64,000 nt of DNA. Origin: an uncultured Nannocystaceae bacterium. GTDB lineage: Bacteria > Myxococcota_A > Polyangia > Nannocystales > Nannocystaceae. Where the stretch lies: NCBI GenBank assembly GCA_964468635.1, contig CAYXVR010000013.1, forward strand, positions 40,389 through 104,388. Direction: 5' to 3'. Below, piece after piece: positions 1-64,000 of the stretch (within the stretch, counting starts at the first letter, position 1; each line of letters opens with the position of its first letter). The translations under genes were made by a program, and so were the position numbers. The notes below the pieces were generated by a model, which saw only the letters and a list, made by a program, of their open reading frames with translations, was not told where the DNA came from and made no database searches.

Positions 1-371
1 ATGCGCCACGGATCGGGCCACGGCGAGCCGTCGGCGCCGTCGAAGTCCTCCTCGTAGATCGTGTCGCCGGGCGTCGCGGTGTCGCCGTTGTCGTCACCGC
101 TGCTGTCGGGATCGGTGGGGTCGTCGTCGCTCGCATCCGGATCCGTGGCCTCGGCATCCGTCGCGTCGTCGTCGTCGTCGTCCGCGGATGGGTCGGTCGG
201 GCTCGAGCTGGGATTGCCGTCGTCGTCGTCGTCGTCGTCGTCCGCCGACGTGTCGCCGGTGCCGGAGCTCGCGCCCTCGTCGGAGGCATCGCCGTCCTTG
301 TCCTTGCACGCGGGCGCCAGTGCGAGCGCGAGTGCGACGGGGAAGAGACGAAGGTGGATAGGTGAAGTCAT
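1..371 (-). CDS. Secreted acidic lipoprotein. Partial: the C-terminus lies beyond the window start.
   Basis: Reverse-strand reading from the ATG (rc 'cat' at 369-371) gives MTSPIHLRLFPVALALALAPACKDKDG... with a lipobox LAPAC, followed by long Asp/Ser-rich low-complexity sequence. A GGAGGA Shine-Dalgarno-like motif sits about 6 nt upstream of the ATG. There is no stop codon before position 1. Confidence 0.5.
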   Translation of the reverse strand, partial: MTSPIHLRLFPVALALALAPACKDKDGDASDEGASSGTGDTSADDDDDDDDGNPSSSPTDPSADDDDDDATDAEATDPDASDDDPTDPDSSGDDNGDTATPGDTIYEEDFDGADGSPWPDPWR

Positions 372-390
372 GCTGATCCTCCTCGGGGGC

Positions 391-1998
391 TCAGCCCCCG
401 CTGGCGGCGATGGGATGTCCGGTCATCTGGATGTCGAGAACGAACAGCGAGCCGGGCACGCCGACGGCGTAGATGGCCTGGTCGTACACGAAGCCGTCGC
501 CGTACGCGAACTGCACGTTGGCGACCGCGCCGTTGATGTCGCCGGGGCCCGCCAGCTCCTCGATCTCGACGAAGTCGCCGCTGCTGTCGAGGAAGACGCG
601 GTCGATGCGACTCACGTTCATCAGGCCGCCGCCCTCGTCGACGGCGTAGATGTTGCCGCAGACGTCGAGCGCGAGGCCGTCGGAGTGGCCCTCGAGATCG
701 GTGACCAGCACGGCCGCGCCGGGCGTGCCGTCGTCCGCGATCGGGGCGCTCCACAGCTCGCTGTCGTCGTACTTCGTCCAGAACACGATCTGGCGCAGGT
801 CGTCGTAGACGATGCCGTTGGCACCCGATGCCGTCGCCGCGCCCATCGTGATGATCGTGTCGTCGTCGCCGTCGGGGTCGATGCGACGCACGCGTTGACC
901 GGCGTACTCGGTGACCCACACGTTGCCGTCGGCGTCGGGGTAGATCCCGTTCGGGCCCTCGAGCATGTCGAAGAACGGATCGACCGAGCCGTCGGGATGG
1001 ATCAGCAAGAGCTCGCCCGAGTCGTACTGCGCGGCGACGAGGTCGCCGTCGGCCCGGAAGCGCAGGCCGAGCGTCGTGCCGCCGAGCGGGGCGTCGAGCT
1101 CGTACGGCATCGTGACGGCGCCGTCGTGGATCTCCGTGAGGATGTCGGCGTCGCGCACGACGAAGAAGTCCGCGCCGTTCATCGCGAGGTCTTCGCTGCC
1201 CGTGTTCGTGATGATCGGACCGTCGTAGATCTCCGCGTACGGTCCGCGGAAGATGTCGTCGCACTCCGGCGGGTACACCGTGCCGGTGTCCTCGCTCGCG
1301 TCGTCGCTCGAGCTCTCCTCGGACGGACCGTCGTCCGTCGTCTCGTTCGGGCCCGTCGTGATCGGCTCGGTGGTGCTGCCGTCGGTGCTGCCCGGCGTGC
1401 CGGTCGTCGTGTCGCCGCCCGTCGTGTCGGACTCCGCACCCTCGGCGGTCATCGTCGCATCGTCCGCCGTGGGATCGTCGCCCGCGTCGCTCGTGCCTGC
1501 GCTGCCCTCGTCGTCGAGCAGCGCGTAGAACAGTGCGAGCTCGTCGTCGCTCGACTTCACGAGCTGGTGCTCGGTGTCGACGTCGAGCTGCGGCAACGGG
1601 ATCCAGTTGCCCATGCCCGCTTCGTAGTCGGCGCGCTCGACCTTGCCGACGGTGACGTTCGACGAGTCCGCCGGCAACGGATGGCTGTACGTGATCGTCG
1701 ACGGCACGCCGAGCGGCACGTTGGGGCCGATCCGATACGCGGGCCCGAGCACGTCGGGCGGCTCGTCGTCGCGACGCACGCAGATCTCGGTGTCCTCCTC
1801 GAGCGCGCCGGGACGCAGCGCGATCGTGAGGATGTCGTCGTCGGACTGCACCAGCCCGCCATCGGTGCCGATGGTCATGCACACACGCTCTGAACCGCCG
1901 CCGCCGTCCCCGCAAGCGCCCGCCCCCACGGCGAGCCACGTGAGCAGAGCAACGCGACCGCAGCACCCACGATCGACCCACCGCACCTCGGTCCTCAT
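391..1998 (-). CDS. SMP-30/gluconolactonase/LRE-like (SGL/NHL-type) beta-propeller lipoprotein with an N-terminal domain paralogous to the product of 2159-3097.
   Basis: The reading frame is that of ORF 391..2094(-). I take the internal Met MRTEVRWVDRGCCGRVALLTWLAVGAGACGDGG as the start because it provides a signal peptide plus lipobox. The C-terminal half shows repeated propeller-blade-like segments (PNGIYPDADGNVWVTEYAG, ANGIVYDD, SDGLALDVCGNIYAVDEGG, INGAVANVQFAYGDGFVYDQ). An acidic Thr/Asp/Gly-rich linker sits in the middle. Confidence 0.6.
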   Translation of the reverse strand: MRTEVRWVDRGCCGRVALLTWLAVGAGACGDGGGGSERVCMTIGTDGGLVQSDDDILTIALRPGALEEDTEICVRRDDEPPDVLGPAYRIGPNVPLGVPSTITYSHPLPADSSNVTVGKVERADYEAGMGNWIPLPQLDVDTEHQLVKSSDDELALFYALLDDEGSAGTSDAGDDPTADDATMTAEGAESDTTGGDTTTGTPGSTDGSTTEPITTGPNETTDDGPSEESSSDDASEDTGTVYPPECDDIFRGPYAEIYDGPIITNTGSEDLAMNGADFFVVRDADILTEIHDGAVTMPYELDAPLGGTTLGLRFRADGDLVAAQYDSGELLLIHPDGSVDPFFDMLEGPNGIYPDADGNVWVTEYAGQRVRRIDPDGDDDTIITMGAATASGANGIVYDDLRQIVFWTKYDDSELWSAPIADDGTPGAAVLVTDLEGHSDGLALDVCGNIYAVDEGGGLMNVSRIDRVFLDSSGDFVEIEELAGPGDINGAVANVQFAYGDGFVYDQAIYAVGVPGSLFVLDIQMTGHPIAASGG

Positions 1999-2158
1999 CG
2001 CTTCGGACGGTAGCACGCCGCACCCATCGCGAGGCAACGCGCGCGGTCGCGCACGCCCGATTGCGAGGCCGCTGACGAGTGCTAGGGGGCCCAATCGGGC
2101 GGGCGTCCCGGGCGCGCGGGACTCTCGTGCGCCCCCGGCCCCGTGCTAACGTTCGCGC

Positions 2159-3097
2159 GTGATCGCGAGGTCGTCGTCGAGTGCTCCGCGCCTGGTTTGC
2201 ATGCTCGCGTTCGCGCTCGTCGGGTGTGCGGACGATGCCGAGCCGCCTCACCTCGTGAGCAAGTCAATCGGCACGGGCGGCGGCGTCGTGAGCTCCCACG
2301 ACGGCGTGCTCACCATCGTCTTCCAGCCCGGATCGTTGGCCGAGACGACGACCATCGAGATCTTCCCGAGCGACGAGCCTCCCCGCGTGTTCGGCCCCGC
2401 CTATCGCGTGCGGCCCAACCTCCCGCTCGAGATCGACGCCGAGGTCACGTACAGCCGCGTGCTGCCGTCGGATCCCGACGACACGGCCATCTCCGTGATC
2501 CGGCTCGAGGACTACGAGAACGAGAACGGCTGGTGGCGGCCGCTGCCGCGCATCCAGCTCGACGAGGTCAACAACTCGGTGCTCGCGCTCGACAGCGAGC
2601 TCTCGCTCTACTACGCGCTGCTCGAGGACGCGAACGGCCCCGGCGACGACGACGGCGAGGACGACGTCGCCGACGACGTCGCGGACGACGGCGTCGAGAC
2701 CACGGACGACGACGGCCCCGGCACCGAGGACGACGGACCCGCCACGGACGACTCCACCGGCGAGCCGCTCCTGTCGCACGCCGCCGACATCCAGCCGCTG
2801 TGGAACGGCAAGTGCCTCGGTCCCGGCTGCCACGAGCAGCCCGCACCGGGCGGCGGCCTCGTGCTCGCCGAAGACGCGTACGCGCATCTCGTCGGCATCT
2901 TCGCGACCGGCGCGAACCGTCCGCTCGTGGACCCGGGCAATCCCGACAACAGCTACGTGCTGAACAAGATCGACGCCAGCTTCGACGATCCGGAAGTGAA
3001 CGGCAGCGGCAGCCGCATGCCGCTCGCGATGGACATGCTGTCCGAAGAAGAGATCGCGCTCGTCACCGCGTGGATCGAGCAGGGCGCGGCGCCCTGA
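2159..3097 (+). CDS. Lipoprotein with a C-terminal planctomycete-cytochrome-C-like (PSCyt1) domain.
   Basis: The product starts MIARSSSSAPRLVCMLAFALVGCADD, a signal peptide plus lipobox. The C-terminal segment IQPLWNGKCLGPGCHEQPAPGGGLVLAEDAYAHLVG...NPDNSYVLNKI...MPLAMDMLSEEEIALVTAWIEQGA matches the PSCyt1 consensus pattern. The N-terminal 120 aa align residue by residue with the N-terminal domain of the 391-1998 product. Confidence 0.55.
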   Translation: MIARSSSSAPRLVCMLAFALVGCADDAEPPHLVSKSIGTGGGVVSSHDGVLTIVFQPGSLAETTTIEIFPSDEPPRVFGPAYRVRPNLPLEIDAEVTYSRVLPSDPDDTAISVIRLEDYENENGWWRPLPRIQLDEVNNSVLALDSELSLYYALLEDANGPGDDDGEDDVADDVADDGVETTDDDGPGTEDDGPATDDSTGEPLLSHAADIQPLWNGKCLGPGCHEQPAPGGGLVLAEDAYAHLVGIFATGANRPLVDPGNPDNSYVLNKIDASFDDPEVNGSGSRMPLAMDMLSEEEIALVTAWIEQGAAP

Positions 3098-6000
3098 TCA
3101 CTTCCGCGCGGCGGCGGTGATCCGCACCGTCTCGCCGCGTGCGAGCGTGAGCTCGACCTGATCGCCCTCGGCGACCGTCAGCAGCGTCTTGCCCAGGTAG
3201 CAGCGGTAGCGCGTCACGTCGTGGCCGCCGATGGCGACGATCTCGTCGCCCTTGCGGAGGCCGACGGCGACCGCGGCGTCGCGGATCTCGCCGACGCGCG
3301 GCGTCTCGTTGCAGGCCAACGGGTACTGCGCGAGGTCGAAGCCGAGATCGCCGGTGGTCGACGCGAACGGGGCGAACTTCGAGCGCGGGATCGCGATCTC
3401 GATCGGCTCGTCCGTCTGCGACTCGGGCACGAGCAGCGCCTCCATCACGGCATCGGGCGACTCGCTCTGGAAGCCGGCCGACATCACGTGGAGCAGGACC
3501 GTCGTGTGCGGCGCATCGGGCACGACGAAGTTGCCGTCCGCATCGCTCAGCTGACCGGGCGCGCGCGACTGCATCGCGCGCTCGGCCGCCATCGCGACGC
3601 GGGCCGACGTCGCGTCGTCCTCGGTGACGGTGGCCCACAGATCGGCGCGCGGCGAGCCGTCCTCGAGATCGACGAAGCGGCCACGGATCGTCCGATTGGG
3701 GAGGAGCTCGAGGTCGACGTTGGTCGTTTCACCCTCGCGGGCGATGGCCGGCGCGCGGCCGCGGCCCTCGCGGGCGATCGCCCGCACTTGATACGCGCCC
3801 GCGTCGAGATCGGCGATCTCGAACGCGCCGCTGCCCATCACGAACGACTCGCGGTGGGCGAGGCGGTTGTCGGCGTACAGCTCGATCCACAGCGCGGTGG
3901 GGCCGGTCGCGGCGCGCACGTGACCGGAGATCGTCGCGGTGGCGGCGAGCTGCAGGCGCGTGTGGTCGCCGACCTTCACGCCGGCCTGCGAGGCCGAGCC
4001 ACCGCCGCGACGCTGCGCGACCACGGTGTACGTGGAGTCCTCCGACACACCGGTGAGCTCGAACTCGCCGTCGGCGTCCGTCAGCGTCGTGCCGCGACCG
4101 CCCGCCGTCGCGCCGCGCAGCTTCGCGCGGCGAGCAGCCTCGGTGGACGTCGGGTCGCTCGCGAGCGCCGACACGAGGGCGTCCCGCAGCGGCGAGCCCT
4201 CCTCGTCGACGACGACGCCGCGGATCGACTTCGCCGCGGGCAGCACGAGCACGACCTCGGCGGGCTCGCGTCCGGCTGCGAGGGTCACGGCCTGCTCGGG
4301 ACTGTGATTGCCGAGCTCGTCCTTCGCCACGATCCGGTACTTGCCGAGCGCGAACGCGTCGAACGTGAACGAGCCGTCGTCGCTCGAGGTGGTCGTCTCC
4401 TGGAACCACCCGCTCGGTTTCCGTGCGCGCACCTCGATGCCGCCGGCCGGCTCGCCCCCGCGCATGACCTTGCCGGTGACGCGCAGGGTGGCCTCGCAGG
4501 TGAGATCGAGCTCGACGTCGCGATCGACGATGGTCGCGCTCGCCACGATCTCGGGCGCGTGCGTGAAGCTGTTGACGGAGTACTGGCCGGGCGACAGGCC
4601 CGCGATCGCGTACGATCCGTCCGCGGCGATCTTCGACCAGCGGTACGAGCCGTCGGGGCCGCTGCTGCGCGTGTAGGCGACGACGTGGCCCGCGAGCGGC
4701 TTGCCCTCGGGGTCGAGCACGTGGCCGCGGATGGACTTGCCGCGCTGGACTCTCCACGTCACCTCGTTCGGCGCGGAGCCACCGACCGTGACGGATTGCG
4801 GGGCCCCGGCGCTGTCGTGCTCGTCGCACGCGACGACGACGGCGTGCTCGCCCGGGGTGAGTGCCTGGAACGCAGCGACGCCGTCGGGCGCGATCGCGGC
4901 GGTGCGCACGACCTCGCCGCTGCGATCCCACAGCATCACCGAGCCCGACGGGCACGGCGTGTCCTCCGGCGCGACGAGGATGTTCGCGCGGAAATCCGAG
5001 GCGGCGACCATCTCGACGACGACGTCGTCCACCGAGTCGCCGAGATCGAGCACGTGACTGCGCGCGGACTCGCCGTGCAAGCCGTCGGCGAAGGCGGCCG
5101 GGCGATAGCGGCCGGCGACGAGCCCTCGCACGGTGAAGCGGCCGTCCTCGTCGGTGAACGCGACCGTGTCCTCGTGGAATGCGGTCTCGGTCCACGCGCG
5201 CAACACCACGCGCGCGCCCGGGACGGGGACTTTCGTGTCGCGCGCGACGACGATGCCGGACAGCGTGGACTCGGGCAGCAGCGCGATCGTGACGGTGGGG
5301 CCGGGCACGACTGCGATCACGTCGGCGTCGCCGTAGCCCTCGGCGCGCACGCCGAGGTCCAGCTTGCCGCGCTCGACCCAAGCGTGGAACGTGCCGTCGC
5401 CCGCCGTGGTGGCGTGGACCGGGACGCCGGCGCCCCAGCTCGGCTGCCCGAGGTGGCCGCCCACGTCGTATTGACGCACGGTGACGCGCGCGCCGTCGAC
5501 CGGGCCGCCGAAGACGTCGCTCACGAGGCCGCGCAGCTCGACGCCACCCTGCGTCAGCACCACGTCGATGCCGCGGCGCTCTTCACCGGCATGCAGCGCG
5601 ACCGAGCTCGTGCCGTGGGCGGTGGCGACGGTGGTCTCGCCGGGGGCGTAGCCCTTCGCGCTCGCGGTGACGCGGTAGCGCGACGGTGGGATCCCGGCGA
5701 TGCGGTACGTGCCGTTCGCTGCGCTCTTCGAGCAGATCGGTGTGGTGCCGCCGTGCTCGGCGATCTCGGGCCACACGCAGACGTCGGCGTCGGGGATCGG
5801 TGTCTCGGTGGCCGTGTGGACGCGCCCCGAGATCGTCGCCGCGCGAGCGTGGGGGCCGAACGCGTCCTCGCCGTCGTCGCTCGAGTCGCGTCGATCGCTG
5901 CGGGCACGCGGGTCGCTCGTCGGCGTCGCGACCTGCTCCGCCGCGCCGACGGTCTTCGCGTCGTCGCGCGCCAGCCACCATGCGACGCCGCCGAGCAGGA

Positions 6001-6649
6001 CGATGGCGGCGACGATGCCGAGGAGCACGCGCATGCTGACGAATGCCGCCGCGATCGCGGTGCCGCTCGTCTCGCTGCTCGGCCAGAAGAGCGCGGCCCA
6101 CCACGGGCGTCGGCCGTAGCGATGGCGCTCGAGCTCGGCCTGCATCTTGAGTCGCGCTCTCGCGACGCGCGTGTATGCGGTGGCGGGCGCGATCTGCCAC
6201 TGCTCGGCGATCTCGGCTCCGCTGAGCCCTTCGAGCTCGGCGAGCACGAACGCGGCGGCTTGCTCGGGGGGCAGCGAGTGCAGGAGGCGATCGAGCACGG
6301 CCTTCGCTTCGGAGCGCGCGGCGTACGACTCGGGATCCGGAAGGTCGCTCGCGACCTCGTCGTCGCGGAGCTCGGGGTGGTCGTGGTGGCGCCGTCGATG
6401 CGCGGCGGCCACGCGCCACGCGATGCCGACGAGCCACGCGCGCAGCGGTCCACGCTGGTGGTCGTAGGACGCGAGCTTGCGGAACGCGATGACGAAGACG
6501 TCGTGCAGCGCGTCCTCGAGCGCCGCATCACGGACCCCGAACCCGCGCAGCTGCTGCCGCACGAGGGCCCGCTGCGCGCGATAGATCCGCGCGAGCTCGA
6601 GCGTGCGCTCGGCATGTTCGCGGGAGGACGGCGGAGGGGCGGGGGTCAT
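3098..6649 (-). CDS. ECF (sigma-70 family) sigma factor fused in one frame to a TM helix, CarboxypepD_reg-like beta-sandwich repeats and a C-terminal PDZ domain.
   Basis: The N-terminal 180 aa carry sigma region 2 (DVFVIAFRKLASYD...AWLVGIAWRVAAAHRRR) and region 4 (LPPEQAAAFVLAELEGLSGAEIAEQWQIAPATAYTRVARARLKMQ). A TM segment follows (VLLGIVAAIVLLGGVAWWLA). After it come many repeats of about 90 aa, Gly/Val-rich, of the 'GxVxDxxGxPLxGAxV...' type. The protein ends with a PDZ-like segment, GDEIVAIGGHDVTRYRCYLGKTLLTVAEGDQVELTLARGETVRI. It is a single 1,183-codon ORF with no internal stop. Confidence 0.65.
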   Translation of the reverse strand: MTPAPPPSSREHAERTLELARIYRAQRALVRQQLRGFGVRDAALEDALHDVFVIAFRKLASYDHQRGPLRAWLVGIAWRVAAAHRRRHHDHPELRDDEVASDLPDPESYAARSEAKAVLDRLLHSLPPEQAAAFVLAELEGLSGAEIAEQWQIAPATAYTRVARARLKMQAELERHRYGRRPWWAALFWPSSETSGTAIAAAFVSMRVLLGIVAAIVLLGGVAWWLARDDAKTVGAAEQVATPTSDPRARSDRRDSSDDGEDAFGPHARAATISGRVHTATETPIPDADVCVWPEIAEHGGTTPICSKSAANGTYRIAGIPPSRYRVTASAKGYAPGETTVATAHGTSSVALHAGEERRGIDVVLTQGGVELRGLVSDVFGGPVDGARVTVRQYDVGGHLGQPSWGAGVPVHATTAGDGTFHAWVERGKLDLGVRAEGYGDADVIAVVPGPTVTIALLPESTLSGIVVARDTKVPVPGARVVLRAWTETAFHEDTVAFTDEDGRFTVRGLVAGRYRPAAFADGLHGESARSHVLDLGDSVDDVVVEMVAASDFRANILVAPEDTPCPSGSVMLWDRSGEVVRTAAIAPDGVAAFQALTPGEHAVVVACDEHDSAGAPQSVTVGGSAPNEVTWRVQRGKSIRGHVLDPEGKPLAGHVVAYTRSSGPDGSYRWSKIAADGSYAIAGLSPGQYSVNSFTHAPEIVASATIVDRDVELDLTCEATLRVTGKVMRGGEPAGGIEVRARKPSGWFQETTTSSDDGSFTFDAFALGKYRIVAKDELGNHSPEQAVTLAAGREPAEVVLVLPAAKSIRGVVVDEEGSPLRDALVSALASDPTSTEAARRAKLRGATAGGRGTTLTDADGEFELTGVSEDSTYTVVAQRRGGGSASQAGVKVGDHTRLQLAATATISGHVRAATGPTALWIELYADNRLAHRESFVMGSGAFEIADLDAGAYQVRAIAREGRGRAPAIAREGETTNVDLELLPNRTIRGRFVDLEDGSPRADLWATVTEDDATSARVAMAAERAMQSRAPGQLSDADGNFVVPDAPHTTVLLHVMSAGFQSESPDAVMEALLVPESQTDEPIEIAIPRSKFAPFASTTGDLGFDLAQYPLACNETPRVGEIRDAAVAVGLRKGDEIVAIGGHDVTRYRCYLGKTLLTVAEGDQVELTLARGETVRITAAARK

Positions 6650-6773
6650 GAAGGGGTGTTGCGACGACGGGCCGGAATCTTCCCCGGTTCGCGCGGGGCG
6701 GAGTGCGCGCGCCGGGAAGGCCCCGGAAGGGGGTGGGACAGCCGGGCGGCCGCCGTGTTCCCCGGCGTCGCCC

Positions 6774-8258
6774 TCACGGATCCGACAGCAGCACCGTGAT
6801 GTCGCCTCCCACCGCGTTGGCGGTGACGACGTCGGGGATCGTGTCGCCGTCGAGGTCGGCGGACTTCACTGCGCTCGCGCCCATGCCCGCTGCGAAGACC
6901 ACGGGGACGTCGAAGCTGTCGCCGTCGAACGGGACGATCGCCACCGAGTCGGCGCCGCGGTGAGAGACCACCGCGTCCTGTACGTCGTCGCCGTCGATGT
7001 CGATCGCGAACACGTCCGACGGTTCCGTCTCCACGCCCGCCGCGACCTGCTGCAGTGCCGCCGCGCCGTTGCCCAAGAGGAAGAACACGCGGTCGCCCGT
7101 GTCGTCCACCAGCGCCACGTCCCACTGCAGGCCCGCGTCGAAGCGCGTCGCCATGCCGCGCGTCGCGTTCGCGCCCGCCATCACGCCCGACACCTGGCAC
7201 GCGCCGCTGAACGCCCCCGTGCCGTCGCCCTGATCGCCGCACCACGCGGTGCCACCGAACACGAACGCGTCCACATCGTCGTTCGACACGCTGTCGTCCG
7301 ACTGCACCACAATCGTGTTCGGTGTGCCCACCGACGTGTCGAACGGGCCCACGTACGCGAACGTGCCGTCGCCGTTTGACACCAGCGTCGCGTACGTCAG
7401 GTCGCCCTGCTCGAGCACCACGATGTCGTCGAGGTCGTCGTTGAGCGCATCCACCGACACCACCGCGAGGTCGACGGGCGCATCGCCCACCGTCTCGAAG
7501 GTCGCCGCCGCGAAGTCGCCCGCGCCGTCCGACAGCAGGATCGCGATGTCGTCGCTCGCGCTGTCCACTACCGCGAGGTCATCGACGCCGTCGCCGTCGA
7601 AGCGCCCCACCGCGAGTGCGACCGGCTGCGTACCGACGATGTACGTGAGCTCGCCCGCGAACGTGCCGTCACCGTTGCCGAAGCGCACGCTCACCGTGTT
7701 GTCGTCCTCGTTCGACACGGCCACGTCCAGCGCGCCGTCGTCGTCGAAGTCGCCGAGCACGAGGTCCGACGGCGCGAGCCCCATCGCGTACGGCACGGGC
7801 GCCTGCAGGCACACCTCGCCGAGGTCCGGATCGCCGTCGCCACACGTGTCGATCGGCCCGGTCTCCGTCGTCGGATCGTCGGTGGTCTCCGTCGTCGGAT
7901 CGGTCGTGATCGTGGGATCCGTCGTGGTCGACTCCTCGTTCGTCGGATCGATCGTCGTCGAGTCCTCCAGCGTCGGGTCCTCGCCGCGCGTCGTCGACTC
8001 GTCCACCGTGATCGGATTCGTCGTGTCCGACTCGCTTCCCGTCGTCGTCGAGTCGGCGTCGTCGCCCGTGCTCGAGTCCTCCGGCGACGTCGCGCTCACG
8101 GTCGCGCTCACCGTCGCCGACGGATCGTCGTCGGCCGACGCATCGGTGCCACCAGGACCGGTGGTGAACGCGCCGTCGGGCAGCTCGTCCCCCGCGGTCT
8201 CGCCTCCACAGGCGGCGAGCGAGAGCACCGCGATCCTCGCGAACGTCCGATAGGTCAT
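6774..8258 (-). CDS. FG-GAP/VCBS-repeat lipoprotein with an integrin-alpha-like beta-propeller.
   Basis: The product starts MTYRTFARIAVLSLAACGG, a signal peptide plus lipobox. A Thr/Asp-rich linker follows. The rest contains repeated FGxGDGTF / DxDGDGxxD(L/V)AV motifs (VRFGNGDGTFAG, GRFDGDGVDDLAVV, DIDGDDVQDAVV, DLDGDTIPDVV). Confidence 0.6.
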   Translation of the reverse strand: MTYRTFARIAVLSLAACGGETAGDELPDGAFTTGPGGTDASADDDPSATVSATVSATSPEDSSTGDDADSTTTGSESDTTNPITVDESTTRGEDPTLEDSTTIDPTNEESTTTDPTITTDPTTETTDDPTTETGPIDTCGDGDPDLGEVCLQAPVPYAMGLAPSDLVLGDFDDDGALDVAVSNEDDNTVSVRFGNGDGTFAGELTYIVGTQPVALAVGRFDGDGVDDLAVVDSASDDIAILLSDGAGDFAAATFETVGDAPVDLAVVSVDALNDDLDDIVVLEQGDLTYATLVSNGDGTFAYVGPFDTSVGTPNTIVVQSDDSVSNDDVDAFVFGGTAWCGDQGDGTGAFSGACQVSGVMAGANATRGMATRFDAGLQWDVALVDDTGDRVFFLLGNGAAALQQVAAGVETEPSDVFAIDIDGDDVQDAVVSHRGADSVAIVPFDGDSFDVPVVFAAGMGASAVKSADLDGDTIPDVVTANAVGGDITVLLSDP

Positions 8259-8273
8259 GGACGAGAGGATAGC

Positions 8274-10530
8274 TCAGCCCGCGATCGTGATGCCGTCGCC
8301 CGAGCACGACCAGTCGTACGCGTTTCCGAGCACGAGGTCCCCGAGGTACTCGCACAGCTCGGCCGTGCTGGTCCCCGGCACGACCAGCGCGGGGTCGTTC
8401 TCGGGGTCCTGATCCGGGCTCGCCACGCCGTCCAGCAGGTACTGCGGCGTGTTGAACAGCATGCCCGCGAACCGGCGCGCGGCGTTCTCGGCCAGCGTGG
8501 CGCCGAACGTCACCGCCTCTTCCTCGAGCTCGACCCCGGTGAGCTGCTCGATGACGGCGATCTCCGCCTCGCTCGTGATCGTCGGCTCGGTGAGCACGCG
8601 ATCCTTCACGGCGACCATCACGTCGAGCATCGTCGCGCCCGGCGTGTCGAGTGCCTCTGCGACGAGCTGCTCGACCCAGTCCTCGTTGCCCGCACACGCC
8701 TCGCCGAGCGGACCGGTGCACTGGCCCCCGAGCCCGGGATCGCCGCCCTCGGCGAGCTGGAACTCCCAGTGGAGCAGCCCGTTGAAGTCGACGCCGTTGA
8801 AGCCGCTCTCGCTGTCGTTCAGGAACACGCCCATGTCGCGCAGGAAGTCGACCTCCGCGGGCCCGGCATCGCACGCGGGGAACGCCCCGGCGCCGCAGTT
8901 GAGCCCCGGCACCTGGATGTCCTGCGGCCCGAAACGCTGCGGGCGCTCCCACCACATCGCGCGCGCCGTCATGTCGAGCAGCACCATCGCGGTGTAGCGA
9001 TGCAGGCCGTCGCCCACGCCGTTGCCGCGAAGCGCGGGATCGGTCGACGTCTTCGTGAACGGGTTGTAGATCGCCGGCAGGTGATACGGCGTGGACGCCG
9101 AGCACGTGTCGGGCGGCGCCTGGTTGAAGTACGGATGCGTGACGATGGTCGTGACGAGCGACCGCACCGAGTAGTGGTTGTCGGCGAACGAGCTCGTGAG
9201 CTCCTGCAGCAGATCGCGCTGCGCCTGGTTGCGCGGGAAGTTGTTCGCGACGACGAGCGGCCAGCCCATCAGCTCGCGCCACGTCTTGTTCGCGAAGTTG
9301 ATCGAGAAGAGGTACGCGAAGCCCACCGCGGGATCCGCCACCGTCTCGTCGGGCTCGAGCACGAGCCCGTCGGACTGCAGGTTCGCGAAGCCCGCCCGCA
9401 TGTTGGCGTCGAGCGCCATCAGCGTCGCACCCTGCGGGTACTCCTCGATCATGTACGCGTCCTCGTCGAGGATGTCGCTGCCCGCACCCGCGGCGAAGTC
9501 GAACACGCCGCAGACCTCGTACATCCCCCACGGACGATCGTCGCCGACCTGCTGGAAGTCGCCCTGACCGCTCGCGAAGCCGGCGCGCCGGAAGATCGCG
9601 TGCGCCATGGGCTCGTTCGCATCGCCGGCATCCGGCCCGTACGTGGCGAGCTCGAAGTGCCCCGGGATCGGCCAGTGGCGATCGGCCTCGGGATCGTCGG
9701 CCACGTCGGTGACCGAGAAGTCGCCGCGATGGCACGGCAGACACTCGGTCTTGCGGCCGAGGTATGCGGACTCGAACGACTGCCCGTACGTCGAGCGCCG
9801 CATCACCTCGAGCTCCTGCGGCGTCACGTTGCCCGCGATGTCCGGCGCGGCCAACCTCGCGAAGAGATCGGCGCGATAGGCCGGCGACACGTCGTCGAGC
9901 AACAGTGCACTGTACACGACGTCGCCCATCCAGAACGGCGTGCCGTAGTCCGCGGTGGGGCCGTTGTCGCGGATGTGCTCCGCGAGCGCGGTGTCGTTCG
10001 ACTCCGCGCCGAAGAGGTCGTAGCACGTCTCGTTGCGGCGATCGCTGTTCACGTTCACGCGCAGCTGCTCGTACAGGTACTGCTTCCACCGATCGAAGTA
10101 GTCGTCGCCGTTGGCGAGCCCGGTGGCCACGATGCGGCGCCCGTCCTCGCCCTGCGCGTCGAGCTGCTCGATCATCTGCACGAGGATGCGGACCTCGCGG
10201 ATGCTCTCCGGTCGACGGCCTTGCACGGCCGGCAGCACGCGCTTCGCCCACGACTCGTTGCCCGCGTCGCACAGCTCGGGGTCCTCGCCGGGCGGCTCCG
10301 GCTCGCCACCGTCGGTACCCGAGGTGAGCACGCCGCTGCCGTCGTCGCTGTCGCTGCCGCTGTCGTCGGGATCGGTCGCGCTCGTGTCGGGATCGGTCGC
10401 GTCGTCGTCGTCGTCGCCGTCGTCCACGCTCGTGAAGCCCGACATCGCGCCGGAGCTCTCGCCGTCCGCGCTCGCGTTGTCGCCCCCGCACGCGGCGAGC
10501 ACCACCAGGATGGAGAGGTTGCGTCTCACG
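8274..10530 (-). CDS. DUF1549/DUF1553-like (PSCyt2/PSD1-type) lipoprotein, partner of the DUF1501 protein.
   Basis: A GTG start (rc 'cac' at 10528-10530) overlaps the DUF1501 stop as GTGA. The N-terminus VRRNLSILVVLAACGG has a lipobox, followed by a poly-Asp linker. There is a CLPCH (CXXCH-like) motif and long conserved segments without low complexity. The ORF-track frame 8274..11777 contains spurious upstream extension. Confidence 0.5.
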
Positions 10531-12097
10531 GCGTCACCCCCAGATACACGTCGCGCACGCGAGTGGCGGCCTGCAGCTCGTCCGTCACCCCGCCGCGCAC
10601 ATCGCCGACGGCGAACGATTGCGACGAGAACGGGTAGATGCCGAGCGACTGCATCACGAGGATGCGGTTCTCGGCCGGCGTGATGTAGTTGGGTGGCTCG
10701 GCGTATCCGCTCGCCTCCTCGATCGCGCCGAAGATGCCGCGCTCCTGGATCGGCCCACCGATCACGATGTTCACGTAGCCCCACGGCCAGTGGTTCGTGC
10801 CACTGCCGCCGACGTCGTCCTGACGGCCGGGCGTGCGCCCGAACTCGGTGTTGATCACGATCATCGTGTGGTCGAGGTTCACCTGGCCGGGACCGTCGCC
10901 GATGATCTCGGCGAGCGCCGCCATCGTGTTCGGGATGTTCTGCGACGACACCTCGGTGTGATCGAAGTGCGTGTCGTGTCCGCCGTTCTGCGCGGGCCGG
11001 ATGCCGGTGTCGATCCACAGCACGTAGCGCGCCTGGTCCTCTTCGCGCGTCAGCAGGCTCGCGGCGAGCCGCGCCTGCATGCGCGACATGTCGAAGTCCT
11101 GCTGCGTGTCGCCGCACGCCGACGGGGCCGAGTCGATCTGCTCGAACAACGACGCCGGCAGGATGTCCTGCAGGTGCGCCGCGTTGCGCCGCGCGAAGTC
11201 GGAGAACTCGTAGTTGCCGCGCTCCGGCGAGCGCGTGGGCGAGCCCAGCCCACCGGCGCGGAAGCGGTTCTCGTACACCTGGCGGTAGTAGGTGATCGCC
11301 GCGTCGAACTCTTCGGGGCTCGTGAGGCCGGGGCGCGCGAGCAGCTCGTTCAGGAGCGAGTTCTGATCCACCGTGACGCCGAGCGGTCGCGACGAGCCGG
11401 GATGGAAACCCACCGACGACGCCGACAGCGAGTTGAACGTGCTGAAGCCCGCGCCGGGATAGAGGACGTACGCGTAGGGGGCCGCGCGCAGGCCTCCGCC
11501 GCCGGGCGCCTCGGGGTTCTCGCTGAAGTAGCGCTGGATCGACGCACCGATGCCGGCCAGGCGCGGCTGTCCGATCCGATCGCCCGTGAACGAGATGGGG
11601 TTCGCCCCCTCGTGCGCGACCTGATCGTGGCGCTGCACCATGATGCGCATGCGCGAGAGGATGTCGGGCCGGGCGCGCAGCGGCATGAGCCACGGACCCA
11701 AGAAGAGCTCGACGCCGTTCGCGTCCTCGATCTCCGACGTCTCCCAGAGATCGGCGGGCGCGTTGCCGTAGCCGCACGTCTCGAAGCGAGCGTCACGCTC
11801 GTACGCGGGCAGGATGGGAGCACCCGGCGCGAACTGGTTCACGTAGCTGTAGTTCGCGACGCCCCACGTCGGCACCGTGTAGAACGTGTCGAACGCACTC
11901 ATGCCGCCGTTGATGTGCAGCTCGAGCACGTTCGTCGCCATGCGCTCGGCGGGGAGGATCGCGTCCATCTTGTCCGCCGGCCACGCGCCCCAACCGGCGG
12001 CGCGGGCGTTCCGCGGATACTTCAGGATGCCGAACACGCCACCGGCGAGCGCCGCACCAGCGGCACCCGTCGTGGTCAGGAATCGTCTGCGTCTCAT
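10526..12097 (-). CDS. DUF1501 family protein, sulfatase-like and Tat-exported.
   Basis: The start is MRRRRFLTTTGAAGAALAGGVFG, a twin-arginine signal. The internal motifs GGHDTHFDH...NHWPWG are typical of DUF1501. It is the conserved partner family of DUF1549/DUF1553 proteins. The ATG is rc 'cat' at 12095-12097. Confidence 0.7.
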   Translation of the reverse strand: MRRRRFLTTTGAAGAALAGGVFGILKYPRNARAAGWGAWPADKMDAILPAERMATNVLELHINGGMSAFDTFYTVPTWGVANYSYVNQFAPGAPILPAYERDARFETCGYGNAPADLWETSEIEDANGVELFLGPWLMPLRARPDILSRMRIMVQRHDQVAHEGANPISFTGDRIGQPRLAGIGASIQRYFSENPEAPGGGGLRAAPYAYVLYPGAGFSTFNSLSASSVGFHPGSSRPLGVTVDQNSLLNELLARPGLTSPEEFDAAITYYRQVYENRFRAGGLGSPTRSPERGNYEFSDFARRNAAHLQDILPASLFEQIDSAPSACGDTQQDFDMSRMQARLAASLLTREEDQARYVLWIDTGIRPAQNGGHDTHFDHTEVSSQNIPNTMAALAEIIGDGPGQVNLDHTMIVINTEFGRTPGRQDDVGGSGTNHWPWGYVNIVIGGPIQERGIFGAIEEASGYAEPPNYITPAENRILVMQSLGIYPFSSQSFAVGDVRGGVTDELQAATRVRDVYLGVTP

Positions 12098-12114
12098 CCG
12101 TCCGTCCTGTCTCG

Positions 12115-13173
12115 TCAGTCGGCGTAGAGGTCGAAGTAACCGCGGCGCTCGACGCGGGTGACGGCCTTCACGAGCCCGTCGGTGAACGGCACGTCGCGCA
12201 GGCGCTCGCGCGCGACGGAGATGGTGATGGGCCCGGGTGCGAGCACGGCGAGTGCATCGGCCGGGATCGAGAGCTCGCCGTCGTCGGTCGCGAGGATCGT
12301 GAACATGCGGCCGAAGTCGTCCCACACGCGCACGACGAAGCGGTCGTCGTCGCTGCCCGCTCCGTCCCACGCGAGATCGATCGCGTCGGACTGCGAGAAG
12401 GGCAGCATGTAGTAGTCGAAGTCGGGCGACGTCACCGTGAACTCGGCCGGCGTGTGCACCTGATCCAACAGCACGTTGTCGTCGAACACCTCGCCGCCGT
12501 AGAGCACGATGTCGTAGTCGGTGTCCGGCATCCAGTCGGCGAGCTCGGGCGCGCAGCCGTCGGGCTGCACCATCGACGCGGTCGCGGCATACACCGGGAA
12601 GATGTCGCCGACCATGCCGACCTCGAGCAGGCACGCGAGCGCTTCGGTGTCCGCGACGCGCAGCTTCATCGCGGTGCCGGCGAGCACCCACTCCTCGATG
12701 TCGCCCCAGTCGAACGGCGCGGGCACGTCGTCGTGCTGCACCGCGTCGAGCTCGCCCGCGGGGATGGGGAAGAGCGTCTGCTGCTCGAACACGGCGACGA
12801 AGTCGTCGACGCCGTCCCAGCCGACGTCGGCGATGCGCCACGCGCCCGCCATCGCGGTGCGGTCCTCGCCGATCACGGGATCGGCGAGATAGCGCGTGAA
12901 CGTCAGGATGCCGCGCATGTCGCCCTCGCCGAGCGTCTCCACGCCGGAGGGATCGCCGTCGTCGGTGGGGCCGTCGTCGTCGTCCGCGGTGGCGTCGGCA
13001 TCCGCGTCCGTGCTGTCGGGTCCGTCGTCGTCGCCGTCGTCGTCGTCGGCCGACGTGAAGCCCGACATCGCGTCGTCGCTCGAGCCCTGCTGCGGATCAC
13101 CGTCGTCACCGCAGGCCACGAACGCGAAACCCAGCAGTACGGCGGCCGACGAAGAGCGAGATCCGATCGTCAT
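12115..13173 (-). CDS. Hypothetical secreted lipoprotein.
   Basis: The product starts MTIGSRSSSAAVLLGFAFVACGDDG, a lipobox. The linker SDDAMSGFTSADDDDGDDD is shared with the 8274-10530 product. The remainder is a globular non-repetitive domain. Confidence 0.5.
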   Translation of the reverse strand: MTIGSRSSSAAVLLGFAFVACGDDGDPQQGSSDDAMSGFTSADDDDGDDDGPDSTDADADATADDDDGPTDDGDPSGVETLGEGDMRGILTFTRYLADPVIGEDRTAMAGAWRIADVGWDGVDDFVAVFEQQTLFPIPAGELDAVQHDDVPAPFDWGDIEEWVLAGTAMKLRVADTEALACLLEVGMVGDIFPVYAATASMVQPDGCAPELADWMPDTDYDIVLYGGEVFDDNVLLDQVHTPAEFTVTSPDFDYYMLPFSQSDAIDLAWDGAGSDDDRFVVRVWDDFGRMFTILATDDGELSIPADALAVLAPGPITISVARERLRDVPFTDGLVKAVTRVERRGYFDLYAD

Positions 13174-13331
13174 GGAAGGCAGAGCAGCGAGGCGTCCTTC
13201 GTCGCTGCCCACCGAGGACAGCATCATCGCCCGCACGCCGCAAGGGGAGTTCTGCCACGCGAGCCCGCGCGCGCCTTCGCGCTGACATTTAAGGAGGTGA
13301 CGATGCGTGACGTCACCGCTCCGCGGCCCGT

Positions 13332-14450
13332 TCAGAGACCGCGGTCGCGCAGCCACGCAACGAGTGCGCTGTAGAAGTCGTCGTGCCGCCAGGGATTGGT
13401 GAGGCCGGGCACGTCGCCCAGGAGCTGACCGACCTCGTCGAGGTGATCGGCGGGCACGCAGCCGAGGAACTCGCCCCAGCGGGCGTCCGCCACGCGGACG
13501 AGCCCGTCGTTCGCGACCGGCGCCAACGGGTTGGCCGTGAGGATGGCGCCGGTGACTTCGAGCCCGCCGTCGAGCGCGTCGACGGCCAGTGCGAAGTCCG
13601 CGACGAACGGCGGCGCGTCGTCGATCGCACACTCGGGCCCGCCGAGGTGGTACGCGGACCGGCCGGCGATCGAGGCGTACGCGACGCCCTCCGCGTCCGG
13701 ATAGGCCTCGTTGAACTCGGCGATCCCGGGCGTGGAGAACTGCGCGAGCGACTCGGAGATCGACGTGTTGCCGTCGATCTCCGACCAGAGCGCGCCTCCG
13801 AGCAGCTGGGCGAGCTCGTCCGCGGCGTCCTGGGCCTGCGGATCGGAGACGATGCCGAGGATGATGTCCGCGATCGGCGTGCCGTGGTGCGGCGTCGCGA
13901 CGGTCGTGACGGACGCGACGAGATCCGGTCGCAGGTTCGCGACGACGCGCGCGTCGAGTCCGCCCTGCGAGTGACCGACGAGGTTCACCTTCGCGTGACC
14001 GGTCTCCGCCAGGATCGCCTCGACGTGCGCGATGAGCTGCTCACCGCGCGCGGTGGAGTCGTCGAACGGGTTCACCGCGGGCGTGAAGACGAGCAGCTCG
14101 CCCTCGCTCGCGAGTCGATCGCGCACGCCGAAGAAGTAGGTGACGAAGTCGATCCCCGCGAACGACTCGAAGCCGAAGAAGCCGTGCGCGAAGACGACGG
14201 GGTAGGGCGGGCCGAGCTTCGCGACGTCGCCGGTGCTCGTCTCGTCGACGCCGACGCTGCCGGCCTCGCTGCTCTCGTCGGTCGACTCGTCGACGCCGCC
14301 GTCGTCGACGGGTGCGGTGGTGGCCGGCGGCGCGCCGCTCGTGTCGGCGGTGCCCGTGCTCGAGCCCGCGGCGTCGGACGCCTCGGTCGCATCGCCCGCG
14401 CACGCGGCGAGCGCGACGAGGAGTACCGCAGGCCGACCGAACCACCGCAT
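13332..14450 (-). CDS. Secreted alpha/beta-hydrolase lipase (triacylglycerol-lipase-like) lipoprotein.
   Basis: The product starts MRWFGRPAVLLVALAACAG, a lipobox. AHGFFGF is an oxyanion-hole-like motif and GHSQGG is the nucleophile elbow GxSxG. The ORF-track frame 13332..16370 carries a long spurious N-terminal extension. Confidence 0.65.
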   Translation of the reverse strand: MRWFGRPAVLLVALAACAGDATEASDAAGSSTGTADTSGAPPATTAPVDDGGVDESTDESSEAGSVGVDETSTGDVAKLGPPYPVVFAHGFFGFESFAGIDFVTYFFGVRDRLASEGELLVFTPAVNPFDDSTARGEQLIAHVEAILAETGHAKVNLVGHSQGGLDARVVANLRPDLVASVTTVATPHHGTPIADIILGIVSDPQAQDAADELAQLLGGALWSEIDGNTSISESLAQFSTPGIAEFNEAYPDAEGVAYASIAGRSAYHLGGPECAIDDAPPFVADFALAVDALDGGLEVTGAILTANPLAPVANDGLVRVADARWGEFLGCVPADHLDEVGQLLGDVPGLTNPWRHDDFYSALVAWLRDRGL

Positions 14451-14461
14451 GCGGGCCCAGT

Positions 14462-15031
14462 CTACGTCGATGTCGGCGGATCCGCGAGCCGTGATCGCAT
14501 CGCGCCGGAAAGGCGCGGATCGTCGATCAGCTTGGTCTCGTCCTTGTACGGCACGAAGCCCGCACGTTGATAGACGAGCAGCGCCCGCGGGTGATCGAGC
14601 GAGCACGTGTGCACCCAGACGCGCTCCGGCTCGTGCTGCCACGCGAGCTCGACCGCGTGATCGATGAGGTACACGCCCAGGCCCTCGCCGATGAAGTCCG
14701 GCACGAGCCCGCAGTACGCGAGCTCCACCTCGGGCAGCTTGCGGCAGTCGAGCTCGACGAAGCCCGCGGGGCACCCGTCCGCGTAGAGTACGTAGACCTC
14801 GACGGCATCGTCGTGGACGATGCTCGCGAGCTCGTCGTCGTCCATCACGCGGCGCTCGTACCAGAGCCACGGCGCGCCGACCTTCTCGTAGAGGTAGCGA
14901 TAGAAGTGCAAGGGCGGCTGGATCGCGCGCAGCAGCGCCACGGTGCGCTGCAGCTCGTGGGCGTGGCGGCGGGGTCGTGTGCGCATCTCGAGGTACGTGA
15001 TCGAGACCTCGAGCTTGCCGTCGGCGGTCAT
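14462..15031 (-). CDS. GNAT family N-acetyltransferase.
   Basis: A 189-aa ORF with GNAT-like core segments (YVLYADGCPAGFVEL...GLVPDFIGEGLGVYLIDHAVELAWQ). Confidence 0.6.
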   Translation of the reverse strand: MTADGKLEVSITYLEMRTRPRRHAHELQRTVALLRAIQPPLHFYRYLYEKVGAPWLWYERRVMDDDELASIVHDDAVEVYVLYADGCPAGFVELDCRKLPEVELAYCGLVPDFIGEGLGVYLIDHAVELAWQHEPERVWVHTCSLDHPRALLVYQRAGFVPYKDETKLIDDPRLSGAMRSRLADPPTST

Positions 15032-15116
15032 GCCGCGGCCGAGAGTACAGGATCGACCGTCGATGTCGAACCGGCGACCGTTCGCGTCGTAGGCGGGCGC
15101 CAGCGGTCGTTCGCGC

Positions 15117-16676
15117 GTGCAAGCTCGGAGCTACATGGACCCCGAAGCACCCTTTCGCGAGCCCCTCGCCGAGGTTCGGTTGCCTGCGCAGATGCGGATC
15201 GCTCCCCATCTGCCCGAGCGTGGCGGGCCCTTCGCGGTGCGCCGTCGACACGCACTGCTCGTGAATCCCTTCTACGCGAAGGACCCGAGGGCGAGCTTCG
15301 GCAAGCACGTGCTCACACCCACGCTCGCGCTCACGCAGGTCGCCGGCGCGACGCCTGCGTCGTGGACCGTGGAGGTGTTCGACGAGAACCTGCTGCTCGG
15401 TGCGCCGCCGTGCGATCCCGTGCCGGAGGTCGTCGGCATCACCGTGCACCTCACGTTCGCGGAGCGGGCGTACGCGCTCGCCCGCTGGTACCGCGCGCGC
15501 GGAGCGATCGTCGTGCTCGGTGGCCTGCACGTGCTGTCGTGTCCGGACGAGGCGCGCCCGCATGCGGACGTGCTCGCGATCGGCGAGGGCGTCGCGACGT
15601 GGCCGCGGATCCTCGCGGACGTGGAGCGCGGGTGCGTGCAGCCGGAGTACGGGGCCGACTTCGCGTCGCCGTATCGCGAGGATCCGCCGCCCCGCCGCGA
15701 TCTGTTGCCGCGCGAGCGCTTCCTGACGACGACGTCGATCAACGCGACGCGCGGGTGCCACAACCGATGCGGGTTCTGCTACCTCTCGACGACCGGGCTG
15801 CGCATGCCGTATCGCACGCGCGACCCCGAGCAGGTCGTCGCCGAGATCGCGGCCGACGGCCAGCCGTACGCGGTGTTCACCGACAACAACCTCGGGTCGG
15901 ATCGCGCGTACCTGCATCGCCTGTGCGCGGCATTGCGGCCGCTCGGCATCATCTGGAGCGCGGCGGTGTCGCTCGACGTCACCGACGATCCATCGCTCGT
16001 GCGCGCGATGGCGCTGGCCGGGTGCACGGGCGTGTTCATCGGCTTCGAGTCGCTGTCGGACGACAACATCGCCGCGGCGCGCAAGAAGTCGCCGAAGGCG
16101 GCGGACTGGGGCGCTCGCGTCGCGCTGCTGCACGATCAGGGCATCCAGGTGAACGGCTCGTTCGTGCTCGGCTTCGATCACGATCGCCGCGACGTGTTCG
16201 CGACGACGGCCGAGTGGGTGGAGGAGCACCGGCTCGAGTGCGCGACGTTCCACATCCTCACGCCGTATCCGGGCACGCCGCTCTTCCGGCAGATGGAGGC
16301 CGAGGGGCGACTCCTGCACCGCGACTGGTCGCGCTACGACACGGCGCACACGGTGTTCCGCCCCAAGCACATGACGCCCGAAGAGCTAGACCGCGGCTAC
16401 GCGTGGATGTACCAGCGGTTGTTCTCGGCGGCGTCGATCTGGGCGCGTCGACCGTCCGACGCGCGGGCAGTGCCGGCCTATCTCGCGATGAGCTGGCTGT
16501 ACAAGAAGAGCAATCCGTTCTGGCACGTGCTCATCCGCCACGGCCTCGTGCGCCGGGCCTGGAGCCCGCTCGTGGAGCTCACGCGCCGGCGCCATCTCGC
16601 GTTCCGCGAACGACTCGCGCGCATGCCCGCGCTGCCGGGCAAGCGCAGCCTCGCCGTGGTCAGCGCGAGCGTGTGA
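15117..16676 (+). CDS. B12-binding-domain radical SAM protein (class B rSAM with a DUF4070-like C-terminus).
   Basis: The N-terminal B12-binding-like region is ALLVNPFYAKDP...IVVLGGLHV. The radical-SAM cluster motif is CHNRCGFCY (CxxxCxxC). The C-terminal helical region resembles the extension common to B12-rSAM enzymes. The start could be the internal Met at 15135 or later. Confidence 0.75.
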   Translation: MQARSYMDPEAPFREPLAEVRLPAQMRIAPHLPERGGPFAVRRRHALLVNPFYAKDPRASFGKHVLTPTLALTQVAGATPASWTVEVFDENLLLGAPPCDPVPEVVGITVHLTFAERAYALARWYRARGAIVVLGGLHVLSCPDEARPHADVLAIGEGVATWPRILADVERGCVQPEYGADFASPYREDPPPRRDLLPRERFLTTTSINATRGCHNRCGFCYLSTTGLRMPYRTRDPEQVVAEIAADGQPYAVFTDNNLGSDRAYLHRLCAALRPLGIIWSAAVSLDVTDDPSLVRAMALAGCTGVFIGFESLSDDNIAAARKKSPKAADWGARVALLHDQGIQVNGSFVLGFDHDRRDVFATTAEWVEEHRLECATFHILTPYPGTPLFRQMEAEGRLLHRDWSRYDTAHTVFRPKHMTPEELDRGYAWMYQRLFSAASIWARRPSDARAVPAYLAMSWLYKKSNPFWHVLIRHGLVRRAWSPLVELTRRRHLAFRERLARMPALPGKRSLAVVSASV

Positions 16677-17022
16677 CGGCGCGGCGCGGCCGTGTGGGCG
16701 GGCAGCAGTGGGGCGCGAGCGCCTTCGCCTCCGCCACGATCGCTTCGAGCGCGCCGACGAAGCGCGCGCCGTCGATCTCGTAGACGACGCGTCGCCCGTC
16801 GCGATGGCTGCGGACGATGCCGGCCCCATGCAGCGTCTTGAGGTGTCGGGAGATCACCGATCGATCCTGCGGCAGGCGCTCGGCGATCGCCGCGATGTCC
16901 GCGGCGCCCTCGATCAGCAACACGCGCAGCACGTCGAGACGTGCGGGCTCGGTGAGCGCGCGCAGGAGCGGCGTCTCGAACAGCTCGACGATCCGCGCCG
17001 CCGCGCGCTCGCGCGCGTTCAC
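16660..17022 (-). CDS. ArsR/SmtB family transcriptional regulator.
   Basis: The helix-turn-helix signature is LDVLRVLLIEGAADIAAIAERLPQDRSVISRHLKTLHGAGIV. A GTG start (rc 'cac' at 17020-17022) overlaps the upstream gene's stop as GTGA. Confidence 0.6.
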   Translation of the reverse strand: MNARERAAARIVELFETPLLRALTEPARLDVLRVLLIEGAADIAAIAERLPQDRSVISRHLKTLHGAGIVRSHRDGRRVVYEIDGARFVGALEAIVAEAKALAPHCCPPTRPRRAVTRSR

Positions 17023-17546
17023 GCTTCCACCGCGGAGCGCCGACACGGACAGTGGAGCGCGGCGAGGGCGACGTGGATCGCCGCGACGAGCACGGCCCCC
17101 GGGAGCACGAGCTCGCCGGCGCGCAGGACTGCGGTCGGCAGCTCGGTGGCGGCGCGATCGCTCCACCAGATCGCGGCGGGGCGCTGCACGAGCAGCGCCA
17201 GGATCGCAGCCGTCCGACTCGCGACGGCGACGACGTGCACGCCGAGCTCGAAGCGCGAGAGGCCGCCGAGATCGAGCCGGCTGTCGCGCTCGGCCCGGAC
17301 GTCGAGCACCTCCACCACGTGGGTCGCGAGCAGCAGCGCCATCGCGAGCCACAGGAACACGCCTCCGCTCGGACGCACGAACAGCAGGGCGACCATCGGC
17401 ACGAACAGGACCGCACTCGCGGTGTGCCACAGGTGCTCCATCCACGACGCGGGCCGGGCGTGGAGCCGCAGCTTCCACAGGTGGATCCAGATGCCGTCGA
17501 GCGCAGCGACGGCGGCGAACAGGAGCAAGAGCGCGGCGGCGATCAT
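17019..17546 (-). CDS. Small integral membrane protein (about 4 TM) co-transcribed with ArsR.
   Basis: The product starts MIAAALLLLFAAVAALDGIWIHLW... and has four hydrophobic segments. It is translationally coupled to the ArsR gene. Confidence 0.5.
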   Translation of the reverse strand: MIAAALLLLFAAVAALDGIWIHLWKLRLHARPASWMEHLWHTASAVLFVPMVALLFVRPSGGVFLWLAMALLLATHVVEVLDVRAERDSRLDLGGLSRFELGVHVVAVASRTAAILALLVQRPAAIWWSDRAATELPTAVLRAGELVLPGAVLVAAIHVALAALHCPCRRSAVEA

Positions 17547-17547
17547 G

Positions 17548-17559
17548 CGTGCATATATG
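17548..17559. promoter_or_regulatory. Perfect 12-bp palindrome TGCATATATGCA in the divergent promoter region. Candidate ArsR-type operator.
   Basis: It lies 2 nt upstream of the membrane-protein/ArsR operon start codon. It is about 50 nt upstream of the divergent lipoprotein gene at 17611. The AT-rich dyad is unusual in this G+C-rich context. Confidence 0.35.
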
Positions 17560-17610
17560 CACACGCATGCACGCATTGTCGAGGGGCCGCGTGCTATCGT
17601 CGAGCGATCC

Positions 17611-19470
17611 ATGCGTCGCTTCGCGATCGCGCTGGGCCTGTCGACCGCGTGCGGGCACCCCGGTCCGGCCGTGCCCGACGAGGCCCCGGTCGCCGAGCCC
17701 TCCGCGGCGGCGGCGCCCGGGCCCGCGCCGGCCGATGCACCGAGGCCGACCCCTGCGCTCGGTGAGCCCGTCGTGCTCGTGACCGATCCGGCCGTGCTCG
17801 CTCGCATCGAGGGTGCGGGGTGGACGTTCGCGGCGACGGCGTTCGACTCGAGCGCGAGCGACACCGCCGCGCTCGCGAAGGACTCGCACTGGCGCGCGAT
17901 CGTGAAGACGATCGCCGGCGACGTCGCGGCGGTGGGCGCCGGCGATGCGAAGGCGGGCGTGGGGCTGCGCTTCACACATCGATTGTTCGACGTGCGATGG
18001 CTCGAGTCGGAGCGCGCGTGGCTCGAGCTCGTCGGGGTCGTGAATCGGATCGATCGGCGCGTGTTCCATCCCGGCACGTGCGGTGAGACGCGGCTCGTCT
18101 ACCGGCTCGCGCACCGCGCGAAGCAGGGGCGCGAAGAGGTGCGATCGCGGCTGCCGATGACCGTGAACGTCGTGATGTGGCAGCCCGACGACGGGGCGGG
18201 TTGTCGCGACGTCGCGAAGCGCTGGCTCGTGCCGAAGAATGGCGACGTCGCGGAGCGGCTGCTCGCCGACGACGGTCCGCTCGCGGCTTCACGGCGCGGC
18301 GTCGCGGGGCTGAAGTCGATCGAGGTCGACGTGCAGACGTCGCGGTGGCCGGGCACGATCCGGCCGGATCTGGGCGGGCACGCGACGTATCTGCTGCGCG
18401 TGTTCCATCGCGATGGGAAGCGGACGTTCGCCGCGCCGCTCGAGAACACGCCGGACATCGCGCGGCTGCTCGCGTCGAAGCGCGATCGCGAGGCGTTGCT
18501 CGCGTGGATCCGCGAGCCGGCGACGCTCGACGCGATCGATCGCGGCACGGTGCTCATGCCGGATGCGTTCGCGGCGAAGGCCTCGCAGTCGTTCACGCCG
18601 CGGGGGCTCGCGCGGCTCGGCAATCGGCCGTTCTCGCAGCTGGTGTCGGCGCGCGAGCTCGGCGATCTCGCGCTCGAGTCGCGCACGCACGTGAAGTCGC
18701 CGGCGGCGCTCCTGCGCCGGCTCGACGAGCTCACGTGCGCCGGCTGTCACGAGACTCGCAGCATCGCGGGCTTCCATCTGCTCGGCGAAGAGGCGGCGGA
18801 TCTCGATCGCGTGGATGCGCTGAAGGTCGGCTCGTCGCCGCACCTGCTCGGCGATGTGGCCCGTCGCACCGCGTACGTCGCCGCACTCGCGCGCGGTGAG
18901 TCACCCGACGAGGCGCGGCCGCTGGCCGACAGCGATCCCACGCCGGGCGCGTACGGATCGCACTGCGGGCTCGGCGATCCGGGCTTCGCGGCGCTGCGGT
19001 GCAACGACGGCCTGGTGTGCACCGTCATCGACGACCCCGAGCTCGGCACGTGCCTGCCGTCCGCCCGCGGGGCCGGCGATCCCTGCGAGCTCGGAGCGAT
19101 GAAGACGTACGCCGATCCGAGGCGCGACCGGGTGAAGCACGACGACGTGCTCTCGTGCGAGCGCGACGGCGTGTGCGATCGCAACGGCGTCGGCTTCCCG
19201 GCAGGCATGTGCGTCGTCGCGTGCGCGAGCATGACGGACGACGAGGCGTGCGGCGGGATCCCCCAGCTCACCGGCTTCAACAACTGCCTCGCGGCCGGCC
19301 GTCGCTTCGCCGACTGCGTGCGGGAGAACGCGAGCCCCGCCGCGATGCGGTCGTGCGACGTGGATCATCCCTGCCGCGACGACTACATCTGCGCGCAGGC
19401 GGGCGATCGCGGCGTGTGCATGCCCCCGTACTTCCTCTACCAGCTGCGCGTGGACGGGCACCCCGGATAG
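17611..19470 (+). CDS. Lipoprotein with a single CXXCH haem-binding-type motif and a Cys-rich C-terminal region.
   Basis: The start is MRRFAIALGLSTACGH, a lipobox. It contains LTCAGCHETRSIAGFH (CXXCH). The C-terminal 130 aa hold about 16 Cys. The ORF-track entry 16708..19470 includes a spurious 5' extension. Confidence 0.55.
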   Translation: MRRFAIALGLSTACGHPGPAVPDEAPVAEPSAAAAPGPAPADAPRPTPALGEPVVLVTDPAVLARIEGAGWTFAATAFDSSASDTAALAKDSHWRAIVKTIAGDVAAVGAGDAKAGVGLRFTHRLFDVRWLESERAWLELVGVVNRIDRRVFHPGTCGETRLVYRLAHRAKQGREEVRSRLPMTVNVVMWQPDDGAGCRDVAKRWLVPKNGDVAERLLADDGPLAASRRGVAGLKSIEVDVQTSRWPGTIRPDLGGHATYLLRVFHRDGKRTFAAPLENTPDIARLLASKRDREALLAWIREPATLDAIDRGTVLMPDAFAAKASQSFTPRGLARLGNRPFSQLVSARELGDLALESRTHVKSPAALLRRLDELTCAGCHETRSIAGFHLLGEEAADLDRVDALKVGSSPHLLGDVARRTAYVAALARGESPDEARPLADSDPTPGAYGSHCGLGDPGFAALRCNDGLVCTVIDDPELGTCLPSARGAGDPCELGAMKTYADPRRDRVKHDDVLSCERDGVCDRNGVGFPAGMCVVACASMTDDEACGGIPQLTGFNNCLAAGRRFADCVRENASPAAMRSCDVDHPCRDDYICAQAGDRGVCMPPYFLYQLRVDGHPG

Positions 19471-19484
19471 CGTATTCTCCGCCC

Positions 19485-21206
19485 GTGGATCGGCAGCCGC
19501 CGCGCGCTTCCAGCAACGAGATCGACCTCTACGTGCGCACGTACTACTCGCTGTTGCGCAGCAGTGGCGACGTGCGGGTGCGCGCGTTCGAGGAGGCGCA
19601 CGCGTACAGCGACTCGAGCCTGCACTCGGGCGCGCGCGAGCCGTTGCCGGACGTCGCCGCGTTCGCCTATGCGGCGGCGCGATTGCCCGCGTGCATGCCC
19701 GACCTCGAGCGGCTGGTGATCGGGCAGAGCAACGAGCAGTTCGAGGCGCAGGGGCTCGCCGTGCGCTCATGGGATCCGGTCGTCACCCGCGGGCGTCGGC
19801 GACCGCTGCGGTGGGACGGGCGCGGCACGCTCGCGGTGTACGTGAGCAGCGCGTCGGACATCGACGACCTCGTGCCCATCGTCACTGCGTGGCAGATCGA
19901 GTGGAACAAGATGCACACGGCGCTGTCGCGCTCTCCCGAGCGCGAGCTGTTGCTCGGACCGGCGTCGGCCGACGCGCTCGCGATGGCGCTCGGCACCGCG
20001 CTCGGCATCTCCGCCGACGACATCGGCGTGCTCCGCGGGGCGTTCGCCGGCACCTTCGCGCGCGCGGTGAATCTACTGGCAGCGCGGCCCACCGATCTCA
20101 CGGTGCGACTGCTCGCGGGCACGCTGCTCGAGTACCGACGCGCGTCGCAGCGGTGGTGGAGCGGCATCGAGAGCGGCTACGCGCGCCCGAGCGAGCGCCC
20201 GCGTCCGGTGTACTTCGTGTCGTCGAACACGCACGCGATGCCCAACCTGCTCGCCGGATACGCGCGAGCCCATCGCGACGAGATGCTCGCGTTCATCCGC
20301 CAGCACGACGCCGAGGCGCTCGCCGACGACGTCGATCACGCGATCGAGCGCGGCGACGACGACGAGCTCGCGAACCTCTCCTACTACCTCTTGCGGCAGT
20401 CGCTACGCTTCGACCCCGACGGCACGCGGCTGAAGACGGTGCAGGCGTGGGACGAGGGCAGCGGTGTCACGACGCTGCGCGATCCGGGCCAGCTCGACGT
20501 CGCGGCGCAGCTCGTGGAGCTGCGGCGGCTGCAACCCGATCGGCTGGACCCGCGCGTGCGCGTGCCCGGGGTCGAGCGGCTCGCGGACTCCGACGCCGTG
20601 ATCATCAACATCGACTACCCGCTCGGCATGGCGGCGTACCACCACCTCACGCGCCTCGCCGAGGGCGTGGGCGAGATCCGCGGCGTGTACGTGATGGGCA
20701 AGGCCGCGACGCTGAACGGCCGCGTCGGCGACGTGATGGTGTCCACCGTGGGCTACGACGAGCACTCGCAGAACACGTACCTGTTCCGCAACTGCTTCGC
20801 GTCCGGCGACGTGCAGCCGTGGACGAAGGCGACCGTGCTCGACAACCAGAAGGCGCTCACGGTGCGCGGATCCTTCCTGCAGAACCGCGAGTACATGCAG
20901 GTGTTCTACCGCGAGGGCTACACCGTGCTCGAGATGGAGGCTGGCCCGTACCTGTCGGCGATCTACGAGCTCGTGCATCCCAAGCGCCATCCGCGGGACG
21001 AGATCGTGCACCTGTCGAACCTCGTGCCGTTCGACTTCGGGCTGCTCCACTACGCGTCGGACACGCCGTACTCGCGGCGCCAGACGCTCTTGTCGAAGAG
21101 CCTGTCGTACTTCGGCATGGACAGCACGTACGGGTGCGCAATCGCGATCGTGCGCCGCATCCTGTCCACCGAAGTCGCGCGGCTGTCGGCGCCCGTTGTA
21201 CCGTAG
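19485..21206 (+). CDS. Hypothetical protein with a C-terminal phosphorylase-superfamily-like (PNP/MTAN-type) fold signature.
   Basis: The frame is that of ORF 18999..21206. The first plausible start is a GTG 15 nt after the upstream stop, so the N-terminus is uncertain. The C-terminal segment AVIINIDYPLGMAAYHHLTRLAEGVGEIRGVYVMGKAATLNGRVGDVMVSTVGYDEHSQN resembles nucleoside-phosphorylase family cores. Confidence 0.45.
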   Translation: MDRQPPRASSNEIDLYVRTYYSLLRSSGDVRVRAFEEAHAYSDSSLHSGAREPLPDVAAFAYAAARLPACMPDLERLVIGQSNEQFEAQGLAVRSWDPVVTRGRRRPLRWDGRGTLAVYVSSASDIDDLVPIVTAWQIEWNKMHTALSRSPERELLLGPASADALAMALGTALGISADDIGVLRGAFAGTFARAVNLLAARPTDLTVRLLAGTLLEYRRASQRWWSGIESGYARPSERPRPVYFVSSNTHAMPNLLAGYARAHRDEMLAFIRQHDAEALADDVDHAIERGDDDELANLSYYLLRQSLRFDPDGTRLKTVQAWDEGSGVTTLRDPGQLDVAAQLVELRRLQPDRLDPRVRVPGVERLADSDAVIINIDYPLGMAAYHHLTRLAEGVGEIRGVYVMGKAATLNGRVGDVMVSTVGYDEHSQNTYLFRNCFASGDVQPWTKATVLDNQKALTVRGSFLQNREYMQVFYREGYTVLEMEAGPYLSAIYELVHPKRHPRDEIVHLSNLVPFDFGLLHYASDTPYSRRQTLLSKSLSYFGMDSTYGCAIAIVRRILSTEVARLSAPVVP

Positions 21207-21209
21207 GGC

Positions 21210-22607
21210 ATGCTCACTGCCCTGGGTCTCGTCGTGCTCGCCGCGCTGCCGGAGCAGTCGGTGGACGATCCGCAGTCGGTCACGGGTGGTGCCGACGCGA
21301 TGGAGTGCGCGTGGGTCGACACGGTCGCCGTCACCGGCGGTGGTGGCCTGTGCACCGGCGCGCTCGTGCATCCGCGCGTCGTCACGTATGCGGCGCACTG
21401 CGGCGACGGCGAGAAGGTGATTCGCTTCGGGCAGTCGGACAGCGGCGACGGGCTCGGGCAGACGGCCGCGACCTCGTTCTGTCGGATCAATCCCGAGTAC
21501 GTCGGCGTCTCCAACCAGGGCCAGGACTGGGCGTTCTGCGTGCTCGAGGAGCCGATCACGGAGATCCCGTTCACGCCGCCCTTGTACGGCTGCGAGCTCG
21601 ACGTGCTCGAGGCGGGGCTCGAGGTGTACATCGCGGGGTTCGGCGACGAGGTGGGTACCGGTGGTGCGGGCACGAAGCGGTGGGCGCAGACCACCGTGAT
21701 CTCGACGTTCGGCAACACGGCGACGATCGGCGGCGGCGGCGTGTCGACGTGCATGGGCGACTCGGGCGGCTCGGCGTTCGTGCTGATGGACGACGGCACG
21801 CTGCGTGCGATCTCGATGGTGTCCACCGGCACGGACTGCGGCAACGCGGGCGTGCACGCGCTCATGCATCCGGCGGTGCCGTGGATCGAGACGGAGGCGC
21901 AGATCGACATCACGCCGTGCCACGACGTCGACGGCACGTGGAATCCGACGTCGATGTGTACGGGCTTCTATGCCGGCAACGAGGTCGGGCACGGCACGTG
22001 GGAGGAGTGGTGTCCGGGCACGCCGATCGGGGGCGCGAGCGACACGTGCGGAGCGACGTTCGACGCCGAGGACGACGCCGATCCCCCGACGGTCGCGATC
22101 ACGTCGCCCGCCGACGGCGAGGAGATCGACGACGGATCGAACGTGACCATCGCGATCGATGCGGCCGATCCGGGATGGGGCGTGCGCCACGTGTGGATCG
22201 AGATCGACGGCATGGATCTCGGCGCGCGCGACGAGTACCCGCCGTACGAGTTTGCCGCGCTGCAGTTCCCTGACGGCATCTACGAGATCCGGGCGACGGC
22301 CGAGGACTGGGCGGGCAACGTCGCGATGTCGGAGACGATCACGATCGGCGTGGGCATGCCGGTGCCGAGCGACGAGGACACCGGCGATCCGGACGGCAGC
22401 ACGAGCGCGGACGACGGCGACACGACGAGCGCGACGGATCCGGACGACGACGACGACGACGAGAGCGACGACGACGACGGCGACAGCACGGGCCCGGACC
22501 AGACCGACGACGGTGGCGGCGGGGGGTGCACGTGCCGTGCGTCGGGCCCCGGCGCTGCGCCGTGGCTGCTGCTCCCCATCCTCTATAGAAGGATCCGGAG
22601 GCGCTGA
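21210..22607 (+). CDS. Trypsin-like (S1) serine protease with an Ig-like domain and a MYXO-CTERM sorting tail.
   Basis: The product has TYAAHCG (catalytic His) and CMGDSGGSAF (GDSGG catalytic Ser). The C-terminus GGGGGCTCRASGPGAAPWLLLPILYRRIRRR fits the MYXO-CTERM pattern of a Cys pair, a hydrophobic stretch and an Arg tail. Confidence 0.7.
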   Translation: MLTALGLVVLAALPEQSVDDPQSVTGGADAMECAWVDTVAVTGGGGLCTGALVHPRVVTYAAHCGDGEKVIRFGQSDSGDGLGQTAATSFCRINPEYVGVSNQGQDWAFCVLEEPITEIPFTPPLYGCELDVLEAGLEVYIAGFGDEVGTGGAGTKRWAQTTVISTFGNTATIGGGGVSTCMGDSGGSAFVLMDDGTLRAISMVSTGTDCGNAGVHALMHPAVPWIETEAQIDITPCHDVDGTWNPTSMCTGFYAGNEVGHGTWEEWCPGTPIGGASDTCGATFDAEDDADPPTVAITSPADGEEIDDGSNVTIAIDAADPGWGVRHVWIEIDGMDLGARDEYPPYEFAALQFPDGIYEIRATAEDWAGNVAMSETITIGVGMPVPSDEDTGDPDGSTSADDGDTTSATDPDDDDDDESDDDDGDSTGPDQTDDGGGGGCTCRASGPGAAPWLLLPILYRRIRRR

Positions 22608-23161
22608 TGCCGTTCATCGAGACGATCGCGCCCGAGCGCGCCGAGGGCTTGTTGAAGCGGATCTACGACGCGGCCATCCGCCGCGCCGGCAAGGTCTTCG
22701 CCGTGGTGCGGGTGCAGAGCCGCCAGCCCCGCGTGCTCGAGGCCTCGATGGAGCTCTACGTGCGAGCGATGCACGCGAAGGACGAGCCGCTGACGCGTGC
22801 GCAACGCGAGCTGCTCGCGACCTACGTGTCGATGATCAACGACTGCGAGTATTGACTGCGCGCGCACGCCGACGACCTCCGTGCCGAGGTCGCAAACCGC
22901 CCCGACGCCATCACCATCGCCGATACCCTCGAGCGCCGCGAAGTGCCGTCGCTTCCCCCGAACGACACGGCACTGCTCGCCTTCGCCGACAAGCTCACGC
23001 GCACGCCCTCGGCGATCCGCCAGCCCGACATCGACGCGCTGCGCGCCCACGGCTTCGACGACGCCGCGATCTCGCACGCGGTACAGGTGATCGCCCTCTT
23101 CGCCTACTACAACCGCATCGCCGACGGCCTCGGCATCCACACCCACGACGACGCAAAGTGA
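22607..23161 (+). CDS. AhpD-like / carboxymuconolactone-decarboxylase-family peroxidase-related protein interrupted by an in-frame TGA at 22853-22855. Either a selenoprotein candidate (CxxU) or a pseudogene.
   Basis: ORFs 22607..22855 and 22943..23161 are in the same frame. Translating through the TGA gives ...MINDCEY[TGA]LRAHADDLRAEVANRPDAITIADTLERREVPSLPPNDTALLAF..., which places the TGA at the second Cys of the AhpD catalytic CxxCxxxH motif. A 7-bp-stem hairpin lies at 22873-22892. Confidence 0.5.
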
Positions 23162-23212
23162 CGTCGGCCCACTTCTGGCGACTCGAGATGGATCGCTGCC
23201 ATCGCGCTTCCG

Positions 23213-24049
23213 TCAGCATTCGTCTTGCAGCGGGAGCAGTGGGTCGTCGGTGCGCGGACTCCTCGGCGAGCCGAGGGTGCTCCGATCGCGGTGATCGGTC
23301 TCTGCCGAATCAAGATGTCGGCGTGAGGTCGCAGAACCCGCGATCGGTCCGCGGTGCGGAGCCGCATCTCTCGCGGCTCGCTTGCGCGAGGCCTTCGTCG
23401 CAGGCCCATGCTTCCCCGGCACGGCGTCGACGTCGAGCAGGCCGAGGCGGCGCCAGCCCTCGCGCAGGAGCCACGATTGCGGTGGCGAGGTGCCGTAGTC
23501 GGCGAAGCGATGCTCCGTCGCGGGCGGCTCGCTCCAGCCGTCGAAGATCGCCGCAGTGCTGCGGGGATCGATCCAGCATCGGGGAAGCACCACGCCGCGC
23601 TGCGCCGCGTGGTGTCGCGCGTTCGACAGCACGTAGTGGAGGGCATTGCGCACCTCCGTCGGCGTCGTCAGCTCGCGCGCGTGATAGCGACCCGCGACCA
23701 CGGGGCCTCTCCGCCCGAAGCAGCCGTTGATCGACTTCGCGAAACGCGTGCAGAAGGTCTGCATCCCGAGCGCGAGGCCTTCGCGGCTGTCGCTCTCCAC
23801 CATCTGATGCATGTGCTCACGCTGCACGGAGTAGTGCACGAACCGAGTGGGCGTCCGCCCTCGCACGGCCGTGAACGTGCGCACGATGGCCGCCCACGCG
23901 GCGGGCTGCCGCAGGTCGGGAACATCGTCGCGCACCCGGATGGTGACGATCAGTGGGTTGTACGAACGCACGCGTGGTCGCACGGCGTGCGGCACCATCG
24001 GTCTCGCGCTCGCTCGCTTGCGCCCAGCACCCTTGCGCGCGCCACCCAC
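23213..24049 (-). CDS. IS200/IS605-like (Y1 HUH, RAYT-like) transposase.
   Basis: The HUH motif is EHMHQMV. The catalytic Tyr context is TEVRNALHYVLSNARHH. Size and composition fit Y1 transposases. Confidence 0.55.
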   Translation of the reverse strand: MGGARKGAGRKRASARPMVPHAVRPRVRSYNPLIVTIRVRDDVPDLRQPAAWAAIVRTFTAVRGRTPTRFVHYSVQREHMHQMVESDSREGLALGMQTFCTRFAKSINGCFGRRGPVVAGRYHARELTTPTEVRNALHYVLSNARHHAAQRGVVLPRCWIDPRSTAAIFDGWSEPPATEHRFADYGTSPPQSWLLREGWRRLGLLDVDAVPGKHGPATKASRKRAARDAAPHRGPIAGSATSRRHLDSAETDHRDRSTLGSPRSPRTDDPLLPLQDEC

Positions 24050-24224
24050 GTCGGCAACTCGAGCTCGAGCTGCTTTGCGATCTTCCTACGCTTCGATTCC
24101 ATCGCGCTCATCTACTGCATCGAAGGAAGACGTCAAGGATGAATCGAGTCGTCGTGCACTTTTTCTTCCTCTTCGATCCTCCGTCGCCGACACGAGACGT
24201 TCGATGTCTGCCGAATCAAGATGG
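23301..24224. mobile_element. Putative IS unit: the RAYT-like gene bounded by 17-bp direct repeats TCTGCCGAATCAAGATG.
   Basis: Identical 17-mers occur at 23301-23317 and 24208-24224. Both are followed by similar G/C-rich sequence (gtcggcg versus ggcgagc). The left copy lies inside the 3' end of the transposase ORF. Confidence 0.35.
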
Positions 24225-24280
24225 CGAGCAGTCTCTCGCGAGCGCGATGCCGCTGCGGCGAGAACACTCGTCGCGTCGAT

Positions 24281-25198
24281 TTAGATCGCGAGCAGCCTGC
24301 GCAGCGACGGTTCGTGCAGATCGGCTTCGCGTTCGCCCATCTCCACCGTCGCGTCGACGAGGTCCGGGCGCGTGTAGTCCCAGCGTTCGACTGGGACCGG
24401 GCGCGACGGCGCGACGTAGAGGCGCGCGCCGTGCTCGCCCAGCACGTGCGCGGGATAGGGGCGCGTCAGCAGCACGAGGTTCTTGCGCACGTCGGGCACC
24501 GACTCCGCCGCAGCGGCGGGCACGTTGTCGATCATGCCGCCGTCGAGCAGTCGATGGCCCCGAAAACGTCCGATCGGTGTGAACGGAGGCGTCGACGACG
24601 ATGCGATCACGAGGTCGGCGAGCTCGTCGGGTGTCTCGCACGCGCGCAGATCGAACAGGTGCGGCGAGAAGCCGAGGCGCTGGCCGAAGCTCGGATGCAC
24701 CATGTCGGGGCGCAGTCGCTTCTCGAGGTTGTACGCCGACAGGCCCATCAACGCGCCGAGCGGAGCCGGCACCGCGCGGGGAAAGAGCGCCGCGAGCACG
24801 AGCACGGGAAACGGCTGCGCGCGCAGGTTCTCGAGCCCACCTTCGGCCGCCGCACACAGGAGCGTGTCGCGATAGATCGGTCCGTGCGGCGCCGGGCTGC
24901 GCCCGCGCAACAGCCGGCTCCACTGCAGGTTGTTCGTGAGCCCGCCGCGACGCCGCGTCCAGAAGTGTCGCGTCTGCACCTCGCGACCCGACAACCACAG
25001 CACCGCGACGCATGCACCCGCGGAGCACGACGCGACGGCGGCGAGACGCGGAATCAGCCGCTCGCCCCACCGATGCAACAACCCGAGCTCGTAGAACGCC
25101 CGGTTGCCCCCGCCCGCGAGCGTGAGGCCGATGTTGCGCCGTAGGGCGAGGGCGTGTCGATCCACGCGGGCCAACGATGGACCCGCGCGCCGCCGCAC
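24281..25198 (-). CDS. Patatin-like phospholipase.
   Basis: LAGGGNRAFYELG is the GGGxR/K oxyanion motif. SCSAGA is a GxSxG-like nucleophile motif. DGGMIDNVP is the catalytic Asp DGG motif. Confidence 0.65.
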   Translation of the reverse strand: MRRRAGPSLARVDRHALALRRNIGLTLAGGGNRAFYELGLLHRWGERLIPRLAAVASCSAGACVAVLWLSGREVQTRHFWTRRRGGLTNNLQWSRLLRGRSPAPHGPIYRDTLLCAAAEGGLENLRAQPFPVLVLAALFPRAVPAPLGALMGLSAYNLEKRLRPDMVHPSFGQRLGFSPHLFDLRACETPDELADLVIASSSTPPFTPIGRFRGHRLLDGGMIDNVPAAAAESVPDVRKNLVLLTRPYPAHVLGEHGARLYVAPSRPVPVERWDYTRPDLVDATVEMGEREADLHEPSLRRLLAI

Positions 25199-25281
25199 TC
25201 AAGCGCGATCGTCACTCGCACACGGTGGCGAGCGCCGCCTCGCACACGCCGATCTGTACGTCGGCGACGAGGTCGATGCCC

Positions 25282-26148
25282 TCAGCCCTCGTCGTCGCAG
25301 GACCACCACAGCCAGGGCTCGCAGACGTCGCCTGGGCGAATGTCGTGCGTGCGGCCGCAGCGAGAGCTGGTGCACTCGTAGTCGTCGCCGCACGGGACCC
25401 CCTCGGCGAGCAACGCTGCGCACGTCGGACCGCCCACCGCGTCGAGATCGCAGAACGCATCCGGGCCGCAGTGCGCTTCGGAGCCCGCACACGGCTCGCC
25501 GATCTGCGGGCGAGGCCGACACGTGCCGAACGTGTCGTCCAGGACGTCGTCCGGCAGATACACGTCGTCGCAGTACGAATCGGGCCCGCACCGCGGCGGG
25601 TGGTCGCCCGCGCGACACTCGATGTCCGTGAACGATTCGCAGGGATCGATGCAGCGCGTGCGCTCCTCGCTGCACTTGTTGCCGAACGGGTCGTCACAGT
25701 CGTAGATCCGCGCCGTGTACGTCTGGCACAAGAGCCCCTGGGCGCAGTCGTCGTGGCCCGGCGGCCACCCCTCGCACGTCTCGCCCAGACCGCGCGTGCC
25801 GTAGAACGTCTTGCACGGGGGCTCGCATCGAGTCGGCGGTTCATGGCACTCGGCCTGACGCTCGAAGCACTCGGGATCCGCCCAGAGGCCGTCGGCGGCC
25901 CCGCTCTCGGCGGCGTTGAGGTAATCGATGTACTGCGACGGCCCGCACCGAGCGACGTCCGGCGCGGTCTGGGGCCGCGCGGGCGGAACACAGCACTGCT
26001 GTTCCGACTCGCAATGCTTGATCGCGAGCGCGACGAGGTCGATGGGCTCGCCATCCTCGGTCTGCAGGTCGCCGACGTTGCGCGATACCGCTTCGCATGC
26101 GGTGGTGAAGGTGAGGAGGAACAGCAGCGTGCTCGTGCGATCGGTCAT
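25282..26148 (-). CDS. Cys-rich secreted lipoprotein.
   Basis: The product starts MTDRTSTLLFLLTFTTACEAVS, a lipobox. It has about 38 Cys in 288 aa, with repeated CxxxC / CxDPC patterns (CEPPCKTF, CIDPCESF, CGDDYEC). It sits in the tail of the artefactual Arg-rich ORF 25282..27390. Confidence 0.55.
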   Translation of the reverse strand: MTDRTSTLLFLLTFTTACEAVSRNVGDLQTEDGEPIDLVALAIKHCESEQQCCVPPARPQTAPDVARCGPSQYIDYLNAAESGAADGLWADPECFERQAECHEPPTRCEPPCKTFYGTRGLGETCEGWPPGHDDCAQGLLCQTYTARIYDCDDPFGNKCSEERTRCIDPCESFTDIECRAGDHPPRCGPDSYCDDVYLPDDVLDDTFGTCRPRPQIGEPCAGSEAHCGPDAFCDLDAVGGPTCAALLAEGVPCGDDYECTSSRCGRTHDIRPGDVCEPWLWWSCDDEG

Positions 26149-26180
26149 CGATGCTCCTGCACACGTCGTGAGCGGATCCG

Positions 26181-27368
26181 TCACTCGACGGGGCGCTCGC
26201 ACGGATCGTCGACGCTGACGGCGACGTCGAGCGTGACGAGCACCGCAGCGGCCTTGCGCGCGCGCTCGATGCGGTGGGCATGGCAAGCCGCGTCGCGCTC
26301 GATGAGGAAGCGCTCGCGGTCGAGCGCGCCGCGGCCGAACCGAGCGGCGTAGTCGTCGACGAGCGCGAGGGCCTCGTGGGGTCGCTCCTCGACGAAGCGA
26401 CGCGCACGGCGGAGCAGATCGATCTGCGCCTCGGGATCGTCGCGCACCGTCGGCGGCGGAGCGCGGCGGACGGAGGGCTTCGCGGCGACGGCCGGCCCCG
26501 GCTCGGGCTCCACGATCTCGATCGCGTCGTCCTCCTCCGGCTCGATCGGCGTCGCCCTCGGTGTCGGCGTGTGGGGGCGCGCCGGCTCGCGGGGCGCGGC
26601 GGCGAACGCCGGACGGATCTCCGTCGGCGGCGGTACGGACGAGGGCGCGCTCACGACGACCCCCACCGCGACCGCGACGCCTCCGATCGCGCCCGCGATC
26701 GCGCCGAGCCCCACCGCCTTCGCGGTGTGCCCGAGCTGCACCGCGAGGATCGCCCACACACGCCGAGCGTTCGCGGCGCTCGGGCGCGCTTCGGCCTGCG
26801 CGCGCTGCAGGAACGCCTGCGTCGCCGCATCGTCGGAGGCGATCGCGACGAATCGCTCGCCGAAGCGCTTGCGTGCGAGCCGGAGGCGCGAGTACAGCGT
26901 GTTGATCGGCACGTCGACGTCGAGCGCCACCTCGCTCATCGAGAGCCCGAGCACCTCGACGAGCACGAACACCTCGCGCTGTTCCGCGGGCAGCGAGGCG
27001 AGAAACCCCGCGAGTGCGTGCCAGCCCTGCTTGCGCTCGAGCTCCTCGTCCGGCCGGCGCGGAGCGTCGGGCGCGACGATCTGCGCCGTCACGCGACTTG
27101 CCGACGCAGCCGATCGCCGATGGCTGAACGCGACGTTGCGCGCGACCCCGTCGATCCACGTCGCGAGCGGCACGTCGCTCGCGCGCTGCGCGATCCGGCG
27201 ATGGATCGCGAGGAACACCTCGTGCACGAGATCGTCGAGCTGACCCTCGTCCACGCCCCGCGCTCGCAGCACCCAGCGCACGCGAGCATGGTGGTCGCGG
27301 TAGATCCGTTCGAGGCCGCGGACGGAAGCGGGAGCGGACAGCGGCGGGCCCATCCGTACTCCTTGCAC
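26181..27368 (-). CDS. ECF sigma factor fused to a TM, anti-sigma-like C-terminal domain.
   Basis: Region 2 is LVHEVFLAIHRRIAQ...TWIDGVARNVAFSHRR. Region 4 is LPAEQREVFVLVEVLGLSMSEVALDVDVPINTLYSRLRLARKRF. A TM segment follows (AVGLGAIAGAIGGVAVAVGVVV), then a Pro/Ala-rich linker and a 100-aa C-terminal domain. The start may be the internal Met at 27353. Confidence 0.65.
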   Translation of the reverse strand: MQGVRMGPPLSAPASVRGLERIYRDHHARVRWVLRARGVDEGQLDDLVHEVFLAIHRRIAQRASDVPLATWIDGVARNVAFSHRRSAASASRVTAQIVAPDAPRRPDEELERKQGWHALAGFLASLPAEQREVFVLVEVLGLSMSEVALDVDVPINTLYSRLRLARKRFGERFVAIASDDAATQAFLQRAQAEARPSAANARRVWAILAVQLGHTAKAVGLGAIAGAIGGVAVAVGVVVSAPSSVPPPTEIRPAFAAAPREPARPHTPTPRATPIEPEEDDAIEIVEPEPGPAVAAKPSVRRAPPPTVRDDPEAQIDLLRRARRFVEERPHEALALVDDYAARFGRGALDRERFLIERDAACHAHRIERARKAAAVLVTLDVAVSVDDPCERPVE

Positions 27369-27414
27369 GGGCGACGCACCGATTCGTCACCCGAGCGGCG
27401 AAGAAATTACGGCG

Positions 27415-28371
27415 TCATCGCCCGGGCAGGCGAGAGGCCGCGCCCACGACGAAACGCAGGCCGACCACGGCCGGCGACCAGGACGCCGCGGGCTGTCCCG
27501 CGGTCTGCAGATGGAACGCCGGCCGGCGCAGTCCGACGAGCGTTTCGAGCCGCGTACGCACGACGAACCGCCGCCCGACCGGCGCGTCGAGCCCGACGCT
27601 CACGGGCAGGGATAGCATCCAGTCCCGCTGCACGTGCTCGACGATGCGACTGCCTTCGCCGGTCGCGACGACCGCGGATGCGTCGAGCCCCGTGCACACC
27701 GGAATCTCCACGGGCCCACCGCGCGGCGCGACGCAGAAGCGCAGGCCGCCGCTCGACGTCGACGCGCGGATGGCCGCGCCCTCGATCTCGCTGCGTGCAC
27801 GCGCGAACCAATGCGAGCCGATCGCCGCGATGCGCAATGGACCATACAGCCACGCGATCTCGGCCTCGATGCCCCCCGTGGTCGCGGGGGTGAGGCCGAC
27901 CGCGACACCGCCGTGCACGGCGAGCCCGAGCCGATGTCGCCACGCGCGACCGCGGGGCACGTCGGGCTCTGCCGAGGGCGTCGATGCACGTGGCACGGTC
28001 GCGACCGGCGAAGGTTCCGGCGGTGCCGCGGCGATCTCGGGCTCGCGCGTTTCGGCGGCCCCCATCGGATCGGCCGCGACCGCGACGATCAACGCGGCGG
28101 CGCGCGCGAGCGGAGCACACGCTGCCCCTTCGATCCTGCGCGTGCTCGCGTCGTCGGGCCCCTGCACCGCGATCTCGAGCGCCCAACCGCCGGAAATCGC
28201 GACGATCCGCCCCTGCGCATGCACGGGCCCTCGCACGCCGCCCGGCCGCACGAGCGCCGCGATGTCCTGCTGCATGACGTCCGCCGAGGCACAGGGCGCC
28301 TCCCACTCGAGCTCGATCCGCGACGACGGCTCGACCGTCACGACGAACGCGAGGATCTCCGCCAACCACAC
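27415..28371 (-). CDS. Hypothetical protein upstream in the same orientation as the sigma-fusion gene.
   Basis: A 318-aa ORF with ordinary, non-Arg-biased composition. Alternative frames over the same DNA are Arg-rich artefacts. No motif recognised. Confidence 0.4.
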   Translation of the reverse strand: MWLAEILAFVVTVEPSSRIELEWEAPCASADVMQQDIAALVRPGGVRGPVHAQGRIVAISGGWALEIAVQGPDDASTRRIEGAACAPLARAAALIVAVAADPMGAAETREPEIAAAPPEPSPVATVPRASTPSAEPDVPRGRAWRHRLGLAVHGGVAVGLTPATTGGIEAEIAWLYGPLRIAAIGSHWFARARSEIEGAAIRASTSSGGLRFCVAPRGGPVEIPVCTGLDASAVVATGEGSRIVEHVQRDWMLSLPVSVGLDAPVGRRFVVRTRLETLVGLRRPAFHLQTAGQPAASWSPAVVGLRFVVGAASRLPGR

Positions 28372-28411
28372 GATCGCGCAGTCTGACCGCGGACCGGCGT
28401 CGCGGCAACCT

Positions 28412-29911
28412 TCACTCGCGCGGCGCCATGATCGCGCGGCGGATCGCGGCCGACGGATGCGAGTCGTCGAGCGTGACGGACTCGCCGTCCACGACGACGC
28501 CGAGCTGTTGCATCGTCCGTCCGGTCTCGGGGAAGTCGATGCTCGCGAGGTGCCGCTTCGCGATCTCCGTGAAGATCGGCTTGCCGTACCACTCGTCGAG
28601 CTTCGCGAGCAGCGTCTTGGCCGGCCAGCGTTTCTTCGCGTCGCCGCAGCAGCGCCGGAGCTCGCGCATGGCGTCGTCGAAGCCCAGCTTGCCGGCCGAT
28701 TGCTGGCGCATCGTCACGTCGGCCTCGAACGCGATCGCGGCGCCGCCCCAGTACACGCGCTGGAACGCGAACGTGTCCATCATCTTCGCGCTCGACTCGG
28801 CGAGCGTGAGGCCGCGTCCGCCGCTGCGCCCGCGCTCGAACGCCTCGGCGAGCTCGCGCCACCCGTCTTTCTCGCTGCGATGGCCCATGCGCGTGCGCAT
28901 GATCTCCGTGTAGTAGGAGACGAACCCCTCGGCCATCCACGCCTCCTGCACGAACGGCATGCCGTGGTGCAGGAGCTCGTGCACCGTGGTCCATCCGCCC
29001 GGCAGCTCGCCGTCCTTCGCCTCGTTGCCGACGAGCAGGAGCACGCCCGAGCCTCCGCCGCGGGCGGCCATGCCGAAGTACACCGAGCCTCCGTTCACCG
29101 GCACGACCACCACCTGCAGTCGATCGCGAGGATAGTCGCCGTAGAGCATCGCGACGCTCGCCACCGCGTCGAGGATCCACGCGCGCACGCCCGCGGGGCT
29201 GCACTGCATCGGTGCGTCGAGTCGCGCGATCTCGATGTTCGAGCCGTGGGCCTCGAGCGCGTCGATCGTGAGCTCGCCGAAAGCCGTGTAGCCGCGCCAC
29301 CGGGCCGCGGTGTCGTCGAGCACGTACGACGAGGGCTCGCCACTGCGCTTCGGCCACGGCACCGACGCCTTCATGCCGTCGGGCAACACGAGCTCGAGCG
29401 TCGCCTCGGCGTCGGAGCTCGCCCCGACGGGCCAGAGCAGCCACAGGCCCTGCCGCACCGACACGCTCTTGCCGACCCAGCTGACCGTCTGCCGGCCGCT
29501 ACGCTCGGCCATGCGTCGGAAGTCGACACGATAGCCCACGCACTCGCCGGGCTCCAGCGCGGATGTGTCCCACCGACCGTCCTTGCCGGCGAGCACGACG
29601 TCGCGACCGACGATCCGCATGTCCTCGATGTGCTCTTCCGCGTCCGGTGTGCCGACCTTCACCGCGCGCGGCGTCGCGCCGTCGAAGCACATCTGCACGG
29701 CGACCGACTCGGCGCCCGGAGCCAACGTCGCGCGCATGCGCCACGACGTGAGCGCGACCGGGGACGAACGGACGGCCGCTGCGTTCGTCGGCGTCGCGGT
29801 CGGTGTGGGCGCGGCCGCGCGCTCGCACGCGGCGAGGAGCGCGAGCGCGACGACCATCGCGCGACGGAACCTCGTTCCATCGGGGGCAGGGATGGGCGCC
29901 TCTGGGGTCAT
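28412..29911 (-). CDS. M1-family-like (gluzincin) zinc metallopeptidase lipoprotein.
   Basis: It has HELLHH (HEXXH) followed by WMAEGFVSYY, the M1-type 'W-x-N-E-G-F-A-x-Y' third zinc-ligand Glu. The internal start MTPEAPIPAPDGTRFRRAMVVALALLAAC gives a signal peptide plus lipobox. The ORF-track start at 30199 is an upstream GTG extension. The start coordinate is accurate only to about 1 nt. Confidence 0.65.
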   Translation of the reverse strand: MTPEAPIPAPDGTRFRRAMVVALALLAACERAAAPTPTATPTNAAAVRSSPVALTSWRMRATLAPGAESVAVQMCFDGATPRAVKVGTPDAEEHIEDMRIVGRDVVLAGKDGRWDTSALEPGECVGYRVDFRRMAERSGRQTVSWVGKSVSVRQGLWLLWPVGASSDAEATLELVLPDGMKASVPWPKRSGEPSSYVLDDTAARWRGYTAFGELTIDALEAHGSNIEIARLDAPMQCSPAGVRAWILDAVASVAMLYGDYPRDRLQVVVVPVNGGSVYFGMAARGGGSGVLLLVGNEAKDGELPGGWTTVHELLHHGMPFVQEAWMAEGFVSYYTEIMRTRMGHRSEKDGWRELAEAFERGRSGGRGLTLAESSAKMMDTFAFQRVYWGGAAIAFEADVTMRQQSAGKLGFDDAMRELRRCCGDAKKRWPAKTLLAKLDEWYGKPIFTEIAKRHLASIDFPETGRTMQQLGVVVDGESVTLDDSHPSAAIRRAIMAPRE

Positions 29912-30149
29912 GCCGAGCGTGCCGAGATGGAACCATGTCATGCTCGCGCAGAGGCCGCGACAGCGCTGCCGCCGACGCGGTCCTGCGACTGGAATGCGTC
30001 CGATCGCGGTCCGGTTCGACGAACGAGAAGGGCAACGGCCGAGGTCGGTATCGACGTCGCCGGTGGATCTGTGAGAGCCTCCGATCCCCGTCGAGCGCGA
30101 GATGCCCCACCGGCTCTCGTGGCTGGAGCGCGATCGCAGGCGGACGACG

Positions 30150-30899
30150 ATGGACGATTTCCTGGCGGCTAGCCTGAGCTTCCCGACCGTGGTCTTCACG
30201 GTCCTCCTGCTGATCGCGCTGCTCTATTGGGTGCTCGTGATCGTCGGCGCGCTCGGGGTCGACATGCTCGACCTCGATCAAGGCCACGACGGTGCGGGTC
30301 ACGGGCCCGACGTCGGCGTCGATCATGGAGCCGATCACGGCGGCGATGGCGGAGACGGAGACGCCGGACACGACGGCGACGCCCACCACGGCCACAGCGG
30401 CGAAGGGCTCGGCCTGCTGCCCACGATGTTGTGGGTGCTCAAGCTGAACTCGGTGCCGATGACCATCGTGCTCACGATGGTCTTCTTCTGGTCGTGGCTC
30501 GCGTGCCACCTCGCGATGCACTACGTCGTCGGTTACGAGGCGCACTGGATCGCGGAGGTCGGACTCTTCGCGGGTGCGCTGCTGTTGTCGTTGCCACTGT
30601 CGTCGGTGACGGTCCGCCCGCTCGCGCCCCTGTTCCGCACGCACCCTGGTCAGCGTCGTGCCGCACTGCTCGGCAAGATCGTCGACGTCGACACGAGCTA
30701 CGTCGACGACAAGTTCGGCGTCGCGAAGGTCGACGACGGCGGTGCCGGTTTGCTCGTGCAGATCCGCTGCGATCCCCCGAATCCCCTCACCCGTGGTCAG
30801 CGCGCGCTCGTCGTCAGCTACGACGAAGCGCGCGAGGTCTACGAGGTCACCCCCATCGACGATTTGATCCCCTCGGACAAGGCCACCCGTCCGGACTAG
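30150..30899 (+). CDS. NfeD-like / YqiJ-family inner-membrane protein, the flotillin partner.
   Basis: The start is MDDFLAASLSFPTVVFTVLLLIALLYWVLVIVGALGV. A His/Asp/Gly-rich loop follows, then two more TM segments. The C-terminal domain is OB-fold-like (FGVAKVDDGGAGLLVQIRCD...ALVVSYDEAREVYEV). The gene ends 22 nt before the flotillin gene. Confidence 0.65.
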   Translation: MDDFLAASLSFPTVVFTVLLLIALLYWVLVIVGALGVDMLDLDQGHDGAGHGPDVGVDHGADHGGDGGDGDAGHDGDAHHGHSGEGLGLLPTMLWVLKLNSVPMTIVLTMVFFWSWLACHLAMHYVVGYEAHWIAEVGLFAGALLLSLPLSSVTVRPLAPLFRTHPGQRRAALLGKIVDVDTSYVDDKFGVAKVDDGGAGLLVQIRCDPPNPLTRGQRALVVSYDEAREVYEVTPIDDLIPSDKATRPD

Positions 30900-30920
30900 C
30901 GAGTCAGCTCAGAGGTCGAC

Positions 30921-33080
30921 ATGCCAGATTTCACGGTCATCACGATCATCGCCATCGCCGGAGCGGGCGTCGTCCTCCTGCTCGGCTCCCTCGTCCTGGT
31001 CATGAAGTTCTACCGGCAGGTGGACCAGGGCAAGGCGCTCATCATCAACAAGATGGGCAAGGAGCCCACCGTCACGTTCACCGGCGGTACGGTCGTGCCA
31101 GTGATCCATCGCGCCGAGGTCATGGACATCTCGGTGAAGAGCAACGAGATCTCGCGTACCGGCAAGGACGGCCTGATCTGCAAGGACAACATCCGTGCGG
31201 ACATCAAGGTCACGTTCTTCGTGCGCGTGAACAAGACGGTCGAGGACGTGCTCAAGGTCGCGCAGACGATCGGGTGCGCGCGCGCGTCGGATCCCGAGAC
31301 GCTCGAGACGCTCTTCTCCGCGAAGTTCTCCGAGGCGCTCAAGACCGTGGGCAAGCGCTTCGAGTTCGAGGAGCTCTACACGAAGCGCCACGAGTTCAAG
31401 GAGCAGATCCTCACCGTCATCGGGCAGGACCTGAACGGCTACGTGCTCGACGACTGCGCGATCGACTACCTCGAGCAGACGCCGCTCGCGTCGCTCGACC
31501 CGCACAACATCCTGGACGCGCAGGGTATCCGCAAGATCACGGACATCACGGCCGCGCAGAACATCGCCACCAACGACCTCCGCAAGGAGGAGGAGAAGGC
31601 GATCAAGAAGAAGAACACCGAGGCGGCCGAAGCGATCATGGAGCTCGATCGCCAGCAGGCCGACGCGCAGTTCAAGCAGATGCGCGAGATCGCGAGCGTG
31701 AAGGCGCGCGAGGAGGCCGAGGCGGCCCGCATCCAGGCCGAGGAGCGCAAGAAGTCCGAGAGCGCGCGCATCCTCGTGGACGAAGCGCTGGCCGTGGCCG
31801 AGGAGAACAAGCGCCGCCAGATCGAGGTGGCGGTGAAGAACCGCGAGCGCGTCGTGCTCGTCGAGCACGAGAAGGTCATCAAGGAGCAGCAGCTCGAGGC
31901 CATCGGCCGCGAGCGCGAGACCGAGCTCAAGCGCATCGAGAAGGAGAAGGCGCTCGAGGTCCAGAAGAAGGAGATCGCGGACGTCATCCGCGGCCGCGTG
32001 GCGGTCGACAAGACCGTCGCGGAAGAGGAGGAGCGCATCAAGGACCTCCGCACCGTCGCTGCGGCGAAGCGCGAGAAGGACGCGAAGGTCATCGGGGCCG
32101 AGGCCGAGGCCGAGCAGGAGCTCGTGAAGAGCATCAAGGCCGCGCAGGCGGCAGAAGAGGCCGCGCGCTTCGAGGCGAAGCAGAAGCTCGTGCTCGCCGA
32201 CGCCGATCTCGAAGCGTCGGATCGCATCGCCCGCGCGAAGATGCGGCTCGCCGAGGGCACGCAGGCCGAGCAGGCCGCGCCCGGCCTGGCGACGGTGAAG
32301 GTGAAGGAGGCCGACGCGGCCGCGGTGGAGAAGGTCGGCGCCGCCGAGGCGCGCGTGATGCTGCAGAAGATGGAGTCCGAGGCGAAGGGCCGCGAGACCC
32401 AGGGCCTCGCGCTCGTGAAGGTGAAGGAGGCCGAAGCGGCCGCGACCGAGAAGACCGGCGCCGCCGAGGCGAGCGCGCGTCGCGAGATGCTGCTCGCGGA
32501 GGCGACGGGCAAGGAAGCCGACGCCGGTGCCACCGAGAAGATGGCGCACGCGAAGGCGGCCGAGGTGCGCGAGGCGTTGCTGGCCGAGGCCACCGGCCTC
32601 GAGCAGAAGGCCCAGGCGATGAAGATGCTCGACCAGGAGACGCGGGCGCACGAGGAGTTCCGCCTCCGTCTCGATCGCCACATGCAGATCGCGCTGCAGG
32701 AGCTCGCGACCCGCAAGGACGTCGCCCATGCGCAGGCCGAGGTGCTCGCGCAGGCGATGGCGAACGCGAAGATCAACATCGTCGGCGGCGACGGCGAGTT
32801 CTTCCAGCGCTTCGTCCACGCGGTGTCGCTGGGCACTGCGCTCGACGGCGCGGTGGGGCAGAGCGAGACGGCGCAGAAGCTGCTGGGCGGCTACCTCGAT
32901 GGCAGTCAGAGCTTCACCGAGGACGTGAAGAGCGTGCTGCAGCGGCCCGCGATCGACAGCGAGGCGATGAAGAACCTCAGCATCACCGCGGTGCTCAGCC
33001 AGATGCTCTCCAAGATGGAGGACGGTCAGCGCACGAAGATGCAGAATCTGATCGTGAAGGCGAAGGAGCTGGGCCTGTAA
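30921..33080 (+). CDS. Flotillin (SPFH/band-7 domain protein, YqiK/FloT-like).
   Basis: An N-terminal TM (ITIIAIAGAGVVLLLGSLVLV) is followed by an SPFH domain. After that comes a long Glu/Ala/Lys-rich repeat region (EAEAARIQAEERKK..., AEAEAEQELVK...) and a conserved flotillin C-terminal segment. Confidence 0.8.
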   Translation: MPDFTVITIIAIAGAGVVLLLGSLVLVMKFYRQVDQGKALIINKMGKEPTVTFTGGTVVPVIHRAEVMDISVKSNEISRTGKDGLICKDNIRADIKVTFFVRVNKTVEDVLKVAQTIGCARASDPETLETLFSAKFSEALKTVGKRFEFEELYTKRHEFKEQILTVIGQDLNGYVLDDCAIDYLEQTPLASLDPHNILDAQGIRKITDITAAQNIATNDLRKEEEKAIKKKNTEAAEAIMELDRQQADAQFKQMREIASVKAREEAEAARIQAEERKKSESARILVDEALAVAEENKRRQIEVAVKNRERVVLVEHEKVIKEQQLEAIGRERETELKRIEKEKALEVQKKEIADVIRGRVAVDKTVAEEEERIKDLRTVAAAKREKDAKVIGAEAEAEQELVKSIKAAQAAEEAARFEAKQKLVLADADLEASDRIARAKMRLAEGTQAEQAAPGLATVKVKEADAAAVEKVGAAEARVMLQKMESEAKGRETQGLALVKVKEAEAAATEKTGAAEASARREMLLAEATGKEADAGATEKMAHAKAAEVREALLAEATGLEQKAQAMKMLDQETRAHEEFRLRLDRHMQIALQELATRKDVAHAQAEVLAQAMANAKINIVGGDGEFFQRFVHAVSLGTALDGAVGQSETAQKLLGGYLDGSQSFTEDVKSVLQRPAIDSEAMKNLSITAVLSQMLSKMEDGQRTKMQNLIVKAKELGL

Positions 33081-33098
33081 ACGAAGGGGCACCTTCGC

Positions 33099-36000
33099 AT
33101 GGCCGACGGACAGAACAGCGACGCCGCGGCAGCGCCCGCTGCCGCGAGCGCGGCCGACCTCGAAGGCGGCAGCTACGAGGTCATCCGCGCCCGCCTGCAG
33201 GTGCAGGCCAAGCAGCTCGGCGAGCGCGCGGAGAGCCTGAACAAGGCGCGCGTCGCCGCGTTCGGCGGCACCGAGCTGCAGGTGCTCGGCAACACGCGCG
33301 TGCGCACGGAGAACAACTGCGTCCCGCGCGACATCGTGCAGGTCGGTGGGCGCCTCTTGTTCGGCTACAACGTGTTCATCGGCCTCAAGGCCGAGACCGC
33401 GCTCGAGGACGTGTTCAGCCTGCAGCGGTTCCAGACGGGCGCGGACGGGCTCGAGCTCCACCCGGTGCCGCTGCCGGAGGGTGGCCCCGGCTTCCTCGCG
33501 TCATCCACGTTTGGCGATCAGTTCCGCGAGCTCTACAAATTCTACAAGGCCACGAAGCTCGTGCAGCTCGGCCGCGACGAGACCAAGCTGCTCGCCGCGT
33601 TCCAGATCGGCAACGACATCACCGACATCCGCGTCTTCCGCTGGACGTTGAACGCGAAGGGCGAGCCGACCTACCAGGACAACCGCGGCGAGCGCGACTT
33701 CCAGTTCCCGCCGTCGCACGACTTCGAGTGGCGCGCCACGGTGCGCGAGGATCGGCGCGAGGGCGCGCACCCGCACATCTCCATCCGCGACAAGGTGTTC
33801 GTCGAGACGGTGGGCGGCGACCTCACGGTGAAGGTCGAGAACAACACCGAGAGCGGCGAGGGCATCTACGCCGAGCCGGTGGACGAGCCGCTACAGACGC
33901 TCGACGATGCGACGATCCGCTACGCCGAGGTCGGCCCGCTCGTGCTGCTCGAGGTCCGCCCGTACCGCGAGGAGAAGGCGCGCTACCTCGTGTTCTCCAC
34001 CCGGACGCAGCGAGTGGTGCGCATCGACGCGATCGGCCGCGCGTGCGTGAGCCTGCCCGACGACCACGGGATCATTTTTCCTGGCGGCTTCTTCCTGCAG
34101 GACGGCCAGCACAAGGTCTTCGACGGCGACTACGGCACGTTCGAATTCCAACGCGTGCTGCGCTCGCCCAACGGCGAGGACGTGCTCTACGTGTTCGTCG
34201 ATCGCAGCGCAGGGCTGTACGCGCTGTTTCCGTACAACCTGATCCGACGCGAGGTGCAGACCCCGATCCGCTGCAACGGGTACTCGCTGTTCGACGACGG
34301 CAAGATGGTCGTGTTCCGTGCCGTCGGCGACGAGCCCACGCGCGTGCACCCCATGCAGATCTGGCAGACGCCGTTCGTGTCGGCCGAGTTCGCCGCGAAG
34401 GCGCCGACGTCCGGCGGCTTCCTGCAGAAGATCGGCAACGCGGACCTCGTGCGGGGTGTGTCCGACTGCCTGAGCCTGCGCCGCTACGTCGCGGAGCAGA
34501 CCCCGTCGCGGCAGGTCTACGAGGACCTCGTCGCCAGCATCACGCGCACGATCGACGCGTATCACTGGCTCGGCCATGCAGAGGCGTTCGAGCCGCTGCC
34601 GATCTTGCTCGAGATGCGCAAGACGGTGGAGCTCATCGTCGACGAGTTCGAGAAGGTCGTGGTCCTACGCAAGCAGGCCGCGAAGGCGCTCGCCGATGCC
34701 GAGCGTGGGCAGGTCGAGCTGCTGCGAACGGTGCGCCCCGAGAGCTGGTCGAAGGTCGACGAGTTCATGGACGGGCTGTCCCGTCTACGCAAGCAGCGCG
34801 GCCACCTCATCACGCTCCGCGAGCAGCGTTACATCGATCTCGAGGCGCTCGCGAAGCTCGAGGCCGAGGTCGTGAAGTCGTTCGACGAGCTGTCGGCGAC
34901 GACGGTGCGGTTCCTCGCGCGCGACGACGCGCTCGTGCCGGTCACGCGTGAGCTCGACGACCTGCTCGAGCGGGTCGGAAAGGTGGGCAAGACCAACGAG
35001 CTCGTGCCGCACATCGAATCGCTCACCAAGATCGGCGACGGGCTCGCGGTACTCTCGGAGGTCGCAGCGAACCTGCAGGTCGACGACCCCACGGCGCGCA
35101 CGAAGATCCTCGAAGGCGTGTCCGAGGTGTTCTCGCACTGCAACCGCGTGCGGGCCACGGTCGACATCAAGCGCAAGGCGCTCTTGTCCGACGAGGGCAA
35201 GGCGGAGTTCGCCGCGCAGTTCAAGCTGTTCGGGCAGGCCGTGCAGAGCGCGATCGCGGTGTGCGACACGCCGGAGCGCTGCGACGAGCAGCTGTCGCGC
35301 TTGATGGTCCAGCTCGAGGAGCTGGAGGCGAAGTTCTCCGAGTTCGACGAGTTCATCGGCGAGCTCACGAAGAAGCGCGAAGAGGTCTACGACGCGTTCG
35401 GGCAGCGTAAGCAGGTGCTGCTCGACGAGCGCCAGCGCCGGGTCGGCAACCTGTGGCAGGCCGCGGAGCGCATCATCACCGGCATCGAGCGCCGCGCGCG
35501 GACGTTCGCGGCCGCCGACGAGCTCAACGCGTACTTCGCGTCCGATCCCATGGTGCTCAAGCTGCGCGAGCTCGGCGAGCGCATCGCCGAGCTCGGCGAC
35601 GGCGTGAAGGCCGACGAGGTCGCATCGCGCCTGAAGTCCACGCGCCAGGACGCGCTGCGCGGGCTACGCGACCGCCTCGACCTGTTCGCCGACGGCGGCA
35701 ACCTCATCAAGCTGGGCAAGCACCGCTTCAGCGTGAACACGCAGCCGCTCGAGCTCACGGTGGTGCCCCACGACGGTGCGATGGCGCTCGGCATCTCCGG
35801 CACGGATTTCGTCGAGCCCATCGTCGACGAGGAGTTCGAGAAGACCCGGCCGTTGTGGTCGCAGCAGATCGTCAGCGAGAGCGACACGGTGTATCGCGGC
35901 GAGTACCTGGCGTACTCGATGCTCGCCGATGCCGAAGCGGGTCGGGCCGGGCTCGGCATCGCCGCGCTCGTGGCGGCTGCGCGCGAGGGTGGGGGCCTGC

Positions 36001-38474
36001 TCGAGCTCGTGCGCAAGTACGCGGCCGAACGCTACGCCGAGGGCTACGAGCGCGGCATCCACGACGCGGACGCCACGGCGATCCTCGCGAAGCTCGTCAC
36101 GCTCCACCAGAGTGCGGGCCTGCTGCGCTTCGCACCCAGTGCGCGTGCGCTCGCGTGCTTGTTCTGGGCGTTCGCCGACGCGCCGGGGCGCGCGATGTGG
36201 CATCGCCGCGCGCAGAGCCTCGCACGGCTGCGAGGGTCGTTCGCGGTCGCCGACGTGGGACGCGCGCTCGCGGCGGATCTGGGCGAAGCGATCGGGCTGT
36301 TCGTCGCCGCGTGCGAGGTGCCGTTGTCGGCCGCGCTCGCCGGGGCGGCGGGGCAGTATCTCGTGGAGGAGCTCGCGGTCGAGCGTCCGCAATTCGTGGC
36401 GAGCGCCGATGCGCTCGCGCTGCGCGACGGGCTGCTGCGGCGGCTGGACGCGCTCGGCACCCGCCGCGCGCTCGAGGATGATCTCTCCGTGCTCGAGGGG
36501 TTGCCCAACGAGCCCGGTGGCGTCGCGGATCGCTTCGCGCTGGCGCGGGCGTGGGTGGACGCGTGGATCTCCACGAGCGACGACCCCGAGGTGCTGCGGC
36601 GCGCTCCGTTCGCGGTCGAAGCGGCCGCGCTGGTGGTGTGCGACCGCGCGCTCGACCACGCACCGAGCACCGGGCTCACCGTCGCCGAGGTGGGCGGCCT
36701 GCTCGGGCAGCACCCGATCATCAAGGAGCAGAAGCTCGAGCTGCGCATCGACGAGTTCCTCGAGCGGCTCGGCACGTTCGTGCGCGAGCGCGTGCCCGCC
36801 TTCGCGCGGTACCGCGAGCTGCGGACCGCGATGATCGAGCGGGCGCGCGTGCGATTGCGGCTCGAGGAGCTCAAGCCCCGCGTGCTCACCTCGTTCGTGC
36901 GCAACCGGCTGATCGACGAGGTGTACCTGCCCGTCATCGGCGACAACCTCGCGAAGCAGCTCGGCGCGGCGGGGGAGGGCAAGCGCACCGACTTGATGGG
37001 CATGCTCTTGCTCATCTCGCCGCCCGGCTACGGCAAGACGACGCTGATGGAGTACGTCGCGAGCCGGCTGGGGCTCGCGTTCGTGAAGGTGAACGGACCG
37101 TCGCTGGGCCACGCGGTGACGTCGGTGGATCCCACCGAGGCACCGAACGCCACGGCGCGCCAGGAGGTGGACAAGATCAACCTCGCGCTCGAGATGGGCA
37201 ACAACGTGATGCTCTATCTCGACGACATCCAGCACACGAACCCCGAGCTGCTGCAGAAGTTCATCTCGCTGTGCGACGCGCAGAGGCGCATCGAAGGCGT
37301 GTGGAACGGCCGCACGCGCACGTACGACCTGCGCGGCAAGAAGTTCTGCGTCGTGATGGCCGGCAACCCGTACACGGAGTCCGGTGAGAAGTTCCAGATC
37401 CCGGACATGCTGGCGAACCGCGCCGACACGTACAACCTCGGCGACATCCTGCAGGGCAAGGACGACCTGTTCGCGCTCAGCTACATCGAGAACGCGATCA
37501 CGTCGAGCCGCACGCTCGCGCCGTTGTCCACGCGCGAGCCGGCCGACATGTACAAGCTCGTGCGCATGGCCCAGGGCGAGGAGATCGCGGGCAACGATCT
37601 GGCCCACGGGTATTCGGCGGTGGAGCTCGGCGAGATCACGGCGGTGCTGCAGCGACTGTTCCGCGTGCAGAAGCTGCTGCTCGAGGTGAACAAGCAGTAC
37701 ATCGCGTCCGCGTCGATGGACGACCGCTTCCGCATGGAGCCCGCGTTCAAGCTGCAGGGCAGCTACCGCAACATGAACAAGCTGACCGAGAAGATCGTCG
37801 CCGCGATGAACGACGACGAGCTCGAGCGGCTGCTGGACGACCACTACGTCGGCGAGGCGCAGACGCTCACGACCGGGGCCGAGCACAACCTCTTGAAGTT
37901 GGCCGAGCTGCGCGGGCGCATGAGCGACGAGCAGCGCGCGCGCTGGGAGTCGATCAAGAAGGAGTACCAGCGCCTGAAGCTGGTCGGGGGCGCCGACGAC
38001 GATCCGGTCACGCGCGTGACGGGCCAGCTGTCGAGCCTCGCGGAGCAGCTGCGCGTGATCGGCTCGGCGATCACGAGCAATCCGCTGGCCCCCGAGCTCA
38101 AGTCGCTGGGCGAGACGGTGCGCACGACGGCGGCCGCGCTCGCGGCGAAGAAGCCAGACGACGAGGCCGCGGCGAGCCGCGACAAGCTGCTCGTGAAGTA
38201 CATGCAGCACGTCGAGGACGCGCTCACGGGCCTGGCGTCGCCGAAGATCGAGCTGCGCGTGCAGAACGATCCGCCGCCTGGCATCGACGAGCTGCTCGCG
38301 CAACAGATCGCGATCATCGAGCGCACGCTGGTGCCGCTCGTCCGCACGACGAACGAGCACTGGGGCAACCCCACCGCGGTCGACCTGCACGTGCAGGAGT
38401 TGCTCCGCCTGATGCGGGCGATCGACGACCGCCTGCGCGCCGTGTTCACGGGCGTGCCGGCCGCGGGCGAGTGA
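33099..38474 (+). CDS. Giant (1,791 aa) coiled-coil protein with an AAA+ (AAA_5/MoxR-dynein-like) ATPase module. Function unknown.
   Basis: Walker A is LISPPGYGKTTL (about 37026-37043). Walker B is VMLYLDDIQH (about 37211-37234). Sensor-1-like FCVVMAGNPY follows. There is no TM segment. Long heptad-like helical segments lie in the middle and C-terminal parts. The start is 18 nt after the flotillin stop, with an AAGGGG Shine-Dalgarno-like motif. Confidence 0.7.
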   Translation: MADGQNSDAAAAPAAASAADLEGGSYEVIRARLQVQAKQLGERAESLNKARVAAFGGTELQVLGNTRVRTENNCVPRDIVQVGGRLLFGYNVFIGLKAETALEDVFSLQRFQTGADGLELHPVPLPEGGPGFLASSTFGDQFRELYKFYKATKLVQLGRDETKLLAAFQIGNDITDIRVFRWTLNAKGEPTYQDNRGERDFQFPPSHDFEWRATVREDRREGAHPHISIRDKVFVETVGGDLTVKVENNTESGEGIYAEPVDEPLQTLDDATIRYAEVGPLVLLEVRPYREEKARYLVFSTRTQRVVRIDAIGRACVSLPDDHGIIFPGGFFLQDGQHKVFDGDYGTFEFQRVLRSPNGEDVLYVFVDRSAGLYALFPYNLIRREVQTPIRCNGYSLFDDGKMVVFRAVGDEPTRVHPMQIWQTPFVSAEFAAKAPTSGGFLQKIGNADLVRGVSDCLSLRRYVAEQTPSRQVYEDLVASITRTIDAYHWLGHAEAFEPLPILLEMRKTVELIVDEFEKVVVLRKQAAKALADAERGQVELLRTVRPESWSKVDEFMDGLSRLRKQRGHLITLREQRYIDLEALAKLEAEVVKSFDELSATTVRFLARDDALVPVTRELDDLLERVGKVGKTNELVPHIESLTKIGDGLAVLSEVAANLQVDDPTARTKILEGVSEVFSHCNRVRATVDIKRKALLSDEGKAEFAAQFKLFGQAVQSAIAVCDTPERCDEQLSRLMVQLEELEAKFSEFDEFIGELTKKREEVYDAFGQRKQVLLDERQRRVGNLWQAAERIITGIERRARTFAAADELNAYFASDPMVLKLRELGERIAELGDGVKADEVASRLKSTRQDALRGLRDRLDLFADGGNLIKLGKHRFSVNTQPLELTVVPHDGAMALGISGTDFVEPIVDEEFEKTRPLWSQQIVSESDTVYRGEYLAYSMLADAEAGRAGLGIAALVAAAREGGGLLELVRKYAAERYAEGYERGIHDADATAILAKLVTLHQSAGLLRFAPSARALACLFWAFADAPGRAMWHRRAQSLARLRGSFAVADVGRALAADLGEAIGLFVAACEVPLSAALAGAAGQYLVEELAVERPQFVASADALALRDGLLRRLDALGTRRALEDDLSVLEGLPNEPGGVADRFALARAWVDAWISTSDDPEVLRRAPFAVEAAALVVCDRALDHAPSTGLTVAEVGGLLGQHPIIKEQKLELRIDEFLERLGTFVRERVPAFARYRELRTAMIERARVRLRLEELKPRVLTSFVRNRLIDEVYLPVIGDNLAKQLGAAGEGKRTDLMGMLLLISPPGYGKTTLMEYVASRLGLAFVKVNGPSLGHAVTSVDPTEAPNATARQEVDKINLALEMGNNVMLYLDDIQHTNPELLQKFISLCDAQRRIEGVWNGRTRTYDLRGKKFCVVMAGNPYTESGEKFQIPDMLANRADTYNLGDILQGKDDLFALSYIENAITSSRTLAPLSTREPADMYKLVRMAQGEEIAGNDLAHGYSAVELGEITAVLQRLFRVQKLLLEVNKQYIASASMDDRFRMEPAFKLQGSYRNMNKLTEKIVAAMNDDELERLLDDHYVGEAQTLTTGAEHNLLKLAELRGRMSDEQRARWESIKKEYQRLKLVGGADDDPVTRVTGQLSSLAEQLRVIGSAITSNPLAPELKSLGETVRTTAAALAAKKPDDEAAASRDKLLVKYMQHVEDALTGLASPKIELRVQNDPPPGIDELLAQQIAIIERTLVPLVRTTNEHWGNPTAVDLHVQELLRLMRAIDDRLRAVFTGVPAAGE

Positions 38475-38578
38475 TCCGAGTCGTCAGAAACCTGCAGCGG
38501 ATTCGGCGCCGGAGGATAGTGACCGTGAATCGCCGACTTATACCGCCGCTACCGGAATGGGCGTCTTCCCGGAGGAGT

Positions 38579-39985
38579 ATGAGTTTCCGTAGCGCGATCC
38601 CATTTTTGGCGATAGCGACTACATGTTCTCCAGGTGGCTCCTCCGACGAAGGCGGCTCAACGGGCGGTTCCTCCACATCCACGGGAGCGGGATCGACGAG
38701 CTCGATTGCCGACGGTGACTCGACTGGGGCATCGAGTGGCGATGTTTCGACCTCCAGTGGAAGCGTCAATGCAATTTGCGGCAACAGCATTGTAGAGAGC
38801 GGCGAACACTGTGACGGCGCTGCAATCTCGGGACATGAGTGTCCCAAGGACTGCAGATTTCCGGAGATGTTTGAGCTGTGGGAACAGCGCATTGTGACGA
38901 CCGGTTCTGATCGAGTCGCGTCCATCGACTCGTCAGAAATGGGAGCCATAGCCATTGCGGGTGACACGTCCGGGACGGGTGTCGAGGGGCTCGACGTTCT
39001 GGCTGCGTCACTGACTACTGACGGCGACCTCCTATTTGTTCGAGCTCATGCAGCGCAGCCCGCAAGTAATGATCAGGCGTTTGTTGCGACCATGGTCGGT
39101 GGGGATGTCATTGTTGCGGGTGTTTCTGCGCGCCGTATTTGGGCGGCTAGATTCGATATGGCCGGGGAGTTGCAGTGGGATTACCTGCTCGAGGGTGACA
39201 ACAAATCCAGTACGTATATCGCAACAGGAAGCACATGGCAAACTAAGGGGTCACTTCTTCTTCTGGCGAGTGGTGACTTGTCGGAACCGCTGCCCGGATA
39301 CATGATATCTCTTGATCCCACGACTGGTCGCTCGAAAGAGGTGCGACGCCTTGCCGGGCCCGTGAATCGCGACGACAATGGCGTGCTGTGGGGTCTCCGC
39401 GGCTTTGGGCGAGCCGACGGAAGCTTGCTCGTCGCAGCGGTCGTGGATGTCAATGGTGAGTCCGACGGTTGGGTGGACAGCCAGTCGGTCGCGGAAAAGT
39501 CAATGTGGTCGGGTAGCTGGGATGCGCCCGAGCGAGGCTCCTCCGATCGACTGGCTGATGTGCATGGGAATTCCCAAGGCGACGTCGTAATACTTACGGA
39601 ATGGCCCACCGGTGACGACGAGGGTTACGATATCATGCTCCGAGTATATAGTGCGGACGGGCAGGAGCGTTGGACGGCAATATATTCCGGTCCTGACGGT
39701 GTTAATGATTTTCCAGGCGGGGTAGCGATCGACGATTCCGGATCGGTGTTCTTCTGCGGACGTTCAGAAGTTGCACCTGATGATATAGACATCATCACCG
39801 GAAAAGTGTCGGGCGAGGGCGAAATTGTCTGGGTGGACACGTGGTCCGGTGATCGAAGCGAGAAGTTCAGTTGGGATATTGGAGCCGACGTCGTGCTGGA
39901 GGAACGGGGGTTCTTGGTAGTAGCGGGTTATACATATGGGACTGCGAACGACTACGATATCGTGGTGCGATCGATTGTTCCATAG
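38579..39985 (+). CDS. Secreted lipoprotein with a 'Myxococcus cysteine-rich repeat' and a beta-propeller-like body, encoded in a low-G+C island.
   Basis: The start is MSFRSAIPFLAIATTCSPGG (lipobox), preceded by GGAGGAG. CGNSIVESGEHCDGAAISGHECPKDC fits the myxococcal Cys-rich repeat pattern. A/T-rich codons are used throughout. The gene ends in three consecutive stops, TAG TGA TAA. Confidence 0.55.
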   Translation: MSFRSAIPFLAIATTCSPGGSSDEGGSTGGSSTSTGAGSTSSIADGDSTGASSGDVSTSSGSVNAICGNSIVESGEHCDGAAISGHECPKDCRFPEMFELWEQRIVTTGSDRVASIDSSEMGAIAIAGDTSGTGVEGLDVLAASLTTDGDLLFVRAHAAQPASNDQAFVATMVGGDVIVAGVSARRIWAARFDMAGELQWDYLLEGDNKSSTYIATGSTWQTKGSLLLLASGDLSEPLPGYMISLDPTTGRSKEVRRLAGPVNRDDNGVLWGLRGFGRADGSLLVAAVVDVNGESDGWVDSQSVAEKSMWSGSWDAPERGSSDRLADVHGNSQGDVVILTEWPTGDDEGYDIMLRVYSADGQERWTAIYSGPDGVNDFPGGVAIDDSGSVFFCGRSEVAPDDIDIITGKVSGEGEIVWVDTWSGDRSEKFSWDIGADVVLEERGFLVVAGYTYGTANDYDIVVRSIVP

Positions 39986-40039
39986 TGATAATGGATTGAC
40001 GACTTGCTCAAAGATGACCGACGCGTGGGCGATATTGTG

Positions 40040-42663
40040 TCACGCAGGACGACGAGCATTCAACAAGAACCAATGCGTGAGGGCATCAGGCGGCAACAGG
40101 AACGCGAGAATTTCACCGTCGCGGCGGCCGGTGATCGGCGCGAGCTCAACGCCGACGCGCAGTGGCTGCAGCACGAGGTCGTGGGGCGTTCGGACGCGGA
40201 GCTCGCCCTCGACGAGCTCGGACAAGAGTGGCAGTCGCTCGCCGGGCGTCGCTGCGACCTGGGCCACCGCGCTCACGAGCATGCGCTGCGACGTCGCGAT
40301 CGGATCGCCGTCGAGGCTGGATACCGCGATCGCGGCCTTGGCCGTCAAGATGCGCAGCTCGACGTCCTTCATCGCGATCGTGTGGCCGCCGATCCAGCCG
40401 CTCGCGGCTTGCGTGCGCGGCGTGTCCACCACGTGCGTGCCGGCGACCCAGTCGCGCGTGAGCTCGCCCGTGTCCGATTGCACGGAGGTCGCGTCGATCG
40501 GCAGTGCGTCGTGGTCGGCGTCCGTGAGTGGCGTGCCGTCCGTGCGCGCGGGGTGGCGCGTGTCCCAGTCGAGCGCGGGCACGTCGGGCAGCGCGAGCTC
40601 GATGCGGCTCTGCTCCACGAGTGTGCGCAGCGTCGCCGACGTGGCCGGGCTCGTCGCGCGCTCGTAGACGTCGGCGCTCGACAGCTGCAGCACGAAGGTC
40701 TCGCGCGCCGGGCCCACGTCGCCGCGGCGGAACGCGAGTGCGGCCGCCGGCATCGTCGTCATCAGCCCGGCATCGTAGAAGGCGGACCACGAGTCCGGGT
40801 TCGTGGGCGGCTCCATCGGCTGCTGCGAGTAGGCGAACAGCATCGGCGCATCCCAGCCCTGCAGCGCCGCCGTCGCGGCGATCCACATCGGGGCGACGAA
40901 TCGATCGCGCACCGGAAACGCGAAGTTCCACTCGGAGATCGACAGCGGCATGCCGCTCACGTGGCCGGCGGCGATGAACGCGAGTGGATTGGACTCCGTC
41001 TTCGGGTTCAGCCCGAGCGCCTCCGCGCCGCCGTAGCTGTGCACGTCGACGACGTCGCCCACCGTCAGCGACGGCACGGCGTAGAGCGGCTCGTCGCCCC
41101 ACAGGCTCGACGTCGCGACGAGCGACGACACCCCGAACGATCGCAGCGACTCGATCGCGCGCAGTCCGAAGCGCGCCTCGAGTTCCGCCATCGCGATCTT
41201 GCTGGGCCCGGCGCGCCACGGCTCGATCGGGCTCGGCACCTCGAGGCCGGAGCGCTCGACGAACGCGTCCACGGCCGCCTGCATGCGCGCGACGTGGTGC
41301 GGGCGCGGCTCGATCGCCAGCATCATGTTGCCGAAGTGCTGCGTCAGGTCGTTCTCGTTCGTCACGAGCACGGCGAGCACACCGGGGTCGTCGGCGTAGC
41401 GGCGCCCGCTGTACCGGTTCGTGCGATCGAGGAACTGGCGCGCGAAGCGATCCATCGCGCCCTCGATCTCCGGGCTCACGAAGTTGAACCCTCGCAGATC
41501 CCCGCCCGGCAGCTCCTCGAAGCCGGGAATGCCGTCACCGGCCGTCAGCACTCGACCGACGTGCAGGTCGAGCCACACGTAGATCCCGCGGCGCTGCAGC
41601 GCATCGACCCAGCGATCGATCCGATCCAACGACGCGTCGCGCAGCTCCGCCGTGTCGCCGCCGTCGAACACGTTCGGCTGCACCCAGTGCGAGTCGTGGT
41701 GGTGCAGGCGCACGAGGTTGAACCCCAGCCGCGCGAGCCGGTCGGCCTGCACCTCGATCGCCGCGTCGGGCGCGGCGAAGAGCGAGTACGCGACGACGTT
41801 CGTCCCCCAGAAGCGCGCCGTCGTGCCATCGGCGAGCACGAGCCGCTCGCCCTCGGCCCGCACCGGACCCTTCGTGCCCGCGGGTCGATCGCCGTCGTTC
41901 AGGAACGAGAGATCGAGCCCGTCCGGCAGCCGATCCCAGGGCAGCGCGTCGGGGGCCCACCGCGCCGAGTCCACCGGCGCGTACCGAGACGCGATCGACG
42001 GCAACGCGACGCCGGGCTCCGGCAGCTTCACGCGGATGGTCGTGCGATGGGTGCCCGCGGCGACGTCGTGACCGAGCAGCCACATGCGCACGACGAACGG
42101 CGAGCGCTCGATGTAGACGTGGGGCAGCTCCTCGTCGGCGACGATCTCGATCGTGCCGTGCCCCGTGTCCCACGCGAGGCCGCGCCCGTCCGCGCGCACC
42201 GACGGCGGCGCGGGCTCGCGTCCGAAGATCCGCGGCGATCCGACGAGCTCGAGCTCGATGCCACCGCCCTCGATGTCGACGAGGTCGTTGCGGACGTTCG
42301 CCTCGAAGTCGAGCACGAGCTCGCGCTCGCCCACGGGCGCGATCGTGCCCGCGATCACCACGCCGAGATCCGGCACCTCGATCGTCAGCGGCAATACGGC
42401 CCCTTGCGGCGCGCCGGTGCGTACGCGCGCGTCGGCCCAGCGGAACCCCTGCCCGAAGAACTTCCACGTGAACCCACCGATGCGCGAGTGGTTGAAGCGC
42501 AGCACCACGGTGCCGTCATCGGTGGCCTGGGCCTCGAAGCCGCTCGCCACCGCGATCTCGACGACGAGCGGCGTAGGCTCGTCCTCGTTGCAGCGCCGCA
42601 GCCGCGTGCACGCCACGAGCGCGAGCGCCAGCACCACGATTCCCGCGACGACCCTCGGCATCC

Positions 42664-42667
<4 letters not shown>
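40040..42667 (-). CDS. Glycoside hydrolase family 5-like (cellulase superfamily) lipoprotein.
   Basis: The product starts MRMPRVVAGIVVLALALVACTRL, a lipobox. VLVTNENDL is a GH5 acid/base 'NE' motif. SISEWNF is a candidate nucleophile Glu. The last 13 codons lie in the low-G+C island. The ATG overlaps the upstream kinase stop as ATGA. The ORF-track frame 40040..43897 has a spurious extension. Confidence 0.6.
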
Positions 42668-45708
<3,041 letters not shown>

Positions 45709-45844
45709 CGCACGACGGCCGATGGGCCGCACCGTTCGCGGGCGGTCCCCGACGGACGCGACGGCGACCGCGACCGCTCGCGCTTGCGCCGGAGCCGTTC
45801 GCCCGCGCCGCCGCACCGCCGCCGCGTATGATCGAGAGCGTCCC

Positions 45845-46903
45845 GTGCCGGCACCCTCGCTCCTGCGCAGTACCTTGCGGGCGCTGCTCGTGCCGCGGCG
45901 GCTCGTGCCGATCCTCGTCATCGCGATCCCGCTGGTGGTCGCACAGCATCGCTACTCGGCGGAACGGTGGGCGGCTCCGCTCGGCGCGATCATGTGTCTC
46001 GCGTTCCTCCTGCTCGGACCGGTGGCGTGGCGGGCCCTGTTCCCACCCGACGTGCTCTCCGGTCGACCGACGTTCGGTGCGCCGTTCGGACGGCTCGTCG
46101 TGTACGCGATGCTCGGGGCCGGCACCGTCGCGCTGCTCGGCGATCTGCTGCCGCAGTGGTTCGGCCTGGGCGAGACCCTCATGACCTCCGACACCAGCTT
46201 GTTCGTCTCGATGGCCCTCTTCTGGGTCGGCGGTTACGGGCTCGGACGCGACATCGATCTCGAGCTCGGCCTCGCGGATGCGCGAGCGCGCGCGGACGCG
46301 TACGCCCACGAGGCCGAGCGCGCGCGATTGCTCGCCCTGCGCGCGCACCTGGACCCGCACTTCCTCTTCAACACGCTCAACGCGATCGCCGAGTGGTGTC
46401 GCGAAGACGGCGAGGTGGCCGAACGTGCCACGCTGCGCCTGTCCGACATGTTGCGCACCATCCTCGACGCGAGCCGCCGCTCCGCATGGCCGCTGGCCGA
46501 CGAGATCGCACTGTGCCGTCACCTGTTCGAGCTGCACCTCGTGCGCGACGCCGAGGCGTTCGCGCTCGCGTGGCGCGTGGGCGCCGACGTGCCGGCCGTG
46601 CAGGTACCGCCGATGATCCTGCTGCCGCTCTGCGAGAACGCGGTGAAGCACGGACCCGCGGCGGGGCACCGCGGCACGATCGAGCTCGGCATCGATGCCG
46701 ACGACGATGGCATCGCGTTGTGGGTCGAGAACCCGGGCGCCTATGCGGGCCCGCGCGTCGGCGGCGAGGGCGTCGAGCTCGTGCGGAGCCGGCTCGCGCA
46801 CGCGTACGTGGGTCGTGCGACGTTGAGCGTCACCGGCAAGGGCGATCGAACGCGCGCGGTCATCCGTCTGCCCGCCGTCGCGCGACCGGAGGTGGAAGCA
46901 TGA
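45845..46903 (+). CDS. LytS-type sensor histidine kinase (His_kinase / 5TM-like).
   Basis: It has HFLFNTLNAIAEW (the H-box of the LytS/YehU family) and an ATPase G-box region. Multiple N-terminal TM segments are present. I placed the GTG start at 45845, which is uncertain. The stop overlaps the response-regulator ATG as ATGA. Confidence 0.6.
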   Translation: MPAPSLLRSTLRALLVPRRLVPILVIAIPLVVAQHRYSAERWAAPLGAIMCLAFLLLGPVAWRALFPPDVLSGRPTFGAPFGRLVVYAMLGAGTVALLGDLLPQWFGLGETLMTSDTSLFVSMALFWVGGYGLGRDIDLELGLADARARADAYAHEAERARLLALRAHLDPHFLFNTLNAIAEWCREDGEVAERATLRLSDMLRTILDASRRSAWPLADEIALCRHLFELHLVRDAEAFALAWRVGADVPAVQVPPMILLPLCENAVKHGPAAGHRGTIELGIDADDDGIALWVENPGAYAGPRVGGEGVELVRSRLAHAYVGRATLSVTGKGDRTRAVIRLPAVARPEVEA

Positions 46904-47688
46904 GCACGATCAAGGTGGCGATCGCGGACGACGAGCTCATGGCGCGCAAGCGCATCGTGCGACTGTTGGAATCGATGCCCGGCGTCGAGCTCGTCGGCGT
47001 GCACGAGGACGCGAAGGGCGTGCTCGAGCAGCTGCGCGAGGACGTGGTGGACGTGCTCGTGCTCGACGTGCAGATGCCCGGGCTCACCGGGCTCGAGGCC
47101 CATGCGCTGTTGCCCGAAGGTGGGCCCTTCGTGATCTTCGCGACCGCGCACCCGGAGCACGCGGTCGCGGCGTTCGAGCTCGGTGCCGTCGACTACGTGC
47201 TCAAGCCGATCGAGGCGGGGCGGCTCGGCAAGGCGATCGAGCGCGGGCGCAGGTGGATCGCGGAGCGAGCCGCGGCCCGGCGCGCGGCCGCCCCGGTGCC
47301 CGACGCCGGCGCGCCGAATCGGCTCGCGATCTCGACGCGCAGCGGCCTCGTGCTGCTCGATCCCGCGGAGGTGAGCCACGCGGAGTTCGACGGATCGCTC
47401 GTGACCGTCCATCGCACGAGCGGCGAGGCGTTGCTCGCCGACGGAAGCCTGCAGGACGTCGCGGATCGTCTGCCCGCCGACGTGTTCGAGCGCGTGCATC
47501 GCCGCGCGCTCGTCAACCTCCGCGAGATCGCCGTGCTCGAGCCCCTGCCCACCGGTGGGTTCGTGGCGGTGACGAAGAGCGGCGGCCGCGTCCCCGTCTC
47601 GCGCCAGTCCGCCCGTCGGCTGCGGCGCTGGCTGGGACTCGGAAAGTCGAGCGCGGACGCCGACGACGACGGATCCGTGCCACGATGA
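46900..47688 (+). CDS. LytTR-family response regulator.
   Basis: The receiver domain is IADDELMARKRIVRLL...VLDVQMP. The C-terminal LytTR DNA-binding domain is LAISTRSGLVLLDPAEVSHAEFDGSLVTVHRTSGE. Confidence 0.75.
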   Translation: MSTIKVAIADDELMARKRIVRLLESMPGVELVGVHEDAKGVLEQLREDVVDVLVLDVQMPGLTGLEAHALLPEGGPFVIFATAHPEHAVAAFELGAVDYVLKPIEAGRLGKAIERGRRWIAERAAARRAAAPVPDAGAPNRLAISTRSGLVLLDPAEVSHAEFDGSLVTVHRTSGEALLADGSLQDVADRLPADVFERVHRRALVNLREIAVLEPLPTGGFVAVTKSGGRVPVSRQSARRLRRWLGLGKSSADADDDGSVPR

Positions 47689-47731
47689 CGCGCGCGTTGG
47701 CACCGTCGTCGGGCCGGCGTAGATCCCCTCC

Positions 47732-48445
47732 ATGATGCAGGCGATTCCGACTCCGCCCGGCGATCTCGTGCGCGAGCTGGAGTACACCGCGCGGCCCCGC
47801 GAGAAGCGCAGCTTCAACACGGTGCTCGAGGCGGCGGCGTTGCTGGGCAGCGGGCGCCGCCTCCTGCAGGTCACCTCCACGCGCACCGCCGAGGAGGTCG
47901 CGATCGAGATGCGCATCGAGCTCGCCGAGGGCCACATCCGCGAGACGTTCCGCGCCGCGGTCGCCCCCGACGGACTGCGCGCCCACACGATGCTGCGCAC
48001 GGTCACCGATCGCAACGACGCGATCGTTCGCGAGGAGCGAGCCGAGTTCTCCGGCCGCATCCTCTCGCTGCCGCGCGCGACCTATCCCGAGGTGATGCTG
48101 CCGTTCATGCTCGGCTGGTTCCCGCAGGACGGGCGCCGGCGCAGCCTGTACGCGTGGATCAACGATCGCTTCGTCGCTCGTGTGTACTTCGAGACGGGCA
48201 AGCGCACGAAGATCGATCTCCCCGGTTTCCCCGGTGGACGCGTGGAGGCGATCGAGTGCGTGATGTACCCGGACCTCGAGGACTGGGTGCCCATCGGTGC
48301 GACGCTGGCCACGCTCGCGAAGCCGTTCGTGCCGAAGTACCGCATGTGGATCGAGCCACGCTCGCCGTACACGCTCCTGCGCTTCGAGGGGCCGTACGGG
48401 CCTCCGGGTGCGCCGGAGTTCGTGATCGAGCTGCATCGGCGCTGA
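47732..48445 (+). CDS. Hypothetical protein.
   Basis: A 237-aa ORF of ordinary composition with no low complexity. No motif recognised. Confidence 0.45.
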   Translation: MMQAIPTPPGDLVRELEYTARPREKRSFNTVLEAAALLGSGRRLLQVTSTRTAEEVAIEMRIELAEGHIRETFRAAVAPDGLRAHTMLRTVTDRNDAIVREERAEFSGRILSLPRATYPEVMLPFMLGWFPQDGRRRSLYAWINDRFVARVYFETGKRTKIDLPGFPGGRVEAIECVMYPDLEDWVPIGATLATLAKPFVPKYRMWIEPRSPYTLLRFEGPYGPPGAPEFVIELHRR

Positions 48446-48459
48446 CGATCGCGCCCGTG

Positions 48460-49311
48460 TCAACATCGCGCGAGGGGAGGGAGCACGAGGTCAGCCGTGT
48501 CGACGAACGGCCCCCGCACCATGAACACGTCCATCGGCTCGAGCGGCCGGGTGGACCAGCGGCCGCCGACGCGATCGGGGCCGAACAGCAGCTCGACGGC
48601 GTCGATGCGGCCCGGCACGCGCGCGACGATCTCCGCGATGCTCGGCAGCTCCCGTGCGACGACGTCGTAGATCTGCAGCACGTGCGCGTCGTCGAGATCG
48701 CACGCGACGACGGCGTCGAGATCGTCCGCCCACCACAGCCGCCGGAAGCCAGCGCAGCCGAGCACCTCGTCCATGACGAAGAGCGGGCCGGCCTCGCCCA
48801 CGCCGAGCACGTGCGACACGGGAGTGCGCCCCGCGAACGCAGCGAGCACGCGTGCGACGTCGTCGGCGGCCGCGTCGGACAGGCGCCGCATCGGCGTCGC
48901 CTTCGGAGTCCGCGGCGCATCCGCCACGAACGCGACCTGGGGAACGTCGCGGAAGCCGAACCGGCGATACAGCGCGGCGTCGTTCGCGTGCAGGACGACG
49001 AGCTCGTAGGAGGCATCGGCGTGGGCGAGGGCCGCTTCGAGCACGCGGCGCGCGAGCCCGCGGCCACGGTGTTCCGGGGCCGTGCATACGGCGTGCACGC
49101 CCGCCGCGAGCAGGGCGCGTCCGTCCAGCACGAGCGGGATCTCGAGCACACCGGCGTGGGCGACGACCCGACCGCCCTCGAGCGCCATGAACGGCGTGGA
49201 CATCTCGTGCCAGCGCGCACCGAGTCGCGCCGACGTGGGGATCGCCGTCGCGAGCCTGGGCCAGACGCGCGAGAGCAGCTCGATCACCGAAGGCCAGTCG
49301 ATCGATTCCAC
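48460..49311 (-). CDS. GNAT family acetyltransferase (two-domain, Eis-like architecture possible).
   Basis: The GNAT motif-A-like segment is VCTAPEHRGRGLARRVLEAALAH. The protein is 283 aa long. Confidence 0.55.
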   Translation of the reverse strand: MESIDWPSVIELLSRVWPRLATAIPTSARLGARWHEMSTPFMALEGGRVVAHAGVLEIPLVLDGRALLAAGVHAVCTAPEHRGRGLARRVLEAALAHADASYELVVLHANDAALYRRFGFRDVPQVAFVADAPRTPKATPMRRLSDAAADDVARVLAAFAGRTPVSHVLGVGEAGPLFVMDEVLGCAGFRRLWWADDLDAVVACDLDDAHVLQIYDVVARELPSIAEIVARVPGRIDAVELLFGPDRVGGRWSTRPLEPMDVFMVRGPFVDTADLVLPPLARC

Positions 49312-49338
49312 GGGCGGAGATGGTAACCTGCGCGCGTC

Positions 49339-49872
49339 ATGTCGGATCCATCTCCACCCGCCTCATCGCGTCGCGCCTTCCTCGGCGGCACGTCGGTCGC
49401 GCTGGGCGTCGGTCTGGCCGCGACCGTGCTGGGTCCCGCGGCGGTGTTCCTCGGCCATCCACTCGGTCATGCGACGACCAGCGGCTCGGACGACTACCTG
49501 CCCGCCGGCAAGCCGGGAATGTTCGCCGGCGATGCGCCGGTGAAGGTCGATCTCTTCGCCGACAAGGTCGACGCGTGGAACCGCGTGATCCGCGTCAAGG
49601 TCGGATCGGCGTGGGTGATGCGCGAAGGCGGAGAGCTCGTCGCGCTGTCCACCGCGTGTCCGCACCTCGGCTGCGGCGTCGACTGGGACGCGAACGCGGG
49701 CAAGTTCTACTGCGCGTGCCACAAGTCGTGGTTCACGCGCCAAGGCGTGGTCGAGAGCGGGCCGTCGCCGCGCGCGATGGACAAGCTCGAGCTGAAGGCC
49801 GACGAGAAGCTCGTGGCGATCCGCTTCCAGCGGTTCAAGCTCGGCGTCGAGGCCAAGGAGCCGATCGCATGA
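49339..49872 (+). CDS. Rieske [2Fe-2S] protein of a cytochrome bc-type complex, Tat-exported.
   Basis: The Tat signal is SRRAFLGG. Rieske box I is CPHLGC and box II is CACH. Confidence 0.8.
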   Translation: MSDPSPPASSRRAFLGGTSVALGVGLAATVLGPAAVFLGHPLGHATTSGSDDYLPAGKPGMFAGDAPVKVDLFADKVDAWNRVIRVKVGSAWVMREGGELVALSTACPHLGCGVDWDANAGKFYCACHKSWFTRQGVVESGPSPRAMDKLELKADEKLVAIRFQRFKLGVEAKEPIA

Positions 49873-51557
49873 AGCCGCTCGCCTGGCTCGAGGAGCGCTC
49901 CGGGCTCGGAGCCGCGTGGCGTGCCGTGGCGGATCGACGGATCCCCGGCGGTGCGGGCATGCGTCACGCCGTGTTCGCCGTGCTCGTGTACCTGTTCGTG
50001 CAGCAAGCGGTGCTCGGCATCGCGCTCGCGATGTACTACAGCCCGTCGTCGACCGACGCCTGGGCGAGCACGATGTACATCGACGATCAGGTGTCGCTCG
50101 GTTGGTTCGTCCGCGGCATGCACGATCACGGCGCGTCCGCGTTCGTGATCGTCGCCGCGCTGTACGTCGGCGTGCTCGCGGTCTACCGCGGCTATCGTCG
50201 CCCGCGCGAGCTCGTGTGGGTGGCCGCGCTCGCGGTGCTCGGGCTCGGGCTCGTGATGGGCATGACCGGCAACCCGTTGCCGTGGGACGAGACCGGCTAC
50301 TGGGCGATCCAGGTGGAGCTCGGCATCATCGAGCAGTCGCCCGGCGGCGCCGCGATCAAGCGGCTGATCCAGGGCGGCGCCGAGGCGGGCAACCTCACCG
50401 TCACGCGGCTCTACGTGCTGCACGCGTTCGTGCTGCCGCTCGTGATCGGAGCGCTGCTCGCGTTCATCGCCCGGCGCCGTCACACCACCGCGCCGAACGA
50501 GGAGGTCGACGAGGACACCTCGGCCACCTACGCGCCCGCGCAGATGTTCTACGACGTGCTCGCGATGGCGATCTGTGCGGCGGTGCTCGTGGGCTGGACC
50601 GTGAAGACGCACGGCACCGAGCTGTTCGCGCCTGCGGATCCCACGTCGAACTTCCAGGCGCGGCCCGAGTGGTACTTCCTCGCGCTGTACAAGCTGCGCA
50701 TGATCTTCGAGGGTCCGATGGAGGCCGTCGCGACCATGCTGATTCCCGGCGCGGTGGCAGCGTTCCTCGTCGCGGTGCCTGCGTTCGAGGCGCTCGCGGG
50801 GCGCGTGGGCCGGATGCTCGCGCTCGTCGGCATCGGCTCCGTGTTCGCCGGCGTCCTCGCGCTCACGGCGATCGGCATCTCCAGCGACAAGGCCGACGAG
50901 AGCTACCAGAAGTCGCTCGAGCACGCGCGCAAGCAGGCCGAGTCCGCCCGCGTGTTCGCGCGCGAGGGCGTCGCGCCCGAGGGCGGTCCCGCGGTGTTCT
51001 GGAACGACCCCGAGTACAAGGTGAAGAAGCTGTTCGAGGAGCACTGCCAGAACTGCCACGGCATCGACGGCATCGGCGGCGGCGAAGCGCCGGATCTCAC
51101 CGACTACTCGAGCCGCGCGTGGTTGTCGTCGCTCGTGCGCGACGTGACGCAGCCGCAGTTCTTCGGCAAGACGAAGCACGACGACATGGAGCCCTATCCC
51201 GAGGACAAGCTGTCCGCGGAGCAGCTCGAGGCGACGGTCGAGTACCTCGTCCTACTCATGGAGGATCCTTCCATGAAGGCCGACCCGGCGCTGGCTCAGA
51301 AGGGCGCCGCGCTGTGGAAGGACGAGCTCGAGTGCAGCAACTGCCACGAGGTCGAGGCGGGCAAGGACAACGAGGGCCCCAACTTGTTCGCCCACGGCAA
51401 CGCGGCGTGGGTCGCTCGTGTCATCCGTGACTCGAGCGCGAAGGACCTGTTCGGCGAGGACGCGCAGATGCCGAAGTTCGGCACGGACAAGCTCACCGAC
51501 GAGCAGGTGGCGATCCTCGCGGCGTACGTCGTCGGTCAGCGGGCAGAGGCGAAGTGA
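49869..51557 (+). CDS. Cytochrome b fused to a C-terminal dihaem cytochrome c.
   Basis: The N-terminal cytochrome b core has conserved His-containing helices (VRGMHDHGAS, YVLHAFVLP). The C-terminal region has two CXXCH motifs (CQNCHG, CSNCHE). The ATG overlaps the Rieske stop as ATGA. Confidence 0.8.
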   Translation: MKPLAWLEERSGLGAAWRAVADRRIPGGAGMRHAVFAVLVYLFVQQAVLGIALAMYYSPSSTDAWASTMYIDDQVSLGWFVRGMHDHGASAFVIVAALYVGVLAVYRGYRRPRELVWVAALAVLGLGLVMGMTGNPLPWDETGYWAIQVELGIIEQSPGGAAIKRLIQGGAEAGNLTVTRLYVLHAFVLPLVIGALLAFIARRRHTTAPNEEVDEDTSATYAPAQMFYDVLAMAICAAVLVGWTVKTHGTELFAPADPTSNFQARPEWYFLALYKLRMIFEGPMEAVATMLIPGAVAAFLVAVPAFEALAGRVGRMLALVGIGSVFAGVLALTAIGISSDKADESYQKSLEHARKQAESARVFAREGVAPEGGPAVFWNDPEYKVKKLFEEHCQNCHGIDGIGGGEAPDLTDYSSRAWLSSLVRDVTQPQFFGKTKHDDMEPYPEDKLSAEQLEATVEYLVLLMEDPSMKADPALAQKGAALWKDELECSNCHEVEAGKDNEGPNLFAHGNAAWVARVIRDSSAKDLFGEDAQMPKFGTDKLTDEQVAILAAYVVGQRAEAK

Positions 51558-53290
51558 GCGGGCGATCGCGCTGGTTCCTACCCTCGGGGTTCGTGGCTCT
51601 GTTCGCGGTCGTGCTCGCGGGCGCGACCTGTGGTGACAACGGCACGAAGCCGCCCAAGGACGACGCCGGCAAGACGGCGGTCGTGGCCGAGCGCGCGCAG
51701 TTCGATCTGTTCGTGTTCGGACGGGTGCGCGGCACGATCGCGCCGTGCGGCTGCACCACCGAGCCGCTCGGCGGCCTGCAGTACGCGTTCGGGATGATGC
51801 AGCAGACCGGGAAGCCGGGTGCCTGGCTCGCGCTCGAGCCCGGATCGTTCCTCTATCCGGATCCGAAGGATCCCGAGGCGCCCACGGATGCGGCCGGTTG
51901 GGAGCAGGCGGAGCGCAAGGCGACGCTCTTGCAGACGCGCTTCGCGAAGCTCGGCGATCGGCTGGTGTCGGGCCTCGGTCCGCTCGATGCCGCGTCGCCG
52001 AAGGGCACGGCCGCGCTGGCAGAGCATCCGTTGCCGCGCGTCGTCGCGAACGTCACGGGCAAGTCGGGTGGTGCGATCCCGATGCATCGCGTCGTGACGC
52101 TCGCGGATGCGGGGCTCGAGTGGAAGGTCGGTGTCACGGCGGCGATCGATCCGAAGCTCGCGGGCGCGGACGCACTCGGCACCGTGGGTCCGGCCGCGGA
52201 CGCCGTGAAACGCGAGATCGAGGCGATGAAGGCGGCCGGCGTGGGCACGACCGTCGTGCTCGCCCAGGGCGATCGCAAATTCGCCGAGCAGCTCGCGAAG
52301 GACGTCGAGGGCATCGACGTCGTCGTCGTGGGCATCGTCGAGGGCATCGAGCGCCAGCGGCTCGGCACGCCGCCCACGCATCTCGGCGGCAAGACGTGGG
52401 TCGTCGAGCCCGGCGAGCAGATGCAGACCGTCACGCGGCTGTCGCTGTCGGTCGACGCGAAGGGCGGCGCGGTCCCGGCGATCGCATCGTGGACCATGGT
52501 GCCCGCGAAGGCGCAGCTCGAGGCCGAGCTCGCCCGCATCGACGCTCGGTTGGAGAAGTTCGCGAAGGATCCGAGCGCGGATCCGCAGTTCGTGCAGCGT
52601 CTGCAGGCCGAGCGCGAAGAGGTGCAGGCGAAGCTCGCGGGCAAGCCCGAGGGCGAGGCCGTCGCGGTGTTCGATCAGGTGAAGGTCACGTGCAAGCTGC
52701 CGGCGGACGACGAGGCCAAGGGCATGCTGAAGGCGTACGACCAGGCGATCGCGGCCGCGAACAAGCAGCGCTTCACGGGCGTGAAGCCGCCGGCGCCCGC
52801 GAAGGGCAAGGCGGGCTACGTCGGGGTCGAGGCGTGCGCGGACTGCCACGAGGACGCGGTGACGTTCTGGAAGACCACCGTGCACGCGGGCGCATGGGAG
52901 ACGCTCGTCGTCGACGGCAAGGACTTCGATCTGTCGTGCGTGAGCTGCCACGTCACCGGGTGGCGCAAGCCCGGCGGCAGCGAGCTCGTGGAGAACCAGC
53001 CGCTGCGCGACGTGCAGTGCGAGGTGTGCCACGGCCCCGGCAGCCTGCACGTCGAGGACGGCGGCGACGATCTGAAGAAGATCACGCTGAAGACGACGTC
53101 GTCGTTGTGCTCGGGCGAATGCCACACACCCGAGCACTCCGACACGTTCGAGTACGACGCGTACATGCGCGACATCCTCGGCCCGGGTCACGGCGACACG
53201 GCCCGCAAGGCGCTGGGCGACGGCCCCACGGGTGCGGAGCTGCGCGCCGCCGGCCTCGCGAAGGCCGGCGGACCGTGCAAGAAGTCGTGA
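51554..53290 (+). CDS. Multihaem c-type cytochrome lipoprotein.
   Basis: The start MSGRSRWFLPSGFVALFAVVLAGATCG has a lipobox, and the GTG start overlaps the upstream stop as GTGA. Haem motifs are CADCH, CVSCH and CEVCH, plus a CX3CH variant CSGECH. Confidence 0.65.
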   Translation: MSGRSRWFLPSGFVALFAVVLAGATCGDNGTKPPKDDAGKTAVVAERAQFDLFVFGRVRGTIAPCGCTTEPLGGLQYAFGMMQQTGKPGAWLALEPGSFLYPDPKDPEAPTDAAGWEQAERKATLLQTRFAKLGDRLVSGLGPLDAASPKGTAALAEHPLPRVVANVTGKSGGAIPMHRVVTLADAGLEWKVGVTAAIDPKLAGADALGTVGPAADAVKREIEAMKAAGVGTTVVLAQGDRKFAEQLAKDVEGIDVVVVGIVEGIERQRLGTPPTHLGGKTWVVEPGEQMQTVTRLSLSVDAKGGAVPAIASWTMVPAKAQLEAELARIDARLEKFAKDPSADPQFVQRLQAEREEVQAKLAGKPEGEAVAVFDQVKVTCKLPADDEAKGMLKAYDQAIAAANKQRFTGVKPPAPAKGKAGYVGVEACADCHEDAVTFWKTTVHAGAWETLVVDGKDFDLSCVSCHVTGWRKPGGSELVENQPLRDVQCEVCHGPGSLHVEDGGDDLKKITLKTTSSLCSGECHTPEHSDTFEYDAYMRDILGPGHGDTARKALGDGPTGAELRAAGLAKAGGPCKKS

Positions 53291-54703
53291 TCACACGCGC
53301 AGCTTCGTCCACGCGGCGCGCCGGAAGATCGCGACGAGGATCGCGGTGCGGACGGCCCAGTCGATCGTGCTCGCCCACCAGATGCCCGACAGGCCCAGGT
53401 CGAGCATCAGCGCGAAGCCCCACGCCAGTGTGACGCGGACGGCGAGGCCGCCGACGAGCGCGGAGACGAGCGGCGAGCGTGTGTCGCCCGCGCCGCGCAG
53501 GCCCTGCGCGAGCACGATCGACGACGTCATGAACGGCTGCGCGAGCGCGAGCAGCGGGAGCACCGACAGTGCGAGCCCCACGAGTGCCGTGCCGTCCTGA
53601 CCCGGCGCGACGAAGACGGGCACGGTCCACGGGCCCGTGATCCACAGGAGTACGCCGACGACGGTGATCGACACCGTCGCGAGCGTCGTCGCGACCACGC
53701 CGCCGTGCTTCGCCCCGTCGGGGTCCCCGCGGCCGAGTCGCTGGCCCATCACCGTCGCAGCCGCGATGCCGAAGCCGTCGGCGCACAGGAAGCAGATCGA
53801 CTCCACGGTGATGAGCGCTTGGTTCGCGGCCATCGCGAGCGGACCGAGCGCGGTGATCGCCTTCGCGTAGGCGAGGAAGCCGATGTGCACGACGACGCGC
53901 TCCGCGATCGCGGGCGCCGACAACCGGAGCACGTCGCGGCGCGCGGTCGCATCGCCCACGCCGTGCTCGGGATCCTCGCGGCGCCACAGCGCGGCGATGC
54001 ACAGCGGATGCGAGCGTCGGCCCAGGATCACGACGAGCACGATCGCCTCCACCACGAACGCCGTCGCGGTGCCGATGGCCGCGCCTCGCACGCCGAGCTC
54101 CGGGAACTGCAGCGGGCCCACGCGCGCGCCGAAGACGAGCAGGCCGTTGATCGCGATGTTCAGCGCGTTCGCGAGGAAGCCGGCGAGCAGCGGCGAGCGC
54201 GTATCGCCCCAACCGGCGAGGATCATGCTCGCCGACGTCGCGACGAACGTGGCGGGCAGCATCGCGAACGTGATGAGGAGGTAGTCGGCCGACAGCGCGC
54301 GCAGGTGGGGCTCGGCCGGGCCGAACACCACGACGATCGCGTCGAGGCCCACCACGCCCACGACTGCGACCACGACGCCGATGCCGAACGCGAGTCGCAA
54401 CGACGCGCGGGCGACTGCGCGTGCGCGTGCGAGATCGCCGGCCCCCGTGCTGCGTGCGACGAGCGCGACGGTCCCGGCACATGCCGCCATGAACACGCTG
54501 GTGACCGACCACAAGAGCGGCCCCTGCAGCTGCATGCTCGCGAGCGCGTCTTGGTGGTGACGCGCGAGCATCAGGCGATCGGCGAGGAACACCGCGGTGC
54601 TCAGCAACCCCGTCGCGATCGCGGGCAAGGCCAGTCGCAGGACCTCGGGCACGACCGGCGGGTGTTCGTTCGCGATGCCGGCAGCATAGGTGATGCGGCG
54701 CAC
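53291..54703 (-). CDS. MATE family efflux transporter.
   Basis: It has 12 hydrophobic segments and MATE-like N-terminal motif context (LRLALPAIATGLLSTAVFLADRLMLARH). I chose the GTG start at 54703. The ORF-track start at 55330 is a spurious extension. Confidence 0.7.
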   Translation of the reverse strand: MRRITYAAGIANEHPPVVPEVLRLALPAIATGLLSTAVFLADRLMLARHHQDALASMQLQGPLLWSVTSVFMAACAGTVALVARSTGAGDLARARAVARASLRLAFGIGVVVAVVGVVGLDAIVVVFGPAEPHLRALSADYLLITFAMLPATFVATSASMILAGWGDTRSPLLAGFLANALNIAINGLLVFGARVGPLQFPELGVRGAAIGTATAFVVEAIVLVVILGRRSHPLCIAALWRREDPEHGVGDATARRDVLRLSAPAIAERVVVHIGFLAYAKAITALGPLAMAANQALITVESICFLCADGFGIAAATVMGQRLGRGDPDGAKHGGVVATTLATVSITVVGVLLWITGPWTVPVFVAPGQDGTALVGLALSVLPLLALAQPFMTSSIVLAQGLRGAGDTRSPLVSALVGGLAVRVTLAWGFALMLDLGLSGIWWASTIDWAVRTAILVAIFRRAAWTKLRV

Positions 54704-54757
54704 GCCCGCTCGTCGATCGACGCGCGACGAATCGCGCGGTGGTGCTAGAGTCCCGCC

Positions 54758-55807
54758 GTGCGCAAGGCGGACACGAGCAAGTTCGACGTCGCCGGCGCCG
54801 GCGATCCGTCCGGCAGCGTCTTCGGCCTGCCGTTCGACGAGCGCGAGAGCAACGTCGTGCTCGTACCCGTGCCGTGGGAGGCCACGACGAGCTACGGCCG
54901 GGGCACGGCGCGTGGGCCCGCGGCGATCCGCGCGGCGAGCCCCCAGCTGGATCTGTTCGACGTCGAGCTCGCGGCGCGGGGGCTGGGACGTCCTTGGGCG
55001 TACGGCATCCACATGCGTGGTGAAGCGGCGTGCGTGCACGAGTGGAACCAGCGCGCGAGCGAGCACGCGCTGCGGGTGCTCGCCCACGAGGGCAGCGCGC
55101 GCGACCTCTCGATCGTCAACGAGCTGTCGCGCGAGCTCGATCGCTGGGTGCGGGGCGAGGCCGACGGTCTCGTCGCGCACGACAAGATCGTCGGCGTCGT
55201 GGGTGGCGACCACAGCGTGGCGTTCGGCGCGATCGCGGCCCAGGCCGCCCGCCATCCGGGGCTCGGCATCCTCCACGTCGACGCCCACGCGGATCTGCGC
55301 CACGCCTACGAGGGCTTCGAGCGCTCGCACGCGAGCGTGCTGCGCAACGTCGTCGACGAGCTCGGCGGCGTGGCCACGCTCGTGCAGGTGGGCCTACGCG
55401 ATCTCAGCGAAGAGGAGTTCGAGTACGCGCGCACGAACCCACGGATCACACCGTGGTACGAGCACGCGCTGCGGGCTCGCCTGGCCGATGGCGCGGGTTG
55501 GGCTGCGGTGTGCCGCGACATCGTGGGCACGCTGCCCGATCGCGTGTACGTCAGCTTCGACATCGACGGTCTCGATCCCGCGCTGTGCCCGAGCACGGGC
55601 ACGCCGGTGCCCGGTGGACTGTCCTACGCCGAGGCGAACACGCTGCTCACGGAGCTCGTGCACAGCGGCCGCACGATCGTCGGCTTCGACCTCGTCGAGG
55701 TCGCGCCGTCCGTCGACGAGCGCGACGAGTGGGACGGCAACGTGGGCGCGCGCATCCTCTACAAGCTGTGCTCGCTCGCGCTGTGGTCCCAGGGCGCCCG
55801 CGATTAG
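54758..55807 (+). CDS. Arginase/agmatinase/formiminoglutamase-family ureohydrolase.
   Basis: The Mn-binding motifs are GGDHSVAFG, DAHADL and SFDIDGLDP. Confidence 0.75.
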   Translation: MRKADTSKFDVAGAGDPSGSVFGLPFDERESNVVLVPVPWEATTSYGRGTARGPAAIRAASPQLDLFDVELAARGLGRPWAYGIHMRGEAACVHEWNQRASEHALRVLAHEGSARDLSIVNELSRELDRWVRGEADGLVAHDKIVGVVGGDHSVAFGAIAAQAARHPGLGILHVDAHADLRHAYEGFERSHASVLRNVVDELGGVATLVQVGLRDLSEEEFEYARTNPRITPWYEHALRARLADGAGWAAVCRDIVGTLPDRVYVSFDIDGLDPALCPSTGTPVPGGLSYAEANTLLTELVHSGRTIVGFDLVEVAPSVDERDEWDGNVGARILYKLCSLALWSQGARD

Positions 55808-56100
55808 CCGGTTCCAGGGTCCTCGTCGTCGAGCAGGCCGTGCTTCTTCCAGCCGGTGCGGAGGAGCCACGTTCGGGGCGGTGAGGTGCCGAGATCGCGG
55901 GTGGGCGGATCGTTCGGTGGGCGGCGCCAGCCGGTGAAGCGTGGCGCGGGTCGCCGCGAGTGCTGCACGCGAGGTCGCGGCGCGACGCGTTTTCGTCCCG
56001 CGTTCGCGCGCTTGCCTCCCCATGTCCGGATGTCGAGCTCGAGCTGCTTGCTTCGCTTCGATCGCGCCACGGTCCACCTCGCGTGTGAAGGCGAGGACGT
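55804..56100 (-). pseudogene. Degenerate remnant of a second RAYT-like transposase copy.
   Basis: Translation contains WGGKRANAGRKRVAPRPRVQHSRRPAP and GTSPPRTWLLRTGWKKHGLLDDEDPG. These match the N-terminus and a C-proximal block of the 23213-24049 product with the HUH/Tyr core deleted. The upstream DNA block gagctcgagctgctt(g)c...cttcgat is also shared. Confidence 0.35.
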
Positions 56101-56125
56101 ACCGCGACGAGACGCGGCGCGTAAG

Positions 56126-56420
56126 TTGTCCGCGAGGGACAGTGCGCTCGCCGCTTCACACTGTCCGCGCGGGACAGTGGGTGCGCTCGCGTGCTCGCTG
56201 CGTTCGTTCCGGGGAAGATCGCCGTTTCGAGATGAATCGGCGATCTTCCCGTGTTCGCTGCTCCGCCGCCCACGTGGGTGGGCCCGCATTCGACGGCGGT
56301 GTCGGGGCTCGCGAAGATCGCCGATTCGAGATGAATCGGCGATCTTCCTCTTCCCCACGAGTGCCGGAGCGGCCGGGGGCGGGCTGCACATCCGGCGCCT
56401 GTCCGCGAGAGACAGGCGCC
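56126..56420. repeat. Cluster of REP-like palindromes (CTGTCCGCG[A/C]G[G/A]GACAG family) and two copies of a 35-nt hairpin repeat.
   Basis: Hairpins lie at 56127-56141, 56159-56179 and 56394-56420 (10-bp stem GGCGCCTGTC / GACAGGCGCC). The 35-nt palindromic repeats GAAGATCGCCG(T/A)TTCGAGATGAATCGGCGATCTTC lie at 56214-56248 and 56313-56347. Confidence 0.45.
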
Positions 56421-56432
56421 GTTCGCGAGGCA

Positions 56433-57830
56433 TCAAAGCAAGCAGTTGCGCGTCACGAGGCCGTCCACCGGGTAGGCGAGCACGAAGTCGAAGCACATCT
56501 CGTCCTGCGTGCGTTCGCCGAACAGTACGGGCCACAGGTTCGGGTTGTCGTACGTGCAGGTCGTCGTGAGCGTGTCGCCGGGATGGATCAAGAACTCCTC
56601 GTCGAACATGTACATCCCTTGATTGTTGAAGTCGAAGTTCGGCACGTCGAGCACCGTCTCGGTCGTGCCGTCCGTGCGCAGCACGTCGGTGCGCATCGAC
56701 CGTCCGAGCCCGTGCATGTGCGGGCTGCCACCGAGCAGGTGCATCTCACCCGATGCCGCCGTCGAGATGCCGCTGCAGATCCCGACCGCGGGGAAGTCCT
56801 CGGCGAGCGGCGGCACCGTGATCGCCATCGTGCCGAGCGTCAGCACGCCCGCCGTCTGCGCGCGCGGCTCGTCGGCCGTGCAGAACGCGACGCCGCTCTT
56901 GTCCACCGCATCGGGATGGTGCGCGCCGTTGTTGTAGTGGATCTGCAGGATGTACCAGTGCTCGGGCCCGCCGAGATCGAGCCCGACGTCCGGTGGCATC
57001 ACGACGTTGCCGCCGCCGGGCGCCCAGCCGGCCACGAACTCCGTCGTGAGCTGCAGCGAGCCCTCGCAGGGCGAGACGCCGCCGTCCACCAGCGGCAGGA
57101 TCGATCGATAGAGGATCCAGTGGTGGACGACGCGCTCGTCGTCGATGATCGGCGCCCAGGCGGTCGCCTGCGTCGCGACGTCGAACGGTGCCTTGAACGT
57201 GAAGCACATGTAGAGGTTGTCGGCGCCGATGGTCGGCACGCCGAACGGCATGTCGCTGCCGGCCGCGTGCGCCGTGAACTCGAGGTCCGGCTCGCACGGC
57301 AACTCCTCGTCGTCGTCGTCGGGCGGTGCGTCGCCGCACTCGGCGTTCGGGTCCTCGGGGGCGCCGGCGTGGGCCCACTCCACCAGGAGATCGCGCTCGA
57401 CCGTCTGCATGGGATCGATGGGTGGCATCGGGACCACCTCGTCCATCAATCGCTCGGCGACGAGCTCGTACACCTTACGCGTCGGATCGGAGATCGCGGG
57501 CACCTGCAGATCGTCGTAGTCGACGAGCGGCATCGGTGCGCCGTACTTCGGCGTCTCGCCGTGGCACTCGTGGCAGTTCGCGCGCAGGACCTCGAGCACG
57601 TCGCACGGGATCCCGCCCGCAGGTGATGCACCCGCCTCGCCGCCTTCGCCCGTGGCCGCGTCGTCGTCACCGCCGTCGTCGTCGCCCGCACTGCTCTCGT
57701 CCGAGTCCGCGGGTCCACAGGTCTGCGTCGCGCACGACTCGGCGGAATCGTCGACGTCGGCGTCCGCACAGCCGGCGATCGCCACGAAGAGAGCCGCCAT
57801 CACCGCGTATGTGCCGAAGCGTGTCCCCAT
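56433..57830 (-). CDS. Lipoprotein with an N-terminal CXXCH motif and a PHM/DBH-like copper type II monooxygenase domain.
   Basis: The product starts MGTRFGTYAVMAALFVAIAGCADAD (lipobox), followed by an acidic linker. ANCHECHG provides CXXCH. Candidate Cu ligands are VVHHWILY, HWYILQIHYNNGAHH, HLLGGSPHMHG and a downstream Met (DEMCFDF). Confidence 0.5.
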   Translation of the reverse strand: MGTRFGTYAVMAALFVAIAGCADADVDDSAESCATQTCGPADSDESSAGDDDGGDDDAATGEGGEAGASPAGGIPCDVLEVLRANCHECHGETPKYGAPMPLVDYDDLQVPAISDPTRKVYELVAERLMDEVVPMPPIDPMQTVERDLLVEWAHAGAPEDPNAECGDAPPDDDDEELPCEPDLEFTAHAAGSDMPFGVPTIGADNLYMCFTFKAPFDVATQATAWAPIIDDERVVHHWILYRSILPLVDGGVSPCEGSLQLTTEFVAGWAPGGGNVVMPPDVGLDLGGPEHWYILQIHYNNGAHHPDAVDKSGVAFCTADEPRAQTAGVLTLGTMAITVPPLAEDFPAVGICSGISTAASGEMHLLGGSPHMHGLGRSMRTDVLRTDGTTETVLDVPNFDFNNQGMYMFDEEFLIHPGDTLTTTCTYDNPNLWPVLFGERTQDEMCFDFVLAYPVDGLVTRNCLL

Positions 57831-57943
57831 TCGCCCATTCTCGCGCCAGGATGCCCGCCCTCGTCTTGTCGGCCCCGACCCGAACGCTTGTCATCTCCGG
57901 CCGAGCGGGACAAAGGAGTGCGACGGGGCACTCCCCCACGACC

Positions 57944-58567
57944 ATGCCACGCTCGCTACCGATCTGCACCCTGCTCGTTCTCCTGGGATGCGCGAGTTCG
58001 GCCGTCGAGGGCGAGGCGGTCGCCGAGGACACGAGCACGGGTGCCGTCGACGTCGTCACGACGATGCCACCGGCGCCCGACGACGAGACATCGAGCTCCG
58101 GCACATCTCTCGAAGAGGTCGAGTCACTCGGGTCCTGCGCGGACGGCTACGAGAGCGAGTCCGACGGTGGGACGTCGGCGGGCGAGGTGCCACCCACCGA
58201 CGGGTGGTTCGCCGCGACGACGCGCGTGATCTTCTATGCGAACCACTACGGCGCGATCTCGGCGCACGGGCTCGCCATCACCGACCAGCTGAGCACGGCG
58301 CCCGGCCTCGTCGACTACAGCTTCGACTTCGACCTGCAGAGCGGCCGCGCGCAAAGCATCTCGCTGTGGGAGAGCGAGCTCGACTTCTGGATGTTCGTGA
58401 TGGGAGCCGCGCACGCGAAGGCGATGGTCGAGCTCAACGACCCCGTCGCCGGTCGCGACTTCTCCTACGCGACGTGGTGGGTCGAGAACGAGACGCTGCC
58501 CACGCGCATCGAGGCCGACGCGCACCTCGGCCCCGAGCCGATGCCGGGCCCGTTCCCGGTGGACTGA
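57944..58567 (+). CDS. Small hypothetical lipoprotein.
   Basis: The product starts MPRSLPICTLLVLLGCASS, a lipobox. An acidic linker is followed by a 130-aa globular domain. The ORF-track entry 57326..58567 is an upstream extension. Confidence 0.45.
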   Translation: MPRSLPICTLLVLLGCASSAVEGEAVAEDTSTGAVDVVTTMPPAPDDETSSSGTSLEEVESLGSCADGYESESDGGTSAGEVPPTDGWFAATTRVIFYANHYGAISAHGLAITDQLSTAPGLVDYSFDFDLQSGRAQSISLWESELDFWMFVMGAAHAKAMVELNDPVAGRDFSYATWWVENETLPTRIEADAHLGPEPMPGPFPVD

Positions 58568-58570
58568 CGC

Positions 58571-60067
58571 TCACGCGCGCGCGAGCTTCGGCTTGCGCTG
58601 CGCCCACGGCGTGGCGGCTTCGATCTGCGCGCCGAGCCGCAACAGCGTCGCTTCGTCGCCGTAGCGCGCCGTGAACATCACCCCGACCGGCAAACCGTCG
58701 CTCGAGGTGTGCAGCGGCAACGACAGCGCCGGCTGGCCGGTGAGGTTCGCGAGCTGCGTGTTCGGGTACGCGAGCAGCTGCGGATCCTTCGCCATCATCT
58801 CCACCGCGATGCCCATCGCGCGCTTGGTCGGCAGCGCGCGCGAGATCGCGGTGAGCACCCGCTCGAGCGGACGCATCGCGAACTCGCCGACTCGCGCGGG
58901 TGGGCGACCGAGCGTGGACGTGATCCACACGTCGTAGCGTTCGTGGAACTGCGCGACCGCGAGGCCGGCCCGTTGCACGACGAACTCGTGGCCCACGAAG
59001 TCGGCCCCGCTCACGCCATGGCGCCCGATCTCGCGGACGAGCCCGGTGAGCGGCTCGAGATCGTCGCTCGCCGCCGGTCGGCCGGCGGCCCGCTCTGCGC
59101 GCGCCACCTCGGCCGAGAGGTTCGCCGCGACGATGGCGATCCATGCGCGCGCGAGCGCGGCCCGCTCGAGCTCCGGCGTCGCTTCTTCGACCTCGTGCCC
59201 GAGCGCACGACACGTCTCGATCGCGCGCTCCACCGCGAGCACGCACTCGGGGTGGTTGTCGCGCCCGAAGATCGTGCCGGTGTCGAACGCGATGCGCAGC
59301 TTGCCCGGCGCGCGCTCGAGCTCCGCCGCGAACGTGCCGGGCACCGCGGGCGCGCAGTACGGCGCCCCCAGCTCGGCGCCGCTCTCGACGTCGAGCAACA
59401 GCGCCGTGTCGCGCATCGATCGCGCGAGCACGTGTTGCACGACGAGTCCCGACCAGCCCTCGAACACGAGCGGCCCGTTCGGCGTGCGCCCGCGCGTGGG
59501 CTTGAGCCCGACGAGCCCGCAACACGACGCGGGAATGCGGATCGATCCGCCGCCGTCGCCGGCGCCGGCGATCGGCACCATGCGCGCGGCGACGGCCGCT
59601 CCCGATCCGCCGCTCGATCCACCCGGCGTGTGCGCCGTGTTCCACGGGTTCCGCGTGGCTCCGTGCAGCGCGGGCTCGGTGACGCCGACGAGCCCGAGCT
59701 CGGGTGTGTTCGTCTTGCCGACGAGCACGAGCCCGGCCTTGCGCCACCGCTGCACGATCTCGCTGTCGTGGCTCGGCGTGTAGCGCTCGAGCAGACGAGA
59801 TCCCGACGTGGTCGGCACGCCCGCGACGTCCGCCATGAGGTCCTTGACGAGCATCGGCACGCCGGTGAGCGGCCCGGCCGGCAAGCCCTTCGTCACCGCG
59901 GCGTGGGCCGCGTCGAACATCGGGCGGATCACCGCGTTGAGGGGAGGATTGCGGCTCTCGATGCGCTCGATCGCCGCCTGCAACAGCTCGCGCGGCTCGA
60001 CATCGCCCTTGCGCACCAGCCCGGCCATCGCCGTGGCATCGAGGTCGTCGTACTCGGGCAAGCTCAC
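58571..60067 (-). CDS. Amidase (amidase-signature family).
   Basis: The product contains GGSSGGSGAAVAARMVPIAGAGDGGGSIRIPAS (the AS-family Gly/Ser-rich signature with catalytic Ser) and an upstream Lys (MLVKDL). Confidence 0.75.
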   Translation of the reverse strand: MSLPEYDDLDATAMAGLVRKGDVEPRELLQAAIERIESRNPPLNAVIRPMFDAAHAAVTKGLPAGPLTGVPMLVKDLMADVAGVPTTSGSRLLERYTPSHDSEIVQRWRKAGLVLVGKTNTPELGLVGVTEPALHGATRNPWNTAHTPGGSSGGSGAAVAARMVPIAGAGDGGGSIRIPASCCGLVGLKPTRGRTPNGPLVFEGWSGLVVQHVLARSMRDTALLLDVESGAELGAPYCAPAVPGTFAAELERAPGKLRIAFDTGTIFGRDNHPECVLAVERAIETCRALGHEVEEATPELERAALARAWIAIVAANLSAEVARAERAAGRPAASDDLEPLTGLVREIGRHGVSGADFVGHEFVVQRAGLAVAQFHERYDVWITSTLGRPPARVGEFAMRPLERVLTAISRALPTKRAMGIAVEMMAKDPQLLAYPNTQLANLTGQPALSLPLHTSSDGLPVGVMFTARYGDEATLLRLGAQIEAATPWAQRKPKLARA

Positions 60068-60162
60068 GCCGCATCCTTTATCACGGCAGGCCCCCCCAGG
60101 GCGCAGGACCCGCGCCGTACTCGCTTGCGCGGCCGCAGCCGTGACTGTATGAGTGCGCGCCG

Positions 60163-62019
<1,857 letters not shown>

Positions 62020-62022
62020 GCG

Positions 62023-62868
62023 CTACTGCGGAGTGACCGCCAGTACGTCCATCTGGATGAACTGGCCGTAGAACGGATCGGGGAACGGCGGGATGTCGGG
62101 GACCACGAAGGGGTCCGCCGAGCCGCTCGCACCGCCCGGGTTCGCGATCGCCTGGTCGTTCGGATCCGACATCGAGAGGATGACCGACGCACCGGCGGCG
62201 ATCGGGATCGTCACGGTGTAATCCATCACGAACGTGTAGTGCCCGACGCCCATCTCGTTGCGGTTCACCGTGTACACCTGGGCCGGATCGCCGACCTCGA
62301 TCGCGTAGATGTTGTAGTCGTTCGTGCCCGGCGTGCCGCCGATCTGGAAGTGGCTCTCCTGCACCTCGCCGCCCGAGAAGTCCTTGGGCTCGGTCAAGCC
62401 GCGGATCTGGATCGTCACGTCGTACACGACGCCCGGATCGCCGCCGAACGTCACGGCCGTCTCGCGTCGCAGCGTGTACGGCGTGCCCTCGATCGCACCG
62501 TCGAGCAGCGCCGGATCCCACGCGCACGTGTCGCGCAGCGACGGGTCCGCGCACGGCAGCTCCCACCGGTAACCGTTCATCTCGCCCGCGTAGTCGATCG
62601 GATCGCCACCACCGGTCGTCGTGCCGCCGCCCGACGAGCTCTCGTCGGCCACACCGCTCGAGGAGCCGTCCAGCGTGGGGTCGGTCGACGGATCCGTGCC
62701 CGACGAGGCCGGATCCGTCGAGGGATCCGTCATGGTGACCATCGTCGGATCGTTGCTGGTCGAGCCCGTGTCGCCGCCGTCGTCGTCGTCGTCGCCCATG
62801 TCGACGACGCACCCCAGCGCGAGCGCTGGCATCCACAGCAGGACCTTCCCGAGCCGTCCGTGCAATCG
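62023..62868 (-). CDS. Hypothetical lipoprotein.
   Basis: I take the internal start MRLHGRLGKVLLWMPALALGCVVDMGDDDDD (lipobox plus poly-Asp). A Ser/Thr/Asp linker follows, then a 200-aa globular domain. Confidence 0.45.
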   Translation of the reverse strand, partial: RLHGRLGKVLLWMPALALGCVVDMGDDDDDGGDTGSTSNDPTMVTMTDPSTDPASSGTDPSTDPTLDGSSSGVADESSSGGGTTTGGGDPIDYAGEMNGYRWELPCADPSLRDTCAWDPALLDGAIEGTPYTLRRETAVTFGGDPGVVYDVTIQIRGLTEPKDFSGGEVQESHFQIGGTPGTNDYNIYAIEVGDPAQVYTVNRNEMGVGHYTFVMDYTVTIPIAAGASVILSMSDPNDQAIANPGGASGSADPFVVPDIPPFPDPFYGQFIQMDVLAVTPQ

Positions 62869-62977
62869 CATGCCCCATCGTACCGGTCGCCCCATCCGAA
62901 CGGGGTCCGGCGCGCGTGCGATCAAAGGCGGGTGGCTTACCTCGCCGTCACCCTTCGCGGTATCGTCCGGCTCGCGC

Positions 62978-64000
62978 ATGTCGACGACGCGGCGAGGGTT
63001 CATCAAGGGGGGCGTCGGCGCCACGTTGGCGGCTCCGATCGCATGTCGCACGAGCCAACCGACGGAGGTCGTCGCCACGCCGACCGCCCCGGAGCTCGTG
63101 CCTGCCGAGCGCGTGAAGATCCGAACGCGCGTGAACGGGCGCGATCACGACCTCGAGGTCCATCCCGACGATGCGGCGCTCGCCGTCGTGCGCGATCGCA
63201 TCGGGCTCAAGGGCAGCAAGCACGGCTGTGGTCACGGGGCGTGCGGCGCCTGCACGATGCAGTTCGACGGCACGCCCGTCGCCACGTGCATCCTGCCCGC
63301 CACCGCGCTGCACGATCACAAGATCGTCACCGTCGAGGGCATCGCCGACGGCGACGTGTTGCATCCGGTGCAGCGCGCGTTCATGGCCGAGGATGCGCTG
63401 CAATGCGGCTACTGCACGCCGGGCTTCGTCGTCGAGGCGGCCGCGTTCGTCGATCGCATGCGCGCCGCAGGCAAGACCGAGCCCTCGCGCGACGAGGTCG
63501 CGGCCGCGCTCGCCGGGCACCTGTGCCGGTGCGGCGCCTATGAAGCGATCTACCGCGCCGTGCAGGCCGCGTGCGCCGGCAAGCACGACGCGGTCGGACC
63601 GAAGGACGCGCCCCGCGTCGACGCCCTCGCGAAGGTCACCGGTGCAGCGATCTACACGGTGGACGTCGACGTGCCGGGCATGTTGATCGCCAAGGCCCTG
63701 CACGCGCCGTGGGCCCACGCGAAGGTGCGCAAGATAGACTGGTCCAAGGCGCTCGCGCTGCCCGGCGTGCGGGGGGCGGTGCGACTGCTCGGCGAGCACG
63801 GCACCGTGCGCTACGCGGGCCAGGAGCTCGTCGCGATCGCGGCGGTGGACGAGCGCACGGCCGAGCGCGCGCTCGAGCTCGTCGAGATCGACGTCGAGGT
63901 CCGCGAGCCGCTCGTCGGCATCGACGCTGCGCTCGCTCCGCGTGCGCCCCTCGTCTATCCGAAGCGCGCCGACCGCAAAGAGTTGCCGAACGCGAGCGAA
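62978..64000 (+). CDS. Tat-exported molybdenum hydroxylase-family oxidoreductase (2Fe-2S ferredoxin-like domain fused to a molybdopterin-binding aldehyde-oxidase/xanthine-dehydrogenase domain). Partial: the 3' end lies beyond the window.
   Basis: The start is MSTTRRGFIKGGVGATLAAP, a twin-arginine signal. The two [2Fe-2S] motifs are CGHGACGAC and CGYCTPGF...CRCGAY. The downstream segment VDALAKVTGAAIYTVDVDVPGMLIAK is typical of the Mo-binding subunit N-terminus. Confidence 0.7.
   Translation, partial: MSTTRRGFIKGGVGATLAAPIACRTSQPTEVVATPTAPELVPAERVKIRTRVNGRDHDLEVHPDDAALAVVRDRIGLKGSKHGCGHGACGACTMQFDGTPVATCILPATALHDHKIVTVEGIADGDVLHPVQRAFMAEDALQCGYCTPGFVVEAAAFVDRMRAAGKTEPSRDEVAAALAGHLCRCGAYEAIYRAVQAACAGKHDAVGPKDAPRVDALAKVTGAAIYTVDVDVPGMLIAKALHAPWAHAKVRKIDWSKALALPGVRGAVRLLGEHGTVRYAGQELVAIAAVDERTAERALELVEIDVEVREPLVGIDAALAPRAPLVYPKRADRKELPNASE

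Follow-up and report, generated by a model that had tools for sequence, protein, structure and literature searches.

The DNA examined in this study is a single stretch of 64 kb (the window), and its minus strand contains an unbroken ORF of 1183 amino acids at 3098..6649 that appears to join an ECF sigma factor to a transmembrane (TM) helix and a large extracytoplasmic region ending in a PDZ domain. This locus raises the question of whether these parts truly belong to one protein and, if so, how a sigma factor built into a membrane protein could be controlled.

Coding frame and conservation of the fusion gene

The initial annotation of this locus reported a 1,183-codon ORF with no stop between the sigma domain and the TM segment, and the reading frame is present exactly as claimed. 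In DNA of 72% G+C, long ORFs appear by chance, and an antisense ORF of 1192 amino acids lies on the plus strand at 3221..6799. The minus ORF, rather than the antisense one, is the coding frame, because its codon-position GC is 0.73/0.54/0.93, compared to 0.92/0.55/0.73 for the antisense ORF. Its start codon is the ATG at 6647..6649 (-), from which the N-termini of the orthologs align, and its stop codon (3098..3100, -) abuts the end of a convergent plus-strand gene of no known family (2159..3097).

At least 12 full-length orthologs (44-86% identity) were found in independent NCBI, JGI, ENA and Logan assemblies, mostly from Nannocystaceae and other Myxococcota; the closest named relative belongs to the Nannocystaceae, and the host is a myxobacterium of or near this family. 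The architecture recurs in approximately 10 further, more distant 50%-identity clusters (approximately 1,130-1,192 amino acids), and an exhaustive search showed that the closest relatives of the sigma part are nearly all fusions of approximately 1130-1192 amino acids or fragments thereof. Eight such relatives were scanned; all of them combined the sigma domain with CarboxypepD_reg (8/8), and six gave a PDZ match (6/8). Values of dN/dS were 0.14-0.22 for the sigma part, 0.29-0.40 for the junction and TM helix, and 0.53-0.76 for the periplasmic linker, and only their relative sizes carry meaning, since extreme GC3 bias compresses dS. Constraint is thus strongest on the sigma part of the protein.

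One explanation for such a fusion would be a sequencing or assembly error that masks a stop or frameshift where a sigma gene gives way to a membrane-protein gene downstream of it, given that high-GC DNA can in principle yield spurious long ORFs. No support for an error was found, and the explanation is refuted by the uniform GC3 phase and by the invariant junction in independent assemblies. The high-GC3 phase is unchanged from approximately 3100 to 6600, including the junction at 6090-6130 where the annotation had advised a check for a frameshift, and 12 full-length orthologs, drawn from four data sources, retain both the TM helix and the junction motif G179-R-R-x-W-W-A185. In addition, the dN/dS of the junction, the renewed occurrence of the architecture in distant clusters, and the lack of a conserved internal Met in the ortholog alignment from which a separate membrane protein could start all argue against an artefact, the probability of which we consider close to nil. 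The gene is a genuine, conserved myxobacterial sigma-TM-stalk fusion.

As the annotation had noted, the fusion gene is the last in a minus-strand run with an FG-GAP_3 gene (6774-8258), a weak DUF1553/PSD1 gene and a DUF1501 gene. These genes are not conserved partners, as none of them was found beside any of the ortholog loci examined. Neighbours differ from locus to locus, and no conserved adjacent protease gene was detected among the ortholog and relative loci examined. A second, shorter sigma-TM fusion is also present in the same 64-kb window and, more speculatively, could point to a paralogous family of one-component sigma sensors in this lineage.

Domain architecture and upstream element

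The sigma module is a bona fide ECF (group 4) sigma-70 with regions 2 and 4 only, and the completeness that the annotation ascribed to it is borne out by Pfam and NCBIfam scores above their cut-offs. Region 2 (residues 9-89; 6383..6625, -) is composed of predicted helices (pLDDT approximately 90, ortholog identity 0.82) and matched Pfam Sigma70_r2 over residues 23-88 (31.9 bits, cut-off 24). The sigma2-sigma4 linker (residues 90-105; 6335..6382, -), with low pLDDT at 91-105, leads into region 4 (residues 106-178; 6116..6334, -), where Sigma70_r4_2 matched residues 119-169 (50.3 bits, cut-off 25.7). A conserved motif, SDLPDPE-YAARSEA (residues 101-115), extends from the linker into region 4, with ortholog identity of 0.83 across residues 96-118, and region 4 is the best conserved stretch of the protein (0.89). 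The sigma part also matched TIGR02937 (sigma70-ECF; 57.4 bits, cut-off 42.9) and, in the PDB, SigE of M. tuberculosis, CnrH, SigH and RpoE.

Region 4 is followed by a cytoplasmic juxtamembrane spacer (residues 179-207; 6029..6115, -), recognised by invariant alignment columns and pLDDT below 50, which carries invariant GRRxWWA and AAFVxxR in the ortholog alignment. The annotation had described the attached membrane and sensor part as anti-sigma-like; no anti-sigma-like cytoplasmic part is present, as only approximately 20-30 residues separate sigma4 from the TM core and these contain neither an anti-sigma domain nor a Cys (the first Cys of the whole protein is residue 291, with none in 1-290). 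The TM segment that had been placed after the sigma domain was confirmed as the one hydrophobic peak of the protein (residues 208-226, Kyte-Doolittle 2.48); its core (residues 208-227, VLLGIVAAIVLLGGVAWWLA; 5969..6028, -) lies within a predicted helix (198-229) of the AlphaFold model. The flanks of the helix are Arg-rich on the N-side and acidic on the C-side, and the positive-inside rule predicts an N-in/C-out topology. Beyond it, a disordered, charged periplasmic linker (residues 228-268; 5846..5968, -) has a pLDDT of 29-38 and the lowest conservation in the protein (ortholog identity 0.36), and is a candidate site-1 cleavage region. The AlphaFold model as a whole (pLDDT 79.6) contains confident sigma, beta-sandwich and PDZ domains, with residues 228-261 disordered.

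Most of the extracytoplasmic part consists of nine CarboxypepD_reg/transthyretin-like beta-sandwich domains (residues 269-1090; 3380..5845, -), identified by Pfam and in the model. The tandem CarboxypepD_reg match (PF13620; 217.7 bits, 1.8e-65) covers nine stretches, and the domains are predicted to be all-beta with pLDDT of 80-94. The repeats are therefore as initially annotated, while the length is approximately 820 rather than 900 amino acids. In a Foldseek comparison, the array matched the beta-sandwich arrays of pilins, adhesins and macroglobulins. Invariant Cys pairs are restricted to the extracytoplasmic domains and include C291/C306 and C566/C608 in the array and C1113/C1150 in the PDZ domain, the latter invariant in the 12 full-length orthologs with the sole exception of P0011, the C-terminus of which is frameshifted.

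The C-terminal PDZ domain (residues approximately 1098-1180; 3110..3358, -; pLDDT 76-92) falls below threshold in the single sequence, where Pfam PDZ_2 matched residues 1124-1175 with 21.9 bits (cut-off 27), but it is clear from the family. A profile built from the C-termini of 16 family members matched PDB PDZ domains (syntenin at 6e-12, and also DegP, RseP-PDZ and AlgW), Pfam PDZ_2 was matched by 15 of the 16, and the cut-off was exceeded in the relatives P0058, P0060, P0062 and P0065. A carboxylate-binding loop of GLGF type, G-D-L-G-F, lies at 1100-1104, with G1103 invariant. The domain thus stands as annotated, while the site-1-protease-like sensing at which it was taken to hint is not supported, as no peptidase domain was found among Pfam matches up to E=1 across the whole protein. 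Classification with the PDZ-bearing site-1 proteases (DegS/HtrA S1C, Prc/CtpA S41) was rejected, with no trypsin-like or S41 peptidase domain attached, and any cleavage must therefore occur in trans.

Upstream of the gene, a motif search identified a promoter-like element, GGGAAG-N16-GCAAC (6658..6684, -), 8 nt before the ATG. It is the sole match in the 64-kb window, where 0.03 would be expected, and every ortholog locus having upstream DNA contains one GGGAAG-type match at the same position. The form GGGAAG-N16/17-GCAAY occurs 7-10 nt before the start in all relatives examined whose sigma identity is 38% or higher, two of them showing minor variants; the element is kept in the distant members L021 and L025, while L023 and L024 each depart from it at a single base. 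The -35-like GGGAAG is without the AAC core common in ECF promoters. The element is a putative self (ECF-type) promoter, and its position before the ATG would imply a leaderless or near-leaderless mRNA. Because neither the window nor the relatives' loci examined yielded a further copy of the motif, a regulon and recognition by this particular sigma factor are points that we infer.

Comparison with known membrane-linked sigma factors

The protein is a sigma/sensor hybrid, with its sigma, TM and extracytoplasmic parts in one conserved frame, as is IutY of P. putida (ECF243), a sigma-TM-periplasmic hybrid that is inactive until cut by Prc and RseP (PMC5411451; PMC8999054). Cleavage of IutY frees a sigma fragment of approximately 23 kDa, and truncated IutY is constitutively active (PMC5411451). 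In both proteins, the cytosolic ECF sigma stands at the N-terminus and leads straight into a single TM helix and a periplasmic domain. However, IutY has 374 amino acids, a FecR-type periplasmic domain and a sigma of the FecI-like group, and receives its signal from the TonB-dependent transducer IutA, whereas the periplasmic part of the fusion comprises approximately 950 amino acids (nine CarboxypepD_reg domains and PDZ) and its sigma lineage and phylum differ. The fusion has no Pfam match to FecR/DUF4880 and no TonB-dependent transducer gene among its neighbours, and membership in the IutY-type cell-surface-signalling hybrids was rejected on both counts.

Other sigma factors with TM-bearing extensions were also compared. 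In the actinobacterial ECF52, ECF53 and ECF48 (e.g., SCO4117), the sigma is fused to a TM extension, and proteolytic activation has been proposed (PMC5826349, PMC8999054). These groups resemble the fusion in having an extracytoplasmic sensor-like part but place a zinc-finger (ZAS-like) anti-sigma between sigma and TM, which is lacking here; assignment to the ZAS-fused sigmas (ECF52/53/48, ECF270s2; HxxxCxxC) was rejected, as residues 1-290 contain no Cys and the spacer leaves too little room. The published description of ECF220 (Polyangiaceae), as far as it was available, reports C-terminal extensions of 0-400 amino acids with approximately one TM helix and no Pfam domains, no separate anti-sigma, conserved TM proteins at +1/-1, and a context of AAA ATPase and TPR genes (PMC7826278; 10.1101/2019.12.11.873521). 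ECF220 is likewise a myxobacterial group with a TM-bearing extension and without a separate anti-sigma, but by this description alone the fusion differs in its extension (approximately 1000 amino acids with defined domains), its lack of conserved context and its Nannocystaceae relative, and was not assigned to ECF220; a motif search in the available part of the published ECF sequence table gave no match.

The fusion resembles the RpoE-RseA-DegS-RseP pathway of E. coli in that its ECF sigma is kept at the inner membrane and, by analogy, in the periplasmic sensing of C-terminal peptides through a PDZ domain and in sequential site-1/site-2 release. That pathway, however, is made up of four proteins, with sigma-E bound by the cytoplasmic anti-sigma domain of RseA and the PDZ carried by the protease DegS, whereas in the fusion the tether is covalent and no protease is joined to the PDZ. 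A further parallel comes from anti-sigma systems whose extracytoplasmic parts are very large or cross the periplasm. [quoted passage not shown] In M. xanthus, a truncated anti-sigma factor has been shown to undergo RseP-dependent intramembrane proteolysis, DdvA (DdvA-DdvS) without its periplasmic domain being subject to RseP-dependent degradation (PMC11506125). A CarboxypepD_reg stalk and a PDZ are absent from both Dma and DdvA.

The planctomycetal ECF01-Gob sigma factors carry an extension with TM and WD40/beta-propeller. The annotation had cited them as an example, but the resemblance is not one of membership, as the fusion protein has no Pfam match to WD40 and its host belongs to the Myxococcota. 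The available part of the ECF57 group description likewise gives planctomycetal proteins with TM and WD40 extensions. In the ECF group descriptions consulted and the accessible part of the published supplements, the present architecture is not described for Myxococcota.

Control of the tethered sigma factor

Our analysis points to a tethered sigma factor requiring proteolytic release as the best-supported model. The protein would be a single-polypeptide, membrane-tethered ECF sigma, an IutY-like sensor hybrid released by proteolysis and driving its own promoter, and we consider this reading reasonably probable. With no anti-sigma domain in the protein, inhibition must come from the tethering itself. 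The full-length protein would be inactive, with its sigma held at the membrane, while the stalk and PDZ may read an envelope signal, for example via C-terminal peptides. Under this signal, the disordered linker would become open to cleavage in trans by a periplasmic site-1 protease, leaving a shortened stub in which an RseP-type site-2 protease would cut the GG-containing TM helix. Once free, the sigma fragment (approximately 22-24 kDa) would bind core RNA polymerase and transcribe its own, probably leaderless, gene and a possible regulon, thereby restocking the consumed sensor. We infer the release, the signal and the regulon alike.

It is also possible that the sigma works while anchored and uncleaved, in the manner of ToxR/CadC, recruiting core RNA polymerase to membrane-proximal DNA, with the stalk and PDZ tuning its activity allosterically or by clustering. 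[quoted passage not shown] However, the short spacer would have to accommodate a holoenzyme of approximately 400 kDa and DNA against the membrane, and IutY, the one tested protein of such topology, is inactive until cleaved (PMC5411451). The disordered, fast-evolving linker and the GG in the TM helix also suit a proteolysis substrate, and activity in the anchored state seems improbable.

Relatives without a sigma domain (P0014-18, P0023) have the TM helix, array and PDZ with 10-25 cytoplasmic residues, which shows that the extracytoplasmic module has a function of its own, in signalling or otherwise. One of them, P0014, closes a 6-gene operon whose first gene encodes an unrelated ECF sigma. 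These relatives and this operon, together with the pilin, adhesin and macroglobulin fold matches and the fact that self-regulation only is detectable, would fit a mainly envelope-structural or adhesive stalk, with the sigma acting as a feedback gauge for the protein's assembly or turnover, or being degraded, and with no dedicated external signal. The sigma module is, however, the most conserved and most constrained part, and total length and PDZ are conserved along with it, so that a mainly structural role appears doubtful. Moreover, a sigma acting as a turnover gauge would still need release, which makes this a variant of the proteolytic-release model and not an alternative mechanism.

A more specific form of the proteolytic-release model, speculative and on balance unlikely, is a periplasm-spanning one-protein sensor inhibited by tethering only, in which the stalk holds the PDZ near the outer membrane or wall and the PDZ reads C-terminal peptides and licenses cleavage of the linker. 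If true, the near-constant-length stalk of nine rigid domains would position the PDZ near the outer membrane or cell wall, its ligands could be, for example, exposed C-termini of unassembled outer-membrane proteins, and the sigma-E/RseA/DegS-type pathway would be collapsed into one polypeptide with a leaderless, self-driven promoter.

ECF sigmas are a major class of bacterial signalling proteins, and nearly all of those studied are under a separate anti-sigma protein; few membrane-anchored sigma fusions have been examined, with mechanistic detail for IutY only. The architecture described here varies the known theme of a membrane-fused sigma and introduces no new principle. The family adds a well-conserved, easily recognised case that lacks any anti-sigma domain and has a very large stalk, fixed in length and tipped by a PDZ, as well as a clear candidate self-promoter. 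With it, one could test in a simple way whether a sigma factor is silenced by membrane tethering alone, and also how a protease-less PDZ could gate intramembrane proteolysis.

Reading frame and conservation of the sigma fusion

The first 16 kb of the window contain 69-74% G+C, and long ORFs therefore arise by chance on both strands. Two such ORFs oppose each other at this locus, one of 1183 aa at 3098..6649 (-) and one of 1192 aa at 3221..6799 (+). Since the codon-position GC of the minus-strand ORF (0.73/0.54/0.93) is the signature of real genes in the window, this ORF is the gene, while the antisense ORF (0.92/0.55/0.73), which spans the whole sigma-fusion gene, is a non-coding shadow. The initial annotation had proposed a single 1183-codon ORF on the minus strand joining an ECF sigma factor to a TM helix, and had singled out 6090-6130 as the place where a frameshift might be hidden. 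The fused ORF was borne out, with coding-type GC3 in one constant phase from approximately 3100 to 6600 and no change across the sigma-to-TM junction at 6090-6130. A homologue search recovered one protein of identical sequence together with full-length relatives measuring 1177-1254 aa (approximately 85% to 45% identity), drawn from NCBI, JGI, ENA and Logan assemblies and all containing the sigma domains. The sigma-to-TM junction is among the best-conserved parts of the ortholog alignment, in which G179, R181, W183, W184, A185, A201, A202, F203, V204, R207, W224 and W225 are invariant. A frameshift or assembly artefact was ruled out by this alignment, the GC3 phase and dN/dS; judged from these sequence comparisons, the artefact hypothesis is refuted, and it is extremely improbable that the fusion reflects a sequencing or assembly error.

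Identity to the window protein was 0.82 in sigma2 and 0.89 in sigma4 (pairwise dN/dS of 0.14-0.22 for sigma residues 15-175), 0.73 in the juxtamembrane spacer and 0.74 in the TM helix (0.29-0.40 for the junction plus TM), 0.36 in the periplasmic linker at residues 228-268 (0.53-0.76), 0.64 in the repeat array (0.23-0.49) and 0.59 in the PDZ domain (0.25-0.80), where the dN/dS values are read by ranking only because GC3 constraint on synonymous sites inflates their absolute values. When residues 1-230 were compared exhaustively by phmmer with 1.84 billion representatives, nearly all of the nearest sigma relatives proved to be fusions of approximately 1130-1192 aa or pieces of such proteins. The fusion relatives (P0007, P0013, P0058, P0060, P0062, P0063, P0065, P0067, P0105 and P0200; 32-82% identity) have in common a sigma and 5-9 CarboxypepD_reg stretches identified with Pfam, and four of them have a PDZ domain that exceeds the Pfam cut-off; the named relatives are from Nannocystaceae, Myxococcales or 'Deltaproteobacteria' MAGs. 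The sigma fusion constitutes a conserved myxobacterial family that is apparently undescribed in the literature searched.

Domain architecture, topology and related proteins

Pfam matches above threshold comprised Sigma70_r2 (residues 23-88), Sigma70_r4_2 (119-169) and nine stretches of CarboxypepD_reg (217.7 bits). The N-terminus falls in the generic sigma70-ECF superfamily of NCBIfam and in no equivalog, and the sigma part aligns with ECF sigmas of known structure (M. tuberculosis SigE, CnrH, SigH and RpoE). The AlphaFold2 model (28-sequence alignment, mean pLDDT 79.6, pTM 0.65) contains a confident sigma2 (helices 9-89) and sigma4 (106-178), with low confidence at residues 91-105, 180-182 and 187-203. 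A single long helix follows at 198-229, the core of which (208-227) is the protein's only hydrophobic peak. Residues 228-261 are disordered (pLDDT 29-38) and are followed by nine all-beta domains and a C-terminal alpha/beta domain. In the window protein alone, the match to PDZ_2 was below threshold (21.9 bits against a cut-off of 27). The C-terminal PDZ domain proposed in the initial annotation was nevertheless confirmed by a profile built from the C-terminal 135 residues of 16 family members, which matched solved PDZ domains (syntenin at 6e-12, as well as DegP, the RseP PDZ and AlgW), and by PDZ_2 matches in 15 of the 16 members. Its carboxylate-binding loop, GDLGF, lies at 1100-1104, with G1103 invariant. 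No peptidase family was found among Pfam matches to the window protein up to E=1.

The TM helix is flanked by Arg-rich residues on its N-terminal side and by acidic residues on its C-terminal side. All seven cysteines lie after residue 290, and there are three conserved within-domain pairs, at 291/306 and 566/608 (13 of 13 aligned sequences) and at 1113/1150 (12 of 12 full-length sequences). These charge flanks and the cysteine placement fit a predicted N-in/C-out topology with an oxidising extracytoplasmic side. Only approximately 20-30 residues, without a cysteine, separate sigma4 from the membrane core, so no class I or zinc-binding anti-sigma domain is possible there. The earlier interpretation is upheld as regards a genuine sigma-TM-PDZ fusion, but its suggestion that an anti-sigma-like part is attached to the sigma is not.

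Five relatives of 945-1033 aa (P0014, P0015, P0016, P0018 and P0023) have just 10-25 residues on the cytoplasmic side, ahead of a comparable TM helix (..GGxxWW..), the same array and a PDZ domain. The extracytoplasmic module therefore exists independently, and in the family studied here a sigma has been added at the cytoplasmic end of this module. At one locus (L010, 2154-9033 (+)), P0014 closes a compact operon of six genes; the first of them encodes an unrelated ECF sigma, and after this sigma comes a 168-aa protein with one hydrophobic segment, which is a possible anti-sigma. An origin by fission or fusion from this head sigma was rejected, as it has only 29% identity and is a different ECF.

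The next tier of sigma relatives in the exhaustive search (P0066, P0068, P0078, P0082, P0099 and P0102; approximately 500 aa) carries an ECF sigma and a C-terminal extension of approximately 330 aa without a Pfam domain, and the query match extends beyond sigma4 into the hydrophobic region (to query residues 200-220). The window itself contains a second sigma-TM fusion, a 395-aa ORF at 26181-27368 (-) with uniform GC3 phase and a likely start at an ATG near 27353, after AAGGAG. This ORF contains Sigma70_r2 (22-88) and Sigma70_r4_2 (122-168), is 37% identical to the studied sigma, and continues into a hydrophobic stretch (approximately 205-240) and a Pro-rich linker, ending in a helical region of approximately 110 aa without a Pfam match. 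Direct tethering of the sigma to a TM helix, combined with differing outer domains, seems to recur in this sigma clade.

Upstream element and gene neighbourhood

Alignment of the upstream DNA of four loci identified a conserved block just 5' of the ATG. Its consensus, GGGAAG-N16/17-(G/A)CAA(C/T), ends 7-10 nt ahead of the start codon and is found in the window and at the ortholog loci L001, L003, L004, L005, L013 and L014. The window contains a single match, at 6658-6684 (-), where 0.03 would be expected in 64 kb, and each ortholog locus has one copy in the same position; no second strict copy was found in the window or the ortholog loci. Much more distant family members retain the element, as GGGAAG-N17-GCAAT (L021/P0058 and L025/P0063), GGGATG-N17-GCAAT (L023/P0062) and GGGAAG-N17-GCACG (L024/P0065); the remote fusion P0022 lacks it. 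The two boxes are arranged and spaced as in an ECF promoter, and we infer a putative promoter that would be read by the fusion's own sigma. Because the -10-like box is only 7-10 nt from the start codon, the predicted transcript would be leaderless or nearly so. At L023 (approximately 550-610), an in-frame ATG lies 7 nt past the conserved GCAAT box, as in other family members, and P0062 probably starts 16 codons upstream of its annotated start.

A relaxed scan of the window yielded two matches with one mismatch, at 38758 and 51315, where approximately 3-4 are expected by chance; the former sits within a long ORF (38471-39985 (+)) and is probably a chance occurrence. This ORF and another at 25282-25950 (-), for which a Pfam scan gave no match, lie in locally lower-GC sequence and appear to be Cys-rich and secreted, with repeated C-x-x-C-rich stretches. 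The GGGAAG-N16-GCAAY motif is absent from the DNA upstream of the 395-aa sigma-TM ORF.

As the initial annotation had described, the gene lies at the end of a minus-strand run, preceded by genes for FG-GAP_3 (6774-8258 (-)), DUF1553/PSD1 (a weak match) and DUF1501. The overlapping ORFs listed at 8274..11777, 10526..12841 and 12115..13632 (-) each run upstream past the true start; the GC3 phase switches at approximately 10500, 12000 and 13200 within 8274-13632 (-), indicating three consecutive genes (DUF1553-like, DUF1501 and one unknown). A convergent gene at 2159..3097 (+), encoding 312 aa without a Pfam match and with coding-type GC3 (0.93), ends directly against the sigma-fusion stop codon (3098-3100), leaving zero intergenic space. 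No terminator-like hairpin was found at this junction, and a scan of 2900-7000 detected neither a sigma-70 promoter nor an intrinsic terminator. Genes called around the relatives differ from locus to locus, and the convergent gene was not found near any ortholog. An operon link with the FG-GAP, DUF1553 and DUF1501 genes was rejected, as none of the window neighbours had a tblastn match at eight related loci. Since neighbours are not shared among loci, the unit is the sigma-fusion gene alone. Small downstream ORFs (96 aa) at L001 and L003, considered as a conserved gene, show no relationship either to one another or to the window.

Proposed mechanism and comparison with known ECF sigma factors

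The protein joins a constrained, complete ECF sigma covalently to a type II membrane protein, with no anti-sigma domain at the junction; its first extracytoplasmic segment is disordered and fast-evolving, and its distal end is a PDZ domain. A somewhat favored model is that tethering would hold the sigma back from productive use until a signal sensed by the stalk and PDZ opens the linker to a periplasmic protease in trans. An RseP-type site-2 protease would then cut the shortened stub in the GG-containing TM helix, and the freed sigma would switch on its own promoter plus further targets. The order of these steps is taken from IutY, the sigma-TM-periplasmic hybrid of P. putida, and from a DdvA truncation in M. 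xanthus. IutY, which shares the topology of the sigma fusion, is released by Prc and RseP, and its truncations retaining <=50 periplasmic residues become RseP substrates independently of Prc (PMC5411451; review PMC8999054), while DdvA truncated of its periplasmic domain is degraded in an RseP-dependent manner (PMC11506125). It is also conceivable, though unlikely, that the complete sigma is active while anchored and uncleaved. That the protein is mainly a structural stalk, with the sigma reporting its own turnover, is similarly unlikely. In a Foldseek comparison with the PDB, the whole model matched nothing more specific than tandem beta-sandwich proteins such as pilins, adhesin stalks and macroglobulins.

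The sigma fusion belongs to the ECF family and to the loose class of TM-extended ECF sigmas. The portion of Casas-Pastor et al. (PMC7826278) covered here lists 19 ECF groups with C-terminal extensions, including ECF220 of Polyangiaceae (approximately one TM helix and an extension of 0-400 aa that lacks Pfam domains), ECF57 of Planctomycetes (approximately two TM helices), ECF263 (5-7 TM helices) and the actinobacterial ECF48/52/53 (zinc finger and TM helix). Within that portion, no described group has a CarboxypepD_reg array or PDZ in the extension, CarboxypepD_reg occurs only in separate neighbouring proteins (ECF54, ECF57 and ECF255), and the features described for ECF220 do not match those of the sigma fusion. 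The part of the ECF sequence table searched gave no match to the sigma fusion, and the literature searched contained no paper joining an ECF sigma with CarboxypepD_reg or PDZ. Dma3 of Bacteroides, another regulator predicted to cross the periplasm with a fused sigma, differs in ending in an outer-membrane barrel. By the proposed mechanism, the sigma fusion would work most like IutY, although it lacks the FecR domain and transducer of the IutY family. It combines an unusually clean architecture with a candidate self-promoter, and would be of greater interest if the stalk and PDZ do form a sensor that spans the periplasm and controls sigma release with no anti-sigma domain involved.

What the first reader, a model, noticed from the sequence alone, without database searches (positions are those of the whole stretch)
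22607..23161. In-frame TGA at the catalytic Cys of an AhpD-like CxxCxxxH motif, with a downstream stem-loop. Selenocysteine candidate versus pseudogene.
ORFs 22607-22855 and 22943-23161 share one frame. Read through the TGA at 22853-22855, the protein is ...NDCEY-[UGA]-LRAHADD... AhpD uses Cys130, Cys133 and His137 (CxxCxxxH), so the UGA sits exactly where the second redox Cys belongs, giving CxxUxxxH. The UGA is followed by C, a weak termination context. An RNA hairpin with a 7-bp stem (CGACCUC / GAGGUCG) and a 6-nt loop CGUGCC starts 17 nt downstream, at 22873-22892. That distance is compatible with bacterial SECIS elements. AhpD-like selenoproteins are a known bacterial selenoprotein family. 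The alternative is a recent nonsense mutation or a sequencing error.
Basis: partly seen in the sequence, partly recalled or inferred. Interest (0 to 1): 0.7.

Follow-up and report, generated by a model that had tools for sequence, protein, structure and literature searches.

The report
AhpD-like selenoprotein gene with SECIS hairpin

Summary
Window 22607-23161 (+) is one 184-codon gene. Codon 83 is TGA (22853-22855), in the motif C80-E-Y-U83-L-R-A-H87.

The protein passes NCBIfam TIGR01926 "peroxidase-related enzyme" (124 bits, cutoff 81.8). A 2026 review lists that same model as the "AhpD-like protein, CxxU" selenoprotein family, first described in 2005.

- **Conserved TGA:** five close relatives (77-87% identical; three are Nannocystaceae MAGs) and a Thermoanaerobaculia MAG have TGA at the same codon. 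So do 75 of 77 metagenome relatives found with a probe that excluded the hairpin region. More distant homologues have Cys there.
- **Translated downstream half:** it is under purifying selection (dN/dS 0.24-0.44), like the upstream half.
- **Hairpin 22873-22892:** alone it folds no better than shuffled sequence. Across 78 sequences it sits at a fixed distance, pairs in 93% of cells, shows compensatory changes, constrains synonymous codons (p down to 6e-32), and meets all four published bacterial SECIS criteria.
- **Sec machinery:** some relatives have tRNA-Sec, selB or selD next door. The window has none, so whether this genome has the machinery is untested.

Verdict: real selenoprotein gene, a new member of a known family, low novelty.

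The parts
22597..22601 (+). Shine-Dalgarno-like GGAGG, 5 nt upstream of the ATG
   Evidence: Read directly from the sequence. This is an inference from consensus and was not tested.
22607..23161 (+). Complete AhpD-like selenoprotein gene: 184 codons including Sec83, plus the terminal TGA at 23159-23161. The ATG at 22607 overlaps the TGA stop (22605-22607) of the upstream trypsin-like gene by one base.
   Evidence: GC3 0.93 and 0.91. TIGR01926 scores 124.1 bits against a cutoff of 81.8. PF02627 CMD scores 39.3 against 23. All six close orthologues start MPFI....
22808..22810 (+). Glu68 codon (GAG), the equivalent of Glu118 in the M. tuberculosis AhpD proton relay
   Evidence: It lies 12 residues before the first Cys, the same spacing as Glu118/Cys130 and Glu36/Cys48. 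The 'RE' is conserved in alignment A1.
22844..22846 (+). Cys80 codon (TGC), the first (resolving-type) Cys of the CxxU motif
   Evidence: It aligns with the first Cys of CxxC in the solved homologues 6k40, 2oyo and 2prr.
22853..22855 (+). UGA codon 83, read as selenocysteine
   Evidence: TGA is at the homologous codon in L001-L006 and in 75 of 77 metagenome loci, and Cys is there in L007, L009 and L011. It aligns with the second Cys of CxxC in solved structures.
22856..22872 (+). 17-nt spacer between the UGA and the stem. It also encodes L-R-A-H87-A-D.
   Evidence: The 54-nt alignment of 78 sequences is ungapped, so the spacing is fixed across the family. The His87 codon is 22865-22867.
22873..22892 (+). 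SECIS hairpin: 5' arm 22873-22879 (CGACCUC), loop 22880-22885 (CGUGCC), 3' arm 22886-22892 (GAGGUCG). It overlaps the codons for (D)DLRAEV(A).
   Evidence: 93.2% of cells pair, against 30-51% in slid registers, and no shuffle out of 500 reaches this. Pair 21-40 is C-G in 40 and G-C in 23. Pair 24-37 is C-G in 57 and U-A in 12. RNAalifold finds the same helix. Synonymous codons are constrained. Free energy is -11.8 kcal/mol. Loop position 2 is G in 78 of 78, and position 3 is G or U in 78 of 78. It meets the four bSECIS criteria quoted.

Best explanation
Window 22607-23161 (+) is a single gene for a 184-residue selenoprotein. It belongs to the AhpD-like 'peroxidase-related enzyme' family (TIGR01926, CMD/AhpD fold).

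Decoding. Codon 83 (UGA, 22853-22855) is decoded as selenocysteine. The hairpin at 22873-22892 has a 7-bp stem and a loop C-G-U-G-C-C, and starts 17 nt after the UGA. It acts as a bacterial SECIS: it binds SelB.GTP.Sec-tRNA(Sec) and delivers it to the UGA in competition with release factor 2.

Chemistry. The product carries the redox centre Cys80-x-Tyr-Sec83 with His87 and Glu68. This is the same constellation and spacing as the AhpD proton relay. Sec takes the place of the exposed nucleophilic Cys (Cys133 of M. tuberculosis AhpD). The selenolate most likely attacks an oxidised thiol (sulfenic acid or disulfide) on a peroxiredoxin-type partner, or a hydroperoxide directly. Cys80 would then resolve the intermediate into an intramolecular Se-S bond, which an unidentified reductant re-reduces.

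What is shown and what is inferred.
- Shown here: the gene structure, family membership, conservation of the UGA, translation of the downstream half, and selection on the RNA structure.
- Inferred: that the inserted residue is Sec, SelB binding, and the chemistry and its partner.
For: 1. Family. TIGR01926 scores 124.1 bits (cutoff 81.8) and PF02627 scores 39.3 (cutoff 23). The 2026 review PMC13188914 lists 'AhpD-like protein | TIGR01926 | CxxU' as a selenoprotein family. It was first reported in PMC1088965 with 27 sequences and the CXXU motif. 'AhpD-like 1' was the fourth most abundant family in GOS, with 299 genes (PMC2398784).

2. Sec/Cys pair. TGA is at the same codon in L001 (87% identical), L003-L005 (Nannocystaceae MAGs, 77%), L006 (Thermoanaerobaculia MAG) and L002. 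TGT (Cys) is there in L007. TGA occurs in 75 of 77 metagenome loci recovered with a probe made only from the C-terminal 60 residues. Database gene calls break exactly at this codon.

3. Translation past the UGA. dN/dS of the downstream half is 0.24-0.44, against 0.19-0.40 upstream, at dS of about 0.4-0.6. There are no frame breaks in six orthologues.

4. SECIS.
- Fixed spacing and covariation in two stem pairs.
- Leu+8 is CUC in 75 of 76, against 45% CUC/CUU elsewhere in the same genes (p = 3e-24).
- The loop Arg is CGG or CGU in 75 of 75, against 37% background, and never CGC (p = 6e-32).
- All four bSECIS constraints are met.
- The Cys forms have weak hairpins of -3.5 to -6.5 kcal/mol.

5. 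Link to the machinery. selD and selB lie directly downstream of the family member in L066, and selB is adjacent in L072 and L054. tRNA-Sec lies within about 1.3-1.7 kb in L072, L034 and L042.

6. TGA is the ordinary stop of most genes in the window: 21 of 29 GC3-supported frames. The genetic code is therefore standard.

7. Active site. CxxC...H of the solved homologues aligns on C80..U83...H87.
Against: - No selA, selB, selD or tRNA-Sec is present in the 64-kb window, and the rest of the genome could not be searched.
- No paper found addresses selenium use in Nannocystaceae. The only support at phylum level is Anaeromyxobacter.
- The hairpin of this sequence alone is not distinguishable from shuffles, and no Rfam family matches it even at E <= 10.
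- The other '(seleno)protein'-type gene in the window (UshA-like, 51431-53290) uses Cys, so nothing else in the window shows Sec use.
- No ahpC or peroxiredoxin partner is adjacent, and synteny is not conserved beyond the closest relative. The physiological reaction is therefore inferred only from homology.
- There is no experimental evidence of selenium incorporation.
Confidence: 0.92

Rival explanations
1. The gene is a pseudogene or artefact. The TGA is a recent nonsense mutation or sequencing error, or the lineage has recently lost Sec decoding, so only the 82-residue N-terminal fragment (or nothing useful) is made.
For: No Sec machinery is in the window. The single-sequence hairpin is not significant. 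The exact proteins of this genome are not in the public collection, so the assembly could not be cross-checked.
Against: The same TGA is present in five other close orthologues and in 75 of 77 more distant relatives. The downstream half shows purifying selection equal to the upstream half and has no frame breaks. GC3 is 0.91 downstream. The SECIS in this allele is intact and identical to the family consensus.
Confidence: 0.03
2. The UGA is read through, but not as selenocysteine. Possibilities are near-cognate Trp or Cys insertion, or a reassigned TGA as in genetic codes 4 and 25, with the hairpin acting only as a read-through stimulator.
For: Some source annotations translate the site as W or G (P0001, P0003, P0004, P0009, P0010 and P0008). 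Selenium incorporation was not measured.
Against: The W in P0001 is simply TGA read under another table. TGA terminates most genes of the window, so it is not reassigned. The hairpin fits the SelB-type SECIS model, including the G-[G/U] loop rule. Homologues have Cys, not Trp or Gly, at the site. Family members sit beside selB, selD and tRNA-Sec.
Confidence: 0.04
3. These are two separate small genes (22607-22855 and 22943-23161) with an intergenic regulatory hairpin such as an attenuator or terminator.
For: Mechanical ORF listing gives two ORFs. Many database entries are half-length proteins.
Against: Conservation and coding signal begin at the codon immediately after the TGA, not at 22943. 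One CMD/TIGR01926 domain spans both halves: residues 12-181 match profile positions 11-177 of 178. The catalytic His87 lies between the TGA and 22943. Full-length Cys homologues and solved structures are single chains. No terminator-like site was found on this strand.
Confidence: 0.01

Closest known systems
AhpD-like selenoprotein family (COG2128 / TIGR01926, CxxU motif). Zhang, Fomenko and Gladyshev 2005 (PMC1088965); 'AhpD-like 1' in GOS 2008 (PMC2398784); listed in PMC13188914 and BSepDB (PMC13326102).
   Same: Same HMM family above its cutoff. Same CxxU motif with Sec at the second position. A SECIS-type hairpin with G in the apical loop directly downstream. Cys homologues are widespread.
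   Different: Nothing substantive. This copy is from a Nannocystaceae-like (Myxococcota) genome, a lineage for which I found no published selenoprotein report. The codon-level demonstration that the SECIS dictates the D-L-R-A-E-V peptide was done here, and I did not find it in the papers read.
Mycobacterium tuberculosis AhpD (TIGR00777; relay Glu118, Cys130, His132, Cys133, His137)
   Same: Same CMD/AhpD fold superfamily. Identical spacing E-(11)-C-x-x-C/U-x-x-x-H. Sec occupies the position of the exposed nucleophile Cys133.
   Different: It scores only 25.1 bits against a cutoff of 191.95 on TIGR00777, so it is not an AhpD orthologue. It has Tyr instead of His132, as in PA0269. The motif is in the N-terminal half of the chain. 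There is no adjacent ahpC. It has Sec instead of Cys.
Solved Cys-form 'peroxidase-related' proteins: 6k40 (named alkyl hydroperoxide reductase AhpD in the PDB), 2oyo, 2prr, 3c1l, 2pfx
   Same: These are the closest solved relatives (E = 8e-19 to 6e-14), alignable over about 165 residues. CxxC...H is in register with C80..U83...H87.
   Different: All have Cys at the Sec position. None has the DLRAEV peptide or the hairpin (for example HGAALREF in 6k40).
Bacterial SECIS consensus (bSECISearch model) and the E. coli fdhF SECIS
   Same: A stem-loop inside the coding region just 3' of the UGA. A small apical loop with G followed by G or U in the first positions. 16-37 nt from the UGA to the loop. 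Free energy at or below -7.5 kcal/mol. All are met.
   Different: The primary sequence is unrelated to fdhF. From my own knowledge, the minimal fdhF element sits about 11 nt from the UGA and has a bulged U. Here the spacer is 17 nt and the 7-bp stem has no bulge. SelB binding was not tested.
Sister Sec-containing CMD families in NCBIfam: NF041238 AhpD_rel_CFYUT and NF053654 YciW-related (seleno)protein
   Same: Same superfamily, with Sec at the second position of CxxU.
   Different: Scores of 72.4 (cutoff 175) and 27.1 (cutoff 310) are well below the cutoffs. It is not a member of either.

Membership tests
AhpD-like selenoprotein (TIGR01926, CxxU) | Protein matches the TIGR01926 'peroxidase-related enzyme' model above its curated cutoff | tested here: met
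   124.1 bits against a cutoff of 81.8. Residues 12-181 match profile positions 11-177 of 178. PF02627 scores 39.3 against 23.
AhpD-like selenoprotein (TIGR01926, CxxU) | In-frame UGA aligned with the second Cys of the CxxC motif of Cys-containing homologues (a Sec/Cys pair) | tested here: met
   Cys is at the site in L007 (CEYC), P0011 (CYYC), L009 and L011, P0029, and in 6k40, 2oyo and 2prr. TGA is at the site in 81 loci.
AhpD-like selenoprotein (TIGR01926, CxxU) | The reading frame continues past the UGA and is maintained by selection | tested here: met
   dN/dS is 0.24-0.44 downstream against 0.19-0.40 upstream in six orthologues, with no stops or frameshifts. GC3 is 0.91.
AhpD-like selenoprotein (TIGR01926, CxxU) | Conserved AhpD-type catalytic constellation (Glu, Cys, Cys/Sec, His) | tested here: met
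   Glu68, Cys80, Sec83 and His87 have the spacing of Glu118, Cys130, Cys133 and His137. This is by sequence alignment only. No structure was modelled.
AhpD-like selenoprotein (TIGR01926, CxxU) | The host genome encodes selA, selB, selC (tRNA-Sec) and selD | not testable with these tools
   None is in the 64-kb window. Indirect support: relatives sit next to selD and selB (L066), selB (L072, L054) and tRNA-Sec (L072, L034, L042).
AhpD-like selenoprotein (TIGR01926, CxxU) | Selenium is actually incorporated at the UGA | not testable with these tools
   This needs 75Se labelling or mass spectrometry.
Bacterial SECIS (bSECISearch consensus, as quoted in PMC13188914) | Apical loop of 3-9 nt and upper stem of 4-16 bp | tested here: met
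   6-nt loop and 7-bp stem.
Bacterial SECIS (bSECISearch consensus, as quoted in PMC13188914) | G in one of the first two loop positions, usually followed by G or U | tested here: met
   The loop is C-G-U-G-C-C. Across 78 sequences, position 2 is G in 78 and position 3 is G in 49 and U in 29. CGC and CGA codons are never used.
Bacterial SECIS (bSECISearch consensus, as quoted in PMC13188914) | [quoted passage not shown] | tested here: met
   24 nt (22856-22879). This is identical in all 78 sequences, because the alignment is ungapped.
Bacterial SECIS (bSECISearch consensus, as quoted in PMC13188914) | Minimum free energy at or below -7.5 kcal/mol | tested here: met
   -11.8 kcal/mol for the 24-nt element in the window. 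68 of 78 family members pass within the same fixed 24-nt slice, with a median of -11.3.
Bacterial SECIS (bSECISearch consensus, as quoted in PMC13188914) | The structure is maintained by selection (covariation). This is not part of the published model but is the proper test of a functional RNA. | tested here: met
   Pair 21-40 is C-G in 40 and G-C in 23. Pair 24-37 is C-G in 57 and U-A in 12. 93.2% of cells pair, against at most 51% in slid registers, and no shuffle out of 500 reaches this.
Canonical AhpD (TIGR00777, partner of AhpC) | Matches the AhpD subfamily model above its cutoff | tested here: not met
   25.1 bits against a cutoff of 191.95. It works like AhpD by motif, but it is not an AhpD orthologue.
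Canonical AhpD (TIGR00777, partner of AhpC) | Encoded next to ahpC | tested here: not met
   The neighbours are a trypsin-like protease, DUF6909, an unassigned ORF and a patatin-like lipase. No peroxiredoxin was hit among the window ORFs scanned.
NF041238 AhpD_rel_CFYUT / NF053654 YciW-related (seleno)proteins | Score above the curated cutoff | tested here: not met
   72.4 against 175, and 27.1 against 310.

The most novel reading that the evidence does not exclude
The Sec-form clade of TIGR01926 may carry one ancient SECIS that is almost invariant at the nucleotide level. It is shared across Myxococcota, Acidobacteriota and many unassigned lineages, and it imposes the peptide D-L-R-A-E-V on the enzyme. 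Under this reading, the rare Cys forms with a decayed stem and a lost first Cys (STRYC; L009, L011) would be Sec-to-Cys revertants. In Nannocystaceae-type myxobacteria this gene might be one of very few selenoproteins that justify keeping the whole Sec machinery.
Probability: 0.3. Interest if true: 0.35.

Novelty: new member of a known kind. Interest (0 to 1): 0.2.

Why it matters
The value is mainly practical.

- **Annotation:** automatic gene callers split or mistranslate this gene. The protein database holds dozens of half-length fragments that break at this codon, and some full-length calls have W or G at the site. Without a Sec annotation, the gene in this genome would probably be recorded as a fragment or pseudogene.
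- **Genome prediction:** recognising the gene marks the genome as a likely selenium user. It predicts that selA, selB, selC and selD lie elsewhere in the genome.
- **Example of dual coding:** the family shows clearly that an RNA signal inside a coding region can dictate both codon choice and a conserved peptide.

It does not change what is known about selenoproteins.

Tried and rejected
- **Rfam.** At gathering thresholds on the whole window, and at E <= 10 on 22780-22980, it gave nothing. I believe, from memory and without checking, that Rfam has no general bacterial SECIS model, so I do not count this as evidence against.
- **Single-sequence folding.** It gave z = -0.07, so I did not use it as evidence.
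- **tRNA scan of the window.** No tRNA at all.
- **Search for sel genes in the window.** The only hit is the GTPase domain of TypA at 60145-62019.
- **Exact-protein look-ups to identify the source genome.** All three failed: the 82-aa fragment, the patatin-like protein and the trypsin-like protein.
- **First genome scan.** I repeated it with the single protein.
- **Literature on Sec use in Myxococcota or Nannocystaceae.** I found only Anaeromyxobacter.
- **Conserved operon partner.** Rejected. Only L001 shares the flanking genes.
- **The UshA-like '(seleno)protein' hit at 51431-53290 as a second selenoprotein.** Rejected. It is the Cys form (APCGC) and scores below the cutoff.
- **Structure prediction.** Not run, because the sequence matches to solved structures (E down to 8e-19) already place the motif.
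Full report
**1. The observation**

The sequence is as described.
- An ATG at 22607 opens a frame that meets TGA at 22853-22855. A GGAGG lies 5 nt upstream of the ATG, and the ATG overlaps the upstream gene's TGA by one base.
- The same frame continues without interruption to TGA at 23159-23161.
- Read through, the product is 184 residues with ...INDC80-E-Y-[UGA83]-L-R-A-H87-A-D-D-L-R-A-E-V...
- The base after the UGA is C.
- The hairpin CGACCUC / CGUGCC / GAGGUCG lies at 22873-22892, 17 nt after the UGA.
- Both halves have the third-position G+C typical of real genes here: 0.93 and 0.91, against 0.70 overall.
- A scan of the whole window found no other in-frame TGA with coding signal on both sides.

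One part of the observation does not stand alone. Folded by itself, the region is no more stable than shuffled sequence (z = -0.07).

**2. What the protein is**

With Cys substituted at the UGA, the protein passes NCBIfam TIGR01926 'peroxidase-related enzyme' (124.1 bits, cutoff 81.8) and Pfam PF02627 CMD. It falls far below the cutoffs for canonical AhpD (TIGR00777: 25 against 192) and for two sister '(seleno)protein' models, NF041238 and NF053654.

The closest solved structures are Cys-form 'AhpD / peroxidase-related' proteins: 6k40, 2oyo, 2prr, 3c1l and 2pfx, with E from 8e-19 to 6e-14. Their C-x-x-C-x-x-x-H aligns exactly on C80..U83...H87.

The AhpD proton relay is Glu118, Cys130, His132, Cys133 and His137 in M. 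tuberculosis. In PA0269 it is Glu36, Cys48, Tyr50, Cys51 and His55 (PMC3141380). The window protein has Glu68, Cys80, Tyr82, Sec83 and His87 with identical spacing. In M. tuberculosis AhpD the second Cys (Cys133) is the exposed residue that attacks AhpC (PMC6626918). The UGA therefore sits at the nucleophile position.

**3. Is the TGA conserved?**

A protein search returned an unusual pattern.
- N-terminal fragments end exactly at '...C-x-Y' (P0007 at 87% identity, P0013, P0018, P0069).
- About fifty fragments of 101-111 residues start one codon later ('M/V-RAHADDLRAEV').
- JGI full-length calls have W or G at the site.

The DNA of one W case (L002) has TGA there.

In a scan of named genomes, three Nannocystaceae MAGs (77% identity) and a Thermoanaerobaculia MAG have TGA at the same codon. 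A Flavobacteriales homologue has TGT, giving CEYC.

To avoid circularity, I seeded a metagenome scan with only the C-terminal 60 residues, which lie outside the hairpin. Of the 77 loci where the site could be aligned, 75 have TGA. The other two have TGC, and both are 'STRYC' forms that also lack the first Cys.

TGA is also the normal stop codon of most genes in the window, so the genetic code is standard.

**4. Is the downstream half translated?**

I compared the window and five close orthologues (L001, L003-L005, L008), at synonymous divergence of about 0.4-0.6. The half after the TGA has dN/dS of 0.24-0.44. That is indistinguishable from the half before it (0.19-0.40), and no orthologue has a stop or frameshift. 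This rules out a recent nonsense mutation, a sequencing error, or an untranslated tail.

**5. Is the hairpin a functional RNA?**

The 54 nt starting at the TGA align without a single gap in 78 distinct sequences, so the spacing is fixed.
- **Pairing.** No shuffle out of 500 reaches the observed pairing or covariation.
- **Covariation.** Two pairs show clear compensatory change. Columns 21-40 are C-G in 40 sequences and G-C in 23. Columns 24-37 are C-G in 57, U-A in 12 and U-G in 3. RNAalifold finds the same helix independently.
- **Codon choice.** The stem encodes D-L-R-A-E-V, so I compared codon choice inside the stem with the same amino acids elsewhere in the same genes.
  - Leu is CUC in 75 of 76, against 45% CUC/CUU in the background (p = 3e-24).
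  - Val is GUC or GUU in 50 of 52, against 58% (p = 2e-9).
  - Glu is GAG in 76 of 77, against 78% (p = 2.5e-7).
  - The loop Arg is CGG or CGU in 75 of 75, against 37% (p = 6e-32). It is never CGC, which is the commonest Arg codon in these genes.
- **Published criteria.** That last result is the published loop rule. The bacterial SECIS model quoted in PMC13188914 requires a 3-9 nt loop, a 4-16 bp stem, a G in the first two loop positions usually followed by G or U, 16-37 nt from the UGA to the loop, and free energy at or below -7.5 kcal/mol. The window element has 6 nt, 7 bp, C-G-U, 24 nt and -11.8 kcal/mol.
- **Cys forms.** They lack the DLRAEV peptide and have weak hairpins of -3.5 to -6.5 kcal/mol.

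**6. Sec machinery**

The window has no tRNA and no selA, selB or selD. The source genome could not be identified by exact protein look-up.

Indirect evidence is favourable.
- In other lineages, family members are physically linked to the machinery. selD and selB lie directly downstream in L066, and selB is adjacent in L072 and L054. tRNA-Sec lies about 1.3-1.7 kb away in L072, L034 and L042.
- Within the same phylum, Anaeromyxobacter is a documented Sec user (PMC1794560).
- The selection results in sections 4 and 5 would be hard to explain if these genomes did not decode the UGA.

**7. Comparison with what is known**

AhpD-like CxxU selenoproteins (COG2128) were reported from the Sargasso Sea in 2005 (27 sequences). 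'AhpD-like 1' was the fourth most abundant selenoprotein family in GOS (299 genes). They are listed as 'AhpD-like protein, TIGR01926, CxxU' in a 2026 review, and they have their own page in BSepDB.

The window gene meets every sequence-level criterion for that family. It is not an orthologue of canonical AhpD and has no ahpC neighbour. 'Works like AhpD' is therefore an inference from the motif.

**8. Verdict**

The feature is a genuine selenoprotein gene (confidence about 0.92), but of a family known for two decades. It is a new member of a known kind, with low interest (0.2).

The residual doubt is whether this genome carries the Sec machinery, and selenium incorporation has not been shown. 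Both are simple to settle with the whole genome or with mass spectrometry.

Noticed in passing
L002:606-608; proteins P0001, P0003, P0004, P0009, P0010 (W at the site) and P0008 (G at the site): Public (JGI) gene calls for relatives translate the Sec-TGA as Trp or Gly, as if genetic code 4 or 25 had been applied. Other callers split the gene into fragments of about 82 aa and about 105 aa. This is a systematic annotation artefact for the family.
   Followed up: partly
L066:2953-4951; L072:1241-1333 and 4528-5727; L054:2126-2611; L034:178-270; L042:347-441: In some metagenome lineages the AhpD-like TGA gene sits beside Sec machinery. selD and selB lie directly downstream in L066. selB is adjacent in L072 and L054. 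tRNA-Sec (anticodon UCA) lies within about 1.3-1.7 kb in L072, L034 and L042.
   Followed up: partly
L009:823 and L011:137 (TGC at the site): The only two Cys-form relatives in the metagenome sample have also lost the first Cys (S-T-R-Y-C). They keep a weakened version of the same stem: L009 has GAUUUC...GAGGUC at -6.5 kcal/mol. This looks like a decaying SECIS after a Sec-to-Cys change.
   Followed up: partly
L065:2222 and L066:1761: A divergent subgroup encodes G/D-F-G-Q/R-E-S instead of D-L-R-A-E-V. It still forms a 7-bp hairpin, shifted by one base (GGACUUC / GGUCG / GGAGUCC, -10.9 kcal/mol). The RNA is conserved although the peptide is not.
   Followed up: partly
window 51431-53290 (+), with 49191-51557 (+) upstream: This ORF matches NF041198 'UshA-like (seleno)protein' (184.5 bits, below the cutoff of 275). 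It carries the Cys form of the motif (APCGC) and has a C-terminal multihaem cytochrome c554-type domain. The ORF before it is a cytochrome b with a sub-threshold match to the ExtP cytochrome of the selenite/tellurite reduction operon.
   Followed up: partly
window 23162-24280, ORF 23213-24049 (-): About 1.1 kb separates the AhpD-like gene from the patatin-like gene here. In the closest relative, L001, the two genes abut (L001 2123 and 2120). The extra DNA holds a 278-aa ORF with no Pfam or NCBIfam match. From memory, it resembles an HUH-type (IS200/RayT-like) transposase. It may be a recent insertion.
   Followed up: partly
window 21210-22607 (+): The upstream gene encodes a trypsin-like protease with a bacterial Ig domain, an Asp-rich low-complexity stretch and a C-terminal GGGGCTCRASG...LLLPILYRR tail. 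From memory, the tail resembles the myxobacterial MYXO-CTERM sorting signal. Its TGA stop overlaps the ATG of the selenoprotein gene (TGATG). Apart from a partial match in L001, it was not found next to the gene in the more distant orthologues.
   Followed up: partly
window 18999-21206 (+): A large protein that matches DUF6909 end to end (681 bits). Its function is unknown.
   Followed up: no
window 30075-38474 (+): Three consecutive long open frames in the same reading frame (30075-30899, 30900-33080, 33081-38474). GC3 is very high (0.87-0.95) and GC2 is unusually low (0.37-0.43). None has an NCBIfam match.
   Followed up: no
window 62594-64000 (+): An ORF that runs off the end of the window. 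Its best match is to the 2Fe-2S/Mo-binding N-terminal part of xanthine dehydrogenase-type molybdoenzymes, and the top hit is the 'selenium-dependent xanthine dehydrogenase' model (167.7 bits, cutoff 830). This is far below the cutoff, so it is not evidence of selenium use.
   Followed up: no
window 8274-14462: This stretch of about 6 kb was skipped by my GC3/GC2 gene filter. It has long minus-strand ORFs, one of which (10526-12841) matches DUF1501. It has no sel genes and no notable tandem repeats.
   Followed up: partly

Follow-up and report, generated by a model that had tools for sequence, protein, structure and literature searches.

The gene at 23 kb in the window, as we call the whole 64-kb stretch of DNA analysed here, is a decaying RAYT-like gene that is flanked by a clade-specific motif and accompanied, at 56 kb, by a paralogue that is an older relic. 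Although real, the finding is for the most part ordinary, and its one mildly novel element is a partner motif that is linear and non-palindromic. Taken as a single account, we consider it quite probable that the window holds an inactivated RAYT-like gene, a motif of its clade, a leaderless promoter and the relic of a paralogue, in a synteny that is not fixed. Most work on RAYTs and their REP partners concerns Gammaproteobacteria, whose REPs are hairpins headed by GTAG; the enzymes described here form a large myxobacterial clade related to RAYTs, and the conserved sequence that accompanies them seems to be linear. If this motif were truly the substrate, it would broaden our understanding of how Y1 enzymes choose their DNA and would offer a handle on repeat dynamics in GC-rich genomes of very large size. 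At present, the chief use of the locus is to correct annotation, since it contains a pseudogene, a mis-extended open reading frame and repeats that are no target duplication.

The open reading frame at 23213-24049 on the minus strand (278 aa) carries the HUH motif and the tyrosine context that the initial annotation had pointed out, HMHQ at residues 79-82 (23804-23815, minus strand) and HYVLSN at residues 138-143 (23621-23638, minus strand). Both lie in the main reading frame (23372..24049, minus strand), a RAYT-like Y1 HUH transposase homologue that consists of the catalytic core and a C-terminal extension of ~70 aa, and an alignment of 42 family sequences bore the claim out, with H79, H81, E85, Y139, N143 and H147 invariant. 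Pfam gave zero matches to the window protein at E<=1; its family Y1_Tnp (PF01797) was matched by 29 of the 42 aligned relatives, the best at 7e-8. The NCBIfam equivalog REP_Tyr_transpos (NF047646) scored 30.1 bits (E=3.7e-7) with the window ORF and 33.2 bits with the intact homologue P0002, both below its curated cut-off of 80. A profile search of the PDB with the family returned Y1 transposases exclusively, as weak matches. The AF2 model of the window protein had a pLDDT of ~97 over residues 25-210, and its best PDB match in Foldseek was the REP-hairpin-bound TnpAREP of E. coli (4er8; E=1.4e-6, 177 columns), followed by the TnpA proteins of ISDra2, IS200 and IS608; the best 19 PDB matches were all Y1 transposases. 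The Foldseek and REP_Tyr_transpos matches confirm that the product is a Y1 HUH homologue of the RAYT/IS200 type, as had been proposed. By analogy with TnpAREP and the TnpA of IS200/IS605, H79 and H81 of the intact enzyme would hold a divalent metal, and Tyr139 would cut single-stranded DNA and form a 5'-phosphotyrosine link with it.

A database search recovered 332 relatives, chiefly from metagenome bins of Myxococcota and Nannocystaceae, many of them named RayT and some with PF01797. In a full HMMER scan, 2146 representatives of 50%-identity clusters matched end to end at E<=1e-30, so the family is large and already loosely annotated. The 23-kb gene belongs to this large Y1 HUH clade, which is typical of Myxococcota; a search of genome contigs for the family found three distant relatives, and the viral contigs searched gave zero matches. 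In addition to what IS200 and TnpAREP possess, the family has a basic, conserved N-terminal segment (QLELxxPTWGGxRxGAGRKR) and the ~70-aa extension at the C-terminus.

Comparison with the homologues revealed two lesions in the 23-kb copy. All homologous proteins read M..KRxKIAKQLELELPTWGGARKGAGRKR, with ...PTWGGARKGAGRK in a single frame. In the window, the conserved first 19 codons (MESKRRKIAKQLELELPTW; 24046..24102, minus strand), 89% identical to residues 1-19 of P0002, are out of frame with the remainder, and the run of Gs at 24045-24047 is three long instead of the four of the relatives, so that one G is missing. The stop codon is also lost: AGA stands at 23369-23371, where the homologues end with ...KRAA*, and the frame reads on into a tail of 56 codons (23213..23371, minus strand). 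This tail is probably non-coding, judged by the lost stop, by its GC3 of 0.64 compared to 0.86 in the core, by the absence of GC3 periodicity and by a pLDDT of <50 in the AF2 model. Repairing both lesions in silico yielded a protein of 244 aa, equal in length to P0002 and P0006. We rejected a programmed frameshift at the missing G, since the sequence there (ACG TGG GTG) has neither a slippery heptamer nor a long homopolymer, and because there is no slippery site the frameshift is taken to be a mutation. Given the missing G and a stop that has become AGA, we regard the copy as probably inactivated and, most likely, as a pseudogene of recent origin; all of its catalytic residues are intact, and expression could proceed from an internal GTG or ATG. 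The Logan contig L001 is 100% identical to this copy, frameshift included, and may share reads with the assembly.

Two exact copies of the 17-mer TCTGCCGAATCAAGATG, and no more, are present in the 64-kb window, one at 23301-23317 and the other at 24207-24223. Their starts are 906 bp apart, and the 17-mer was found zero times in 100 dinucleotide-preserving shuffles even when two mismatches were allowed. The identical repeats are therefore as real as the initial annotation had stated, and its left coordinates were right; the right copy had been placed one base too high (24208-24224), and the reported spacing of 907 bp was off by one. That the two copies bracket the gene is confirmed by these coordinates. 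The left one does lie in the 3' end of the annotated ORF, as described, but only in its non-ancestral read-through tail: since the stop is now AGA, this repeat falls outside the ancestral coding sequence. Both 17-mers correspond, on the complementary strand, to the core of a family motif, CTTGAWTCGGCAGAsa, of 16-20 nt, of which the window has only two copies. The upstream copy, in gene sense CATCTTGATTCGGCAGACA, contains the right 17-mer (24205..24223, minus strand; nhmmer E=1.2e-6) and lies ~100 nt before the start codon. The downstream copy, in gene sense CATCTTGATTCGGCAGAGA, contains the left 17-mer (23299..23317, minus strand; E=2.3e-6), lies 52 nt past the ancestral stop and is followed by two small hairpins; the gene-sense reading common to both copies is CATCTTGATTCGGCAGA. 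The flanks of the motif in the window showed no folding advantage over shuffles (z = -1.8 and +0.6). Directly 5' of the upstream motif, ~40 nt past the patatin stop, there is a short terminator-like hairpin (GCGAG-agactg-CTCGC; 24224..24239, minus strand), and the 91 nt around it folded no better than shuffled sequence. Rfam gave zero matches at 22.5-25 kb.

Between the upstream motif and the gene, behind an A-tract, the sequence reads as a promoter-like element, TTGACG-N16-TAGATG (24109..24136, minus strand). Between the end of its -10 element and the ATG there are 6 nt in the window and 6-8 nt across loci, and the arrangement is common to the window and the homologous loci on L005, L006 and L127; a scan with the strict sigma-70 consensus did not call it. 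The position of this putative promoter directly before the ATG suggests that the mRNA may be leaderless.

All sequenced homologues with an identity of 55% or more have the motif in their flanks, as does one at 36%, and it stands in either orientation. On L005, where the homologue P0004 has 76-78% aa identity to the window ORF, it is upstream in the same sense and downstream inverted; on L006 (P0006, 75%) it is downstream in the same sense; and on L127/128 (P0011, 67%) it is upstream and inverted. On L129/130 (P0024, 58-60%) it is upstream in the same sense, with two extra copies in the two intergenic gaps that follow, giving three copies within 2.2 kb. A degenerate copy overlaps the stop codon of the homologue on L131/132 (P0039, 55-56%), and an inverted copy lies upstream of the one on L032 (36%). 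In L005, L127, L129 and L032 the motif is positioned 77-141 nt upstream of the homologue. It was absent from the contigs of three distant homologues (L002, L003 and L004; 43-47% identity to P0002) and from L133, a relative contig that is free of RAYT.

The matches listed in a metagenome scan with the 16-mer CTTGAWTCGGCAGASA were mostly due to chance and occurred at all GC contents. Among them, the loci with a GC of at least 0.6, including the copies that flank genes, had a T after GAsA in 23 of 41 unique instances, a consensus that extends past the pattern searched. Copies without the gene in high-GC metagenome contigs were found where GC3 periodicity drops, marking intergenic DNA: L009 and L107 have two dispersed copies each, and L030 has a tandem array of four, with a GC-rich palindrome after each copy. 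Among the matches listed, these gene-less contigs encoded no relatives of the protein. The motif itself is not palindromic, and over 44 instances there was no excess of hairpins after it (p=0.6) and no difference between its downstream and upstream sides. The combination of the motif with an adjacent hairpin as a REP was therefore rejected, given this lack of excess and the non-significant z-scores in the window. A literature search for the motif sequence found no match.

The surroundings of the gene show that its place in the chromosome is not fixed. The patatin gene has its closest orthologue (P0123, 90% aa identity) on L133, the contig of the nearest available relative, which aligns to window positions 18757-22592 (84% identity), 24281-25204 (86% identity) and 28414-31948 (80% identity). 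The trypsin-like and patatin genes abut in L133, and a segment of ~1.7 kb (22593..24270, right border approximate) comprising the AhpD-like gene, the RAYT-like gene and both motif copies is absent; none of these three elements is present elsewhere in that contig. L133 being the only comparator, the segment may have been inserted here or lost there. The neighbours of the homologues differed in every contig examined. The initial annotation had held that fixed synteny would mark a domesticated gene; L133 lacks the segment and the neighbours vary, which is not what fixed synteny would look like. The AhpD-like gene was considered as a passenger of the transposase, which is unsupported, since the ~1.7-kb segment is not bordered by repeats and none of the other RAYT-like homologues has an AhpD-like gene beside it. 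A 32-nt spacer in L133, considered as homologous to the 3' region of the window patatin gene, was not significant (675 of 1000 shuffles scored equally). The AhpD-like gene that adjoins the RAYT-like gene has an in-frame TGA at the second Cys of its CxxC; the family includes selenoproteins, so that a TGA at this position gives no sign of poor assembly.

We interpret the 17-mers, from their distribution across loci, as copies of a clade-associated repeat that are neither a target duplication nor the fixed ends of an element, because the orientation of the motif varies between homologous loci. The initial annotation had seen in them the boundaries of a 0.9-kb mobile unit, and this part of it did not hold. 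A ~0.9-kb insertion sequence of the IS200/IS605 type, moving as a unit with the direct 17-mers as its left and right ends, would be consistent with the two window copies being direct repeats, oriented as the LE and RE hairpins of IS200/IS605 are, with the similar size of the unit here (~925 bp) and on L005 (~915 bp), with the missing gene at the equivalent site in L133 and with the varied neighbours of the homologues; the motif also contains TTGAT, the target sequence of ISDra2. We nevertheless judge it unlikely. The orientation is not conserved, the motif being inverted downstream of the gene on L005 and upstream of it on L127 and L032, gene-less copies and tandem arrays exist, and the supposed ends have no significant hairpins. 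Moreover, the borders of the difference from L133 (22593 and ~24270) miss the 17-mers and enclose an unrelated gene, there is no second identical copy within the window, and the gene is frameshifted. The identical direct repeats on either side of a transposase-like gene might also be read as a target-site duplication left by its insertion. We rejected this reading as highly improbable, since the motif flanks homologues at unrelated loci and in unrelated organisms, in both orientations, and the empty site in L133 does not have even a single copy of the 17-mer; in addition, we know of no target duplications made by the Y1 HUH transposases of IS200/IS605.

The motif could alternatively be bound by a regulatory protein, as the operator of the gene or as part of a host regulon, instead of serving the enzyme as substrate. 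It is linear and non-palindromic, and at five loci it has a fairly constant position, 77-141 nt before the start codon and upstream of the conserved promoter. It may be divided into two GAWYCG-like half-sites ~11 bp apart, a spacing visible in the motif instances listed that would suit the binding of double-stranded DNA from one face. Copies are, however, also found downstream of the gene and in both orientations, and both the four-copy tandem array on L030, which lacks such a gene, and the three copies in successive intergenic gaps on L129 form a pattern typical of spreading repeats and not of an operator; a regulatory function is quite unlikely on this evidence. Returning to the clade-associated repeat, its co-occurrence with the gene suggests that the motif may be the DNA recognised by the enzyme, in the role that REPs play for classical RAYTs. 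To our knowledge, all biochemically studied Y1 transposases require a hairpin, and because no excess of hairpins follows the motif we keep this role conditional. We advance only tentatively, as a possibility that we would not favour without reserve, that CTTGAWTCGGCAGAsa(t)YCG represents a new, non-palindromic class of RAYT-associated repeat, linear in form, which a Myxococcota clade would recognise and spread through intergenic DNA without a REP hairpin. It is equally tentative that the putative recognition sequence would resemble a much extended GTAG head, read by enzymes with additional N- and C-terminal segments.

RAYTs have been defined by flanking REPs that are inverted, palindromic and headed by GT(A/G)G or CGTC (Nunvar 2010, PMC2817692), and single copy number, vertical inheritance in stable synteny and genome-abundant flanking 16-mers have been added as criteria (Bertels 2017, PMC5581495). 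TnpAREP recognises a hairpin together with a GTAG that is bound base-specifically, and it has a C-terminal tail of ~25 aa (Messing 2012, PMC3479197). The window family resembles RAYT/TnpAREP (E. coli YafM, 4er8) in its Y1 HUH fold with one catalytic Tyr, for which this is the best structural match, in an extension at the C-terminus past the IS200 core, in its low copy number and in short flanking repeats that are also found elsewhere in intergenic DNA; the relic at 56 kb, furthermore, adjoins true palindromic repeats. On the other hand, the window ORF reaches 30 bits against the NCBIfam RAYT cut-off of 80, its flanking repeat is non-palindromic with no GTAG or CGTC head, and its two copies are direct, not inverted as in the definition of Nunvar (2010), whereas the pair on L005 is inverted, so that the arrangement varies within the clade. 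The family also differs from TnpAREP in its basic N-terminal segment and in a C-terminal extension of ~70 aa in place of ~25 aa, and its host belongs to the Myxococcota and not to the Gammaproteobacteria. There are two paralogous loci in 64 kb, not the single copy described by Bertels (2017), and the synteny of the 23-kb locus is not stable. The IS200/IS605 TnpA proteins (IS608, ISDra2 and IS200) share the HUH and Tyr chemistry and match the core over ~106 columns, and in the window the two flanking copies point the same way, as LE and RE do. Unlike these elements, however, the locus had no subterminal hairpins when tested for them, no second copy in the window and no tnpB, the orientation of its flanking motif varies between loci, and the protein has extra segments at both the N- and C-termini. 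With a RAYT score below the cut-off, flanks that are not inverted palindromes and a synteny that is not stable, the locus is best filed as a RAYT-like variant and not as a canonical member, one that shares the chemistry and the fold and that works in the manner of a RAYT-type system.

The second RAYT-like locus (55804..56070, minus strand) is an intact ORF of 88 codons at 55807-56070, in which just the two terminal blocks of the family remain, N-terminal QLELDIRTWGGKRANAGRKR... and C-terminal FTGW...TSPPRTWLLRTGWKKHGLLD, and which matches the N-terminus of the family in hhalign at E=2.8e-24. The databases contain just two relatives of it, an N-terminal fragment, P0122 (84% identity), and a C-terminal one, P0121 (80%), both from other organisms; the two overlap and jointly rebuild a normal full-length protein. 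Measured against this composite, the mini-ORF has kept residues 1-44 and 179-224, and residues ~45-178 are gone. Its aa identity to P0002, the close intact homologue of the 23-kb copy, is 49-55%, compared to 80-84% to P0121 and P0122, indicating that the 56-kb locus is a separate paralogue. The initial annotation was therefore correct in describing an internal deletion that spares only the terminal blocks, but what it took for a copy of the same element is a diverged paralogue. By sequence comparison, the locus is a second and older relic, in which a different paralogue has lost its whole catalytic core in frame but kept a palindromic REP-like cluster of its own. The 64 kb thus contain two diverged paralogous RAYT-like loci, both defective and at different stages of decay: in one the frame has shifted recently and the stop is gone, in the other the core is deleted.

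Upstream of the mini-ORF there is a REP-like cluster (56126..56415), as had been suggested, made up of two 37-nt palindromes and three 17-nt hairpins. The near-perfect palindromes (type B, GGAAGATCGCCGtTTC-GAGAT-GAATCGGCGATCTTCC) lie at 56213..56249 (z = -6.45; 0 of 200 shuffles folded as well) and 56312..56348 (z = -4.63), and the hairpins (type A, CTGTCCGCGmGGGACAG at <=1 mismatch) at 56126-56142, 56161-56177 and 56399-56415. In its strong palindromes, packed in a tight intergenic array beside a gene of the RAYT type, the cluster resembles REP, BIME and REPIN elements; it differs from them in that type A and B elements occur nowhere else in the 64-kb window. A doublet (REPIN) architecture could not be shown in the cluster, a GTAG head was not consistently present, and Rfam gave only sub-threshold noise at 55.7-56.5 kb. 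The 17-mer motif is likewise intergenic and also occurs in tandem (L030), whereas it is linear, and the palindromes at 56 kb differ from it. In the large palindrome, one of the arms (TGAATCGGC-GATC) is similar to the motif at 23 kb, TGAATCGGCAGAGATC, except for a 3-nt gap, and the two may possibly be related.

The AhpD-like 'peroxidase-related enzyme' gene of the window (22607-23161, forward strand) matched TIGR01926 with 124 bits, exceeding the cut-off of that model, and an in-frame TGA at 22853-22855 falls exactly on the second Cys of its CxxC (..NDCEY-TGA-LRAH..). The reading frame runs on past this TGA to 23161, and in NCBIfam the product also matched AhpD-related '(seleno)protein' models. 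The gene product is probably a selenocysteine (CxxU) protein, and a hairpin located ~25 nt 3′ of the TGA (GACCTC-cgtgcc-GAGGTC) could be its SECIS element.

A family-associated motif flanks the RAYT-like transposase gene at 23 kb, and REP-like palindromes lie near the deleted RAYT-like paralogue at 56 kb. One arm of a 56-kb palindrome, at 56231-56249, reads TGAATCGGC-GATC; a gap of 3 nt is all that separates it from the 23-kb motif in its family consensus, TGAATCGGCAGAGATC. The window copies of the motif, such as that at 24205-24223, read TGATTCGGCAGA... The palindrome and the motif may be of common ancestry. Among the more distant homologues of the transposase (43-47%), GCTCAATCAAGATG is common to L002 (85-102) and L003 (9960-9975), and the ATG within it is the start codon of both homologues. 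This sequence includes the AATCAAGATG part of the 17-mer described in the initial annotation, with its relation to the gene reversed. At the other end of the protein, many homologues in the family alignment (A1) terminate in ...AA followed by the stop codon, although the preceding linker varies, and on the homologue-bearing contig L131 (10711-10725) the motif and the stop codon overlap (ACT TGA TTCGGCGCA). Because of this overlap and the conserved AA-stop, the ending could reflect either a DNA element (GCxGCTTGA) that extends across the stop codon or a C-terminal AA degradation signal.

The metagenome contigs L035 (6704-7677) and L098 (11405-11601), which have a GC content of ~0.55, contain a 71-nt unit in at least 14 tandem copies. 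Each unit includes CTTGATTCGGCAGA followed by a hypervariable dinucleotide. The repeat period cannot be divided evenly by 3, and an Rfam search gave no match. Its likeness to the myxobacterial motif may be due to chance.

A second segment of the window, ~3.2 kb at 25205-28413, has no counterpart in L133, the contig of the syntenic closest relative; its borders carry neither motif copies nor repeats, and it contains a Cys-rich lipoprotein-like ORF (25282-27390, reverse strand). Finally, the tetranucleotide TTAG forms a stop-codon overlap of convergent genes, giving TAG on one strand and TAA on the other, at the junction between the 88-codon mini-ORF of the deleted paralogue and the arginase-family gene (55804-55807), as well as between the patatin and trypsin-like genes of L133 (L133rc 3918-3921).
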